Numbered from the stretch's first letter, positions 1 to 64,000 are shown. The stretch: DNA of 64,000 bases from Alphaproteobacteria bacterium (GCA_964291415.2 OZ219918.1:832001-896000); one strand, 5' to 3'. The notes: a model not told the origin generated them from the sequence alone. Made by a program: numbers and translations.

Positions 1-60
1 AAGGGTGGTGAGTGGTTCGTGCAGCGTGTCCCGGATGTTCACGGTTGCGTGGCTTGCTGG

Positions 61-270
61 TCAGAGCGCCTTCCTTGTTCCCTCTTCATCTCGTCGGTGG
101 AGCCAGTCAGGGACCAGGGCCAATCCAGGTATGCTCGCGGACACCGCCCGCCTCGAAGGCGTGAATGTCCGACCCACGATCAGCGGGCCCACCGCCAGCA
201 TGAGACCGACAGTGATGGTGAGCAGCCCGGCAATCAAGACGACCGACAGACCCAGACTATCGGAGGCCAT
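61..270 (-). CDS. small hypothetical membrane protein
   Basis: 69-aa ORF with an N-terminal hydrophobic helix and GGGGAAAG upstream of the ATG; follows the HAD gene on the same strand. Confidence 0.4.
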   Translation of the reverse strand: MASDSLGLSVVLIAGLLTITVGLMLAVGPLIVGRTFTPSRRAVSASIPGLALVPDWLHRRDEEGTRKAL

Positions 271-284
271 CTTTCCCCGGCGCT

Positions 285-1058
285 TCAGGCGGTGCGGCGC
301 TGCAAGATCCAGTCGGCCGCCGCCGCCATGTCGTCGACAACGGCCGTCGGCGGTGGATCGACGGCGGTTTCGGCGCCATGGCGGTACTTTCCCGTTCTGA
401 CCAGGATGCCGTGACCGAGACCCGCGGCCAGTGCGCCGGCGACATCCATCTCGGCGTCGTCGCCGACCATCGCCGCATGGGCCGCCGGACAGCCCGCGCT
501 CCGTGTCGCAGCCGAGAAGAACGCCGCAGAGGGCTTGCCCAGGACAACTGCCCGGCGCCGCGTTGCGTATTCCAGGGCAGCGACGAATGCTCCGGCGTCG
601 AGGCTCAGTTCGCCATCTTCGTCCTCGAAGGTCCGGTTGGTGGCGAGCGCAAGGAAATCGGCGCCGCCGGCGAGCGCGCGGAACGCCGCATTCATCGTGT
701 CGTAGGTGAAGGCGCGACCCGCGTCGCCAACGATGACCGCAGCCCCCTTTTCCCCGCCGAGGCCGCGAAAATCGTCCTCCAGATCGGGATGGATCAGCAG
801 ATGGAGCGACAGGCCGCGGCCTTCGAGCCAGGCGCGGGCGGCCGCCGCAGGTGTGAGGAGTTCGTCCTCGTCGACAGCAAGCCCGAGGGACCGGACGCGT
901 TGGAGCAGCACGCGCCTCGAAGACCTCGTCGTGTTCGTCAGGAACCGCACCGGCAGGCCGGCCGCCCTGAGGCGCGCCACGGCATCCACCGCCCCCGGCA
1001 AGGCATGGTCGCCTTCATAGATCACGCCGGACAGATCAAGCAGGACGACGTCGATCAT
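285..1058 (-). CDS. HAD-superfamily hydrolase, subfamily IIA (LHPP-like)
   Basis: LLDLSGVIY motif I, LTNTT, GKPS, MVGDD..D, VRTGKY motifs. Confidence 0.9.
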   Translation of the reverse strand: MIDVVLLDLSGVIYEGDHALPGAVDAVARLRAAGLPVRFLTNTTRSSRRVLLQRVRSLGLAVDEDELLTPAAAARAWLEGRGLSLHLLIHPDLEDDFRGLGGEKGAAVIVGDAGRAFTYDTMNAAFRALAGGADFLALATNRTFEDEDGELSLDAGAFVAALEYATRRRAVVLGKPSAAFFSAATRSAGCPAAHAAMVGDDAEMDVAGALAAGLGHGILVRTGKYRHGAETAVDPPPTAVVDDMAAAADWILQRRTA

Positions 1059-1192
1059 GAATCGAGGATGCCAAGGCTTCCGGAGACAGTCAATTTGACA
1101 GGACGCGACGCTGAATCAGGCTGTTCCTGGCTGGTCTGTCGTCTGCCCGGGAGAGGAACGATGTGCGACGCGACCATGAGGGCATATCTGTG

Positions 1193-1397
1193 ATGCCTGG
1201 CCCGCTCGCCGTGCCGCTGCGGGCGGGTCTGCCGTTCAGCTTCGTCACTGGCGCTCTGGCCGATTCTCTTCGCCTTCGGCAACGCGGCAATTCTCAACAT
1301 GCTGCCGTCGCGCATCGTCCCGTTGATGACGAACTACCTGCTCTTGGCCATCCCGCTTTTCATCTTCATGGCCTGGGTCCGGCACGGCTCTGCTTGA
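1193..1397 (+). pseudogene. TRAP transporter large permease (DctM-like) N-terminal remnant
   Basis: GLPFSFVTGALA, then after a frameshift near 1262 ILFAFGNAAILNMLPSRIVPLMTNYLLLAIPLFIFMA; AIPLFIFMA is typical of DctM; truncated. Confidence 0.6.
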
Positions 1398-1434
1398 AGA
1401 TGGAGACCGACGACTGCGCCGCGATTCAAAAGGG

Positions 1435-2579
1435 TCAGGCCGACGCGATCTCGGCCATGGTCCTGATGAGCGGGGCGTAGAAGTCGGGATCGTAGGCGTC
1501 CTTGTCCTCCAGAACGCTGAAGTAGACGACGGCCGTGTCCGTGTCGGGGTTGGCGAGCGCGAACTGGCCGCCGTAGCCGCCGTGGCCGAGCCAGACCCCG
1601 TCAGTCATGGTCTGGCGGCTGTAGCGCATGAAGTCGCGTGGCTCGGCCATGGGCGGTCCCGGATCGCGCCTGGTGTCCTCGATGAAGGCGGCATCGCCCA
1701 CGCGACGGCCGTCGACACCCTCGCCGCCGCGCGCGAAGAGCAGGGTGAGGCGGGCGAGATCGCGCGCGGTGAGGCAGGCGCCACCGTCGATCAGCGCCAC
1801 GCCCTCGCGGTCGCAGGTGACGTGGTAGCAGCCTTCCAGGCCTGCGGCCTCGACGATCTCGATCAGCCATTCGCGGAGCGGCCTGCCGCTCGCCCGCTCG
1901 ATCAGCCAGGCCAGAGCGTCCGTGTTGGTCGACTTGTAGAGCATGGCGCCCGTGCGGTTCTCGAGATCGCCGCCGGTGACGGCGGCGACGAACTGCCGGA
2001 TGGTCTGCTCCTGCGTCCCTCCGGCGGCAGGCGCCAGCCCATGGCGGATTCCATGGCGAAACTTCCGGTGTGGGGGTCGGTATAGTCTTCCGCGTAATCG
2101 TTGGCGACGTTCATGTCGGCGGTGTCCCGCACGCTCGCCCCTGCATAGCCGCTGCCCAGCTCCGGCAGATAGCTTCCCATCGTGCGAGACATGTCGACCA
2201 GTCCGTCTGCGACCGCGCGGCCCAGCATGAGGTTGACGGCCATCTTCGTGATTGACTGGATCGAATGGGGACGGTCCGGCCCGAAGTCGGGCGCATAGGC
2301 CTCGTAGATCACGTGCTCGCCGCGCACGACAACGAAGGCGGAGAAGTGCGGCGCCTCGAGAATCTCTGCGACGCCGGGATGGCGGCGTATGGTCCAGTCG
2401 ATGCGCTTGTAGAGTGGCAGAACGCAAGGCGAGCGGAACGACAGGGCGTAGCGCGTGTGGGTGTGGAGACCGTGGAAGCCCCGCCTGCGCGTGTCGGGCT
2501 GGTTCCAGCGCGCCTTGTTGTCGCGCCCGGTGACGAGATCCGGATTGGGAATGCCCTGGATGGTCATGTCCGTGTCCAT
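1435..2579 (-). pseudogene. serine hydrolase, beta-lactamase/NylB-like family, single frameshift
   Basis: N-half (SITK SxxK motif, YLPEL) in frame 1902..2591; C-half (YKSTNT, GHGGYGGQ) in frame 1435..2766; one extra base in the CCC run at 2017-2019 joins them. Confidence 0.75.
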
Positions 2580-2955
2580 TCCTCCGCCCATTCTGCATCC
2601 ACCATGCCAGATGCCGATGCCGGAGACCAGCGTGCGAGGCGGCGTTAAGCGATCGGCATGAGCGGCTGGATCGAAACGACTGCCAGCGAACGGCGTCGCT
2701 CAACTTCGCCAGACATGCCACATTGGTCAGGCAAACAGGATTGCGTGGATACCTGTGGCTGAACATTCAAGACAGGGATTGTCTGGTAGCCCGAACCGAG
2801 GTTGGCGGCAACATCCGGCTCGATGGTCACGCGATGCCGGCTGTCGTTCGCGGTGCTTGGCAACGCTCAGGCTCCTGATGTCCTTGCCCTGCACAGGCGG
2901 TCGGTCCCGCGGTCTCGGTCGACGCTATGATGGGCCAGCAAGGGAGGGTCTCGCG

Positions 2956-4005
2956 ATGGCGGGCGACATTCATCCTGACATGAACCATCTGCTCAGGGCC
3001 CGCGACGCCGCCGGCGCCAAGGGAGAGAGCGCCGAGGAACAGCGTCCCTTCGCTTCTGGACGTCCTACACCCGCGCGCTCAACGAGCGGCATCCCGACGA
3101 CATGGATGTGTGGGACGAGCGGGTCGAGACCCCGGAGCACGACTGGTACACCTCGTCAGGGCCCGCGACGCCGCCGGCGCCAAGGGAGAGAGCCCTCACT
3201 GACGACTTCGAGACCCCGGAGCACGCGGTCCCCGTCAGAATCTATCGACCCTCGTCAGAATCTATCGCGGCTGGCAGCGCGGCCGGCTCCCGCCATTGTC
3301 TACCTTCACGGTGGCGGATTCATGCTGGGCGACCTCGACAGTTCCGATACCATCGCCTGGGGTTTCGCCCAGGAAACCGGCGCGCTCGTGGTCTCGGTGG
3401 ACTACCGGCTCACGCCCGAGCATCCGTATCCGGCCGCCGTGAACGACAGCTGGAACACCCTGCTCTGGCTGCAGGCCGAAGCGGGGCGTCTGGGGATCGA
3501 TCCCCGGCGCATTGCCGTCGCCGGAGACAGCGCAGGCGGCAACCTGGGCGCCGTGATGGCGCTCAAGGCACGCGACACCGGTGCCGTCACGCTCGCCGGT
3601 GTCGCCATCATCTATCCAGCGACGGGTCTCGATCAGGACGCGCCAAGCTATCTGGAGCACGCCGACGGACCAGGCCTGACGCGCGACGGCACCATCAAGT
3701 ACCGCGATCTCTATCTCGCCGGGAACCACGACACCGATGACGCCTATGCGCGGCCGATCATGGCCGAAAGCCTCGCCGGTCTCGCCCCCTTCTGGGTCCA
3801 TTCCGCCGAGATCGATCCCATCCGCGACGATGGCCGTCTGTTCGCCGCCAGGATGGCGCGGGATGGCGGCGATGTGACCTACCGCGAGGCGCGCGGCATG
3901 ATCCATGGCTTCATGCGCGCCCGCATGCGGGGCGAGGCCGCACGTCGCGAATACGCGCTCATCTGTCGCTTCCTGCGCCATTGCCTCGGATGTGGCGACC
4001 ACTGA
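2956..4005 (+). CDS. alpha/beta hydrolase (HSL/Aes-type esterase) with internally scrambled N-terminal region
   Basis: HGGGF, GDSAGG, DPIRDD, HGF motifs; RBS GGAGG; 3046-3280 disturbed by duplications. Confidence 0.75.
   Translation: MAGDIHPDMNHLLRARDAAGAKGESAEEQRPFASGRPTPARSTSGIPTTWMCGTSGSRPRSTTGTPRQGPRRRRRQGREPSLTTSRPRSTRSPSESIDPRQNLSRLAARPAPAIVYLHGGGFMLGDLDSSDTIAWGFAQETGALVVSVDYRLTPEHPYPAAVNDSWNTLLWLQAEAGRLGIDPRRIAVAGDSAGGNLGAVMALKARDTGAVTLAGVAIIYPATGLDQDAPSYLEHADGPGLTRDGTIKYRDLYLAGNHDTDDAYARPIMAESLAGLAPFWVHSAEIDPIRDDGRLFAARMARDGGDVTYREARGMIHGFMRARMRGEAARREYALICRFLRHCLGCGDH
2993..3267 (+). repeat. cluster of short exact direct duplications
   Basis: 38 bp 2993-3030 = 3156-3193; 18 bp 3124-3141 = 3208-3225; 15 bp 3233-3247 = 3253-3267. 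Confidence 0.9.
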
Positions 4006-4358
4006 TCCGATGTGGCGGGAGGTGTTCCGGAAGACGTTCTCTCAAGCCGCAGCGCCGGGATGCCTGCCACCAGACCATTGAGCAACGCGCCGGATGGGCC
4101 GCGGAACCCGCCAGGCCGGAACAGTCGATCAATGCCGATCAGGAAATCGGGCGTGACGTCCTTGAGACAGGAAGGGACCGGAGGGCATCCAGAACCAGGC
4201 GCGTTCCGCGTTCATGAGGCTTGTGTGCAGCGTATCGTGTCCGGGGGTCGAACTGTGAACTGAACGTTCGCGGGCACAAGCCGCAATTCGCGGGGAACAA
4301 GCGGCGCCCGGGTCGAAGGGGTCACCGATTGCAGGGATGGTGTCCTTGACTGGCGGGA

Positions 4359-5633
4359 TCACAGGGGCTCAAGGCCGCACCAGTCGGCGATGAAGCGGGC
4401 GATTGCGCGGGTGACCTGGCGGCACGAGTCGAGACTGACCCTCTCGTCGAAGCCGTGAATGTTCTCGGCAAGAGGGCCGTAGACCAGTGCAGGGATGCCG
4501 GCGTAGAGACCGAAGAAACGGGCGTCGGTGGTGCCGGTGAGAGAACGTGTTTCAAGGTCTTTGCCGAAGACCTGCCTGTGGCTTTCGGCAAGCACGGCCT
4601 CGGCATCGCTTCCCTCTTCGAGAACGTACCCTTCCGCCTGGAATCCGTCCCACACGACCTCCGGGGGATTGTTGGCAAGAAATGCGTCGTCGCGGGCGGC
4701 CCGTGCGATGCAGTCCTCGACTTCGTCGCGGGCCCGAGCGAGATCGGTTCCGGGAAACACGCCCACTCTCATGTCGAAGCGGCACCATGCCGGGACGCTC
4801 GACGCCCAGTCTCCGCCCTCGATGCGGCCGACATTGAAATTGAGCGGGTGGGTCATGCCGGCATAGCGTTCGTGACCGGCAGCGTTCCACTTTTCCTCGA
4901 GCGCGTGGAGGGCGCCAACCAGCCGCCAGGCGGCCTCGATGGCATTGGCGCCGCTTCCGGCATAGGCAACATGAACGGGATGCCCGCGCACGTGGCACTG
5001 GAACCACATGACGCCGACCTGGGATCTCAGCAGGCCATGGCCCAGGGGTTCGGGGATGAGTGCGGCATCGGCGTGGTAGCCGCGCTGGCGACAGGCAAGC
5101 GCCCCGTTGCCCGTACTCTCCTCCTCGATCACGGCCTCGATGGTGACATCCGATGCCGGGCGAAAACCGGCACGCCTGATGGCATCGAGGGCGAAGAGTC
5201 CGCAGACCCAGCCCGCCTTCATGTCGCCGGCGCCACGGCCGTGCATCCAGCCATCCTTCACCACGGGCTCGAAGGGAGGTGTCGACCACATGTCGTGCGG
5301 CCCTTCGGGCACGACATCGATGTGGCCGTTGATGATCAGGGAGCGTCCACCGGGGGCGGGTCTGCGCATCGTGCCGACGCTGACCCAGGCGTCGTCGTAT
5401 CCGTCCAGTTTCGGCGAATATCCCGGCAGGTTGCGAATGTCCTCGTTTCTGATCTGCCAGCGGTCGACGGCAAATCCCCGTGCCGCCAGGGCGCGGGCGA
5501 TGAAATCCTGGGCGGTCGCCTCCCGTCCCCTCACGGAGGGCAGACGGACGAGGTCGCCGGTGAAGGCGACCTGTTCGTCAAAGCCCGCCTCGACGGCCGC
5601 ATCGAGCCGCGTTCCCGTATCGTTGTCGATCAT
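4359..5633 (-). CDS. M20 family ArgE/DapE-like deacylase
   Basis: [32 protein letters not shown]; ATGA overlap with glpK stop. Confidence 0.9.
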
Positions 5634-7123
5634 GTGCTTTCTCCCGGCCTCTCCACGAGTGTGCGTCGCACCGCATCCTGCCAGCCCCGGTAGAGCCTGT
5701 CGGCCTCGGCGCGTTCCATGGCCGGCATGAAACGCCTGTCGCCCTGCCAGGAGTTGGCGAAGTTCTCCATGTCCGGCCATACGCCGGCCTGGTGTCCGGC
5801 AAGCCAGGCGACGCCGAGCGCGGTCGCCTCGACGTTCGCCATCCGGTCGACCGGCATGGCGAGGATGTCGGCAAGAAACTGCATGGCGATGTCGTTGGCG
5901 CTCATGCCGCCATCGACCCGCACGATTGCTTTGTCGCCAACGGATGTCTGGTCATCAAGCATGGCGCCGAGGAGATCGCGCACCTGGTAGGCGAGACTCT
6001 CGAGAGCGGCGCGCACCAGTTCGGCCCTGCCGCTCGCCCGGGTCAGTCCATGGATGGCGCCGCGGCATTCGGCATCCCACCAGGGCGCGCCGAGACCGGT
6101 GAAGGCCGGTACCAGGTAGGGCGTGTGAAGCGGATCGGCAGCATCGGCGAGTGCCGGGGTCTCACCGGCATCGGCGATGATGCCGAGGCCGTCGCGCAGC
6201 CATTGGACGACCGTACCGGCGTTGAAGATCGATCCTTCAAGCGCGAAGCAGCGTTCGCCGGCGAGCTGCCAGGCGACCGTCGTCAACAGCCGCCTCTGCG
6301 AGATCACCGGCTCGCTGCCGATGTTGAGAAGGGCAAAGCAGCCGGTCCCGCAGGTCACCTTCATCATCCCCGGCCGGAAGCAGGCCTGACCGATGGAAGC
6401 CGCCTGCTGGTCGCCGGCCACCCCGCGAATGGGGATGTTGCCGATCACCGAGGTGCCATAGTCGCCGGCGCAGTCCCGCACGTCGGCCAGCATGGATTCC
6501 GGCACCCCGAGAAGGCGGCAGAGATCGTCGTCCCAGCGCCCTTCGCGGATGTTGTAGAGCATGGTGCGCGAGGCATTGGTGGCGTCGGTGGCGTGGACCT
6601 CGCCGCCGGTCAGGTGCCACAGCAGGAAACTGTCGATGGTGCCGGCCAGGAGTTCGCCGCGCCCGGCGCGTTCCCTGGCGCCTTCGACGTGATCCAGAAT
6701 CCAGGCGATCTTGGTGCCCGAGAAATAGGGATCCGGCAGCAGGCCCGTGCGCTCGGCAATCATCGTGGCGTGACCTTCGGCGGCAAGGCGGCGGCACAGG
6801 CCGGAGGTTCTGCGGTCCTGCCAGACAATCGCCGGGGCGACCGGTCGGCCGGTGGCGCGATCCCAGACGACCACGGTCTCCCGCTGGTTGGTGATGCCCA
6901 TGGCGGCGATGGACGTGGAGGCGGCTCCGGACTCGGCCAGCACCGTGCGCAGGACCTCGATGCTGGTTGCGAGGATGTCGTCGGGATCCTGTTCAACCCA
7001 GCCGGGCTGCGGAAAGCATGACCTGGTCTCCGCACTTGCCTGGCACACGCCGCGCCGGTCGCCGTCGTGAAGAATGGCGCGACTCGATGTCGTGCTCTGG
7101 TCGAGTGCAACAATGAATGTCAC
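5630..7123 (-). CDS. glpK: glycerol kinase
   Basis: [39 protein letters not shown] motifs; GTG start. Confidence 0.9.
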
Positions 7124-7205
7124 CCTTGCATGCCCCCCGCCATCTTCCGGGATGCTATCCCGGCCGACGGCACCCCGCCAATGAACATCCGGAGGCAAGA
7201 GGCCC

Positions 7206-9272
7206 ATGAGTCGTGATCCGCAGTACGACATCCTGTTCGAACCGGTGGCCATAGGACCGGTCACGGCACGCAATCGGTTCTATCAGGTGCCGCACTGCAA
7301 CGGCATGGGAACCCACTATCCCAGCGCCATGGCGGCCATGCGCGGCATGAAGGCCGAGGGCGGCTGGGCGGTGGTCTCCACGGAGGAGTGCGACTTCCAT
7401 CACACCGGAGACATCACGCCGGCCATCGAAGCCCGCCTGTGGACCCGCCAGGACATTCCGATCATGGCAAGAATGGTCGAAAGCGTGAAACGCCACGGTG
7501 CGCTGGCGGCATGTGAACTGGTCTATGGCGGCATGGCCGGTCACAATCGCCTGTCGCGCGAGGTGGCGATGGCGCCGGTTGCCATTCCCCTGCAGGACGG
7601 TGATCCGGGCCAGGCGCGAGCCATGGATCATTCCGACATCGCCCGGTTCCGCCATTGGCACCGTCAGGCCGTTCTCCGGGCAAGGGAAGCCGGTTTCGAC
7701 ATCGTCTATGTCTACGCCGGGCACAACCTGTGCCTGCTGCAGCACTTCCTGTCGCGCCGCTACAACACGCGGACCGACGAGTACGGTGGATCGATCGAAA
7801 ACCGGGTACGCCTGATTCGCGAGGTTCTCGAGGACACGAAGGAGGCGGTCGGCGATACCATGGGCGTTGCCCTGCGCCTGGCGGTCGATGAACTGGAAGG
7901 CGATGAAGGCATCACGTCGCAGGGTGACGGCCGCGCCGCGGTGGAGTTGCTGGCCGATCTGCCGGATCTCTGGGATGTCAACCTCAGCGAATGGGAAAAC
8001 GACAGCCAGACGGCCCGCTTTGCCGAAGAGGGGTTCCAGGAGGACCATACGTCCTGGGTCAAGCAGGTGACGGGCAAGCCGGTGGTTACGGTGGGCCGCT
8101 ACACGTCTGTCGACCGCATGGCGAGCCTGGTCAGGCGCGGCCTCACGGATTTCATCGGTGCCGCCCGGCCATCGATCGCCGATCCCTTCCTTCCGAGAAA
8201 GATCGAAGAGGGGCGCATCGACGACATCCGCGAATGCATCGGCTGCAACATCTGTGTTTCGGCGGACTTCATGTCCATGCCCATGCGCTGCACCCAGAAC
8301 CCGACCACGGGCGAGGAGTGGCGTCGCGGCTGGCACCCTGAAGAAGCCGCCCCCCGGGGCAGCGATTCAAGCGTTCTCGTGGTCGGTGGCGGGCCCGCCG
8401 GTCTCGAGGCGGCCCGAACGCTCGGGGAACGCGGCTACAAGGTGACGCTGGCCGAGGCCGGTGACGAACTTGGAGGCCACCTGAGGACGCTGACGCGGCT
8501 TCCGGGGCTTTCCAGCTGGATGAGGGTGCGCGACTGGAGAGTCGGCCAGCTGCACAAGCTCGCCAACGTCGACATCTACCCGGGAAGCGAACTCTCCGGC
8601 GACGACATCGAGGGGTTCGGTTTCGACCATGTCGCCATCGCCACCGGTTCGCTCTGGCGCCGGGACGGCGTGGGCCGTTCGCATCGTCGGCCGATCGATG
8701 GAGCGGGATCCGCCGGTGTGCTGTCCCCCGACGACGTCATGGCGGGTGTCGACCTCGCCGATCCGGTGGTCATCTTCGATGACGACCATTACTTCATGGC
8801 CGGCGTGCTCGCCGAGGTTGCCGTCTCTCAAGGTCGAAGGACGATCTACGTCACACCATCGGCCGACGTCGCTTCCTGGACCCATTTCACCATGGAGCAG
8901 GGACGGATCCAGGCGCGCCTCCTCTCGCTCGGCGTCGAACTCGTCCCGGGCCACGACCTGGCCGCCATCGGGAACGGAACGGTTGATGTCGCCTGTGTCT
9001 ACACCGGTCGCCGGCGTCAACTGGAGAGCGGATCGGTCGTTCTCGTCACCATGCGCGATCCGAAGGACGAGCTCGTGATCGCGCTCGCCGACGCCCCTCG
9101 GGAGGGTGTCGTCAGAAGTGTGACCGCCATCGGTGACTGCCTGGCGCCGGGACTTCTTGCAGCGGCCGTCTACAGCGGACACCGCTATGCCCGGGAACTC
9201 GACACGGACGTGCCTGTCGATTCGCCGCCGTTTCGCAGGGAAGTGGTGGAACTGTCCGGCGACTGGCCCTGA
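7206..9272 (+). CDS. trimethylamine/histamine dehydrogenase-family flavoprotein (FMN, 4Fe-4S)
   Basis: [32 protein letters not shown]...C, GGGPAG. Confidence 0.85.
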
Positions 9273-9333
9273 TTCCTTGCGGTGGCCCGATCAAGCCACT
9301 ATCCATTCCGACTTGTCCCTCCCGGGTGCGCCG

Positions 9334-10487
9334 ATGGATTTTGCCCTTTCGCAAGAGCAGTCGATGATCGTCGACACGGTGCGCCGTTTTGTCGCCGAGG
9401 AACTCGTTCCCCACGAGGACGAGGTCGAACGCACCGACGACGTGCCGGCGGCCCTCATCCGGCAGATTCGCCAGCGGGCCATCGACAAGGGGCTCTATGC
9501 CATCAACATGCCGGCGGAACTCGGTGGCGGCGGACTCGATGCCCTTGCCGTGTCGCTGTGCGAGATCGAACTCGGTCACACGGCCTTTGCCCTGCAGTAT
9601 GCGGTGGCCCGTCCATCCAATATCCTGCGCGCCTGCACGGGCTGGCAGGTCTCCCGCTACCTGCTTCCGACCATTCGCGGCGAGCGTGTCGAGTGCCTGG
9701 CCATGACCGAACCCGGCGCCGGTTCCGACCTGCGCTCCATGACCACGCGGGCACGGCGCCAGGGAGAGGACTTCATCATCAATGGTACCAAGCATTTCAT
9801 CAGCTATGCGGATGTGGCCGACTATGTGGTGCTGTTCGCCAGGACGGGCGATGAAGGGGGCATCACCAGTTTTCTCGTCGACAAGGACACTCCCGGTTTC
9901 GAGGTGCGCCCCGGGGGCGAGAGCGTCTCGCACAGAGGCTTCCACCACGCCGAACTGGTGTTCACGGACTGTCGGGTTCACCAGCGGCACATCCTCGGGG
10001 AGGAACACCGGGGATTCGACGTGGCGCGCGAGTGGCTGGGCGCCACCAGGCTCACTGTCGCGGCGCAGTGCGTCGGCCGGGCCCGGCGGGTGCTCTCCAT
10101 GGCTGCCGGGTGGGCCGGTACGAGACGCCAGTTTGGCCGCACCATCGGCAGGTTCCAGGGAACCTCGTTCAAGCTTGCCGACATGCTGACCGAAATCGAG
10201 GCGGCGGAACTCCTGGTTCTGCGGGCAGCGGACCGGGAAGGGCGCGGTTGTGCCACCGACCGTGACTTCGCCATGGCGAAACTCTACGCCAGTGAAATGC
10301 TGGGCCGGGTGACGGACCACGCGGTGCAGATCTTTGGCGGCATGGGTCTCATGAAGGAGTTCGCTGTGGAGCGATTCTGGCGTGATGCCCGCATCGAGCG
10401 AATCTGGGATGGCACCAGCGAGATCCAGCGTCATATTCTCTCGCGCTCGCTGCTTCGCGAGCATGAAACATCACAAGGAGCAGGGTA

Positions 10488-10488
<1 letters not shown>
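9334..10488 (+). CDS. acyl-CoA dehydrogenase
   Basis: AMTEPGAGSD, INGTKHFI, QFGRTIG, RIWDGTSEIQR. Confidence 0.92.
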
Positions 10489-12495
<2,007 letters not shown>

Positions 12496-12496
12496 C

Positions 12497-12654
12497 CGGT
12501 CCCTGTGCCTGCATCACCTTCACCACCTCAAAGGCCTGCGGTAGGCTGGTAATCGTCACAGCTTGCTGTGGCATCGGGGTGCTCCTTCTTGCGGTTGTCG
12601 TGAACCACACGGAGTACCCCACTCCTACCTGACACATAAATGCCTACGTCACCC
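12497..12654 (-). mobile_element. probable IS256-family left-end remnant
   Basis: minus strand GGGTGACGTAGGCATTTATGTGTCAGG (IR-like), AAGGAG RBS, ATG at 12574 giving MPQQAVTITSLPQAFEVVKVMQAQG, resembling a transposase N-terminus from recall. Confidence 0.5.
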
Positions 12655-12722
12655 AGGGATCCCGACGCTTTCCTGACGTGTCGCATGACTGTAGGATCGG
12701 GGCACTCGATGGAGGGTGACGC

Positions 12723-13718
12723 ATGCTGATCAGGGTACCGCGCAGGTGGGAGATTGCGGAGAACCAGGTGACATCCGAAAGCCATTGGCTCGACCGTCGC
12801 CGCCTTGTGAAGGCCATTGCCGCCGGACCGGTGCTGGCGGCAGGATGGCCCGCCGTCGCTCCGGCAGCTTCCGATGTGGTGGAGCTGGCCCGCGAGCAGG
12901 CTTCAGGTGATCCCACCAGTGATCTCTATCCCGCGGTCGCCAATCCGGCCTTTGTCGATGCCGGGCGAGAGGTGACGGTGGAGGAGGAGAATCTCACCTA
13001 CAACAACTTCTATGAGTTCGGCAGTTTCAAGCAGATCTGGCAACGCGCCGCGGACCTCCCCCGCCGCCCCTGGTCGGTCACCATCGACGGCCTTGTCGAG
13101 GAACCCCGGACCATCGACATCGACACCCTGATCCGCTCGTTCAGCCTCGAGGAGAGGATTTACCGGCATCGCTGCGTGGAAGCGTGGTCCATGGTCGTGC
13201 CTTGGACGGGCTTCACCCTGCGCGATTTCGTCGAATTCGCCCGGCCACTCGGTTCGGCACGCTATGTCGTCATGCAGACCTTCCATGATCCCGATGTGGC
13301 TCCCGGCCAGGCGGGTTCGTGGTATCCCTGGCCCTACACGGAAGGTGTCACCATCGAGGAAGCAACCAACGACCTCGCCTTCATGGTGACCGGTGCCTAC
13401 GGGCAGCCCATGGCCAATCAGTTCGGCGTGCCACTGCGCCTCCACCTTCCCTGGAAGTACGGGTTCAAGTCCGTCAAGTCCATCGTCAGGGTGTCGTTCA
13501 CCGAGGAACGGCCGCTGACATTCTGGGAAGAGGTGGCGGGGAACGAGTACGGGTTCTGGGCCAATGTCAATCCCGAAGTGCCGCACCGGCGCTGGAGCCA
13601 GGCCATGGAACGCGTCCTCGGTACCGGAGACACCGTTCCCACCGAGATCTACAACGGCTATGGCGCCGAGGTGGCGTCTCTCTATGCCGGCCTGGAGGAC
13701 GAACCCCTCTTCATGTAG
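12723..13718 (+). CDS. msrP: protein-methionine-sulfoxide reductase catalytic subunit (Tat-exported molybdoenzyme)
   Basis: DRRR Tat-like signal, YNNFYEFG, RHRCVEAWSMV, PWKYGFKS, YGFWANVNP. Confidence 0.93.
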   Translation: MLIRVPRRWEIAENQVTSESHWLDRRRLVKAIAAGPVLAAGWPAVAPAASDVVELAREQASGDPTSDLYPAVANPAFVDAGREVTVEEENLTYNNFYEFGSFKQIWQRAADLPRRPWSVTIDGLVEEPRTIDIDTLIRSFSLEERIYRHRCVEAWSMVVPWTGFTLRDFVEFARPLGSARYVVMQTFHDPDVAPGQAGSWYPWPYTEGVTIEEATNDLAFMVTGAYGQPMANQFGVPLRLHLPWKYGFKSVKSIVRVSFTEERPLTFWEEVAGNEYGFWANVNPEVPHRRWSQAMERVLGTGDTVPTEIYNGYGAEVASLYAGLEDEPLFM

Positions 13719-13758
13719 CCGGTTCCATGAGCGGGCGTGTCCCGCCGGAATCAGTGGC

Positions 13759-14649
13759 TCAGGTGCGGTCCTGGCGGACCTTCTCGACGAGGAAATCGCG
13801 GAAGGCGGCGATTCGTGCCGATCCTCTCTGTTCTTCGGGATAGACGATGTGGGCTGTCAGAACGGGGAGGGGGGCCTCGATATCGATCCTGACCTGCCGG
13901 TCAGTGCTGCGCAGAACGTAGTCGGGAAGAATGGCGATACCCAGACCGCTTTCCACGGCGTTGCGCATGCCAAGGACCGAGTTGACCGTCAGGGCGGGAT
14001 GGCGCTGGGGCCTGTCGACCCCGAATGAGCGGGGCAGCCATGCCGGGTTGACGAGATCCCGCAAGGGACCGTTGTCGTACATGATGATGCGGTGTTTCTC
14101 GAGATCCTTGAGGGATGCCGGTGTTCCCCACGCCTTGAGGTAGAGCGGCGAAGCGTAGAAGTTGAAATGGATGGTCTTCAGGCGGCGCTGGATGAGATCC
14201 GGTTGAGTCGGCCGGAAGAGGCGAATGCCAACATCCGCCTCTCCCATGGAGAGATCGAGTTCGCCGTCGTCGATGAGGAGCGAGATCGAGATCTCCGGAT
14301 AGCGATCCATGAACTCGACGATTCTGGGCATCAGCCAGATCATCGCGAAGCCCGTCGTGGCGGTCACCGACAGGTGGCCGGCAGGCCGTTTCTTGCTGTC
14401 GGCGAGCTTGGACTCGACCATGGCGACCTTGCCGAACACCTCACGGGCCGTGGCATAGAGCAGGTCTCCCTGTTCGGTCACCAGGAGTCCGCGGGCATGG
14501 CGGTGAAACAGCTCGACGCCCAGTTCGTTCTCGAGGGCGGCAATCTGTCGGCTGATGGCCGATTGGCTCAGATTGAGCTGTCGGCCTGCCCTGGTGAAGC
14601 TGCCCGCTTCCGCCACATGGAAGAAGACCCGCAGGCGATCCCAGTCCAT
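13759..14649 (-). CDS. LysR family transcriptional regulator
   Basis: MDWDRLRVF...GSFTRAG..LNLSQSAISRQI HTH. Confidence 0.93.
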   Translation of the reverse strand: MDWDRLRVFFHVAEAGSFTRAGRQLNLSQSAISRQIAALENELGVELFHRHARGLLVTEQGDLLYATAREVFGKVAMVESKLADSKKRPAGHLSVTATTGFAMIWLMPRIVEFMDRYPEISISLLIDDGELDLSMGEADVGIRLFRPTQPDLIQRRLKTIHFNFYASPLYLKAWGTPASLKDLEKHRIIMYDNGPLRDLVNPAWLPRSFGVDRPQRHPALTVNSVLGMRNAVESGLGIAILPDYVLRSTDRQVRIDIEAPLPVLTAHIVYPEEQRGSARIAAFRDFLVEKVRQDRT

Positions 14650-14664
14650 CCCGGCCTCATCCGC

Positions 14665-15633
14665 CTACTCGGCAGCCTCACGACGGTCCGCCGCCAGATG
14701 GGCGAGGTACTTTTCCGCCTCCAGAGCTGCCATGCAGCCGGTGCCGGCCGCCGTGACCGCCTGGCGGTAGACCTTGTCCTGCACATCTCCGGCGGCGAAG
14801 ACACCGGGAATGGCCGTGGCCGTGCTGTCGGGCGCCGTTACGAGATAGCCCTCGTCATCCATGTCGAGAACCCCGGCGAAAATCCCGGTGTTGGGCCGGT
14901 GGCCGATGGCGATGAAGACTCCGTCGAGAACGAGGTCGTGTTCCTTGCCGGTGGCAACATTCCTCACCCTGGCGCCGGTCACGCCAGGTGGTTCACTGGT
15001 ACCCAGAACCTCGCTCAGCACGGTGTTCCACAGGATCTCGATACGTGGATGGCGGAACAGTCTCTCCTGCAGGATCCGCTCGGCGCGCAGTTCATCGCGC
15101 CGGTGGATCAACCGCACCCGGGCGGCCAGCTGGGCAAGATAGAGCGCCTCCTCGACGGCGGTGTTGCCCCCGCCGACGACACACACTTCCTTCTCCCTGA
15201 AGAAGAAGCCATCGCAGGTGGCGCAGGCCGAGACCCCGAATCCCTGAAACCGCGCCTCGCTCTCCAGACCCAGCCACTTGGCCTCGGCGCCGGTGGCGAT
15301 GATGACCGCATCTGCGGTGCGAATGTCCCCGGAGTCTCCTGCGACAACGAAGGGACGGCGGGAGAAATCGACCCCGGCGACAAGGTCATTGACCATTTCG
15401 GTGCCCACCGCACGGGCCTGGTCGGTCATCTGCTCCATCAGCCAGGGACCTTGCACGACATCCGCAAATCCCGGGTAGTTCTCGACGTCCGTGGTGATGG
15501 TCATCTGCCCGCCAGGCTGAATTCCGTGAAGCAGAACCGGTTCGAGACCAGCCCGGGCCGCATAGATGGCGGCCGTCAGGCCGGCAGGACCTGAACCCAT
15601 GATGAGCACCCTGGCGTGCTGGTGTTCCGGCAT
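14665..15633 (-). CDS. trxB: thioredoxin-disulfide reductase
   Basis: GSGPAG, CATCDG, GGGNTA, YRQAVTAAG. Confidence 0.95.
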   Translation of the reverse strand: MPEHQHARVLIMGSGPAGLTAAIYAARAGLEPVLLHGIQPGGQMTITTDVENYPGFADVVQGPWLMEQMTDQARAVGTEMVNDLVAGVDFSRRPFVVAGDSGDIRTADAVIIATGAEAKWLGLESEARFQGFGVSACATCDGFFFREKEVCVVGGGNTAVEEALYLAQLAARVRLIHRRDELRAERILQERLFRHPRIEILWNTVLSEVLGTSEPPGVTGARVRNVATGKEHDLVLDGVFIAIGHRPNTGIFAGVLDMDDEGYLVTAPDSTATAIPGVFAAGDVQDKVYRQAVTAAGTGCMAALEAEKYLAHLAADRREAAE

Positions 15634-15770
15634 GGCGTTCCATCCGGGAATTGCGGTCACCGACAATCTAGTAAAGGGCGCCGCGGCGTGAAAGACATGA
15701 GGCAAAGATTGGGGTGGACAGTCTCATCCTCACCCTTGCCACGCACGCTGCAAGGGACAATATTACGGTC

Positions 15771-16124
15771 ATGGACGATTCGGACACCAAAGACGAAGGC
15801 TTCCGCACGGCAAGATTCTGCATCGGTGACGTTGTCAGGCACCGGCACTATCCGTTTCGCGGCGTGATCTACGATGTCGACCCGGTCTATGCCAACACCG
15901 AGGAATGGTGGCTCTCCATTCCCGAGGACGTGCGTCCCTCCAAGGATCAGCCGTTCTATCACCTGCTGGCCGAGAACGAGGAGTCTACGTATGTCGCCTA
16001 CGTCTCTGAACAGAACCTGGTGACAGACGAGAGCGGCCTGCCGGTATCGCACCCCCATGTGTCACTGATGTTCGCCGGTCCTAAGAACGGCCGCTACATT
16101 CCAACGGCGATCCAGGAAAACTGA
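15771..16124 (+). CDS. hspQ: heat shock protein HspQ
   Basis: FCIGDVVRHR, DQPFYHLLAEN, AYVSEQNL. Confidence 0.9.
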   Translation: MDDSDTKDEGFRTARFCIGDVVRHRHYPFRGVIYDVDPVYANTEEWWLSIPEDVRPSKDQPFYHLLAENEESTYVAYVSEQNLVTDESGLPVSHPHVSLMFAGPKNGRYIPTAIQEN

Positions 16125-17070
16125 AACGCTGCCCCAGGCGATCCCTGATCCGTTGCGCCACCCAGGTGGCGTCATCGAGCACCACGGGTTGCCAGGAGGG
16201 ATCGAGCGCGCCGTCGAAGTTCCTTGCGTGCCCACCTCGCTTCAACGCCTCGTGAAATCGCGTGAACTTTGCCGAGCCTCCCGGCAGCGGAGCGATGTAC
16301 ACCGGCTTGCCGCTGATACAGGCTTCCGTGGCCATGTTCACGGAATCGGATGTCACGACGATGGCATCGGCGAGACCGAGCCAGCCTTCATAAGGATTGC
16401 TACCCCTGCCTTGCCAGGTGATGGAGCACGCCGGATCGAGTTCCTTCATCAGGGCGTCGGCGGCTTCCGGCGGGGTGCGCCGTGAGACTGTGACCATGAG
16501 CCCTCCCTGCAGCGCAGCAAGTCGCCGGCCGAGATCACGGGCGTCGGTGCGCGTGAACCGGTAGACCCGGTTGGGACCGCCGATGGCGGCAAGGATCAGG
16601 GGGCGCGGGAGGTGGGCGACCTCTCCCGCGTGGCGGCCGGCCGCTTCGTCAAGGGCGCATCGAGTCAGGCCGTGAAGCGAGCCGGTTGTGGCGATGACAT
16701 TGGCGCCCTTCACGCGGTCGTGACGGGGTGCAATGACGAGGTCGAAGTTGGCCGGGCTGATGGTGGGGTTCTGGATATGGATGGTGACGGTGCGGCCTCC
16801 GGACTTCCGGCGGATGGCGGCCGTCGGCGCCGCGGACTTGCGGCCGCTGGCGATCACCAGATGCGGCCAGGGAGGGCTGAGCCGATCCCCTCTTGGCGAC
16901 AGCGCGGACAGTGGCGCGGGCCAGAATGCAGGAGGAAGCGCCCTCCAGGGATGGCGGATGACGATCGTGCGGCGGTCGGGCTCGAGCCCGAGCCGCCTGG
17001 CAAGTCCGTCGCACTGGCGTACCAGGCCGGCAGCGCCGTCGGTCACGATCCAGGAACGAATGGCATTCAC
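16081..17070 (-). CDS. ELM1/GtrOC1-family protein
   Basis: [38 protein letters not shown]. Confidence 0.85.
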
Positions 17071-20000
17071 CGAGCACTACCGGCGTAGGCCTGAAGCGGC
17101 TTCACATCGAGATCGCCGGCCTTGAGAGCGGCAATGGCCTCGATCACCGCCCGGGCCCCGGGAATCGTCGTGACGTACGGCACCTTCTTCATCAGGGCGG
17201 TGCGCCGCAGGCTGAAGCTGTCCGTGATCGACTTCGATCCCTCGGTGGTGTTGATCAGAAGATCGATGCTGTCGTTCTTGAGGGCATCGACAATGTGTGG
17301 CGATCCCTGGAGAACCTTGTTGATGCATTCGACCTTGAGGCCGGCCGCAGTCATCTCGCGCGCCGTGCCGCGGGTGGCGATGAGTTGAAATCCCATGTCG
17401 GCAAGCCGCCTGCCCAGCGTGACGGCGTGCGGCTTGTCGCGATCGCGCACCGAGATGAAGACACAGCCCCGGCAGGGAAGGGCGCCACCGGCCGCCAGTT
17501 GCGCCTTGGCAAACGCGTGTCCGAAATCGCCGTCGAGACCCATCACCTCGCCGGTTGATTTCATCTCCGGGCCCAGAATGACGTCCACTCCGGGAAATCG
17601 GGTGAAGGGGAACACCGCCTCCTTGATGGCGATGTGTGTGACCTCCGGCCGGCTGAGACGGAAAGATCCGAGAGACTCTCCTGCCATGACTCGTGCGGCA
17701 ATCTTGGCGATCGGAACGCCAATGGCCTTGGCGACGAAGGGAACGGTGCGGCTGGCGCGGGGGTTGACCTCCAGAACGAGGATCTTGCCTTCCTTCACGG
17801 CGAACTGGACGTTGATCAGTCCCACTGTTCCCAGTTCCAGCGCCAGGGCCTCTGTCTGCTTCGTCAGGCCTTCGATGATGTCTTCTCCCAGGGAGTAGGG
17901 AGGAAGCGAGCACGCCGAGTCGCCCGAATGGACTCCGGCCTCCTCGATATGTTCCATGATCCCGGCAACGAAGACATCCCTGCCGTCCGACAGTGCATCG
18001 ACATCCACTTCGACGGCATCCTGGAGAAAGCGATCGACCAGAATGGGGTGATCTCCCGATACGCTCACAGAGCGCTCCACGTAGACCGCCAGGGCATCAT
18101 CGTCGTGGACGATTTCCATGGCCCTTCCACCCAGCACGTAGCTCGGCCGCACGACGACGGGATAGCCGATACGCCCGGTGATCCGCAGGGCTTCGTCGAG
18201 CGACCGGCAGGTTCCGTTGGCCGGTTGCCTGAGGCCGAGATCATGAAGCAGGGCCTGGAAGCGCTTGCGGTCCTCCGCACGATCGATGGCGTCGGGCGAG
18301 GTGCCGATGATGGGAATGTTCTCCTCTTCGAGTGCCCGCGCCAAGCCGAGCGGTGTCTGGCCACCAAACTGGACGATGACGCCGATGAGGGTCCCCCTCG
18401 CCATTTCGGTGCGGGCGATCGCCACGACGTCCTCGACGGTCAACGGCTCGAAGTAGAGGCGGTCGGAGGTGTCGTAGTCCGTCGAGACGGTCTCGGGATT
18501 GCAGTTGACCATAATGGTCTCGATCCCGGCCTCCTTCAGACCGTAGCACGCGTGGACGCAGCAATAGTCGAACTCGATTCCCTGTCCGATCCGGTTGGGA
18601 CCGCCCCCAAGGATGATCACCTTCCTGTTGTCGCTGACGTCCGATTCGTCTTCCGCCGGGACGATGCCGTCGCCTTCGTAGCAGCCATACATGTAGGACG
18701 TGCTCGCCGGAAACTCGGCGGCACAGGTATCGATCCTCTTGAACACCGGCGTCACGGCGAGATGTTCCCGTCTGGCCCTGACGCCGCGTTCCGTCATTCC
18801 GGCGAGGGCAGCCAGCCGGCGGTCCGAGAACCCGAGTTTCTTGATTTCGAGGAACTCCCGCGCGTCTTCAGGGAGGCCATTCCTCGCCACCGTTGCCTCG
18901 GCCTCGACGATGCGGCGGATCTGGCCCAGGAACCAGGGGTCATAGCGGGTGATGTCGTGAATGGTGCCATCGTCGAGACCGCGACGCATCGCTTCGGCGA
19001 TGGCGAGCAGGCGGTCGGGAGAAGGACGCGCCAGACGGGCGACGATGCCGTCCTTCGACGTGTCGTCAAGGATCACCGGATCGAGGCCCGTGAGACCGGT
19101 TTCCATGGAGCGCAGCGCCTTTTGCAGAGCTTCCGGAAACGACCGGCCGATTGCCATCACCTCGCCAACGGACTTCATGGATGTGGTGAGCTCGGCCTGT
19201 GTCCCGGGAAACTTCTCGAAGGTGAAGCGCGGTATCTTGACGACGCAGTAGTCGATGGTCGGCTCGAAGCTCGCAGGCGTCACGCGCGTGATGTCGTTGC
19301 GCACCTCGTCGAGGGTGTAGCCGACGGCAAGTTTGGCGGCGACCTTGGCGATGGGAAATCCGGTCGCCTTCGAAGCCAGCGCCGACGACCGCGACACGCG
19401 CGGATTCATTTCAACCACGATCATGCGGCCGTCTGCCGGGTTGATGGCGAACTGGACGTTGGAGCCGCCGGTGTCGACACCGATCTCCCGCAGCACGGCG
19501 ATCGAGGCGTCGCGCATGACCTGGAACTCCTTGTCGGTCAGCGTCAGTGTCGGCGCCACAGTCACGCTGTCGCCGGTGTGGATTCCCATCGGATCGATAT
19601 TCTCGATGGAGCACACGATGATGCAGTTGTCGGCGCGGTCGCGCACGACCTCCATCTCGTATTCCTTCCAGCCAAGGATCGACTCTTCGATCAGGACCTC
19701 GCTGGTCGGGCTCGCCTCGAGTCCCCGGCGGACGATGTCCGAGAACTCCTCGCGGTTGTAGGCGATGCCGCCGCCTGTGCCGCCGAGCGTGAAGCTCGGT
19801 CGGATGATGGCGGGCAGTCCGACGTCCTCGAGGGCTTCAAAGGCCTGATCGAGCGAATGGGCGAGGACGCTGCGGGCGCATTCGAGGCCGATGCGGTTCA
19901 TCGCATCGCGGAAGAGCTCCCGGTCCTCGGCCTTGTCGATCGCCTCCCTGGAGGCGCCGATCAGTTCCGTGCCACAGGCATCGAGGACTCCCATGCGGGC

Positions 20001-20306
20001 GAGACTCAGCGCCGTGTTGAGGGCCGTCTGCCCCCCCATCGTCGGCAGCAGTGCGTCGGGGCGCTCCCTCTCGATGATGCGGGCGACGATCTCCGGAGTC
20101 ACCGGTTCGACGTATGTGGCGTCCGCCATCGCGGGGTCGGTCATGATGGTCGCCGGGTTCGAGTTGACCAGGATGACGCGGTATCCCTCGTCCTTGAGGG
20201 CCTTGACGGCCTGTGTGCCCGAATAATCGAACTCGCACGCCTGGCCGATGATGATCGGTCCGGCACCGATGATCAGGATTGACTCGATGTCAGTGCGCGC
20301 TGGCAT
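17067..20306 (-). CDS. carB: carbamoyl-phosphate synthase large subunit
   Basis: [27 protein letters not shown], two ATP-grasp domains, 1079 aa. Confidence 0.98.
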
Positions 20307-21453
20307 GGTTCTCCATGGCCTTGATGAAAGACCGGAAGAGGTAGCGGCTGTCCTGTGGTCCGGGACTCGCCTCGGGATGGTACTGGACGGAAAAGACGGG
20401 CTTTTCCCTGATCCTGAAGCCGGCCAGAGTACCGTCGAAGAGTGACACGTGGGTGATCACGGCATTGTCGGGGAGACTGTCGGGGTCGACGACAAATCCG
20501 TGGTTCTGGCAGGTGATCTCCACCCCGCCGGTTTCCAGGTTTCTCACAGGGTGGTTGGCGCCGCGGTGACCGTTCACCATCTTCAGTGTCCGCGCACCCA
20601 GCGCCAGTGCCAGCAGCTGGTGCCCCAGACAGATCCCGAAGACCGGTTTTCCCGTTTCCAGGAGATCGCGGATTATCGGCACCGCCCACGTTCCGGTGGC
20701 GGCGGGATCACCTGGCCCGTTGGAAAGAAAGATGCCATCGGGGCGATGGCGCATGATGTCGGCAATGGCGGAAGTCGCCGGCACGACAGTCACACGGCAG
20801 CCCAGGGAAACGAGGTGGCGCAGGATGTTCCGCTTGACCCCGTAGTCCACCGCGACGACATGGCGACGCGGCGACGGTCCGGCGGCATGGCCATGCTGGA
20901 GCGACCAGGTGCCCTCGGTCCAGGTATAGGTCTGCCGGCAGGTGACTTCGCGGGCGAGATCCATGCCTTCGAGTCCCGGCCAGGCGGCAAGTTCGCCGGC
21001 GAGCCCGGGGCAATCGATGGTGCCGTGATCGATGCCGGCCGTCTGGAACCCGCGAGATCGCACCAGCCGGGTCAGGCGGCGCGTGTCAATTCCGGTGATG
21101 CCGACGAGATTGTTGGCACGCAGCCATCCGTCAAAATGGCCGCTGGCGCGAAAGCTCGAGGGATCGGTAATCGCATCGCGGATCACGATACCGCGAGCCG
21201 CCGGTGTCTGCGCCTCGATATCCTCGCCGTTGGCGCCGGTGTTTCCGATATGGGGAAAGGTGAAGGTGATGATTTGCCCGGCGTACGAGGGATCCGTCAC
21301 GATCTCCTGATAGCCGGTCATTGCGGTATTGAAACACAGTTCGCCAATGGCACGCCCGGTGGCGCCGATTCCGTGACCCCAGAACACCGAACCATCCGCG
21401 AGCATGATGCACGCCGTGGCCCACGGCGGCGGCTGTGAAACGCATGGGGACAT
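20290..21453 (-). CDS. carA: carbamoyl-phosphate synthase small subunit
   Basis: [34 protein letters not shown]. Confidence 0.97.
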
Positions 21454-21663
21454 GGAAACCGGCCAAGGAGTGACGTTGCCGGACTATAGGGATGCACGGT
21501 CGCGGGGTCAAGAGCCCAATGGGGAATAAACGTCCCATTATCATGCCGTTGGAATCTATCCACCGGCGTTGGATGGAGGCCGCGCGAGGGAAACGACTCG
21601 CCCTTGGCGGCAATCTGATGTAAGGCTCGGTCACGTTGCAACCAGGTGGTCAAGATCGGCGCG

Positions 21664-22122
21664 ATGTCCATCAGGCAGGAGATCTCGGGAGCGCTCAGAC
21701 AGGCGGTCAAGACCCAGGACCGGCTTGCGACGTCGACGTTGAGACTCGTCATCGCTGCCCTCAAGGATCACGAGATCGCGTCACGCGCCAACGGTGTCAG
21801 CCAAATGGTGAGCGACGAGCAGGCGATCGGCATTCTGGCCAAGATGGTGCGCCAGCGACGGGAGGCGGCCGAGCAGTTCCGCAAGGGAAACCGGACGGAC
21901 CTGGCGGACCGGGAGGAAGTGGAGATCTCAATCATCACACGTTTCATGCCGCGTCCGATGGACCCGGAAGAGCTGGCCCGTTGCGTTGACGCCGCCATCG
22001 TCGAGTGTGATGCCTTGAGCCTCAAGGACATGGGCCGGGTCATGGCCTTGCTCAAGACGTCCTATCCAGGACGCTTCGACGGCGCTGCCGCGAGCGCCCT
22101 GGTCAGGAAACGGCTCGGCTGA
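21664..22122 (+). CDS. GatB/YqeY domain protein
   Basis: STLRLVIAALKD, KMVRQRRE, KDMGRVM; upstream of dnaG. Confidence 0.9.
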   Translation: MSIRQEISGALRQAVKTQDRLATSTLRLVIAALKDHEIASRANGVSQMVSDEQAIGILAKMVRQRREAAEQFRKGNRTDLADREEVEISIITRFMPRPMDPEELARCVDAAIVECDALSLKDMGRVMALLKTSYPGRFDGAAASALVRKRLG

Positions 22123-22130
22123 GGGGGGCC

Positions 22131-24005
22131 ATGGTGCTGTTCACCCCGGAATTCCTGGACGAGATCAGGGCGCGCATACTCCTGTCCGAGGTCATAGGAT
22201 CCAGCGTCCGTCTGGAGCGCCGTGGCAGCGAGTATGTCGGATTGTGTCCCTTCCATCAGGAAAAGTCCCCGTCCTTCACGGTCACGGATTCCAAGGGTTT
22301 CTATCATTGCTTCGGCTGCGGAGCGCACGGCGATGTCATCCGCTACGTGGTGGAAACCGAGAACCTCACGTTTCCCGAGGCAGTGGAGCGGCTTGCCGGA
22401 CGCGCCGGTCTCGCGATGCCCGAGCGCAGTCCGGAGCAGCGGGAGCGCTATCGCCGCGCCGCAACCCTCCACGATGTCCTGGAGGAGGCCAGCCGCTGGT
22501 TTGAGAGCCAGTTGGCCGGCAGCACCGGGAACCGGGCCCGCGCCTATCTTTCGGAACGCCGCGTCAGCGACGCCTCGCGCAAGCGGTTTCGTCTGGGATA
22601 CGCGCCGGACGAGCGCAATCGACTGATGCGTCATCTCGCCGGCAAGGGCATCTCGCGGGAACTGGTCATTGAGGCCGGTCTTGCCTACGTCGGCGACGGC
22701 GACCGCGAGCCGGTTGACCGCTTCCGTCACCGGTTGATCTTTCCCATCACCGACCGCAATGGCCGTGTCGCCGGATTTGGCGGCCGGGCCATGGGCCACC
22801 AGAGGGCCAAGTACCTCAATTCGCCGGAAACACCGGTCTTTCACAAGGGCCACCTGCTCTACGGCTTCACCGAAGCGCGCAAGCCGGCGCACGATGCCGG
22901 AACGGTCGTTGTCGTCGAGGGTTACATGGATGCCATCGCCCTCGTCCAGGCGGGAATTCAGCACGTCGTCGCTCCCCTCGGGACCGCGCTGACGGAGGGC
23001 CACCTCGCCCTGTTGTGGAAGCTGGCGGATGAACCCGTGCTGTGTTTCGACGGCGACACGGCGGGATACTCCGCTGCCTGCCGCGCCATGGAGAGGGCGT
23101 TGCCCGTTCTCAGGGCGGGCAAGTCCCTGCGTTTCGTGCTGCTTGCCGACGGCATGGATCCCGACGACATCGTCAGGGTGCGCGGCACCGCGTCCATGCG
23201 CGACCTGATCGACCGGGCGATTCCCCTGATGGACATGCTCTGGCAGAGCCGCACCCGGGGACGGGCACTGGAGACCCCCGAACGCCGCGCCGGACTGGAA
23301 AGGGAGTTGATGAGCGTGGTCGCATCGATCTCCGACAGGGCCGTCGGCCACTACTATCGCGGCGAGATCAGCCAGCGGCTGAAGGCCGCCTTCGGTCCGC
23401 CGCGATACAGGGGCGATCGTCTGCGGCCGGGAGAGCGCCGCCGACTCGACCGCCGGAGGAGGGAGTCATGGACATACCACCGCGGTGTGGAAATGGTCCC
23501 GGGCAGCGTTCCCGGTGGCGGTCCGGCGGGTGACGCCCGTCTCGCCGAAAGTGCGCTTGTCGCCATTCCCTTCCTCAATCCGGGTCTTCTCGAGAGGATT
23601 GCCGAGCCCCTCTCAGAGGTGTCCTTTCTCGATTCGCGCCACGAAAAGCTGCAACAGTGCCTCATCGGGGCCAGCGAGGTTGATGGAGACCTTGACAACC
23701 GGACGATATCTGACCACCTGACAGCGGCAGGTCTCGATGATCTGATGAAGGATGTGGTCCAGGCGGGAAGCCTCTCCGGCCTGGTCATGGAGTCGGTTGG
23801 CGAGGCGGAAGATCTGTGGCGCCACGTCCACGATCTTCACAGCTGCCGCAATGTCCTGGGTCAGGAGATTCGTGCCGAGGCTGACGCTTGGGAGAACGAT
23901 CCCACGGCGCAGGCCTGGCAGCGGCTGGTGGCCAAGATCGAGGAGAGAGAGGGCTGGCAGGACAGGGTTCTCGCCGATGATGATGACGTCGAGGAAACTG
24001 GATGA
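22131..24005 (+). CDS. dnaG: DNA primase
   Basis: CPFH..CFGC zinc finger, KYLNSPET, VEGYMD, FDGD, DPDD. Confidence 0.97.
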   Translation: MVLFTPEFLDEIRARILLSEVIGSSVRLERRGSEYVGLCPFHQEKSPSFTVTDSKGFYHCFGCGAHGDVIRYVVETENLTFPEAVERLAGRAGLAMPERSPEQRERYRRAATLHDVLEEASRWFESQLAGSTGNRARAYLSERRVSDASRKRFRLGYAPDERNRLMRHLAGKGISRELVIEAGLAYVGDGDREPVDRFRHRLIFPITDRNGRVAGFGGRAMGHQRAKYLNSPETPVFHKGHLLYGFTEARKPAHDAGTVVVVEGYMDAIALVQAGIQHVVAPLGTALTEGHLALLWKLADEPVLCFDGDTAGYSAACRAMERALPVLRAGKSLRFVLLADGMDPDDIVRVRGTASMRDLIDRAIPLMDMLWQSRTRGRALETPERRAGLERELMSVVASISDRAVGHYYRGEISQRLKAAFGPPRYRGDRLRPGERRRLDRRRRESWTYHRGVEMVPGSVPGGGPAGDARLAESALVAIPFLNPGLLERIAEPLSEVSFLDSRHEKLQQCLIGASEVDGDLDNRTISDHLTAAGLDDLMKDVVQAGSLSGLVMESVGEAEDLWRHVHDLHSCRNVLGQEIRAEADAWENDPTAQAWQRLVAKIEEREGWQDRVLADDDDVEETG

Positions 24006-24100
24006 TTCCCTGAAGACTTGTACATCGGCGTCATCCGGCCAGGGTGCCGGTTCGTGGTATACTGTGCCGTTTCGGATTCGCGGCTAAGGAGATTTCAGAC

Positions 24101-26014
<1,914 letters not shown>

Positions 26015-26025
26015 AGAGCGGCACC

Positions 26026-26102
26026 GGGCCCGTAGCTCAACTGGTCAGAGCCGGCCGCTCATAACGGTCTGGTTGCAGGTTCGAGTCCTGCCGGGCCCAC
26101 CA
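26026..26102 (+). tRNA. tRNA-Ile2 (CAT anticodon, lysidine type)
   Basis: GGGCCCG acceptor stem, anticodon loop CTCATAA, GGTTCGAGTCC T-loop, encoded CCA; Ile2 rather than Met inferred from stem sequence and position after rpoD. Confidence 0.9.
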
Positions 26103-27513
26103 TCTTCCCCACGTCACGCCGATGTCCGGGAACCGCACCCCGAGCCAGCTGGGTGGTACACGCGGAAGCACGATGAACGTGGCGCAACACCCCTTGCCGT
26201 GGGAGTGCAACGAGAAGAACGGGATGTGGATGTCCTAGTCGAAGTGTCGACTCAGGAATCCTGCGATTTCGGTGAGGGACGCCTCGGCTTCCGGAATGCC
26301 TGGGTAGTACTCGAACACGTGCCACAGTCCTTCCCATACCCGCAACGTGGACTCGACACCGGACTCCCGCAGAACGCGATCCAGCCGCACACATCCGCTC
26401 AACATGAAATCGCGCGTGCCCGTGGTCAGCATGACGGGCGGAAAGCTGGCATCGAAAGGACCATTGATCGGCGAGAGTCCCGGGTCAGCCAGGTCAGCGC
26501 CGTCAGGAACAAGACAAGAATGAAAGAACTCCGCATCAGCGGCTCGCACAAAGGGATCCCGGTTTGCAAGGCCACTATCCCCAAAATCAGCCAGGTCCAC
26601 CGCAGGAGAAAGAAGGGCCAGCGCCCGGGGTTGAGGGCGATTGTCCGCCCGCAACCGATGTACAGCTGCGAGGGCCAGATTGCCACCGGCGGATTCGCCG
26701 CAAAGGCAGACACCGGGCGCATCCGCGAGGATCGATGCGATGACGTTGGTGCAAGCGTCAAGGGCGGCCGGGTACGGATACTCCGGAGCCAGAGGATACT
26801 CGGGAGCGATCACCCGTGCCCCCGTCTTCGCGGACAAACTTGCTGAGATCGGCAAATCTTCGAACGGACTGCCCAGCGCGAATCCACCGCCGAACAGATA
26901 CACGATCTGGCGATTCGAACGCCGCCGAGGCGGGTCAATCACCATGCACGCAACGTCCGAAATCACCCGTTCAGACAAGGTCACCCCGGTTTCCTTCACC
27001 GCAGCATTGCAGGCAGATTCGCAAGCCGCACGTGACGACTCGCGGATTTCGGAAACAGGCCTGCTCATGTCGCGGCCAGGTGTTTCTGCCGCTTGAGCTG
27101 CAAGCGCCCTGGCGGCCTCGCTGATCACGGCGACATTGTGCGGTTTCCTGGAACGTGGTTCCGTCATCCGGAGTTCTCCCCGCTATGCATCGCGATCCAG
27201 CAGCACGGACCCATTCAAGGTTTGTCACAGAGTGAGCGAATGTCCAGCACCGGAATGCCGGACCGACTCAATTCAATCCGGCGAAGCACACGTCGTCGAT
27301 CCTTGCACACAAGGAGGCGCCGGCCTCCCAGACCGTTGCGGAACAGGTGTTTCGAATGCAAACGCGCTTGGCGGGAGCCTTGTCGCGGCACGATCGCCCG
27401 CCCTTGTCAGGCGGGTCACAGGGGTGGTACATCTGCCCCGCTCGGTGCTGCAATAGGCCATTGAAATTGCGGGGTTCTTCAATTCGTCTTCGACGGTCCT
27501 GCCGGGCCCGCCA
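26085..27513. mobile_element. integrase-less islet bounded by tRNA 3'-end direct repeats
   Basis: GTCCTGCCGGGCCCACCA (26085-26102) vs GTCCTGCCGGGCCCGCCA (27496-27513); GGGTGGTACA at 26151-26160 and 27422-27431. Confidence 0.7.
26235..27167 (-). CDS. alpha/beta hydrolase (HSL-type esterase)
   Basis: FGGGF, PEYPLAPE, GESAGG, EGLWHVF. Confidence 0.88.
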   Translation of the reverse strand: MTEPRSRKPHNVAVISEAARALAAQAAETPGRDMSRPVSEIRESSRAACESACNAAVKETGVTLSERVISDVACMVIDPPRRRSNRQIVYLFGGGFALGSPFEDLPISASLSAKTGARVIAPEYPLAPEYPYPAALDACTNVIASILADAPGVCLCGESAGGNLALAAVHRLRADNRPQPRALALLSPAVDLADFGDSGLANRDPFVRAADAEFFHSCLVPDGADLADPGLSPINGPFDASFPPVMLTTGTRDFMLSGCVRLDRVLRESGVESTLRVWEGLWHVFEYYPGIPEAEASLTEIAGFLSRHFD

Positions 27514-27550
27514 GTCCACCCGTTCTTCCGGAGTTTCCCTCAACGCCATC

Positions 27551-28015
27551 ATGTCCGCCGACGAGGTCCGTGAACTTGCCGACATTGCCGCGCTCGAAGG
27601 CCTGGCAGCATATCTTGGCGACATCCTGGGACCGGGTGACGTCGTGCTGCTCGAGGGCCCTATCGGTGTCGGCAAGACCCGCCTCGTGAGCGCCTTCGTG
27701 GCGGCCCTTGGGTCGACCGATCAGGTGACAAGTCCGACCTACACACTGATGCATGTCTACGAAACGCCTCGCCTGCCGGTGCTGCATCTCGATGCCTATC
27801 GCCTGTCGGGGGTGCAGGAGTACCTCGACCTCGGTGCCGGGGACTTCGCCCACGACTCCATCACCATGGTGGAATGGGGTGACAGGATTGCCGACGCCCA
27901 CCCGGAACACCTCGGACTCGTTCTCGAGTTCGGTCAATCAGGCGATACGTCCCGTCGCTGCACCATCAGACGGCGTGGCCGGTCCTGGCCGCTGCCCGGC
28001 ACTCTCGCCCCGTGA
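27551..28015 (+). CDS. tsaE: t6A biosynthesis ATPase
   Basis: GPIGVGKT, VTSPTYTL, HLDAYRL, VEWGD. Confidence 0.9.
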   Translation: MSADEVRELADIAALEGLAAYLGDILGPGDVVLLEGPIGVGKTRLVSAFVAALGSTDQVTSPTYTLMHVYETPRLPVLHLDAYRLSGVQEYLDLGAGDFAHDSITMVEWGDRIADAHPEHLGLVLEFGQSGDTSRRCTIRRRGRSWPLPGTLAP

Positions 28016-28653
28016 CCACGATTCTCTGCATCGAGACCGCGGCACCATCAATCATGGTGGCGTTCGGGGAGTCCGGCCAGGTCCTCTTCGAGGACAGGCC
28101 TGATGGCGGAAGGGTCGATGGACCCGTGTACCTTGCTGACGCGGTGCGCCGCGGTCTTGCCGGGACCGGTCTCCGCAAGGGCGACATTGGTGCCGTAGCC
28201 GTCGACCTCGGACCGGGGGGGCTCACCGCGACACGCGGTGGCGTGACCTTCGCCAACGCGCTGGCATGGGGGCTGGGGGCCCCCCTCATTCCACTTGACT
28301 ACTTCGATCTCGTCACGGCCGAGACACAGGCCACCTCCACGGTGGTCTGCATCAGGCCGACGACTGCTGGCCAGGGATTCTTCAGGGAAGGGGAGGGGCC
28401 GCTCATGGTCGATGATCTCGCCACGCTTTCCCGGCAATGCCGAGCCCGACCGGCGGACATTGTCCTGGCAGGCGTCGTCACGCCGGAGGTGACGGCACTC
28501 TTCCCGGGCAGCGGCATCGGCGCTGCAGAGGCCAGCGCCGCCACCATGGTGCGTTGCGCGGGCGAGGCCTTCGCCGCCGGGCAGCGCTCACTTGAACCCC
28601 TCGAGCCGCTGACCGCGGCCTCCCTTGCGGTCGGAGGCGATGACCGTGGTTGA
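28012..28653 (+). CDS. tsaB: t6A biosynthesis protein TsaB (divergent)
   Basis: ILCIETA, AVAVDLGPGGLTATRGGVTFANAL (canonical GPGSFTGxR); GTGA overlap with tsaE. Confidence 0.75.
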   Translation: MTTILCIETAAPSIMVAFGESGQVLFEDRPDGGRVDGPVYLADAVRRGLAGTGLRKGDIGAVAVDLGPGGLTATRGGVTFANALAWGLGAPLIPLDYFDLVTAETQATSTVVCIRPTTAGQGFFREGEGPLMVDDLATLSRQCRARPADIVLAGVVTPEVTALFPGSGIGAAEASAATMVRCAGEAFAAGQRSLEPLEPLTAASLAVGGDDRG

Positions 28654-29263
28654 CATCCTTGATGCTGGAGGGCGTGACACCGTGGAGAGGACACGCCGTG
28701 TCCTCGAAGCGGGCGGTGTTGTCGTCCTGCCGACGGATACGGTCTACGGTCTCGCCGTCAGTCCCGATCACGACGACGCCATCGATCGCCTGTTCGTTCT
28801 CAAGCAGCGTCCCCGGCAGAGAAACCTTCCGGTCATGGTGGACTCGCCCGGCAGCCTCGCTCCGTTGGGCGTCGCAATCGGCGAGGGAGCCCGCCGCCTG
28901 CTTGAATCGAACCTGATGCCGGGACCGCTGACAGTGGTCCTGGGATTCGGCCACGAGGGTCCCTGTTCGTGGCTGGAAGGACGCCATGAGGTGGCGGTCC
29001 GTATTCCTGCGGAGCCGTTCATGCTGAGTCTCCTCCAGGCCACGGGACCGTTGCTCGTTACCAGCGCCAATCTCCACGGTTTGCCGACGATGCAGACGGT
29101 GGCGGACATCCTCCTTCAGTTCACACGCGAACCGGCGCTGGCGGTTGACGGAGGGCCGCGCGAGAATGTGCCCTCCACCCTCGTCAACTGTGCCGTCGAC
29201 CCACCCGTCATCGAGCGCGAAGGCGTCGTCAGCCGTTCCAGGATCACGGAGATCCTGGAGTGA
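28640..29263 (+). CDS. tsaC: L-threonylcarbamoyladenylate synthase (YrdC domain only)
   Basis: PTDTVYGL, KQRP, PGPLT, AVRIP, TSAN, PSTLV. Confidence 0.9.
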   Translation: MTVVDILDAGGRDTVERTRRVLEAGGVVVLPTDTVYGLAVSPDHDDAIDRLFVLKQRPRQRNLPVMVDSPGSLAPLGVAIGEGARRLLESNLMPGPLTVVLGFGHEGPCSWLEGRHEVAVRIPAEPFMLSLLQATGPLLVTSANLHGLPTMQTVADILLQFTREPALAVDGGPRENVPSTLVNCAVDPPVIEREGVVSRSRITEILE

Positions 29264-30255
29264 GCGGAGACCTCATCCTGGGGATCGAATCCTCTTGCGA
29301 CGACACGGCCGTTGCCGTTGTCGACAGGGAGGGTCGGGTGCTGGCGTCCGGCGTGGCGCGCCAGGATGCCATCCACGCACCCTGGGGTGGTGTGTGGCCG
29401 GAACTTGCATCGCGCGCCCATGTGCGCGCCATCATTCCGGCCATTGACCAGGCGATGAGGGATGCACACGCATCGCCGGACCGGCTCGCCGCCATCGCCG
29501 TGACGCGCGGACCGGGCCTGATCGGTTCCCTCCTGGTGGGGCTCAACGCGGCGGCGGCACTCGCCATCGCCTGGGATGTTCCGGTGATCGGAGTCAACCA
29601 TCTCCGGGGCCACCTGCGCAGCGCCGATCTTGAGGGCGCCAGAGTGACGTTTCCGGCGACGATTCTGCTCGTTTCAGGGGGGCACACCTTTCTTGCCCAC
29701 ATGGCGGACCGCCGGAATGTGCGCGTTCTCGGGGCAACGCGCGATGATTCCGTTGGCGAGGCCTACGACAAGGTCGCCCGCCTCATGGGCATGGGGTTTC
29801 CGGGAGGGCCACTCATTGACCGCCTGGCGAAAGAGGGCCGACCCGTGATCGACCTGCCGCGGCCGATGATCCGCGAAGGCCTGGAGTTCTCCTTCTCGGG
29901 GCTGAAATCGGCCGTTGCCCGCACGCTCGAACGCTCACCTGCAACCGATCACGCGGACCTTGCCGCTTCCTTCGTCGACGTCGTCATCGACGTTCTCGTC
30001 ACCAAGTGCCGGCGTGCCCTCGACGCCGTTCCGGGCCGTTCCCTGGTGGTCGTCGGGGGGGTTGCCGCAAGCCCGCAGCTGCGCCACAGCATGGGCGAAC
30101 TTGCAGGCGATGCCGGAGTCGAGCTCTGTCTGCCGCCATTGAAGTGGTCGACGGACAATGGCGCCATGATCGCCCTGGCGGGCTGGGACTACCTTGATGC
30201 CGGAATCCGCCCGCTTCCCGCAGCCACGCCGCGCCTGCCGGTGACCGAGATGTAA
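29260..30255 (+). CDS. tsaD: tRNA N6-adenosine threonylcarbamoyltransferase
   Basis: ESSCDDT, PELASRAH, NHLRGH, VSGGHT, GEAYDKVAR, FSFSGLK, TDNGAMIA. Confidence 0.95.
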   Translation: MSGDLILGIESSCDDTAVAVVDREGRVLASGVARQDAIHAPWGGVWPELASRAHVRAIIPAIDQAMRDAHASPDRLAAIAVTRGPGLIGSLLVGLNAAAALAIAWDVPVIGVNHLRGHLRSADLEGARVTFPATILLVSGGHTFLAHMADRRNVRVLGATRDDSVGEAYDKVARLMGMGFPGGPLIDRLAKEGRPVIDLPRPMIREGLEFSFSGLKSAVARTLERSPATDHADLAASFVDVVIDVLVTKCRRALDAVPGRSLVVVGGVAASPQLRHSMGELAGDAGVELCLPPLKWSTDNGAMIALAGWDYLDAGIRPLPAATPRLPVTEM

Positions 30256-30447
30256 CAGGTCGCCCGCCTCCGTGGGGTCATGTCCTCGCGGAATAGCCTT
30301 TTCCTGGAATGCGGGTTGACGACCGTTTCGGTCCTTCTCACCGGCCACCCGCATTCTGCGCCGCCACGCCAGGCGAGCCGCCCGGTTGGCGGACAAATTT
30401 CCGATGCACTACCATTCGAATCGAACCGGTCGACGGGGACGGGGTCA

Positions 30448-31290
30448 ATGGTCGCGCAAGTCAGGCGTCTGCCGGGCGATGCCGGTGTCGAGGACATCAT
30501 CGAGGCGGTGGACGCAGACGGCGTCGCAATCGTGAGGGATTTCGTTGCGGTGGAATGGCTCGAACGCTTCAACGCCGAGATCCAGCCCGCCGTCGACAAG
30601 GCGAGGCGATACGTCTTCGGCAACGAAGCGATCGACGAATTTCTGGGCGGTCGGACGGTTCGCCTGCACGGTCTGGTCGCCAAGGCGCCGAGCTTCGCCG
30701 AGCTCATGATCGACGCGCGATTGCTGGCCCTGATGGACCACTACCTGCTGCCGCACTGCTCCAGCTACCTCTTCAGCGCCGGCGAACTGATCGAGATCAG
30801 GGGAGGGGAGAACGCACAGCGCTTCCACATCGACGACGGCTCCTGGCCGGTCTGGCCACGGGTCGGCGCAAAGCTCCTGCAGATGAACATCATGCTCGCC
30901 GGCACGGATTTCACCGCAACGAACGGCGCAACGCTCGTCGTGCCCGGCAGCCACCTTTGGGAGGACGAGCGCGAGCCCGCCGCCGCCGAGATCGCGCAGG
31001 CGGCAATGCCGGCTGGCTCGGTCGCCGTCATTCGGGGCGACTGCACGCATGCCGGCGGCGCCAACACCGACGGCACCAGACGACGCGCCATCTCGTTCTC
31101 CTATTGCTTGGGGTGGCTGCGTCCCGTCGAAAACAGCTATCTCAACCTGCCGCTCGAGGTCGTGGCGCGCCTGCCCGTCCGTGTCCGCGAACTCCTGGGC
31201 TACGAGATCTACGACGGCTCCGGCCGGGAGAATTCCGGCTTCCTGGGCTACTACGAGATGGGAAGCCCGCGGGCCCTGTTCGAGACGTAG
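30448..31290 (+). CDS. phytanoyl-CoA dioxygenase-family Fe(II)/2OG dioxygenase
   Basis: QRFHIDD (HxD), NGATLVVPGSH, HAGGAN, RRAIS, LGWLRP.EN. Confidence 0.88.
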   Translation: MVAQVRRLPGDAGVEDIIEAVDADGVAIVRDFVAVEWLERFNAEIQPAVDKARRYVFGNEAIDEFLGGRTVRLHGLVAKAPSFAELMIDARLLALMDHYLLPHCSSYLFSAGELIEIRGGENAQRFHIDDGSWPVWPRVGAKLLQMNIMLAGTDFTATNGATLVVPGSHLWEDEREPAAAEIAQAAMPAGSVAVIRGDCTHAGGANTDGTRRRAISFSYCLGWLRPVENSYLNLPLEVVARLPVRVRELLGYEIYDGSGRENSGFLGYYEMGSPRALFET

Positions 31291-31349
31291 GGCACTCCGG
31301 TTTTGCTCGCAAACCAGGAGCAGCGCGCAACAGGCGCATGAAACGAGGT

Positions 31350-31560
31350 TGGCGTTCATTGCTTTTGGTGCGCGAGAATGGAATCCCGGTCGAACTGCAG
31401 CCCGGTCGTCACGCCAACGACGAGATGTCTTCCTTCGACTTCCGCAATCCTTCGGGCTGGATGATCGAATACGGTTGGGGCGCCCGGCCCGCGACCCAAC
31501 AGTCCGAGAGGGGTGTTCCCGGGACATTCTCGATCATGCTCCCCAAGCAGCAAGCTTCTG
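31350..31560 (+). pseudogene. extradiol (VOC) dioxygenase C-terminal remnant
   Basis: PGRHANDEMSSFDFRNPSGWMIEYGWGAR resembles the BphC/HsaC C-terminal motif; no N-terminus. Confidence 0.7.
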
Positions 31561-31647
31561 AAGCCGGGTGGTCATGGCGACCACAATGCGGCCCGCTTCC
31601 TGCAGCCACACCGCACCTGCCGGGGACCGAGACGTAGCAGGCCGGAT

Positions 31648-32439
31648 TCAAGTGTGCTGCCTTATGAACTCCTTCATGAGACGGGCGACGTCGTCGGGGG
31701 CTTCGGTCAGGATGGCATGCTTGAGGCCGGGAAGGATGTGGAGCGATGAATGCGGGATGGTCGCGTGCATATAGTGGGCCATGCGGGCATTCGAACCGAG
31801 ATCGAGTTCCCCCGTCACGATCAGCGTGCGTGCCGTGATGTCGCGCAAGCGTTCGGCAAAGTCGGTCTCGGTGAGGACTCGGTAGGAGGCGGCATAGGCC
31901 GCCGGATCGTTCTGCTGGTTGGCCTCGGACTGACGGGCGATGATGCCAGGATGGCGCTGGATGAAGTCGTCAGTGAACCAGCGGCTGACGGAAGCCTCGA
32001 AATGGGCGCCCGGAATACCGTCGGCAACGATCGCCAGGCGCTCTTCCACCCGGCGGCGCTCCTCGGCCGTGCGTCCGGCGATGCCGGAGAGAAGAACGAG
32101 CCGGTCCAGGCGACAGGGGTGGGCCAGGGCAACGCCCTGGGCGATGAGAGCTCCCAGGGAGTGGCCCGCGAGGTGGCAGGATCCGATACCGAAATGATCC
32201 ATCACGGCGACGACGTCGCCGACGAAATCGTCGATGTGATAGGGGCCGGGCGGCTTGCCCGAGGCGCCGTGGCCCCTGAGGTCCAGGCGAATGGTGCGGA
32301 ACCCGTCGCCCAGGCAGGACACCACCTCATCCCAGGCATCCAGGGACGCACCAACACCATGAACGAGCACGAGATCGGTCCCCTCGCCCTCCTCGCGAAC
32401 ACGCAGAGGGACACCGCCACTGTCGATCGTGTGCTGCAT
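31648..32439 (-). CDS. alpha/beta hydrolase (PcaD-like)
   Basis: VHGVG, DLRGHGAS, GHSLG, GLKH. Confidence 0.85.
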   Translation of the reverse strand: MQHTIDSGGVPLRVREEGEGTDLVLVHGVGASLDAWDEVVSCLGDGFRTIRLDLRGHGASGKPPGPYHIDDFVGDVVAVMDHFGIGSCHLAGHSLGALIAQGVALAHPCRLDRLVLLSGIAGRTAEERRRVEERLAIVADGIPGAHFEASVSRWFTDDFIQRHPGIIARQSEANQQNDPAAYAASYRVLTETDFAERLRDITARTLIVTGELDLGSNARMAHYMHATIPHSSLHILPGLKHAILTEAPDDVARLMKEFIRQHT

Positions 32440-33050
32440 CAAAGGGCCGATTCGGAGATGTTGCTTTCGATGAGTGCGGTCAGCCCCTCGATGCCGTCGC
32501 GCCGGATCACTCCGGCAAACTCGTCACGCAGCGTCTTCACCATGGACAGTCCCTCGATGGCGAAATCCGTGAGCCGCCACTCACCATCTTCGTAGTTGCT
32601 GATCCGGAAGTCGACAACGGTACGGTCGCCATCCGGTGAACCGATGGTGGTGCGCACGACGACATCGTTGTCGTTCAGGGCACGGGACCGTTCCACCTTC
32701 AGCTTGTAGCCGGAGAAGGTTGCCAGCCGCCTTTCGTATGTGATGACGATATAGGCGTGGAAGGCGTTCGTGTAGGCCCGCAACTCGGCGTCCGTCGCCA
32801 CATCGCGATAACGGCCGAGCGCTCGGTTGGCCATGCCGTCATGATCGACGGTCGATGCGATCCACCCTGCGAAGATGTTCCGTCGCTCGGAGCCTGGCGG
32901 AAGGCTCACGATGTCCAGAAGGCGTTCCGCCTTTTGGGCCACGAAATCGGTTGCCTCTTCCAGGGAACCGGCGCTGACCGGTGTCCAGAGGAATGCCGCC
33001 AGAACAACCGCCGGCGCGATGTGTTGCCAGAGGTGCCGTCCCATGGTCAC
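32439..33050 (-). CDS. mlaC: phospholipid-binding protein MlaC/Ttg2D
   Basis: signal peptide, DFAIEGLSMV..RDEF, adjacent to mlaA. Confidence 0.85.
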   Translation of the reverse strand: MTMGRHLWQHIAPAVVLAAFLWTPVSAGSLEEATDFVAQKAERLLDIVSLPPGSERRNIFAGWIASTVDHDGMANRALGRYRDVATDAELRAYTNAFHAYIVITYERRLATFSGYKLKVERSRALNDNDVVVRTTIGSPDGDRTVVDFRISNYEDGEWRLTDFAIEGLSMVKTLRDEFAGVIRRDGIEGLTALIESNISESAL

Positions 33051-33796
33051 TCCTCAAAGAACTCGTCAAGTCCGAAGGGGTCGGCCACTCCGTTGGCAAT
33101 CGCGCGCGCCCGAGCCTGACGATAGAGAGTGCGCGTCGTGGCGTAGAAGTCAATGGCGCCCAGTCTTGCCTCCTCGATCCGGTCGAGTTCGCGTGCCGTG
33201 CTGTCGACGACATCGGCGCCGGTCCGCATGTAACTCCACGCCGGAGTCAGCAACCACGTGAGGGGATCGGTCAGAATGTCAACTCCCAGGCCGACGGTGT
33301 CCCTGGCAGTTGATGGTCCGGCGAACGGCAGGACGAGATAGGGACCTTCCTCGAATCCCCAGACGGCAAGTGTCTGCCCGAAATCCTCCTTGTGGGGTTT
33401 CCGGCCCGAATTGGCGGGGATGTCGAACAGTCCTCCGATACCGGCGGTCGAATTGATGAAGAAGGATGCGGTCGCTTCGGCCATGTTGTCGAAGTCGCCC
33501 TGCAGGCCGCTGTTGAGAATGGTGACCGGCATCTGGAGGTTGTCGAGCACATTGCCGACGCCATCGCGTACCGGTCCGGGAACATGATCCCGGTAGGCGA
33601 GAGCGACCGGGCTCAGCGCATGGTCGAGAATGGCCACGTCAAAATCGAACACGGTACGGTTGGCGGGCTCAAGTGGATCGTTTGTCTCGATGAAGGTTTC
33701 ATGCTCCACAGGGTCATCCGGAACCTGGGCGCAGGCAACGGCAAGCAGGGCAACAGCAACAACGGTCGGCACCCTCATCACGCGCGACTTCGACAT
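33047..33796 (-). CDS. mlaA: VacJ/MlaA lipoprotein
   Basis: lipobox AVAC, DPLEPANR, INSTAGIGGLFD, EDFGQTL, YLVLPFAGPS. Confidence 0.92.
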   Translation of the reverse strand: MSKSRVMRVPTVVAVALLAVACAQVPDDPVEHETFIETNDPLEPANRTVFDFDVAILDHALSPVALAYRDHVPGPVRDGVGNVLDNLQMPVTILNSGLQGDFDNMAEATASFFINSTAGIGGLFDIPANSGRKPHKEDFGQTLAVWGFEEGPYLVLPFAGPSTARDTVGLGVDILTDPLTWLLTPAWSYMRTGADVVDSTARELDRIEEARLGAIDFYATTRTLYRQARARAIANGVADPFGLDEFFEE

Positions 33797-34012
33797 GCAA
33801 CCATCCTGCTCACCACCGGTGCCGGGCACCCCCGGAGTCGTTGCCGCACCATAAGTCAGCGCCGTATGACGCGACAACAGCAATCTCGGATTCCGCCAAC
33901 CGGTCGATACACCGCCTTCGCGGCCGAGGGCCAATTGACAGCACCACTGCGGGAACGGATAGTCGGGGGAAGGATTTTTCCCCACATCATTTTCCGGATA
34001 CGGCAGAGTGTC

Positions 34013-35185
34013 ATGACCGAACCTCTCATGCAGACCTATGCCCGCTTCGATCTCGAGTTCGTGCGGGGGTCGGGTTCCTGGCTCTACACGAAGGATGGCG
34101 AGCGCTACCTCGACTTTGGCAGTGGTATCGCTGTCACGAGCCTGGGGCATGCCCATCCCAGGCTTGTCGACGCCATCACGCAGCAGGCCGGCGAACTGTG
34201 GCACACATCCAATCTCTACAGGATTCCCAATCAGGAACGGCTGGCCCGGCGCCTCGTCGACACGACCTTCGCATCGAACGTGTTCTTCGCCAACTCGGGC
34301 GCCGAAGCCATCGAGTGCGCGCTGAAGACGGCACGGCGATGCCAGTACACCAGGGGGCATCCGGAGCGATACCGCACCATCACCTTCGGCGGCGCCTTCC
34401 ACGGGCGCACGCTGACAACCATTGCCGCGGGAGGTGCCGCCAAGCATCTGGAAGGATTCGGTCCTCCGGCAGACGGATTCGACCAGGTTCCGCTCCACGA
34501 TTCGAACGCCCTGCGCGAAGCCATCGGGCCGGAGACGGCAGCCATTCTTCTTGAACCGGTCCAGGGTGAAGGCGGCATCACGCCGGTCAGCCACACGTTC
34601 CTCGAGATGGTGCGCCGTGCGGCTGACGAGTTCGGCCTGCTGGTGATCTACGATGAGGTCCAGTGTGGCATGGGCCGCACAGGCCGGCTGTTTGCCCATG
34701 AGTGGAGCGGCATCACCCCCGACATCATGGCTGTGGCAAAGGCGCTGGGTGGCGGATTTCCCATTGGCGCCTGCCTGGCGACCGGCGAAGCGGCTGAAGC
34801 ACTGGTGCCGGGAAGCCATGGATCCACCTTCGGCGGCAATCCACTCGCCACGGCCGTTGCCAATGCCGTGCTCGACGTCATGCTGGAAGAGGGTTTCTTC
34901 GAAACGGTCCGCACGAAAGCCGACCGGCTCCGGCGTGGTGTGGAGGGGATCGTTGCGCGCCATCCCGCAGTCCTGGATCACGTGCGCGGCGTGGGCTTCA
35001 TGCTGGGCATCAGGAGTCATGTGCCGCCGGCCGACGTGGTTGACGCCATGACCCGCCGTCATGTGCTGACAGTTCCGGCGGGTGACAACATGGTTCGATT
35101 CCTGCCGCCGCTCGTGGTGACCGACGAGGAAGTCGACGTGGCTCTCGAGGCGCTTGACGGGGCAGCGGGCGAGCTTGCGCCATGA
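34013..35185 (+). CDS. argD: acetylornithine aminotransferase
   Basis: NSGAEA, FHGRT, EPVQGEGG, DEVQCGMGRTG, HGSTFGGNP. Confidence 0.95.
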   Translation: MTEPLMQTYARFDLEFVRGSGSWLYTKDGERYLDFGSGIAVTSLGHAHPRLVDAITQQAGELWHTSNLYRIPNQERLARRLVDTTFASNVFFANSGAEAIECALKTARRCQYTRGHPERYRTITFGGAFHGRTLTTIAAGGAAKHLEGFGPPADGFDQVPLHDSNALREAIGPETAAILLEPVQGEGGITPVSHTFLEMVRRAADEFGLLVIYDEVQCGMGRTGRLFAHEWSGITPDIMAVAKALGGGFPIGACLATGEAAEALVPGSHGSTFGGNPLATAVANAVLDVMLEEGFFETVRTKADRLRRGVEGIVARHPAVLDHVRGVGFMLGIRSHVPPADVVDAMTRRHVLTVPAGDNMVRFLPPLVVTDEEVDVALEALDGAAGELAP

Positions 35186-36102
35186 ACCCGGTGCGCCACT
35201 TCCTCGACATTTCGGAGCTGGGGGAGCCTCATCTTCGCGCCTTGCTCGAGAGTGCCCATGATCTCAAGCGGCGATGGCACGAAAATGACCGGCCGCGGCC
35301 ACTTCTCGACAAGGTTCTGGCCACCATCTTCGAGAAGCCGTCCACCCGTACGCGGGTGTCGTTTGATGTCGCGATGCGTCAGCTCGGCGGTCATGTCATC
35401 AACCTGGCGCCAGGCGACATGCAGCTTGGCCGCGGCGAGTCGATCGCCGATACGGCACGGGTGCTCTCCCGCTACGTCGATGCCATCATGATTCGCACGA
35501 CAGATCACGCCAAGATGCTCGATCTGGCAAGCCACGCGACGGTGCCCGTGATCAACGGACTGACTGACCGCACCCATCCCTCGCAGCTGATGGCCGATGT
35601 CATGACTGTCGAAGAGCACCTCGGGCCGATCTCGGAGAGGACCGTCGCCTGGGCCGGTGACGGCAACAACATGGCCTGCTCGTGGATTCACGCAGCGGCC
35701 CGTTTCGGCTTCGAGCTGCGTATCGCCTGCCCGCCCCGCTACCGGCCTCCTGGGGAAGTTGTCGACTGGGCCCTGGCGCACGATGCGAGTGTGCACATCA
35801 TCGACACCCTCGATGAGGCTCTCCGGGATGCAGACTGCGTGGTGACCGATACCTGGGTATCCATGAGCGACGTACGCGCCCGGACCGGGGACATCGACAC
35901 GACGGCCCTCGAGGCGTTTCGCATTGATGCCAGGGCTATGGCGCTTGCCCGGGACAATGCCATCTTCATGCACTGCATGCCCATGTACCGTGGCAGGGAG
36001 GTGTCCGCGGACGTAGCCGACGGGCCACAGTCGGTGGTGTTCGACGAGGCGGAGAACAGGTTGCATGCCCAGAAAGCGATCCTGGAATGGTGCATGACCT
36101 GA
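35182..36102 (+). CDS. argF: ornithine carbamoyltransferase
   Basis: FEKPSTRT, HPSQ, WVSM, HCMP, AENRLH. Confidence 0.95.
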   Translation: MNPVRHFLDISELGEPHLRALLESAHDLKRRWHENDRPRPLLDKVLATIFEKPSTRTRVSFDVAMRQLGGHVINLAPGDMQLGRGESIADTARVLSRYVDAIMIRTTDHAKMLDLASHATVPVINGLTDRTHPSQLMADVMTVEEHLGPISERTVAWAGDGNNMACSWIHAAARFGFELRIACPPRYRPPGEVVDWALAHDASVHIIDTLDEALRDADCVVTDTWVSMSDVRARTGDIDTTALEAFRIDARAMALARDNAIFMHCMPMYRGREVSADVADGPQSVVFDEAENRLHAQKAILEWCMT

Positions 36103-37007
36103 GCATCACGGGCAGGGATGACGCGATCCAGCCCTTCAACCTGGGCGAGATCCATCTGGGTGGACGTCTGGTGCGTCTCGGTCCGGCACTCGACAGGATT
36201 CTCAGCCAGCATGACTACCCGGAAGCGATTTCCAGGGTGCTGGGAGAACTGATCACGATTACCGTGGTCCTGGGTTCCGGTCTCAAGTTCGAGGGACGGA
36301 TGACAGCCGAAACCCGGGGTGACGGGCCTGTCCACCTGCTTGTCGCCGACTACACCAGCGGTGGAGACGTGCGTGCCTATGCAGGATTCGACCGGCAACG
36401 CCTGGAGTCCGGCGCCACCCTTCTTTCCGGCCTGGTCGGCAAGGGGGTTCTCGTGATGACGGTCGATCAGGGTTCGAAAAGCGACCTCTATCAGAGTGTT
36501 GTTGAACTCGACGGATCGGATCTCGCCGACTGCATGCGGGGCTTCTTCCGGCAGTCGGACCAGATCGACACGGCTCTGGAGGTTGCCGTGAAGCGTCAGG
36601 CCGGGGGCTGGCGCAGCGGTGCCATTGCCCTGCAGCGCATTGCCGAACTCGGGCCCGGAGACGAGCCGGTCACCATGGCCGAACGACAGGACGCCTGGAA
36701 CACCACGATGGTCCTGTTGAGTTCGGTCACCGGTGGAGAGTTGACCGATCCCTTCCTGACGTCCCGGGATCTGCTGTACCGTCTCTTTCACGACATCGGT
36801 GTGAGGGTCCATGAACCGAGAGATGTTCGCTTCGCATGCAGCTGCTCGCACACAAGGGCACTGACGATGCTGCGCGGCCTCCCGGCCGACAGCATCGACG
36901 ACTATGTGGTGGACGGCACAATCGAGGTGGTGTGCAAGTTCTGCAACCGCCGCCAGGTGTTTTCTCCTGCGGAGGTGATGCAGCCGCAGGCCTCGACGCT
37001 GAATTGA
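36087..37007 (+). CDS. hslO: Hsp33 redox chaperone
   Basis: C-terminal CSC...CKFC zinc motif, QSDQI; follows argF. Confidence 0.9.
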   Translation: MVHDLSITGRDDAIQPFNLGEIHLGGRLVRLGPALDRILSQHDYPEAISRVLGELITITVVLGSGLKFEGRMTAETRGDGPVHLLVADYTSGGDVRAYAGFDRQRLESGATLLSGLVGKGVLVMTVDQGSKSDLYQSVVELDGSDLADCMRGFFRQSDQIDTALEVAVKRQAGGWRSGAIALQRIAELGPGDEPVTMAERQDAWNTTMVLLSSVTGGELTDPFLTSRDLLYRLFHDIGVRVHEPRDVRFACSCSHTRALTMLRGLPADSIDDYVVDGTIEVVCKFCNRRQVFSPAEVMQPQASTLN

Positions 37008-37009
37008 CG

Positions 37010-37606
37010 ATGCCCTGCCGCAGAGCCTTCCTTGTGCTGTCCGCGGGCGCTCTCCTTGCCGGCTGCGCGCCTCGACCGGCCATCCGCGCACTGCCGGCGA
37101 TCGGCTTTGCCTCGCCTTCAACCCTGCCTCTTGATGTGGCAGCCGTCACCTTCGTGAATGAGGCGGCCGGCGGGGCCGTCGACGAGCCAGCACGGGACGT
37201 GAGATTCGATCTTTCCGAATGGCCCGGCGACGTGGTCAGGCGCTGGTCCGAGGAACGTCTCCGGGCGGCCGGAGACCGGGGCGAGGCGCGTGTCGTCCTT
37301 CTGGAAAGCCGGTTTGTTGCTGTCCCTCTCGACACGGCAGGGACGTTGGAGGGCTTCTTCACCGACGAGCAGTCGGTCGCCTACGAGGGAACGCTGGCGG
37401 TGAGGATCGAGATTGTCGATCACCCTTCGGGCGGCGGTTTCGCCGAGGCCCGCAGCTATCGCCGACAGACAGTTCCTGAAAGCCTGTCAATCGTGGAGCG
37501 CGAGGAGACGCTCCATGCCCTCTACCAGGACGTTGTCACGGCCCTTGACGAACGGCTCGAGGTGGAGATGGCGGAGCACCTGTGGCGCTGGATCATGAGG
37601 CCCTGA
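37010..37606 (+). CDS. hypothetical lipoprotein
   Basis: RR signal and LAGC lipobox; 3 nt after hslO. Confidence 0.7.
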   Translation: MPCRRAFLVLSAGALLAGCAPRPAIRALPAIGFASPSTLPLDVAAVTFVNEAAGGAVDEPARDVRFDLSEWPGDVVRRWSEERLRAAGDRGEARVVLLESRFVAVPLDTAGTLEGFFTDEQSVAYEGTLAVRIEIVDHPSGGGFAEARSYRRQTVPESLSIVEREETLHALYQDVVTALDERLEVEMAEHLWRWIMRP

Positions 37607-37641
37607 TCCACCATTTGTCGACGACACCGTCACGCCAGGTG

Positions 37642-39015
37642 TCAGACCGGCGGGAAGAGGTCGGTACACCCGGTGGCCTGCTCGAAGGCGAAGGCGACCT
37701 GCAGGGCAAGAAGGTCGCGACCTGGAGGAGCAATCACCTGCAATCCCCGGGGGATCCCGGACTCGGAAAAACCGCAGGGAACAGTGGTCGTCGGCAGACC
37801 CACCATGGGAGACACGTAGAGCAGGGTCCAGTCGATCAGGTCGCCGGCCAGGTCGTCGTCGAAGCCGATGGCGTCACAGGGATCGTCAGGCCAAAGCAGG
37901 ACGTCGTTATCCTGGAAGGCGCGGACAAGGTCAGCCCAGACCCGGTGGCGGCAGGCCTCCGCTTCGAGAATGTCCCGGCCGGACATGGCCTCGGCTGCTT
38001 GCGCGCGCCGTGCCAGGCCCGGGTCAACGCCCGGGCCGTGGACAGCGCCGACATCTCGCGCCACACGCTGTTCGCAAAGGCGGTGGCTCATGTCGGAAAC
38101 CCCGCCGACATTGATGTCGCACTGCGTCAGACGAGCCCCGAGACCGCTGAAGACCTCGAGTCCCGCCATGAAGGTGGTGCGGATGGAAGGGTCGACATCG
38201 AGCGATCCGTGATCGCAGCTCCAGCCGATGCTGAGATCGGAGGGATCGATGGCGAGATCGACCGGACCCGCCGGAAAGGGCGGAGCCACGACCACCGGAG
38301 ATCGCGGATCGGGACCGGCCAGTACGGAGAGGAAAAGGGCCGCATCAGCCACCGATCTGGCCATGGGCCCCGGAGAGTTCATGTTGTGCCAGAGGAGGGG
38401 ATTGGGCACATCCGGGACCATCCAGGAGGTCGGACGATGGCCGACGACATTGCACCATGCGGCCGGATTGCGAAGGGACCCTCCGATGTCGGAACCGTCG
38501 GCCAGCGACACCATGCCGGCTGAAAGGGCCGCGGCGCTGCCGCCACTGGAGGCGCCGGGACACAGCCGGGTGTCCCAGGGATTGCGCGTCGCTCCGAACA
38601 CCGGATTGTCGCAGGTGTTGCGCGCCATCGTGAACTCGGGCGTGTTGAGTTTGCCGAGGATGATGGCGCCGGCGCGCCGTTCGCGCTCGACGACGAGGTG
38701 ATCATGATCCGGCACGTGGCGGGCGCAGGCTTGCGATCCCCAGGTGGTGCGAATCCCCCGTGTCGCGAAGCAGTCCTTCACACCGACCGTGAGTCCGTGG
38801 AGGACACCTTCGGCGTTCCCTCGTGCCCGTTCGTCGTCCCTTCTCCGCGCCTCGTCGCGGGCCCGATCCGCATCCAGTGTGACGAAGGCGTTGATCTCCG
38901 GATTGCTCCTCGTGATGCGGGCGATCTGGGCATCGACGAGTTCAAGCGATGACAGCTCGCCCGAGTCCAGCAGCCGCTTGTGTTCGAGGGCCGTCAGATG
39001 ACAGAGATCGGTCAT
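37642..39015 (-). CDS. amidase signature family protein
   Basis: GVKD, GASSGGSAAA, GSDIGGSLRNP. Confidence 0.92.
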   Translation of the reverse strand: MTDLCHLTALEHKRLLDSGELSSLELVDAQIARITRSNPEINAFVTLDADRARDEARRRDDERARGNAEGVLHGLTVGVKDCFATRGIRTTWGSQACARHVPDHDHLVVERERRAGAIILGKLNTPEFTMARNTCDNPVFGATRNPWDTRLCPGASSGGSAAALSAGMVSLADGSDIGGSLRNPAAWCNVVGHRPTSWMVPDVPNPLLWHNMNSPGPMARSVADAALFLSVLAGPDPRSPVVVAPPFPAGPVDLAIDPSDLSIGWSCDHGSLDVDPSIRTTFMAGLEVFSGLGARLTQCDINVGGVSDMSHRLCEQRVARDVGAVHGPGVDPGLARRAQAAEAMSGRDILEAEACRHRVWADLVRAFQDNDVLLWPDDPCDAIGFDDDLAGDLIDWTLLYVSPMVGLPTTTVPCGFSESGIPRGLQVIAPPGRDLLALQVAFAFEQATGCTDLFPPV

Positions 39016-40154
39016 GCGAGGCGTGCCATGAGCCGGCGCAGGAAGGCGTGGCAGGCCTCGACCTGCTCTATGGCGATGAACTCGTTGGGCTGATGCGCCT
39101 GGGCGATGTCGCCGGGACCGCACACCACGGCGGCGTAGCTGTTTTCCTGGAAGATGCCGGCCTCGGTGCCGAACGATGCCTGGGAGGTGCTGTTGGCACC
39201 GGTCAGCTGAAGGGCGAGTTCGGTTGCCGCTGAAGCGCTGTCCGGCCGGAGCGGCGGCACCCTGGCGCCCGATGTCGTGGTGATGTCGCAGTCCGCGTGG
39301 CGCGTCTGCATGGTCTCTCGCAGTTGTTCGAGACACGCATGGGCCCTGCTTTCGATCTCCGCCGGATCATCCGTCGGCATGGTGCGGAAGTGCCAGTCGA
39401 CATGACAGTCCTGGGCGATGATGTTGCTGGCGGTTCCACCGTTGAGAATCCCCACCTGAATGGTGGTGTAGGGCGGCACGAACCCGAGATCGGGACGGGC
39501 CCGGGCCTGGTATTCCTCGAACAGATCATCGAGGAAGGCGATGAATCGCCCGGCGGCATGGGTGGCGCTCACGCCGATGTGGGTGGCGCTGGAATGGGCC
39601 GGCACGCCCCTGAAGTGCGTGTGGAACACGGCGATCCCCTTGTGGGCATCCACCACCTCCATCAGTGTCGGCTCGCCGATGATGACGGCCGAGGGCCGAA
39701 GATCGCGGCGTTTCAGTTCGCCGATGAGTCCGTGGACACCGAGGCAGCCGACCTCCTCGTCATAGGAAAAGGCAAGGTGAACGGGGCGCTTGAGTCCGCA
39801 GGCGAGAAACTCCGGCACGCACGCCAGGGCAACGGCGATGAAGCTCTTCATGTCACTGGTGCCGCGGCCAAAGAGCCTGCCGCCCTCATCGTGGACTTCG
39901 AAGGGATCGGTGTTCCATGGCTGGCCATCCACCGGCACCACGTCCGTGTGACCGGAAAGCACCACACCTCCCTCCCTGTCGGGCCCCAGGGTCGCGAACA
40001 GGTTCGCCTTGCGGCGTTCGTCGTCGTGAACGAGGGTGCTCGTGACGCCGTGCGACTCCAGATAGTCGGCAATCCAGTGGATCATTTCCAGGTTCGAGCG
40101 GTGGCTCGTGGTGTCGAAGGCAATCAGGCGGCGGATCATGTCGACCGGTGTCAT
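39012..40154 (-). CDS. argE: acetylornithine deacetylase
   Basis: SGHTDVVP, GRGTSDMK, YDEEVGC, GEPT, AHQPNE. Confidence 0.93.
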   Translation of the reverse strand: MTPVDMIRRLIAFDTTSHRSNLEMIHWIADYLESHGVTSTLVHDDERRKANLFATLGPDREGGVVLSGHTDVVPVDGQPWNTDPFEVHDEGGRLFGRGTSDMKSFIAVALACVPEFLACGLKRPVHLAFSYDEEVGCLGVHGLIGELKRRDLRPSAVIIGEPTLMEVVDAHKGIAVFHTHFRGVPAHSSATHIGVSATHAAGRFIAFLDDLFEEYQARARPDLGFVPPYTTIQVGILNGGTASNIIAQDCHVDWHFRTMPTDDPAEIESRAHACLEQLRETMQTRHADCDITTTSGARVPPLRPDSASAATELALQLTGANSTSQASFGTEAGIFQENSYAAVVCGPGDIAQAHQPNEFIAIEQVEACHAFLRRLMARLA

Positions 40155-40156
40155 GG

Positions 40157-41608
40157 TTACTCTCTCCAGAAATCAGGTGTCACAAGGACGAGGAGCGTCA
40201 GAAACTCGAGTCTGCCCAGGAGCATGCCGATGCACAGAAGGAGTTTCGCAGTATCGGGAAGCTCTGAATAGTTGCCCTGTGGTCCGATGACGGGTCCCAG
40301 TCCCGGTCCGATGTTGGCGAGTGCGGCCACCGCACCCGAAGCACTGGTCACGAAATCGAGGTCGTGCGCCGCCAGACCGGCGGTCAACAGGAAGAAGCCG
40401 GCGACAAAGATGATCAGGAAGGTTGCGACGGACTGCGCCACCGCGTCACTGATGCGCATGTCGTTGTAGTGGGCGATGAACACCCCGTGTGGCTGGATAA
40501 GCCGCCGGAGCTGGATGTAGAGCATGGCAGCGAGAACATGGACGCGGAACATCTTGATGCCACCGGCCGTCGAACCGGTACATCCTCCCAGGAACAGGAG
40601 AATGAAGAAGATGGCGACGGCGAAGCCACCCCAGGCACCGAAATCCTCTGTCGAGTATCCGGTGCTCGTGGCGATGGCCACGACGTTGAATGACACTTCC
40701 CGCAACACGCTCCAGGAGAACATCACGTCGCTGGTCTGGATGGAGCGATAGATGGTCAGGAGGGCAACGACGACGACGATGATGCTCATGAAGAGGCGAA
40801 GCTGGACATCGCGCCACAGCGGGACGAAGTGGCCTCGCGTCATCTGCATGTAGATGACGAAGGGCAGGGCACCCAGGATCATGAACACCATGGCGACGAG
40901 TTCGATCGACTGATTGTCAAAGTGACCGATGGAGCCGTCATGGGTGGAGAAGCCCGCGGTGGACACGGTCGTCATGGCATGGGCCAGGGCATCGAATGTC
41001 GACATGCCGGCGCCCCAGTAGGCAAGGAAGCACAGCACCGAGAACACCGCATAGATGATCGTGATGACGGCGGCGATGCGCACGGTGCGCGGCAGCATCT
41101 TTTCCTGTTCCGACGATTCCGTGCTGAACAGCTGCATGCCGGCAATGCGCAGCATGGGCAGCACGGCAACGGCCGTGACGATGATGCCGATGCCGCCCAG
41201 CCACTGAAGCAGGGCGCGCCACAGCAGGATGCCGGTCTGCCTGGATTGCAGGTCGGTCACGACGGTCGCGCCGGTCGTCGTCAGTCCTGCCGTCGCCTCG
41301 AACAGGGCATCGGTGTAGTCGAGTCCGAGATCGGCGAAGGCAAAGGGCAACGCGGCAAAGGCGCACAGCACGATCCATGAGACGCCCGTGAGGAGGAAGG
41401 CCTGGCGCACGCTCAGTCCCGAGGCGCTCGTGAGGTTGGTGAGAAAGAGCGCCATGCCGACAAACAATGTCAGCGAACCGGCGCCAAGGAACACCAGCCA
41501 GTCATCGTGCCCTTCGACGAGATCGGCCGTCATCGGCAGAAACATGGCCACGGCAAGCATGGAAAGAAGGATGCCCGCAATCTGCAGAATGGGCCTGATA
41601 TCGATCAC
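40157..41608 (-). CDS. trkH: Trk potassium uptake permease
   Basis: TTTGAT, WLGGIG, STAGFS, GSTAGGIK, NIGPG, GRLE; GTG start. Confidence 0.93.
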   Translation of the reverse strand: MIDIRPILQIAGILLSMLAVAMFLPMTADLVEGHDDWLVFLGAGSLTLFVGMALFLTNLTSASGLSVRQAFLLTGVSWIVLCAFAALPFAFADLGLDYTDALFEATAGLTTTGATVVTDLQSRQTGILLWRALLQWLGGIGIIVTAVAVLPMLRIAGMQLFSTESSEQEKMLPRTVRIAAVITIIYAVFSVLCFLAYWGAGMSTFDALAHAMTTVSTAGFSTHDGSIGHFDNQSIELVAMVFMILGALPFVIYMQMTRGHFVPLWRDVQLRLFMSIIVVVVALLTIYRSIQTSDVMFSWSVLREVSFNVVAIATSTGYSTEDFGAWGGFAVAIFFILLFLGGCTGSTAGGIKMFRVHVLAAMLYIQLRRLIQPHGVFIAHYNDMRISDAVAQSVATFLIIFVAGFFLLTAGLAAHDLDFVTSASGAVAALANIGPGLGPVIGPQGNYSELPDTAKLLLCIGMLLGRLEFLTLLVLVTPDFWRE

Positions 41609-41642
41609 GGACGTGTCCCGCTCTTCGAGGATCCGACGTGTG

Positions 41643-42248
41643 CTATGTCGAAATCCCCGGTACGGGGTTGCCGATATAGGCCAGAAACTCGCGACGCGTT
41701 GCCGATTTGATGCGGAAGTCGCCAAGCATGCGGCTGGTCACCATGGTGACGCCCGGCTTGTGGACGCCGCGTGTGGTCATGCAGTGATGGGTGGCCTCGA
41801 CGACGACGCCCACGCCCCTTGGCTCGAGAATGTCGTTGATGGTATCCGCGATCTGTGCCGTCAGGCGTTCCTGAATCTGCAGCCGCCGCGAATAGATCTC
41901 CACCATGCGGGCCAGCTTGGATATGCCGACGACCCGCGAACGAGGCATGTAGGCAATATGACACTGGCCGATGACAGGGGCGAGGTGGTGTTCGCAGTGG
42001 GATTCGAAGCGGACGTTCCTGAGGGCGATCATCTCGTCGTAGCCCTCTGTCTCGTCGAAGGTCCTGGCCAGGAAGCTGGCCGGGTCCATGCCGTAGCCGG
42101 TGAACCACTCGCGGTAGGCGTTCACCACGCGTGACGGAGTGTCCAGAAGCCCCGGGCGCTCGGGGTCGTCGCCAGCCCAGCGTATCAGTGTCCTGACCGC
42201 CTCCTCGGCCTCCTCGCGGGAGGGACTGTCCTCGCAGGATTCGCTCAC
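41643..42248 (-). CDS. folE: GTP cyclohydrolase I
   Basis: GLLDTP.R, SHCEHH, GISKLAR, QIQERLT, HHCM..RGV. Confidence 0.95.
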
Positions 42249-42306
42249 GTCTCGACTCCCCGACCGTTGGCAGGTCGGCCCCTCTTATCCCCTGGCGCGT
42301 GAGGGT

Positions 42307-42699
42307 TCAATTGATGCGCCGGGCCTGCCAGGGGCTGTCCAGTGAAAATGCGGGAACCACGGCATCGAACATCTCGCCTGATTCGGCCTGCATCTGGTAG
42401 GTCCCGGCCATGATGCCGGATGGTGTCGAAAGCGGTGTCCCGGAGGTGTACTCGAACGACTCTCCGGGTTGGAGAACGGGTTGTTCACCGACGACACCCG
42501 GCCCCTGGACCTCCTGGAGCTGGCCCCGTCCGTCGGTGATCTTCCAGTGACGGGTCAGAAGCTGCACGGTTTCCTCGCCTTCATTGACGATTCTGACCTG
42601 GTAGGCCCACACGAAGTGATTGCTGTCCGGCTCGGACTGGCTCTCGAGGTAGACCGGGTTGACCGAGATGCGCACACCACGGGTCACTTCTTCGTACAT
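42307..42699 (-). CDS. apaG: ApaG protein
   Basis: QLLTRHWKITD, GVVGEQP, FEYTSG. Confidence 0.93.
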   Translation of the reverse strand: MYEEVTRGVRISVNPVYLESQSEPDSNHFVWAYQVRIVNEGEETVQLLTRHWKITDGRGQLQEVQGPGVVGEQPVLQPGESFEYTSGTPLSTPSGIMAGTYQMQAESGEMFDAVVPAFSLDSPWQARRIN

Positions 42700-43399
42700 G
42701 GTCCATCTCTCCGGAGAGGCAACGGTGACAACGGTGCAGCGGTCGGCATGTCGGGTCAACCCATCCGGTGTGCCGGTTGCGGCGTCCCGGCAGTCCGGAG
42801 TAGAGGCGCTCACAAACGGGTGTGACGCATCAACTGGTCGGCAGTCAAGGCAAGCAGACCGAATAGCGGATCCTCGGACTGCCAGGGATTGACCCTACCT
42901 ACACCTGCTCAAATTGTTTCGATCCCCACCTTCCCCATTTTGGCATGACGGGAGCGAACTGCGGGTAGCTTGCAGCGACGATGGGTCATTCTGAGCTACG
43001 TGGGTTGGTTACCACCTGATTTCATTCGTCGCGGGGCCGTGTTTCACGGGCACCTTCCCCATGGTCATCTCCGCAATCATCAATGCTCCTCGCTGAATCG
43101 GCTCGCCCGCTTCCGTAACGGGGTGTTTTCCGTCAAGCACGACTTTCGACAATTGACCGCGCCGGCTCGGTCTTGTCCATGGACTTCGGCGCCAGCGGCC
43201 TAGCGTTTTTCGGCCGGCGGTTTGCGATGCGCCGAAGGCCATGTGGCTCCGAACCAGGGTCGGTCTACTGTATTGCTTTTGGTCTTGAGGAGGGATCATG
43301 AGCCCGGAAGTGTCCGTCGCCAAGCTCCCGCCTCCGTTTCTGGTCGGCACGTCGACTGCCAACGCCATGCCTGGTTCAAGGCGAATCCCGAGTGCCTAT

Positions 43400-43740
43400 C
43401 TGAACTGCGGCGGCACGTCAGCCCGGTGGAAGGTCGCACAGCGGACTTCGGGGACCGCCGGGAGGCCGCGCTGGTGCTTGGGGTCGATCCGGTGCGCCGC
43501 CCAAGTATCGACGCCCGGCGGGTGGCGGTGACGCTCGGCCTGACGCCGTCGGATGGCCAGATGGCGGCGCTGCTGGTCGACAACCTGACGGTGCGCGAGA
43601 TTGCCACAGCGACGCAACGATCACAGGACTGCGAGCGCTGGCTGACCAAGAGGGTCTACCGGAAGTTGGGCATCAAGGGAAAGGTCGAGATGGCGTGCTA
43701 GGCCTTGGCGGTGGACGCGTTGCCGCGGCGCCGACGACGC
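43400..43740 (+). pseudogene. LuxR-type HTH regulator C-terminal remnant
   Basis: DPVRRPSIDARRVA..LGLTPSD...TVREIA...KRVYRKLGI, stop, then LAVDALPRR in another frame. Confidence 0.65.
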
Positions 43741-43934
43741 GGCTGCAGCCAGCCTCACCCCACCCTGCTCCCGCCACCCTATTCTGGTTCCCGGTGGAAC
43801 TCCCATGCCTCCCAAATGGCAGGGTTTACAGGGCCCTGGATCCTTCTATGGTCAACCTTTTGCTCAAGTGGCCTAGGCAACCATGGTCCCGGCACCACTA
43901 CCGGTCGTTGACGACCTCTGCCGCGAGGGATGAC

Positions 43935-44465
43935 ATGCGAATGCTCTCGATTTTGTTGCTGGTAGGCCTCGTTCAAGTTCCCTCGACACTCGCCTCGACG
44001 AGTCCCGAGCCGCTGAATTACGATCCGCTCCAACGACTCGTGAACTACTTGCTCACCACAGATCCACTCAAAAGAGTGATAAATGAGGGGGGCTGGTTGG
44101 AATTGAGGTCGGTGGTGTTTGACTACGAGAACTGCGTCGCCGGCTTCATGGACAATGAGGGCGGGACCCTCTAGATCTTCTGGAACAATGTGGACGTGGA
44201 TTCCATGAGGACGGAGACAGTTGACCTCATGGGCCAGGAGGATGTGTGGGTTCTCTCATTCTCCGGTGCCGAGGGCTGGTTCTCTGATCCCATTAACGTG
44301 GCGGAAGTTCAAATGAAGAACGAGATGATTGTCGTGGTGTATGCCGCAATGGGATTCTACGCCGGGGAGCACACCTCGATCAAGTTCCCTCTCCATGATG
44401 AGATCGAGTTTGAGCAACTCGCAGACCTTATTGGCATGGTCTATGCACAGCAATGTAGGGGATAA
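43935..44465 (+). pseudogene. secreted hypothetical protein interrupted by one in-frame TAG
   Basis: signal peptide MRMLSILLLVGLV..; TAG at 44172-44174; same frame continues IFWNNVDVD.. to 44465. Confidence 0.55.
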
Positions 44466-44493
44466 ATCGGTTGCCACCAAAATGGATATTGAG

Positions 44494-45258
44494 ATGACCT
44501 CTATCTGGAAGATCATCATAGTAGCCGGGGCCGTGATGACGGTGACCGGGTGCAATCTCAGTTTGACTCAGCAACTATACACATCGGACCTGTTGGATCT
44601 GGCAGACGGAGAGATCGTCGACGTGTCCGCACCGATGACCATGCAGATACCCATCCAGAATGCGGACGAGTGTGAAGAGGCAACGACCTCGATGTCTTTG
44701 ATCGTCAGTGGACTCTTGACAGATTTCTTCCCGAGGAGATGCGAGAGAGTTCGAATGGACAACTACCTGATCGCGGACACGCAAATCCCCGTAACATTCG
44801 TATCAGGTGACGACAGGGATAAGTCGATTCACTCGTTCGCCACCGAAGTGTTCAACGTGGTGGTAACGAACTATTTCGGCGTCAGGTACGAGTCATTGAC
44901 GGAAGAAGGTGCTCTGCCACCGGGACTTCCAAACGTCGTGGATCCGGGATTGGCGGTTTACGTCGTGGTCAATCTCGACAAGATTGAACTCTTGCAAACG
45001 CGACTGGAGGATGAGTTCCCGTTCCAGAACATCGATCTCTCTGAGTCAACGGTCTCAATCGAACTCAACAACGACGTCAGGAACACCATGACTTTTTCAG
45101 TCAGACACGTTTTCATGGAGGACGATCCAGTGCAGAATCGTCGGTTCTTTGAACTCGACCGACGTCACGCGGCGACATTCTCCCTGTCGAACGTCGCTGC
45201 GGCGGGTCTCATGCGTGATGGATTTGTCCCTGCCATGATCCTGCACACGGAGGGATAG
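44494..45258 (+). CDS. hypothetical lipoprotein
   Basis: MTSIWKIIIVAGAVMTVTGC lipobox; long ORF in lower-GC DNA. Confidence 0.7.
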   Translation: MTSIWKIIIVAGAVMTVTGCNLSLTQQLYTSDLLDLADGEIVDVSAPMTMQIPIQNADECEEATTSMSLIVSGLLTDFFPRRCERVRMDNYLIADTQIPVTFVSGDDRDKSIHSFATEVFNVVVTNYFGVRYESLTEEGALPPGLPNVVDPGLAVYVVVNLDKIELLQTRLEDEFPFQNIDLSESTVSIELNNDVRNTMTFSVRHVFMEDDPVQNRRFFELDRRHAATFSLSNVAAAGLMRDGFVPAMILHTEG

Positions 45259-45311
45259 ATGATCACTGACGCTTCCGTTTCCACGCCCAATCATTATTCG
45301 GTCAGCGTCGA

Positions 45312-45815
45312 TCACATCTTTCTTTCGTCTCTTGCCACAGCTCTTACGGCGTTTCTGGATCGTCCAAGGGAGATGGAGGCGGCGGAACAGGAGGCCCCTG
45401 GTGCGTAACTCCGCACCACGATCCGACGTTGCTTGACATCCGACCAGCGCGGGAGTGCCCAACGTTTCACCGCAATCTCCCAACGATCATATCCATCAGC
45501 TACAGCCAAGGCGTGCTTCGAGGATTTTTCGGCGCTACGGTCTAGAAGGTCACCAACAGGTTCCGGCATACGCCATCGGACCGAGCGTCGGGATATGCAT
45601 GTTTCCTTGTCGCCGACCTCCATGACCACCTCGATGACAATGCTGGCCCAGTCGATGTCGTGCCGATGTCTCGGGCGAACATTGGTCGGAGTAGCAACGC
45701 CTGTACGCGGCGCGCCGGCGGCTGACGTGCCGAGAACTCGTGGATCTTGAAGGCGAGAACGAGCCTCTGTCGTTAGTGCATCAACCCGCCGTTGCGTAGG
45801 GCGGCTCTTCGACAT
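45312..45815 (-). CDS. hypothetical protein or remnant
   Basis: 167-aa ORF, no recognised motif. Confidence 0.3.
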   Translation of the reverse strand: MSKSRPTQRRVDALTTEARSRLQDPRVLGTSAAGAPRTGVATPTNVRPRHRHDIDWASIVIEVVMEVGDKETCISRRSVRWRMPEPVGDLLDRSAEKSSKHALAVADGYDRWEIAVKRWALPRWSDVKQRRIVVRSYAPGASCSAASISLGRSRNAVRAVARDERKM

Positions 45816-45947
45816 AGCATTCTTCCAATTCCTTGTTGCATCGGGGAATGCAAAAGAGCTTGAACCCGCTTGTCCGGCGAAAGCAATTGAGAGATTATTC
45901 TTTTTGTTTCAGTGTGTTATTGATGTGGTCAGCACCGAAGGTGCGAG

Positions 45948-46021
45948 GCGGGTGTAGTTCAATGGCAGAACGAAAGCTTCCCAAGCTTTAGACGAGGGTT
46001 CGATTCCCTTCACCCGCTCCA
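45948..46021 (+). tRNA. tRNA-Gly (CCC)
   Basis: GCGGGTG acceptor stem, TTCCCAA anticodon loop, GGTTCGATTCC, TCCA end. Confidence 0.95.
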
Positions 46022-46022
46022 C

Positions 46023-47009
46023 TCACGATGACCGCCTGTAGAGACCGAGCAGTTCGGCCTTCTGTCGTATCAGGGCCAGAACGATGTCGATCGTCGGCGT
46101 GGGATGTCCGGCGATCCGACCCAGTTCCTGAACCGAAGCGACCAGTGCATCGATCTCCATGGCCCGGCCCTGCTCGAGGTCCTGGAGCATGCTTGTGCGG
46201 TGCGCGCCGACGGCCCCGGCTCCATCGATCCGTCTCTCGACATCGATGGCAAACCGTACTCCGAGGGTCTCCGCCACCGCGCGGGCCTCTGTCATCATCG
46301 TGCGGCACAGTTGCCGGACGTCCCGGTCACCGGCCATCTGTTCAAGGGTGGCTCCGGTCAAGGCCGAGACCGGATTGAAACAGAGATTGCCCCAGAGCTT
46401 CACCCAGATATCGTCGCGAATCCTTGTCCGTACCGGCACCTTGAGTCCGTTCTCGCGCATCATCAGCGCCAGGGCACGCGTACGCTCTGTGGCCTCGCCC
46501 GATGGTTCTCCAAGAAAGAAGCGATCACCCTTGAGGTGACGCACCACGCCGGGTGCCGCGACCTCGCACGCCGGAAAGACGACACACCCGATGGCGCGTT
46601 CGGGGCCAATGCCATCCCACTGGACGTCACCAGGATCGACACTCCTGAGGCGATGGTCGCGCCAAACACCCTCAAGGCCATGAAAGTACCACCAGGGAAC
46701 CCCGTTGACGGCCGTCACGACAGCCGTTTCGGGAGTCAGCATCGCCTGCATGGGTTCGACGACCGCAGGCACCGAGTGAGCCTTGAGCGTGATGATGACG
46801 TAGTCCTGCTCTCCGGCTTCCCGCGGGTCGTCGGTGGCCCGGATGCGTCGGGTCTGTCGTCCTTCGGATGACTCCAGGGTCAACCCGTCCTTCCGGATGG
46901 CGGCGAGGTGTGGTCCGCGGGCGATGAGCGTGACCTCGACACCGCTCCCTGCGAGCATGTATCCGAGGTAGCCGCCGATGGCCCCGGCGCCGTAGACCGC
47001 GACCCTCAC
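46023..47009 (-). CDS. ketopantoate reductase family protein (PanE2/oxalyl-CoA reductase-like)
   Basis: GAGAIGG, NGVPWWYF, WVKLWGN, TSMLQD; GTGA overlap with upstream ligase. Confidence 0.88.
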   Translation of the reverse strand: MRVAVYGAGAIGGYLGYMLAGSGVEVTLIARGPHLAAIRKDGLTLESSEGRQTRRIRATDDPREAGEQDYVIITLKAHSVPAVVEPMQAMLTPETAVVTAVNGVPWWYFHGLEGVWRDHRLRSVDPGDVQWDGIGPERAIGCVVFPACEVAAPGVVRHLKGDRFFLGEPSGEATERTRALALMMRENGLKVPVRTRIRDDIWVKLWGNLCFNPVSALTGATLEQMAGDRDVRQLCRTMMTEARAVAETLGVRFAIDVERRIDGAGAVGAHRTSMLQDLEQGRAMEIDALVASVQELGRIAGHPTPTIDIVLALIRQKAELLGLYRRSS

Positions 47010-48505
47010 GACGCGAGTCCGAGTTTGGCGGCGAGTCCTATGCGCTGCAGCTTGCCGGTTGCTCCCTTGGGGATCTCGTCGAGGATAATCACCTGGCGGG
47101 GAACCTTGAAGGCAGCCAGACGAGTCCCGGCAAAGGATCGCAGCGCCGCTTCCGAGGGAGCTTCCCCGTCTCGTGGCACGACGGCAACGGCAACTTCTTC
47201 GCCGAGCGTGGCATGGGGAACGGCGAATGTGACCGCCTGATCGACAGCGGGGTGTGCCATAAGGACCTCGTCCACCTCCAGCGGGCTGATCTTCTCGCCT
47301 CCCCGGTTGATGATTTCCTTGAGCCGGCCGGTGAGCCACAGGTAGCCGCTTTCATCAAGCAGACCCTGATCACCCGTGCGGAACCAGCCATTCTCGAAGG
47401 CTGCACCGTTGGCGGCATCGTTGTTCTCGTAGCCTCCGGTGACACTGGCGCCCCGGATCACGACCTCGCCGGTTTCTCCGGCTTGAAGGAGATGACCATC
47501 CTCCTCATCCATGATCGCCACCTCCGGCCCTGCGGCGATGCCTACCGAACCGGCATGCCGTGGCGCCGGGGGAAGAGGGTTGGAGGTCATCTGATGGGAT
47601 GCCTCGGTCATGCCGTAGGATTCGATCACCGGGCAGCCGAAGGTTGCTTCGAGTTCTTCCATGACCCGCGATGGCAGCGACGCCGAGGATGACCGGATCA
47701 GTCTCAGATCCAGTGAGGCCAGCGCCGCGGCGTTGCGCGGCGCGCGGGCGAGAATCGCCTGGTGCATGGTTGGAACGGCCGTGTACCACGTGGGCCGCAC
47801 GTCCTCGCACCAGGAGAAAAACCTCAGGGGATTGAATCCCGGAGCGCAGTGAACACTGGCGCCGGCCCGCATGGTCGAGAGCACGGCCCCGACAAGTCCG
47901 TGGATGTGGAAAAGAGGCATGATGTTGAGCGCCCGGTCGTCGGGAGAAAGGGCGAGGCTCTGCGCGATGTTCGCGGCCGAGGCGGCGAGATTGTCCCGCG
48001 ACAACGGCACGATCTTGGGTCGCGACGTGGTTCCCGAGGTGTGAAGCACGAGCGCCGTTCCGGCATCGTGGGTGACCGTGCGACCGCCCGGTTCCTCGCG
48101 CAGGCGCAACGTGAAGGTACCGGCGCTGGCGTTCTCTTCAACGCACATCTCGGCCAGTCCCATGCCCAGATCGCGCGCCACGGCGACGGCGTCGGATCCT
48201 GATCCCTCCTCGACAATCAGCAGCCGGGCATCGAGATCCTCGAGATAGAACCTGAATTCGTCCCCGCGATAAGCCGGATTGAGCGGGGCGGCCGTCAGAC
48301 CCGAGGCCACTCCGAGAAAGGCCGAGGCCATCTCGGGACCATTGGGAAGGACAAGGGCAACGCGATCGCCGTCTGCGAGACCGGCCTGACCGAGAACGCC
48401 CCGGGTGTCGGCGATCTGCCGGGCCAGGTCGCGATAGCTCGTCGAACGACGCCCGGGAGCACCGATGGCCGGAGCATCGGCTGCGCCCATGAGGTCGACC
48501 ATCAC
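47006..48505 (-). CDS. acyl-CoA ligase (oxalate-CoA ligase-like)
   Basis: HTSGTTSRPK, MPLFHIHGL, WYTAVPTMHQ, RSSSASL, YGMTEASHQM, TGKLQR. Confidence 0.88.
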   Translation of the reverse strand: MMVDLMGAADAPAIGAPGRRSTSYRDLARQIADTRGVLGQAGLADGDRVALVLPNGPEMASAFLGVASGLTAAPLNPAYRGDEFRFYLEDLDARLLIVEEGSGSDAVAVARDLGMGLAEMCVEENASAGTFTLRLREEPGGRTVTHDAGTALVLHTSGTTSRPKIVPLSRDNLAASAANIAQSLALSPDDRALNIMPLFHIHGLVGAVLSTMRAGASVHCAPGFNPLRFFSWCEDVRPTWYTAVPTMHQAILARAPRNAAALASLDLRLIRSSSASLPSRVMEELEATFGCPVIESYGMTEASHQMTSNPLPPAPRHAGSVGIAAGPEVAIMDEEDGHLLQAGETGEVVIRGASVTGGYENNDAANGAAFENGWFRTGDQGLLDESGYLWLTGRLKEIINRGGEKISPLEVDEVLMAHPAVDQAVTFAVPHATLGEEVAVAVVPRDGEAPSEAALRSFAGTRLAAFKVPRQVIILDEIPKGATGKLQRIGLAAKLGLAS

Positions 48506-49515
48506 GCGTGCCTGAGTCGTTCCTGGCGGGCCGACTCAATCATCGGACCAAGAACCTTGTCGTGAAACCTGTCGCAGCCGATGCAGAGATTCCGGTAGGG
48601 ACGGCCCTGCGGAGTGTCGATCTCGGATTCGGCGAGGAAGCGTTCCGTCGTCCAGCCGAACGCGTGTCCCATGGTCTCCGGTTTTCCCCGGTTGATGGCC
48701 TCGTAGACCGGATGATCGCGCAGGCTGTCGATGATGTCATCGAGATGTTCATGAACGAGGTTGCCGATGGGAAAGCGCGTCTTGAGGCAACAGGGATAGA
48801 CATTTCCGGTCGGCTCGATGGAGACCTCCGAACCCGTCCGCCCTTTCTCGAGAAAGTTCAGTCCGCCCGACCAGGCGTTGCAGAAGTTGTCGTCCATACC
48901 GGCACGCGACAGTCCGTTCTTCCAGGCGCGTCCGCGCGGCCACAGCTTGCCGATCCAGGTATCCTCGTTGGCTCCGAAGATGTTGAAGAGAGGCGGGCTG
49001 TCATCACCAGGGGGCCCGTTTCCGGCTTCGCGCACGCCCGCGGCCTCGAACATGGCGAGCAGCTTTTCGCGCAAGGCCCTGGCACGTTCCTCGCGGTTGA
49101 TGCCGACATGGTAGCTGTCGAAGCCGGAGACCGAGACCATGCTCACGTTCCTGGCGAGGAGCTCGTCGAGAATGCGTTCGGTCAGGCGGTCCCCGGTCGT
49201 CTGCACGACGAGGCGCACTTGGCCACGATAGCGGGAATGGATCTGCTCGAGGGCCGGATAGAGCACGGATCGGCGCACCGGCTCCAGCAGCACCTCGCCT
49301 CCCGAGACGATGATGCGTCCCGCCACCGCCTCTCCGGTGGGGGCGGTGACCATCATGCTTCCCGGAAGATGATCGATGATCCGGGGAACATTCGCTTGCG
49401 ACTGCTCCACAACCCGCTGGAGTTCGTCCCGGACATAGGGGCGGAACCGGTCATCGTAGCAATGACGGCAGCGCCGATGGCACAGCCATGTCAGCACAAA
49501 GTAGATCGATTCCAT
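48502..49515 (-). CDS. radical SAM protein with SPASM/twitch-like C-terminus
   Basis: CHRRCRHC (CxxxCxxC), SGGE, FC..GNVYPCC..CIGC. Confidence 0.88.
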   Translation of the reverse strand: MESIYFVLTWLCHRRCRHCYDDRFRPYVRDELQRVVEQSQANVPRIIDHLPGSMMVTAPTGEAVAGRIIVSGGEVLLEPVRRSVLYPALEQIHSRYRGQVRLVVQTTGDRLTERILDELLARNVSMVSVSGFDSYHVGINREERARALREKLLAMFEAAGVREAGNGPPGDDSPPLFNIFGANEDTWIGKLWPRGRAWKNGLSRAGMDDNFCNAWSGGLNFLEKGRTGSEVSIEPTGNVYPCCLKTRFPIGNLVHEHLDDIIDSLRDHPVYEAINRGKPETMGHAFGWTTERFLAESEIDTPQGRPYRNLCIGCDRFHDKVLGPMIESARQERLRHA

Positions 49516-50032
49516 GCGTTGCCGCCCGATGCACAAGGGGAGGCGTCCATATGACCTGCATTTGCCTCATGACGCAACATCGCGCAGGTCGTGCCGCTGC
49601 GCGGCCGTCTGCCGGTCTCGTGCCACAGTTCTGACGCATCATGCTCCGGCCGCATCCTCTCAAGGGCAATGTCCTCGCCTGCAGACGGTCTGCTTGAACC
49701 ACGTCTCCCGCAGGTTGAATGCCGAGCTCGCAGACAAGAATCGTGACTGCGGCCCTGGATCGCGGCTGTCCTCGCAGTTCACAGGGCTGGTCTCTCCATC
49801 GTTGTTGTGGAGGTGACGCGGCGAGGGAGTGATGACACGACACATCCGGGTCAAGGCCGCCTGACGATGCCTGACACGCGGCGTGGCAAGCGAGCGGATG
49901 GGAGGGTGTGACGCCTTGATCGGGTGGGCAAGGCGCATCGCGACGGATGAGCGCTGCGCCTTGTCGTTGAATGAAGGAGCGATCGATCCAGCGACAGGAT
50001 CCCGTTGATCTTCGCGTGCGACTGCGGCAGCA

Positions 50033-50049
50033 TGATTGCATTGCAATCA
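50033..50049. promoter_or_regulatory. perfect palindrome, likely TA autoregulatory operator
   Basis: TGATTGCA-T-TGCAATCA, ending 28 nt upstream of the antitoxin ATG. Confidence 0.6.
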
Positions 50050-50077
50050 GCGCAGGTCTGGATGCCGGGGCAAGGAC

Positions 50078-50320
50078 ATGGCAAGCATTACAATCCGCAA
50101 TCTTGATGACGAGGTGAAAACGCGTCTGCGTGTGCGCGCCGCCGCGCACCATCGCTCCATGGAAGAGGAGGCGCGACAGATTTTGCGGGAGGCAGTCGGA
50201 AAACCGGCCGTTCCGGCAAACCTTGGTGAAGCCATTCATCGCCGTTTCGCCGCATTGGGCGGGGTGGAGCTTGACCTTCCGCCGCGCGAGGGAATGCCTG
50301 AGCCTCCACACTTCGATTGA
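50078..50320 (+). CDS. FitA-like ribbon-helix-helix antitoxin
   Basis: MASITIRNLDDEVKTRLRVRAA.H.RSMEEEARQIL. Confidence 0.9.
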   Translation: MASITIRNLDDEVKTRLRVRAAAHHRSMEEEARQILREAVGKPAVPANLGEAIHRRFAALGGVELDLPPREGMPEPPHFD

Positions 50321-50331
50321 GGCCGGCTTCC

Positions 50332-50754
50332 ATGGTCCTGGTTGATACGTGCCTCATCTCGGAACTGATGCGCTTGTCTCCCGACCCGGCCGTTCTGGAT
50401 TGGTTTGGCAGCAGAGATGCAGCCGACCTGTATTTCAGCGCGGTCGGCGAGGCAGAACTGCGGCGCGGCGTAGCCATCATGCCCGAAGGCAAGCGCCGCC
50501 AAGGCCTCGTGGCAGAGATCGACGCGATGATCGCGGACGATTTCAGGGAACGGGTGTTGCCCTTCGACAGCGCAGCTTCCGTCGCCTTCGCGGCCATTTT
50601 CGCCCGGCGTCACGCCGCCGGTCGACCTATCGGGTTCGCCGATTGTCAGATCGCCGGAATTGCGTATTCACGGAGGATGGCTGTGGCAACGCGCAATGTT
50701 CGCGACTTCGAGGACCTCGGCCTCGACATCGTCAACCCCTGGACGGTGGCTTGA
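50332..50754 (+). CDS. vapC: VapC/FitB PIN-domain toxin
   Basis: LVDTCLISE, EAELRRG, DCQIA, ATRNVRDF. Confidence 0.9.
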   Translation: MVLVDTCLISELMRLSPDPAVLDWFGSRDAADLYFSAVGEAELRRGVAIMPEGKRRQGLVAEIDAMIADDFRERVLPFDSAASVAFAAIFARRHAAGRPIGFADCQIAGIAYSRRMAVATRNVRDFEDLGLDIVNPWTVA

Positions 50755-50922
50755 GCAGTACGGCGCATACCCTCGCGCATCAAGATTGACCCGCTGCTCA
50801 AGAACAAAGGCTGGAACACGGCACAGGCAAGGCCCTGGACGATCCCGTGCCATCCTCCTTGATGGTGACCCAGCCGCCATCCACCCGCCCCGGTACCATG
50901 TGAGAGTGCCGCATGGGTGACC

Positions 50923-52206
50923 TCAGCGCTCTTCGTTTCTCCGTTCGTGCAGGGAGGCGTCGAGGATTTCGACGGGATGCACGCACGGCACGCCGGTGGA
51001 TGCGGTGATGTGCCACCGGCAGGTCTCGCTGTCGCAGACGACGGCATCCGGTGCAGAGTCGGCAATCCTGTCGATCAGGGTCTGACCGACCGCCGTGGCG
51101 ATGTCGTAGCGGTCACGGTCGTAGCCGTAGGTGCCGGCTACGCCGCAGCAATCCGATTCGGAGACCTCAATCGACAGGGATGGCACGAGACGAAGCAGTT
51201 CGAGCGCCGGCACGCCCATGTCATGACCGCGCAGCTGACATGGACCGTGATAGAGAATGCGCCGGGGCAGCGGGCTGAGGACCGAAGGCAATCGATCGAG
51301 GTGGCGGTCGCGCAGGAATTCACAAATGTCGGTGACGGCATTCGCTACCGACCGTGCGTCGTCATCGTGCAGATCGAGATAGGCAGCGTACTTCTTCCGA
51401 AGCGTCAGGCTGCAGCTGGTCGAGGTACACAGGATGGGTCTTCCCGCACCGGCCGCGGGAGCGAGGCCGCGAACAACGCCGTCGGCCCGGTGACGCGCGG
51501 CGCTCCATTCGCCGCTTGACAGCATGGGCAGCGAACAGCACGCATCCGTCGGCGCTTCGACCGCATATCCGAGTCGATTCAGCACCCGGACCGCCGCGAT
51601 CCCGACTTCGGCGTCGTAGTGGGCGACCGCGCATCCCGTGTAGTAGGCGACGACAGGGCCGTCAGGCTGACGACGCGTCGACAGCCAGCGGCGGAATGCG
51701 GAACCGGAGACCTGCGGTAGAGGCGCGTCCCGGTGAATGCCGAGCAGGCGATGGACGACCGCACGCAGCAATCGGTTGCCCAGCAGGCGGTTGGCGAGAG
51801 CGGGGACGGCACCGAACACCCGGCCGATCACGTCGGGCCGGTTCAGAAGGCGTTGACGGAGAGGGGGAGTGTCGCCGGCGTCAACGGCAGCCGCTCTGGC
51901 GATGGTGATGATATCGGAGATCGCGACTCCGTTCGGACAGACGCTCGTGCAGATTCCGCAGCCGCTGCACAGTCTCGACGATCGTTCTTCGACGGTATCG
52001 ATGACACGAAACCGCTGTGCTTGCGGTCCGGTGTACTTTGGTCCCGGGAAGAGTTCCGTGACCGATGCGACGGGGCAGTAGGCTCGACAGATGCCACACT
52101 TGGTGCAGTGGTCCATGGTCCGGAGCACCGCGTCGAGACCGAGTTCGTGGCGCTCGTCGGCAGGGCGGCTCGCGGGAGCGGGAGGCGATGACCCGGGCAT
52201 CGTCAT
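50923..52206 (-). CDS. anaerobic glycerol-3-phosphate dehydrogenase subunit C-like Fe-S protein
   Basis: CTKCGIC...CP, FPGPKYTGP, CSGCGIC...CP, two CCG-type domains. Confidence 0.85.
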   Translation of the reverse strand: MTMPGSSPPAPASRPADERHELGLDAVLRTMDHCTKCGICRAYCPVASVTELFPGPKYTGPQAQRFRVIDTVEERSSRLCSGCGICTSVCPNGVAISDIITIARAAAVDAGDTPPLRQRLLNRPDVIGRVFGAVPALANRLLGNRLLRAVVHRLLGIHRDAPLPQVSGSAFRRWLSTRRQPDGPVVAYYTGCAVAHYDAEVGIAAVRVLNRLGYAVEAPTDACCSLPMLSSGEWSAARHRADGVVRGLAPAAGAGRPILCTSTSCSLTLRKKYAAYLDLHDDDARSVANAVTDICEFLRDRHLDRLPSVLSPLPRRILYHGPCQLRGHDMGVPALELLRLVPSLSIEVSESDCCGVAGTYGYDRDRYDIATAVGQTLIDRIADSAPDAVVCDSETCRWHITASTGVPCVHPVEILDASLHERRNEER

Positions 52207-53696
52207 TCCTCGGCCATCTCGCAGACGATACCGACACATCGGCGCCATTCGGTCCACGCGCCTTCGCGCTCGTCGGCTCCCAGTGCCGGTTCGAACGTCG
52301 TTGCGCTCACCGGCATGGCGGCAACGTCCGCCGTGGTAAGCTGTTTCGCTCCGATGCCCGCGAGCAATGCTGCGCCGAGGGCCGTCATGTCGGGTTCGTC
52401 CGAGACCCTGATGGGAACTGCGAGCAGGTCGGCCTGGCGTTGCATCAAGTAGCGGTTCGCTGTCGGTCCGCCATCAGCCCGCACTTCGTCGAGGCCGCCG
52501 CCCAGGCGTTCATCAAGCGCCTGCACGATGCCTGCGCACTGGAACGCGATTCCATCGAGGAGGGCCCGGGCGAGGTGTCCGACACCGGTATCGAGGCCGA
52601 TGCCAAAGGTGCATGCGCGGGCGCTCGTTTTCCAGTACGGCGCGGACAGGCCCGCGAGACTGGGTACCATCACGACTCCGCCGCTGTTCGGGACGCTCTC
52701 GGCCAGGCTCGAGGAACCGGCTGCCGACGGGAGAAGGCCGACGTCCACAGCCCAGTCGATCGCCGAGCCGACGGAGAACACCCCGCCTTCGATCGTGTAG
52801 TCGACACCGGCGCCCAGGTCCCAGGCGATGAACACCGCCAGCCTGCCGTCTGGTGCGACTGGATCGCGACAGGTGTTGACTTCGATGAAGGCGCCGGTGC
52901 CATAGGTGGCCTTGACGACCGAGGAATCCCAGCACCCCTGCGCAAACAGCGCCGCATGGGCGTCGACGGCGTCGGCCGTGATTCGGACCGTTGGGGCGTC
53001 GATCTCCGGATGACTGATCACCCCGAAGTCGCCGACAGTTGGTCGGACCTCCGGAAGCAAGTCGATGTCGAGGCCGAACGCATCCAGCAGATCGGGGTCC
53101 CATTGTGCCTGGTACAGGTTGAGCAGCGCAGTGCGCGATCCGGTAGCCGCGTCCGTGGCGTGCACGGCGCCGCCGGTCAACCGCTCGATCACGTAGGAGT
53201 CGGTGCCGCCGAGTCTGAGCGAGCCGTCTGCCCGCGCGGTGGCTACGTCGTCGACGGATTCGATCAGCCATCGGAACTTCGAGGCGGAGAAGTAGGGGTC
53301 AAGAAGGATCCCGGTCCGGTCACGGACCAGATCTCCGACCCCGTCACGGGCGAGCGCATCGCACATGGCGGCCGTTCGTCGATCTTCCCATGAGATCGCG
53401 GGAGCGAGTCCGTTACTTCCTCCCGCCGACCACGCCATGCTGGTTTCGCCCTGATTGGCGATTCCGACTCCCGCAACGTCGCGCCACGTACGGCCCGCCG
53501 CCTCCAGCGCGGCCGCGGCTGCCCCGATGCTGGTCGCCAGGAAGTCTTCGGGGTCGTGTTCGACCCAACCGGGCCGGGGTGTGCGCTTCGGCATCGGAAC
53601 CGAATGGGTGGCGAGTTTTCCGACATGGGGATCGAAGACGAGGGCCGTGGTCGTCGAACCGCCGTGGTCGATTCCGACATAGAGTCCGCTTTCCAT
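52203..53696 (-). CDS. FGGY carbohydrate kinase, divergent glycerol-kinase paralog
   Basis: DHGGSTT, NQGET, WEDRRT, DPYFSASK, KATYGTG, DGG. Confidence 0.85.
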   Translation of the reverse strand: MESGLYVGIDHGGSTTTALVFDPHVGKLATHSVPMPKRTPRPGWVEHDPEDFLATSIGAAAAALEAAGRTWRDVAGVGIANQGETSMAWSAGGSNGLAPAISWEDRRTAAMCDALARDGVGDLVRDRTGILLDPYFSASKFRWLIESVDDVATARADGSLRLGGTDSYVIERLTGGAVHATDAATGSRTALLNLYQAQWDPDLLDAFGLDIDLLPEVRPTVGDFGVISHPEIDAPTVRITADAVDAHAALFAQGCWDSSVVKATYGTGAFIEVNTCRDPVAPDGRLAVFIAWDLGAGVDYTIEGGVFSVGSAIDWAVDVGLLPSAAGSSSLAESVPNSGGVVMVPSLAGLSAPYWKTSARACTFGIGLDTGVGHLARALLDGIAFQCAGIVQALDERLGGGLDEVRADGGPTANRYLMQRQADLLAVPIRVSDEPDMTALGAALLAGIGAKQLTTADVAAMPVSATTFEPALGADEREGAWTEWRRCVGIVCEMAEE

Positions 53697-53699
53697 CAC

Positions 53700-54941
53700 C
53701 TATCCCTCCAGGTACGCATGGGCCGACCGGGCGGCGAGCCAGCCGGTGACGATGGCGACGCCTTCCGCGGACGCTTCCAGTGCGGGATTCCAGTGGGCAA
53801 GCGTTTGGCCCGTGACGTAGACGTTCTCGAGCGATCGCGATTCGGAAGTCAGTGGCCGCAGCGCGTAGTCGGTTTCCACTCCGGTGCGATGCAGGGCGTC
53901 CAACGATGCGCCGGCGTTCGCGGCGTTCAGGGGCGCCGTCTGCCGGACCGGAAGATCGAAAACCGTTTCCCGAATTTCGCCGCGGGATTCCACGTTGAGT
54001 CCGCCCATGGCGACGCCTCCGGTGGCAACGATGAACGCTGACGCGGTGTGCACGCGCCCGGCGGTGTCAACGACATCGATAGGATGTCCGTCCTCCGCCT
54101 TCGTCCCGGTCACGCGGGTGCCGATGTGGATGGGGGTGCCTTGTCCTGCGATAGCGCGATCCATCGTCCGCTGCAGACGCATCCCGGGAACGCTCGGCGG
54201 CAGGGTCGGCACCTCAAGGCACGGCCTGCCGAGTGCCTGCTCGGCGGACCGCCTGACGCGGGCATGGTCGGAGATGCCCAACACGGCCGGGAACAGGATC
54301 AATTCCGCGGAATCCGGCATCCGGGACCCGAGGTCGCGGAAATAGCCGCAAAGATCGGGGTGACGATCGAAGCTGCGGGCGAGGTCGACCGACTCGGATC
54401 CGCCGCCGGGCGGAGGCGCCTCGATGACCACGACGTCCGATCCCAGGCGGCGCAGTCCATTTGCGGTCAGGTCGGCGGGAAAGTCGCGGTGGGAGCGAAA
54501 ACGCACGACGGCAGCCCTTCGGCCCTCAATCGCCGCCACGAGCGCCTGCGAAGGAGTCGGGCCGTACGTTGGAACGCCGAGGCCGGCGGGGGTGAGCGTC
54601 TGAACATTGCAGCCGTTTCGGTTGAATCCCGCGCCGATTCCGTCGGTGGCGGAGAAGAACCACTCCAGGGCATCCTGAATCACCGATTCACCGACAATGC
54701 GGTATGGATGCCGTGCGTGGAGGTCCGGCATGCCTTGGCCGGGCGACGAGAGAATCCCGCCATTGGCGTCGAACCCGCCGGCACAGCATGCGTACCCGAG
54801 TACGCGGATGCCGCCTGGCGCATAGTGCAGCGAGCCCCGCCCCGCGGAGAGAATTCGCACCGAACGACCGAGTTCCAGCAACCGCAACGCGGCGACGAGT
54901 GCGTCGAGCTCGTTGCCGACGATGACGACATCGGACTTCAT
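53700..54941 (-). CDS. anaerobic glycerol-3-phosphate dehydrogenase subunit B-like
   Basis: HPYR.VG, PAVLG, EVPTLPPSVPGMRL, ATGG, GVAIVTG. Confidence 0.85.
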   Translation of the reverse strand: MKSDVVIVGNELDALVAALRLLELGRSVRILSAGRGSLHYAPGGIRVLGYACCAGGFDANGGILSSPGQGMPDLHARHPYRIVGESVIQDALEWFFSATDGIGAGFNRNGCNVQTLTPAGLGVPTYGPTPSQALVAAIEGRRAAVVRFRSHRDFPADLTANGLRRLGSDVVVIEAPPPGGGSESVDLARSFDRHPDLCGYFRDLGSRMPDSAELILFPAVLGISDHARVRRSAEQALGRPCLEVPTLPPSVPGMRLQRTMDRAIAGQGTPIHIGTRVTGTKAEDGHPIDVVDTAGRVHTASAFIVATGGVAMGGLNVESRGEIRETVFDLPVRQTAPLNAANAGASLDALHRTGVETDYALRPLTSESRSLENVYVTGQTLAHWNPALEASAEGVAIVTGWLAARSAHAYLEG

Positions 54942-56506
54942 CGGTAGTCGTCCGTCGGCAGGAGATCGTCGGTCAGGCGGATTCCGAGGATGTCGCGGTG
55001 CACGGTGTCGCTCAGCAGCGCCTGCCGTGCCTGATCACCCCACGCGGTCTTGCAGACTCCCTTGAGACGTTCCGTCCAGAATCGACCAATTGACTCTTCG
55101 GCGGAGAAGTCCGTGTCGGCATTCGCAAGAAGGTCGGCGGCGCGCACGGCACAGAAGGTGCCTTGACAGGGTCCGAACCCGATACGCAGGCGCCGACGCA
55201 GGTCATGCAGTCGGGAGATGCTCGCGTCCCCGATCGCTTCGGTGACGGTCGACCGATCGACCGCTTCGCACTCGCAGAGTGTCCTCGCCTGGGTCTGCGT
55301 CGCCTCGGCGGTCATGTGACCGGCGACGGGACGCCAGGCGGCTTCACGGCGCTTCGGGGCGACCGGGGACGTTGCGGTCAGGCAGGTTGTAGTGATGCCG
55401 AAGTGCCGGCAGACAAGGTCGGCCACGTCTTCGGCCATGGACCGGTGCGTGGTCAGCGAACCGCCACACACGGTGAAGAACCCACGGGCACCGCCATTCG
55501 CGTGGTCGATGACCATGTGCCGCCGCGGCAGGGGTTTCCCGGGAGGCCAGTCCGGCAGTTTCACGAGCGGCCTCACGCCGGCCCAGGCGCGAAACGCGCG
55601 GCGATCCCGAATCCCCGGCAAGAGCGGCTCGGCGCCGTCCAGGAGTTCCTGAACTTCTGTCGGCTTGACCAGGGTCGTGTCCGGACTGTCAACCACCTCC
55701 GATGTCGTGCCGAACAGCGATACGGTTCCGGTCGGCACGATGATGTCGTGACTGCCTGCGGGGCGGCAGCGGTTGATGACCTGTCCGACAAATCGGTGGG
55801 AGAGGACGATGATGGCGCCCTTGGTCATTTCCAGCTCGACGCACTGGCCCGCTAGGGCTGCGACCCGGCCCGACCAGGCGCCGGCGGCGCTGATGACAGC
55901 GTCGGTCTCGATTCGTGTTTCGCCACCGGCGCCGGCGATTCGCACTGCGCGGACAACGCCACCAAAGACGTCGATTCCGGTGACCTGATGCCGGGTCAGC
56001 ACCTTCCCGCCGCGCCGGGTCACGTCTTCAGAGAGGCGGTTCACGAGTCGCCATGGATCGATGGTCGCGTCGGGAACCGAGAAGGCGCGGCGGATGCTGC
56101 GACTGATGCAGGGTTCTTCTGCCATGACACGGTCGGGATCGAGCTCTTCGCAGGGAATGGCCGCCTGCCTGCATCCCTCGATAAAGCGTTCCGGAAACTC
56201 GGGAGGATCTTCGTCGAGGGACACGAACAGGCCTCCCGTGCTCTCGACCGCGTCGGGGACGACTTCGGCCACAGTCCGACGCTCGCGCATGCACTCCGCG
56301 GCATAACCCGAATCGGAAACCGCGTAGCGGGCGCCGCTCTGCAGCATGCCGTGGAATCGGCTGCTGGTGCCGGAGCCAAGGTCGCCGAACTCGACCAGGG
56401 TGACGTTGAGGCCCCGCATTACGAGGTCGCGGGCAACGGCACAACCCGTGGCACCCCCGCCGATAACGACGACCCGCAGGTGACGGTGTGGTGTGGAACT
56501 CGTCAT
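54938..56506 (-). CDS. anaerobic glycerol-3-phosphate dehydrogenase subunit A-like flavoprotein
   Basis: GGGATG, HGMLQSGARYAV, INRCRP, AGVRPL, C-terminal CECE..GPCQG.FC. Confidence 0.85.
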   Translation of the reverse strand: MTSSTPHRHLRVVVIGGGATGCAVARDLVMRGLNVTLVEFGDLGSGTSSRFHGMLQSGARYAVSDSGYAAECMRERRTVAEVVPDAVESTGGLFVSLDEDPPEFPERFIEGCRQAAIPCEELDPDRVMAEEPCISRSIRRAFSVPDATIDPWRLVNRLSEDVTRRGGKVLTRHQVTGIDVFGGVVRAVRIAGAGGETRIETDAVISAAGAWSGRVAALAGQCVELEMTKGAIIVLSHRFVGQVINRCRPAGSHDIIVPTGTVSLFGTTSEVVDSPDTTLVKPTEVQELLDGAEPLLPGIRDRRAFRAWAGVRPLVKLPDWPPGKPLPRRHMVIDHANGGARGFFTVCGGSLTTHRSMAEDVADLVCRHFGITTTCLTATSPVAPKRREAAWRPVAGHMTAEATQTQARTLCECEAVDRSTVTEAIGDASISRLHDLRRRLRIGFGPCQGTFCAVRAADLLANADTDFSAEESIGRFWTERLKGVCKTAWGDQARQALLSDTVHRDILGIRLTDDLLPTDDYR

Positions 56507-56507
56507 G

Positions 56508-58523
56508 TCATGCCACGGCCGTTGAGCGGAGCCCAAGTTCGAGCTTGCGGCGCTCGGCCCAGGCGTTGATCAAGCGATCAGCGGCGATCGCGATGAATGC
56601 CACGCAGATACCCGCGGTGACGCCCCGTCCGGGATCGACCTTGGAGAGGGCGATCAACGTTTCCTGCCCCAGATCCCGCGTTCCGACAAGCGCCGTGATC
56701 ACCAGCATGCTGAGCCCCATCATCAGAGTCTGGTTCACTCCGAGCATGATGTCGGGCAATGCCAGCGGCAGCTGCACGCGCCGCAGTATCTGGCCGCGGG
56801 TGCAACCCATGGCCCGAGCCGCCTCGACGAGGTTCGAGGGCACCTGGCGAATGCCGCTGTCCGTGTAGCGAATTGCCGGCACGATCGCGTAGAGCACGAT
56901 GGCGATCATTGCGGAGAAGTCGCCGACACTGAACAGCATGATCACGGGAATCAGGTACACGAACGCTGGAAGCGTCTGCAGAGTATCGATGACGACCTGC
57001 ACGATCTGGTGAACTCTCTCGTTTCCGGCTGCCACGATGCCGATGGGAATGCCGATCAGACTGGCGAGGAACACGCAGACGCCGACGAGGTAGGCGGAAA
57101 TCATCGCCTTTTCCCACAGCCCCACGGCGGCGATGAAGGCGATCAGGGAAGTGCTCAGAATCGCCAGACGAACGCCGCCCAGGTGGAATCCGATGGCGCT
57201 CACCACCAACACGACGCTGAGCCAGGGCAGGGACAGCATGAAGCTCTTGAACGGCTTCAGGAGGTAGATGAAGAATGCGTCCCGGACGGCGCCGATGTAC
57301 ACGTAGAGATTGATGTTGATCCAGTCGATGATGGTGTCCCAGAACCGGCCGGTGGTGACCGTCCAGTTCTCCGGAATCTGGGCGAATGCGGGAATCCAAA
57401 TTCCGGCGACCGTGACGGCGATGCCGAAAAACACGGCTCCCGCGAGCAGATGGGATCCGGCGATGCGTCCGTGCCCCCGTGTGCTGTGGGCGGGACGGCG
57501 GGCGGCGAGACGCTGACTCATGCGGTCCAACACGATGGCGACCAGAGTGATGGAGATTCCCGCTTCGGCACCCTGCCCGATTCGGAGCGCCTTCAGGGAC
57601 TGCCAGACATCGAACCCGAGGCCTCCGGCCCCGATCATCGATGCGATGATCACCATGTTCAGCGTCAGCATGATCACCTGGTTGACGCCAACCATGACGC
57701 GCGGCCGAACTGACGGCAACATCACCTTCCACATCATTTGCCGGCGCGAGCAACCGGCCATGCGGCCGAATTCCATGACCTCGCTGCTCACCTGGGACAG
57801 CGCGACCCTGGTCACCCGCGCCATGGGAGGCAGGGCATAGATCAGCGTAACCACCATGGCGGCGGCGGGTCCGTAACCGAACAGCATCAGCGCGGGCACG
57901 AGGTAGGCGAACACCGGCATCGTCTGCATGAAGTCGAACACCGGTGTCAGTATCCGCTCGACTGCCCGCCACCGATGTGCCGCGATACCGAGTGCGACAC
58001 CCGTTGCGATTCCGATCATCACGGCGACGATGATGGATGCGAATGTCAGCATGGTGCTGTGCCACAGCCCGATGAACGCGACGTAGAGAAAGGACAGCGT
58101 GATGAACGCGGTCAAACGCCCGCTGCCCAGGGACGCTCCCAGCGCGGCGAACACCGCAATCAGGCCCAGCCACGAAAGGGGCGGAACGTGGATGGCCGAC
58201 CCGTCGCCGCCGTCGAACGTGAATCCGGTGGCGAGCAGTCCCTTGAGGAACAGCATCGGAGCCTCGAGCACGGTCCCGAACCCGCGGGTCAACTCCTTGA
58301 ACGTGAACAGACCGAAATCAGCTTCGTTTACCAGCCAGTTGATTGATCGGGTCAACCCGTCAGCGACAGGCACGACCCAGCCGCCGGGATACACGTCGAT
58401 CCAGGGAAGCACAGGAGCGAGGAGTGCGATCAGGGTGGTCGCGACGGCCGCAAGGGCAATCAGCAGCGCGCCTCGGCCGGGCCGAAAGGGAAATGATGGG
58501 CGATGTGCGCCAACGGCCGTCAT
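56508..58523 (-). CDS. glycine betaine/proline-type ABC permease, two fused TM modules
   Basis: two copies of QTxP.F.YL.P and GVNQ motifs; 671 aa. Confidence 0.9.
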   Translation of the reverse strand: MTAVGAHRPSFPFRPGRGALLIALAAVATTLIALLAPVLPWIDVYPGGWVVPVADGLTRSINWLVNEADFGLFTFKELTRGFGTVLEAPMLFLKGLLATGFTFDGGDGSAIHVPPLSWLGLIAVFAALGASLGSGRLTAFITLSFLYVAFIGLWHSTMLTFASIIVAVMIGIATGVALGIAAHRWRAVERILTPVFDFMQTMPVFAYLVPALMLFGYGPAAAMVVTLIYALPPMARVTRVALSQVSSEVMEFGRMAGCSRRQMMWKVMLPSVRPRVMVGVNQVIMLTLNMVIIASMIGAGGLGFDVWQSLKALRIGQGAEAGISITLVAIVLDRMSQRLAARRPAHSTRGHGRIAGSHLLAGAVFFGIAVTVAGIWIPAFAQIPENWTVTTGRFWDTIIDWININLYVYIGAVRDAFFIYLLKPFKSFMLSLPWLSVVLVVSAIGFHLGGVRLAILSTSLIAFIAAVGLWEKAMISAYLVGVCVFLASLIGIPIGIVAAGNERVHQIVQVVIDTLQTLPAFVYLIPVIMLFSVGDFSAMIAIVLYAIVPAIRYTDSGIRQVPSNLVEAARAMGCTRGQILRRVQLPLALPDIMLGVNQTLMMGLSMLVITALVGTRDLGQETLIALSKVDPGRGVTAGICVAFIAIAADRLINAWAERRKLELGLRSTAVA

Positions 58524-58819
58524 CGGCCGCGATCGATGTCCGACGGTCCGTCGCGTTGAACAACGCTCATGATCTTCTACCCGGCTACCCGGTACGCTGG
58601 AATGCAGGGTACTCCGGCAAGCGGCGCGGAAACCATGTTTCGGCCGGCAGTCGCAAGAGTCCGGACGGGAAGGCAGTGAGCCCGAGAGACGTCATGGCGT
58701 CCGGGATGGCCGGCTGGTTCAGGGCGCATCGCAGGCTCCTGCTCGGGAGGCCGGCGCCGGACCTTCGTCCGGCGCCGGCCTCCCGAACCGAACCGCCCTG
58801 TCGTGCTCTGAGAACGGAC

Positions 58820-59791
58820 CTATTCGAGCCAGGATTTCCAGGTTTCCTCGTTGGCTTCGATCCACTGCTCGGCAACTGTCCGGGTCGGCACGCCATCCAC
58901 GTCGCTCATGTAGACCATTTCACCCATGGTCTTGCCGTCGAGCTGGAACTTGCGCCAGACGTCATAGGCCTTCGGCCAGATGGATTCGCCACCCTTCCAG
59001 GCGGATTTCCACATGTGGCCACGTGGACGTCCGCAGTCGTACGCCATCGTCGAATTGGGTCCCCAGGACGGGTCGTCGTAGCAGGCGTCCTCGTACTCCG
59101 GCCACTCGACGAACTCGCCTTCGTAGAGCGCAGGCAACCAGAACGGTTCCCATGTCCAGCCGACGATCGGCTGCTTGCGTTTGATGGCCGCGGTGAACTC
59201 GGCGGTCAGGGCGCCGTCGCTCCCTGCGTGAATCACCTCGAAGGGCATGTCCAGCGCGGCGACGCGCTCCGCATCGTGACCACCCCACTCGATGGGACCG
59301 CTCAAGAACCGCGCCTTGGGCGCTGTCTCGGCGACCGACAGGGCCTCCACGCAATCCGGTTCAAGCAATGCCTTCCAGTCGGGGAGTCCCGGACACACGT
59401 CCTTGACGTACATCGGGTACCACCAGTCCTCGTTCACGGCGATTCCCATGTTGCCCATGTTGAGGACCTCACCGCTTCCCCAGGCGTCGGCCATCGCCGC
59501 CTTGGCTGTCGTATCCCATCCGGGGGATCCGATGTGCAGATCACCGGCTTTCAGGCCTGCGAACTGACCGAGGTAGTCTGCCGGAGTGTACTCTACGTTG
59601 TAGCCGAGCTTTTCGATCAGCGTCCCGTAGATGTACATAATGATGTTGTCGCCGGAGTAACCCATGATGACGAGCTTGATCGGATCCTTGGATTCCGGGG
59701 TTTCGGCACTCGCAGGCGTCATGAATCCGGACCCTGCCATGAGCCCTGCAATCACCGCTGCCGCCATGAATCGACGTGTTTTCTGCAACAT
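58820..59791 (-). CDS. quaternary-amine-type ABC substrate-binding protein (ProX/TmoX-like)
   Basis: signal peptide, PESKDPIKL, ADYLGQF, EDWWYP, CPGLPDW, CYDDP.WG, DCG.P; GAGGAGG RBS. Confidence 0.85.
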   Translation of the reverse strand: MLQKTRRFMAAAVIAGLMAGSGFMTPASAETPESKDPIKLVIMGYSGDNIIMYIYGTLIEKLGYNVEYTPADYLGQFAGLKAGDLHIGSPGWDTTAKAAMADAWGSGEVLNMGNMGIAVNEDWWYPMYVKDVCPGLPDWKALLEPDCVEALSVAETAPKARFLSGPIEWGGHDAERVAALDMPFEVIHAGSDGALTAEFTAAIKRKQPIVGWTWEPFWLPALYEGEFVEWPEYEDACYDDPSWGPNSTMAYDCGRPRGHMWKSAWKGGESIWPKAYDVWRKFQLDGKTMGEMVYMSDVDGVPTRTVAEQWIEANEETWKSWLE

Positions 59792-59954
59792 GGCCACCTC
59801 CTCGATGAACTCGTGCGTGCTTGTGCTCCCGATCGTTGGGATGCTGAATGCATGTCAATAGTATCCCGGTTTCGAAAAAGAACAAGCAATGAAATGCGTG
59901 TTATCGATTGTTTTGGAGTGACGAATGATCGACTCGGATGTACAGAACAGACAT

Positions 59955-60755
59955 ATGGGATCTGGAGTCAGGAACACCGCGGGCCGTCGCCTCGAGATTC
60001 AGAGACGACTGCTGGTTGAAGGGGCAGTCACCGTCGAGGCGCTGTCGCGTGATCTCGGCGTATCGGAGGCTACGGTCCGGCGCGACCTTACGATTCTCAG
60101 CGAAGAGGGATCGGTTCGCCGAACCCATGGAGGTGCGGTCATCGAGGCGCCGCGCGGTGCCGACCAGGCTTTCGCCCTGCGCGAGCAACTCGACTCGGAT
60201 GCCAAGAGGCTCATAGCCCGCTCCGCGCTGTCTCTGGTCGATCCCGATCAGACGCTGTTCATGAACGACGGTTCGACCGTCCTCGCGCTTGCGAGGGAAC
60301 TGGTCGCTGAGCGTGTCGCCTTGACCATCGTGACACCTGGCGTGAACATCGCGACGTACCTTTCGGAGAATCCCGCCGTCACGGCCTACCTCCTAGGCGG
60401 TCGGGTTCGGCACCGCACGCTCGGAACCTCGGGCGGCTTCGCCGAGGAGATGCTCGCTACGTTCAATGCCGACATCGCGTTCATCGCAGCCGAAGGGTTC
60501 TCGGTGCGCGACGGACTGTCGTTTTCATACGAGTCCGATGCCCGGATCGCCCGCCTGATGAGCCAGCGGGCGACGAGAACGATCGTTCTGGCGACGTCGC
60601 GGAAACTGGACCAGAGAGATCGAATTGTCGCCTTGCCTTCTGCGGCGGTCGACACTCTGATTACCGATTGTTCCGACCATGAGCGGCTGGCGAACTTCTC
60701 GAGTGCGGGTATCGATGTGGTTTCCTGTGCCGGAACAAGCGGAGCAACGCGCTGA
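59955..60755 (+). CDS. DeoR/GlpR family transcriptional regulator
   Basis: LGVSEATVRRDL HTH, RTHGGA, NDGST; divergent from the transporter operon. Confidence 0.92.
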   Translation: MGSGVRNTAGRRLEIQRRLLVEGAVTVEALSRDLGVSEATVRRDLTILSEEGSVRRTHGGAVIEAPRGADQAFALREQLDSDAKRLIARSALSLVDPDQTLFMNDGSTVLALARELVAERVALTIVTPGVNIATYLSENPAVTAYLLGGRVRHRTLGTSGGFAEEMLATFNADIAFIAAEGFSVRDGLSFSYESDARIARLMSQRATRTIVLATSRKLDQRDRIVALPSAAVDTLITDCSDHERLANFSSAGIDVVSCAGTSGATR

Positions 60756-61103
60756 GTTTCGGGTAGGCGCCTTCCGGTACCTGTTGTGTCCGGAGTTGGA
60801 CCTTCAAGATCCGAGTGGTGTTGACGTCGCGCGCATCAGGTCATGCGGAAGCACGGCGAGAGCTGCCAGGCCCTTCACATGGTCCGTATCCTGCCTGGCG
60901 GCCGCAATAGCCCACGCCTGCGGGTGTGTGCCGCCGAGCGCTATCGCCCGATGGAAGGCGAAATGCAGCAGAATCCCGAGCTGCCGGTCAGAGAACCGGC
61001 TGTCACGGTGGACCTTGGTGAAGCCTCTCATCGGTGAGTGAACGCCGACTATGGATTTGGGCGGCCCGCGAAGATGCGGAAGGTCGCCTTTCCGGGAAAA
61101 AGG

Positions 61104-61393
61104 GGGCAATTCCCATGAACTGGGCGAGTGCGCGGTTTACTGCGATCATGTCGGCATCGTCGAGATGTCCGAAAACCTGATCCACCATGACGTAGGATCG
61201 CACGCGCAGACCATTGCCTTCGGAGGGTGCAACCGGAACACGGGATCAGCCGAGTGTCCAGCGCCATCGAGTTCGGTAGCGCGACAGTGATCGAGGGTGT
61301 CAGATCGGCGAAATGGTGACTGAATCAGCAGGGGGGACGCGACCTACCGTGTTCACTCTGCAAGGCGATGCTGGCGAAGTCGTCGCCCCTCAC
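61104..61393 (-). pseudogene. PemK/MazF toxin remnant
   Basis: fragments VRGDD..IALQ..GRSRP, PSEGNGLR..SYVMVD, FGHLDDADMIAVNRALAQFMGI across frames; GTGA overlap with antitoxin. Confidence 0.7.
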
Positions 61394-61638
61394 TCGCGGT
61401 GTCCGGCTTTGAGGGCGTCGAGGTGCTCAGCGAGATCGGCTGCGGCGGCGTCCATGAACTGCAAGAGTTCCGGGTCGGCGCCGTTGGCTTCGTCGACGAT
61501 CGCTGCCTGGCGGCCGCACTCTTCGACGAAGTCGGGGGCCCGGGTGTCGGGAACCCGGATCTGGACCTTCAGGCCTTGGGCCCTGCGTGCGGCTCTGTGC
61601 TTGTCCGCGCATTGCGCGCCGGTGGATGCAGAGGACAT
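61390..61638 (-). CDS. MazE-like (DUF3018-type) antitoxin, possibly degenerate
   Basis: KHRAARRAQGLKVQIRVPDTRAPDFVEEC.RQA. Confidence 0.75.
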   Translation of the reverse strand: MSSASTGAQCADKHRAARRAQGLKVQIRVPDTRAPDFVEECGRQAAIVDEANGADPELLQFMDAAAADLAEHLDALKAGHRE

Positions 61639-61980
61639 GGTGCCGCTCCTGTCGGATCAACGCACTTTACGTGTAGCGCATTTGGTTGTTGCCAGAAGCG
61701 TCCACGGTTCCTCGACGTTTTTCGCGCCGACGTTTCGCGGGGAGCCAGCGCTGGATCCCCGTTTCCGTCATGACCGCATCCACCTTCGCCTCCGGCACCA
61801 GGCCTTTCGGAATCTGCATGTCGAGCCGTACCGTCGGCTCGTCTCCATTGTGGCCCTGGCCCATGAGCCCCCCTTGTCTTCGAATCGGGCGCCGCCCCGA
61901 AAGCACGTTCCCGCCACCGTCTCCTCGTGGTTCTTCGCGGGCGTCCCGGGTCCTGTCGTGACGATTGTCACTGACCTGCG

Positions 61981-64000
61981 TTATCCGCGCATGCGAGTGC
62001 CTCGGGGATCATAGGCTGCCTGTTTCAGGGGGCGCATCGGGAGTTTCCTTTGGCCCAGCCCGATCTCGTAGGATCCTTCGAGCAGCGTCCGGAACGGCGC
62101 ACCACGCGGGCAGGCGACGTAGCCCATGCTGAGCGAAAGCCCGGTCCGAAATCCGCGGCAACCCGATGTGGTGTGCCCGGCGAGGACCCCGTTGCGATAG
62201 ATGGGTTCATCGTGGAGCAGCATGGGCTCGGCATCTTCGACGGCGAACATCAGGAGGTGTCGTTCCACACCCGTCTCGCGCCGTCGATGCAGCGCGTTGC
62301 AACCGAGGAATCCGCCCGGCTTGTCCCAGGCGACGGCGAACGCTAGACCGGCTTCAAGGGGTGTGGAGTCCGGCCCCAGTTCGTGCCCCCAGTGACGGAA
62401 GCCCTTTTCGATCCGGCAACTGTCAAGGACCAGCATTCCCGCGTGTGAGAGACCATGGCCTGCGCCGGCCTCAAAGAGGGTCTCGTAGACATGACCGGCG
62501 TACTCGACCGGCACACCAAGCTCCCAGCCCAGTTCGCCGGCAAAGCTGATTCGGGTGGCGCGCACCGGCGCCATTCCCAGGGTGATGCGCTGCATCGTTG
62601 CAAACGGGAACGCCTCCGGAGACAGATCAGCATCCGTCACCCGAGACATCAAATCACGGGACAGAGGCCCCATGAGGCCGAGGACACACTCGGTCATGGT
62701 GGCATCACCGATTGTGACGTCGAGTTCCAGCCTGGCTCGTTGTCGTTCGATCCATGCTAGATCCTTCTGGCGTGTCGCGGCGCCGCTCACCATGCGAAAG
62801 CGTGTCTCGCTTTCACGCGTGACCGTGACGTCGGCCTCAATTCCGCCGTGGCGGTTCAGCATCGGCGTGTAGACGACCTTGCCCTCGGCAACGTCGACGT
62901 CGTTGGCGCAGAGGTGCTGCACCAGGACAAGGCAATCACGCCCGGCAATGTCGATTTTTGTGAAGGGAGAAAGATCAAGGAGCGCGACCCGGTCACGGAT
63001 CGCTGCACCCTCTCTGGCGGCAGCCGGCCACCAGCACTGCGGACCATAACTGTAGCGGAACGATCGTTCATCCCTCGTGGTGGCGAACCAGAGGGGTCTC
63101 TCCCACCCAGCGGCCTCGCCAAGGAAGGCGCCGGCCCGTTCGTGGCAGTCGTGCAGGACGGAGCGACGGAGGCCCCGCGCCGTGGCCATCTGCCGCAACG
63201 GCCAGTGCATGGCCAGTTGATTCGCGACGGCTTCGTCCATGCGCTGAACGAGAAACGATTTCGTTGCGGCGCTTCGGTCGAATCGGGCGATATCGACCTC
63301 CCAGAGATCCATCGGAGGCTCGCCCGCATCGATCCATTCTGCCATGGCCTTGCCGACTCCCGCAGACGACATCATGCCGATGGAGTTCATGCCCGCCGCG
63401 ACATAAAAGCCACGCAGGTAGGGCGACTCTCCCATGAGCTGCCTGGTGTCGGGAGTGAAGCTCTCCGGCCCGTTCATGAAGTGCTGAATGCCGGTTTCGG
63501 AGAGACGGGGCATGCGGTGCAGCCCTGCCTTCATGAAGGGTTCAAACTGATCCCAGTCCTCGGGCAACTCGAGGAATGCACGATCACCATCAGGACCCGT
63601 GGCATCCCACACCTTGGGGCAGGGTTCGAATCCGCCCAGGACCACCTTTCCCGTGTCGCCCTTGATGTAGATACCGTTGTCGAGGTCGCGAAACACGGGC
63701 AACGGATCGGTGAGTCCGCTCATGGATTCGGTGACCACGTACATGTGTTCGACGGCCTGCAACGGCACGGGAACCCCCGCCATGCGCCCGATCTCGCGCG
63801 CCCAGGCACCCGCACAGTTAACCACGCTCTTGCAGCGAATAGTCTCGCCGCTGGAAAGCCGGACGGCGCGGACGCAGCCGTGTTCGGCGACGATGCCCGT
63901 ACAGGCCACGTTCTCGGCAATGCGTATGCCTCCGGCACGCGCACCCTTCGCATAAGCCATACAGAGATCGACAGGATTGGCCTGGGCATCCTTGGCGACC
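61981..64000 (-). CDS. GcvT-family sarcosine/dimethylglycine dehydrogenase-like protein, 5' part outside window
   Basis: NGPESFTPD, GWERP.WF, GGIEADVT, GELGWEL, RIEKG..HWG, YDP.G.RMR. Confidence 0.9.
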   Translation of the reverse strand, partial: VAKDAQANPVDLCMAYAKGARAGGIRIAENVACTGIVAEHGCVRAVRLSSGETIRCKSVVNCAGAWAREIGRMAGVPVPLQAVEHMYVVTESMSGLTDPLPVFRDLDNGIYIKGDTGKVVLGGFEPCPKVWDATGPDGDRAFLELPEDWDQFEPFMKAGLHRMPRLSETGIQHFMNGPESFTPDTRQLMGESPYLRGFYVAAGMNSIGMMSSAGVGKAMAEWIDAGEPPMDLWEVDIARFDRSAATKSFLVQRMDEAVANQLAMHWPLRQMATARGLRRSVLHDCHERAGAFLGEAAGWERPLWFATTRDERSFRYSYGPQCWWPAAAREGAAIRDRVALLDLSPFTKIDIAGRDCLVLVQHLCANDVDVAEGKVVYTPMLNRHGGIEADVTVTRESETRFRMVSGAATRQKDLAWIERQRARLELDVTIGDATMTECVLGLMGPLSRDLMSRVTDADLSPEAFPFATMQRITLGMAPVRATRISFAGELGWELGVPVEYAGHVYETLFEAGAGHGLSHAGMLVLDSCRIEKGFRHWGHELGPDSTPLEAGLAFAVAWDKPGGFLGCNALHRRRETGVERHLLMFAVEDAEPMLLHDEPIYRNGVLAGHTTSGCRGFRTGLSLSMGYVACPRGAPFRTLLEGSYEIGLGQRKLPMRPLKQAAYDPRGTRMRG

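Follow-up and report, generated by a model that had tools for sequence, protein, structure and literature searches.

The glp regulon of Escherichia coli (GlpK with GlpD or GlpABC, and GlpR) is based on ATP-dependent phosphorylation followed by quinone-linked FAD/Fe-S oxidation. The cassette described here, which lies in a window of 64,000 nucleotides (the whole stretch of DNA analysed), displays the same logic, the same four enzyme families and, in common with that regulon, a DeoR-type regulator. E. coli glpA, glpB and glpC are contiguous, whereas in the cassette, in this window as in every related locus, the kinase gene separates B from C. It further differs from the glp regulon by replacement of Arg83, Gln246, Gln104 and Gln11 of the kinase and of a His and a Lys of GlpA, by a cation-type ABC importer instead of GlpF or GlpT, and by its coexistence with canonical genes.

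The TMAO importer TmoXWV of Ruegeria pomeroyi and SAR11 is the closest counterpart of the transporter. The binding protein of the cassette (SBP') shares W102, E131, W177 and W222 with TmoX, the permease is likewise fused, and relatives of the cassette carry a ProV-type ATPase. In contrast to TmoX, positions W55, F106 and F220 are invariably Tyr, Ala and Trp, and the transporter genes share an operon with kinase and dehydrogenase genes instead of TMAO demethylation genes. The ATPase gene is missing in this window, so the locus does not hold a complete ABC system of binding protein, permease and ATPase.

Erythritol catabolism in Brucella resembles the cassette in coupling an FGGY kinase to a GlpD-family flavoenzyme, there for a non-glycerol polyol, under a dedicated repressor; EryB is a GlpD-like dehydrogenase and EryD a regulator. 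Compared by description, the cassette differs in its three-subunit GlpABC-type dehydrogenase, its kinase derived from GlpK itself and its importer of the type used for cationic substrates. EryA is listed in PMC3245297 as an FGGY erythritol kinase.

We give about an even chance to the reading that the locus works as a catabolic cassette, self-contained and horizontally mobile, whose substrate is a small glycerol analogue with a positive charge. The features of the locus, together with the separate canonical glpK, are as follows.

58820-59797, minus strand: SBP', OpuAC-family, TmoX-like periplasmic substrate-binding protein (OpuAC domain, 1.5e-36)
56508-58523, minus strand: fused double ABC permease of choline/ProW/TmoV type, 671 aa (two BPD_transp_1 domains)
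54938-56506, minus strand: GlpA', FAD/[2Fe-2S] catalytic subunit with altered active site (DAO, 1.7e-51, and Fer2_BFD)
53700-54941, minus strand: GlpB', second flavoprotein subunit (FAD_binding_2, 1.8e-18)
52203-53699, minus strand: Kin', FGGY kinase from a separate clade derived from GlpK (FGGY_N and FGGY_C)
50923-52200, minus strand: GlpC', Fe-S/CCG membrane-proximal subunit (two CCG stretches and a 4Fe-4S dicluster domain)
59925-60755, plus strand: DeoR-family regulator, divergent from the operon (HTH_DeoR, 2.5e-15; DeoRC, 1.3e-40)
59798-59924, no strand assigned: divergent control region with candidate operator half-sites (GATTGTTT at 59906-59913; GATCGTT at 59831-59837)
58745-58784, minus strand: 18-bp GC stem-loop between the SBP' and permease genes (from MFE and shuffles)
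5630-7123, minus strand: canonical glpK, separate (TIGR01311, 616 bits against a cut-off of 590.35)

Gene coordinates and domain matches agree with the order and families given by the first-pass annotation, including the kinase between B and C, the divergent regulator and the distant glpK, which displays DQSTT, NQRET, WQD and DQQAA. The tight coupling that it described was also recovered, and from permease to GlpC' the genes are translationally coupled. Between the permease stop TGA (56510-56508) and the likely GlpA' start, ATG at 56506, lies 1 nt (the longest ORF begins at TTG 56536); the GlpA' and GlpB' genes overlap in ATGA, the GlpB' gene abuts the kinase gene, and the likely GlpC' start, ATG at 52200, stands 2 nt after the kinase stop (ORF reaching 52257). 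The gap between the SBP' and permease genes is about 296 nt. A GcvT-family (dimethylglycine-dehydrogenase-like) neighbour had been taken as fitting the pathway; it was present in 0 of 21 related cassette loci and is one of many paralogues in the genome, and hence adds nothing to the pathway case. A 233-aa ORF at 61313-62014, without Pfam family and with only sub-threshold Atlas matches of 0.77, is probably not a gene. The cassette numbers seven genes here and eight in relatives, counting the ATPase.

The order GlpA'-GlpB'-Kin'-GlpC' was kept in every related locus covering it. Seventeen loci were informative for the transporter, being those that cover DNA upstream of GlpA', and 15 of them displayed SBP' and permease genes there; L008 and L019 carried the enzymes without a TmoX-like transporter. 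The first-pass annotation held that a transporter not co-conserved with the enzymes would speak against its pathway; as linkage was found in 15/17 loci, this objection does not arise. A TMAO/choline importer that merely adjoins a glycerol-type enzyme operon is for the same reason highly improbable. TmoX relatives are described as binding TMAO and choline (PMC8918994), and the enzymes do occur without such a transporter in L008 and L019, but the linkage extends across two proteobacterial classes, a single nucleotide separates the permease stop from the GlpA' start, and the pocket signature of SBP' is its own, invariant and unlike that of TmoX.

Beside the cassette, all five related genomes tested also carried canonical copies of GlpK (683-691 bits) and GlpD (697-783 bits). 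Sequence comparison supports the cassette enzymes as paralogues forming a set of their own, separate from the housekeeping glycerol genes. Among 40 relatives, including 22 species of the same genus, no copy of the cassette was found, and the kinase tree mixed Alpha- and Gammaproteobacteria; the cassette can be regarded as compact, horizontally spread and patchy.

The nearest solved structure to SBP' was TmoX (4xz6; E 7e-72, 245.7 bits, residues 24-325), whose TMAO pocket is given in PMC8918994 as W55, W102, F106, E131, W177, F220 and W222. At these seven positions SBP' displayed Y, W, A, E, W, W and W, identically in 15/15 clade members, so that four residues were retained and three differed. 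The aromatic cage and its Glu are intact, three Trp being kept and Tyr and Trp standing at two further cage positions, and the Ala at F106 would give a larger pocket. The permease matched the choline ABC permease model TIGR03416 twice (413.5, cut-off 363) and was 65-76% identical in 15 related loci. The assignment of the transporter to the quaternary-amine family stood as regards its cation type and its co-conservation; the betaine type did not, the transporter being nearer to TmoX (TMAO type).

An ABC ATPase gene was encountered beyond the DeoR gene in nine of nine related loci scanned, and is of ProV type (TIGR01186, 359 bits, cut-off 326.6). No ABC_tran domain was found within 50923-62000, nor any ATPase remnant when the ATPase of a relative was compared with 60601-62100 by tblastn (E up to 10). 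The copy in this window is without the cassette's own ATPase gene, and import would therefore need a borrowed one. Its lack, like that of the TmoX-like transporter in L008 and L019, counts against the proposed cassette.

Kin' scored 434.9 bits against the GlpK model TIGR01311, below its curated cut-off of 590.35, with FGGY_N and FGGY_C both present and the catalytic Asp D245 kept. The motif changes listed by the first-pass annotation (DHGGS, NQGET, WED and DAHAA) were all present. The Kin' clade occupied one branch of the kinase tree (support 98/91, stem length 1.4). At positions 10, 11, 13, 83, 84, 103, 104, 135, 245, 246, 247 and 270 (literature GlpK numbering), 19/19 clade rows (51-67% identity) carried D H G G E W E Y D A H F, where six canonical GlpK carried D Q T R E W Q Y D Q Q F. 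The changes Arg83→Gly, Gln246→Ala, Gln104→Glu and Gln11→His are thus clade-wide, and their identity in 19/19 members at this divergence argues against chance drift. PMC3245297 names five GlpK signature residues, R83, E84, Y135, D245 and F270; these read G, E, Y, D and F throughout the clade (19/19), and all five were kept in the six canonical GlpK. According to PMC2680290, Gln246 (Gln247 in PfGK) contacts glycerol; in PfGK Arg83 pairs with Glu306, and the aligned Glu of Kin' (E304) is invariant. From Gly at 83, Glu at 104 and this invariant E304 we infer a charge shift in the Kin' pocket, with one positive charge lost, one carboxylate gained and another freed. As E84, W103, Y135, D245 and F270 are retained, Kin' may act on glycerol. 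Its nearest structures were glycerol kinases (2dpn, E 1.5e-113). Identities of Kin' to canonical GlpK and of GlpA' to canonical GlpA were about 35-39%. No plasmid match to Kin' was obtained by tblastn among 72,556 plasmid records (E up to 1e-100).

The small residues in place of Arg83 and Gln246 could also open a channel for a third-carbon substituent, which would suit salvage of a deacylated polar lipid whose glycerol bears a quaternary amine, for instance glycerophosphocholine or a betaine-lipid head group (GCC, GTS or GTA), the enzymes acting on the free 1,2-diol. Such natural compounds do join a glycerol diol with trimethylammonium, and free GCC is described as isolated from Symbiodiniaceae and giant clams (PMC10362313). 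This origin of the substrate seems nonetheless decidedly unlikely: no phosphodiesterase, acetal hydrolase or ether-cleaving gene was conserved in the cassette, and the TmoX-like pocket changes are modest for a C10 ligand. The head groups are moreover carried at sn-3, a stereochemistry that would be opposite to the GlpK-like phosphorylation site.

The dehydrogenase subunits departed to different extents from their families. GlpA' scored 522.8 against TIGR03377 (cut-off 552.8), missing it only narrowly, and 410.6 in a second GlpA comparison (cut-off 425). The best GlpB model gave 197 for GlpB' (cut-off 327), a subunit 34-53% identical in related loci. GlpC' was above the cut-off of NF008369 (396.1, cut-off 278) and below that of TIGR03379 (273.6, cut-off 279.9). 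That GlpC' passes one GlpC equivalog cut-off and GlpA' comes near its own speaks against the proposed new substrate.

As the first-pass annotation had claimed, GlpA' displayed MLQSG in place of LLHSG (within HGMLQSGARY) and lost the conserved His, with Q66 where others have His. Clade-specific residues further included S360 (Lys elsewhere), S262 (Asp elsewhere), W162, H340 and H364. The His at the position of GlpD H50 is thereby replaced by Gln, and the Lys of the GGK motif, aligned to GlpD K354, by Ser, both in at least 17 of the 18 GlpA' rows, which was the threshold of the script. The His of LLHSG/LIHGG and the Lys of GGK(L/I)T were kept in 13 other GlpA and in the G3P enzymes 3da1, 2qcu and 2rgh. 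Arg residues aligned to GlpD R54, R317 and R332 were retained in GlpA'. A His is proposed as catalytic base of Mycoplasma pneumoniae GlpO in PMC10726252, and by motif and spacing the His lost from GlpA' appears to match it.

Loss of a base proposed to deprotonate the C2 hydroxyl (PMC10726252) would fit a 2-amino-1,3-diol substrate, serinol or an N-methylated form, of which Kin' would make the phosphate ester and which GlpA' would attack in the manner of an amine dehydrogenase, as other D-amino-acid-oxidase family members do, yielding DHAP and ammonia or methylamine. Kinase and dehydrogenase alone would then suffice, the product being DHAP itself, and loss of Arg83 with gain of a Glu would suit a C2 ammonium. 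HGMLQ of GlpA' aligns with AGMLP of glycine oxidase 6j38, which likewise lacks the His, but this likeness concerns a few residues only. An ABC system of 2-aminoethylphosphonate type, PhnS2/T2/U2 (504, 518 and 779 bits, all above cut-offs), comes after the cassette in L008, but its genes may form a separate operon. We regard the amino-diol as unlikely; to our knowledge serinol is not an abundant marine solute. A cage of four Trp and a Tyr, as in TmoX, is moreover typical of methylated onium groups, not of primary amines (PMC8918994).

Ordinary glycerol and G3P catabolism, with Kin' as a divergent glycerol kinase, GlpA'B'C' as G3P dehydrogenase and a transporter for glycerol or a glycerol-yielding solute, appears quite improbable. 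Its strength lies in the best family matches of the enzymes, which are GlpK, GlpA, GlpB and GlpC (GlpC' passing a cut-off), in the glycerol kinases nearest to Kin', and in the gene content of this genome, where canonical GlpK was present and GlpD was not found, so that GlpA'B'C' could serve as its G3P dehydrogenase. GlpK without GlpD is nevertheless common in the genus, as 8 of 22 genomes carried GlpK but lacked both GlpD and the cassette. Of the four enzymes, three fell under their cut-offs, the signature Arg83 and the GlpA His and Lys are replaced clade-wide, the importer is of cation type and not GlpF, GlpT or Ugp, and the five related genomes tested also possess canonical GlpK and GlpD.

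Under the preferred reading, in which the cassette serves a cationic glycerol analogue, the probable substrate is either a C3 1,2-diol with a quaternary-ammonium (or sulfonium) group or glycerol with such a head group at the third position. The solute would be captured by SBP' through a cation-pi cage and imported through the fused permease, powered in relatives by the ProV-type ATPase. Kin' would phosphorylate a terminal hydroxyl and GlpA'B'C' would oxidise the neighbouring carbon, its Fe-S subunits relaying the electrons to the quinone pool; the phosphorylated intermediate is probably the signal to which the DeoR regulator responds.

More tentatively, and with rather less confidence than in the cassette itself, this would represent a new way for marine Alpha- and Gammaproteobacteria to mineralise a cationic derivative of glycerol, candidates being 2,3-dihydroxypropyl-onium compounds and the head groups of deacylated betaine lipids. 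Phosphorylation and then quinone-linked oxidation to the keto level would labilise the onium bond to give DHAP and a methylated amine or betaine. Against the preferred reading itself it counts that no 2,3-dihydroxypropyl-onium compound is known to us as abundant in nature, and that the cassette lacks genes for steps after an onium-substituted DHAP. If the route exists, Kin' and GlpA'B'C' would be the first known case of GlpK/GlpABC paralogues adapted to a cationic substrate, and the cassette could serve as a set of marker genes for a so far unrecognised pool of dissolved organic nitrogen.

Source annotations read 'glycerol kinase' or 'FGGY family carbohydrate kinase'; with all four enzymes annotated as glycerol genes, metabolic reconstructions take the cassette as glycerol use. 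Full-text literature searches, covering few subscription journals, returned no paper describing the cassette and none (0 papers) combining TmoX with glycerol kinase. A cationic glycerol analogue as substrate would mean that marine and holobiont communities exchange a new labile compound supplying carbon and nitrogen. It would also widen the range of substrates handled by GlpK and GlpABC enzymes, and offer a clean case of a specificity switch by few charge-changing residues.

The DeoR protein fell under every NCBIfam equivalog cut-off (best GlpR_Halo, 156 against 300). Its orthologues (56-69% identity) occupied the same divergent position in 15 related loci. A word resembling AAAACRATC/GATYGTTTT occurred one to three times in 13 of the 15 equivalent intergenic regions, with paired copies 20-21 nt apart in four loci. 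The candidate operator 8-mer was not enriched window-wide (2 found, 2.7 expected), and the half-sites in 59798-59924 are offered as a lead only. A sigma-70 scan gave 0 sites in 50700-61000.

The stem-loop between the SBP' and permease genes was absent from seven of eight related loci checked, L023 displaying a different 15-nt hairpin, and thus seems specific to this genome, where its arm is unique. It is not followed by a T-run. The region 58735-58795 reached an MFE of -58.7 kcal/mol (z -9.8), and 0 of 200 shuffles were as stable.

The cassette comprised six genes on the minus strand and one divergent gene, lying in a window of ~65 % G+C with alphaproteobacterial-looking gene content (MlaA, an ELM1-like protein, dnaG-rpoD and carAB):

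58820-59797, minus strand: OpuAC-family binding protein (SBP')
56508-58523, minus strand: 671-aa permease with two BPD_transp_1 domains
54938-56506, minus strand: GlpA-like flavoprotein with a BFD-type [2Fe-2S] domain (GlpA')
53700-54941, minus strand: GlpB-like flavoprotein (GlpB')
52203-53699, minus strand: FGGY kinase (Kin')
50923-52200, minus strand: GlpC-like Fe-S/CCG protein (GlpC')
59925-60755, divergent from the six minus-strand genes (50923-59797): DeoR-family gene

From the permease onward the genes were tightly coupled: the permease stop and the GlpA' ATG were one nucleotide apart, GlpA' and GlpB' overlapped in ATGA, the GlpB' and Kin' genes abutted, and two nucleotides lay between the Kin' stop and the GlpC' ATG. 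All motifs quoted in the first-pass annotation were recovered in the window proteins, and the second kinase that it had considered canonical GlpK (5630-7123, minus strand) indeed exceeded the cut-off of 590.35, with 616 bits. The gap separating the SBP' gene from that of the permease contained a perfect GC stem-loop of 18 bp (58745-58784; -58.7 kcal/mol), which showed no conservation among relatives and whose arm occurred only once in the genome. Downstream of GlpC', a weak radical-SAM/SPASM protein (48502-49536) adjoined a family-less 286-aa ORF (49451-50311), neither of which was kept in related loci. A low-G+C patch (0.537 versus ~0.64) at 44001-46000 enclosed a DUF7424 gene (44329-45258).

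We infer from these genes that a small cationic solute would be imported, that its terminal hydroxyl would be phosphorylated by Kin' and that the adjacent carbon would be oxidised by GlpA'B', electrons passing via GlpC' to quinone. The DeoR protein would exert control, probably through the phosphorylated intermediate; such intermediates are the effectors of other DeoR systems. The cassette would work like the glp regulon and erythritol catabolism, and its uptake side is similar to TmoXWV, the importer to which the TMAO-binding protein TmoX belongs. Membership of GlpK, GlpA, GlpB and TmoX was missed on defining residues or cut-offs. No published description of the cassette was found by full-text searches of a literature collection with few subscription journals. 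The chances that the substrate is a cationic glycerol analogue are about even, an onium-substituted C3 diol being favoured.

Kin' scored 434.9 bits with the NCBI curated GlpK model, below the cut-off of 590.35. When 5.8 billion proteins were searched through a word index, the best 120 clusters listed were 53-95 % identical to it; where named, they were called 'glycerol kinase' or 'FGGY family carbohydrate kinase', and named taxa included Rhodospirillales, Kiloniellales, Dongiaceae, Parasphingorhabdus and Mesorhizobium. A maximum-likelihood tree was built from 30 kinases (19 of the Kin' clade, some outliers, and the canonical GlpKs of E. coli and of the genomes that supplied the clade), omitting locus L007, a near-duplicate of L018, as well as L017 and L019, whose broken matches gave pieces of <430 residues. 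The Kin' clade formed one branch (98/91 support) on a long stem of 1.4, and inside the clade Alpha- and Gammaproteobacteria were intermixed.

Five signature positions, R-E-Y-D-F, are described for GlpK (PMC3245297); they read G-E-Y-D-F in all 19 rows of the clade. The same 19 rows also displayed Gln246->Ala, Gln247->His, Gln104->Glu, Gln11->His and Thr13->Gly, and none of these changes occurred in any of six canonical GlpKs. In the glycerol kinase of Plasmodium, both Arg83 and Gln247 are reported to form hydrogen bonds with glycerol, and Glu306 is a pairing partner of Arg83 (PMC2680290); the residue aligned to this Glu (E304) was invariant across the clade. Judged from these alignments, the Kin' pocket would have one positive charge fewer and one carboxylate more, a further carboxylate would be freed, and small residues would take the place of two glycerol contacts. 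The catalytic Asp and the residues holding the remaining C3 skeleton were still present. A third GlpK-like kinase, outside the window (G000:C2:171209-172651, minus strand; 490.8 bits, below cut-off), carried Arg83->Thr and Tyr135->Thr and may be another specificity variant; similar genes were seen in two same-genus genomes.

With NCBI curated models, GlpA' fell below its cut-off (522.8 versus 552.8 bits), as did the best score of GlpB' (197 versus 327); GlpC' passed one curated model (396.1 versus 278) and fell short of another (273.6 versus 279.9). Eighteen GlpA' rows, without duplicates of the window and L007 and without L017, which was too short, were aligned with eight canonical GlpA (E. 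coli and seven genomes, 842-863 bits) and five intermediate ones. Among 161 columns conserved in both groups, 47 differed between them. The replacements His->Gln66, Lys->Ser360, Asp->Ser262, Phe->Trp162, Ile/Phe->His340 and Gly->Ala302 set GlpA' apart from all 13 other GlpA. The replaced His and Lys are both kept by the G3P enzymes 3da1, 2qcu (H50, K354) and 2rgh; K354 of GlpD, aligned to Ser360, presumably binds substrate. Glycine oxidase 6j38 has no His at the Gln66 position. An amino-diol, which would be oxidised at its C-N bond to yield DHAP, is a less likely alternative to the onium diol as substrate. In M. pneumoniae GlpO, a His is proposed as the base deprotonating the C2 hydroxyl (PMC10726252), and motif and spacing suggest that the His lost in GlpA' is its equivalent. 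Arginines aligned to GlpD R54, R317 and R332 were kept, so that a phosphorylated substrate is still plausible for GlpA'.

Plain glycerol or G3P catabolism, with GlpA'B'C' acting as the genome's own G3P dehydrogenase, is an alternative that has some room, since a search of this genome found neither GlpD nor a second GlpA. Against it, eight of 22 same-genus genomes had the same GlpK type with neither GlpD nor the cassette, which indicates that GlpK does not depend on the cassette. Canonical GlpD (697-783 bits, cut-off 360) and canonical GlpK (683-691 bits) were present beside the cassette in all five related genomes examined, their genes being adjacent in one. The GlpD matches of six same-genus genomes (G307, G308, G313, G320, G323 and G326) contained one in-frame TGA, and that of G320 also a TAG; they could represent pseudogenes, sequencing errors or recoding.

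The nearest solved relative of SBP' was 4xz6 (E 7e-72), the TmoX of Ruegeria pomeroyi with bound TMAO, the pocket of which is reported as W55, W102, F106, E131, W177, F220 and W222 (PMC8918994). The aligned residues of SBP' were Y, W, A, E, W, W and W, without variation between the window copy and those of 14 related loci (67-82 % identity). The pattern in seven TmoX-like paralogues encoded at other sites of the genome was W-W-(I/M/L)-E-W-(M/F)-W. By this alignment SBP' retains both the hydrogen-bonding Glu and the cation-pi cage, with one wall opened by F106A. SAR11 TmoX is reported to bind choline as well, at 2.5 µM (PMC8918994). The SBP' residues would be in keeping with a ligand of the choline-like N+-C-C-OH type that bears one more substituent. 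Deacylated quaternary-amine lipid head groups are a further, less likely alternative to the favoured onium diol; one of them, GCC, is reported to occur free in nature (PMC10362313). Some TmoX-like hits in the genome had identical statistics (C3:28476 and C4:69689; C3:101493, C3:121142 and C5:21501), which, together with a contamination given as 8.99, suggests that contigs C3, C4 and C5 include assembly pieces that are repeated or redundant.

A pattern scan of one genome for each of 185,579 species returned 23 loci, of which 21 belonged to the Kin' clade; L020 and L021 were canonical-like instead (36 % and 31 % identity). Searched with the window proteins (tblastn), every locus covering the enzyme genes displayed the same order. 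The alternative that two unrelated modules merely lie side by side is improbable in view of the co-conservation of transporter and enzymes: the permease was found in 15 of the 17 loci whose sequence extends upstream of GlpA', and SBP' in the same 15 except L007, whose contig ends inside the permease. A TmoX-like transporter was lacking in L008 and L019. In L008 (7553-11542), a PhnS2/T2/U2 (2-aminoethylphosphonate-type) ABC system came after the enzymes in its stead; a TAXI-TRAP system and an O-acetylhomoserine sulfhydrylase-like gene preceded those of L019. The near-identical pairs L001/L009 and L007/L018, as well as L003 and L022 from one MAG, are not independent. The latter are two complete cassettes on two contigs, tightly paired in the kinase tree (100/100), and could reflect duplication or a mixed bin.

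A ProV-type ATPase gene followed the DeoR gene in all nine loci scanned, a set that left out five further loci with DeoR; that of L001 scored 359 with TIGR01186 (cut-off 326.6). At the corresponding position of the window (60756-61980, 1.2 kb), neither a recognisable gene nor an ATPase remnant was detected. The permease would have to use an ATPase homologue from elsewhere in the genome, where the closest were 49-57 % identical, or else the importer would be inactive. The GcvT-family neighbour initially noted as fitting the pathway did not hold up: this dimethylglycine-dehydrogenase-like gene (61981-63960 and beyond) was absent from all related loci and was one of more than a dozen paralogues in the genome.

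No match to Kin' at E up to 1e-150 was found in 40 relatives of the source organism (22 from its genus, two from its family and 16 from its class), which marks the cassette as an accessory unit acquired by horizontal transfer. Of 15 divergent control regions (59798-59924 in the window and its equivalents in 14 loci), 13 contained the word AAAACRATC/GATYGTTTT, a candidate DeoR operator; in four loci it was present in two copies 20-21 nt apart.
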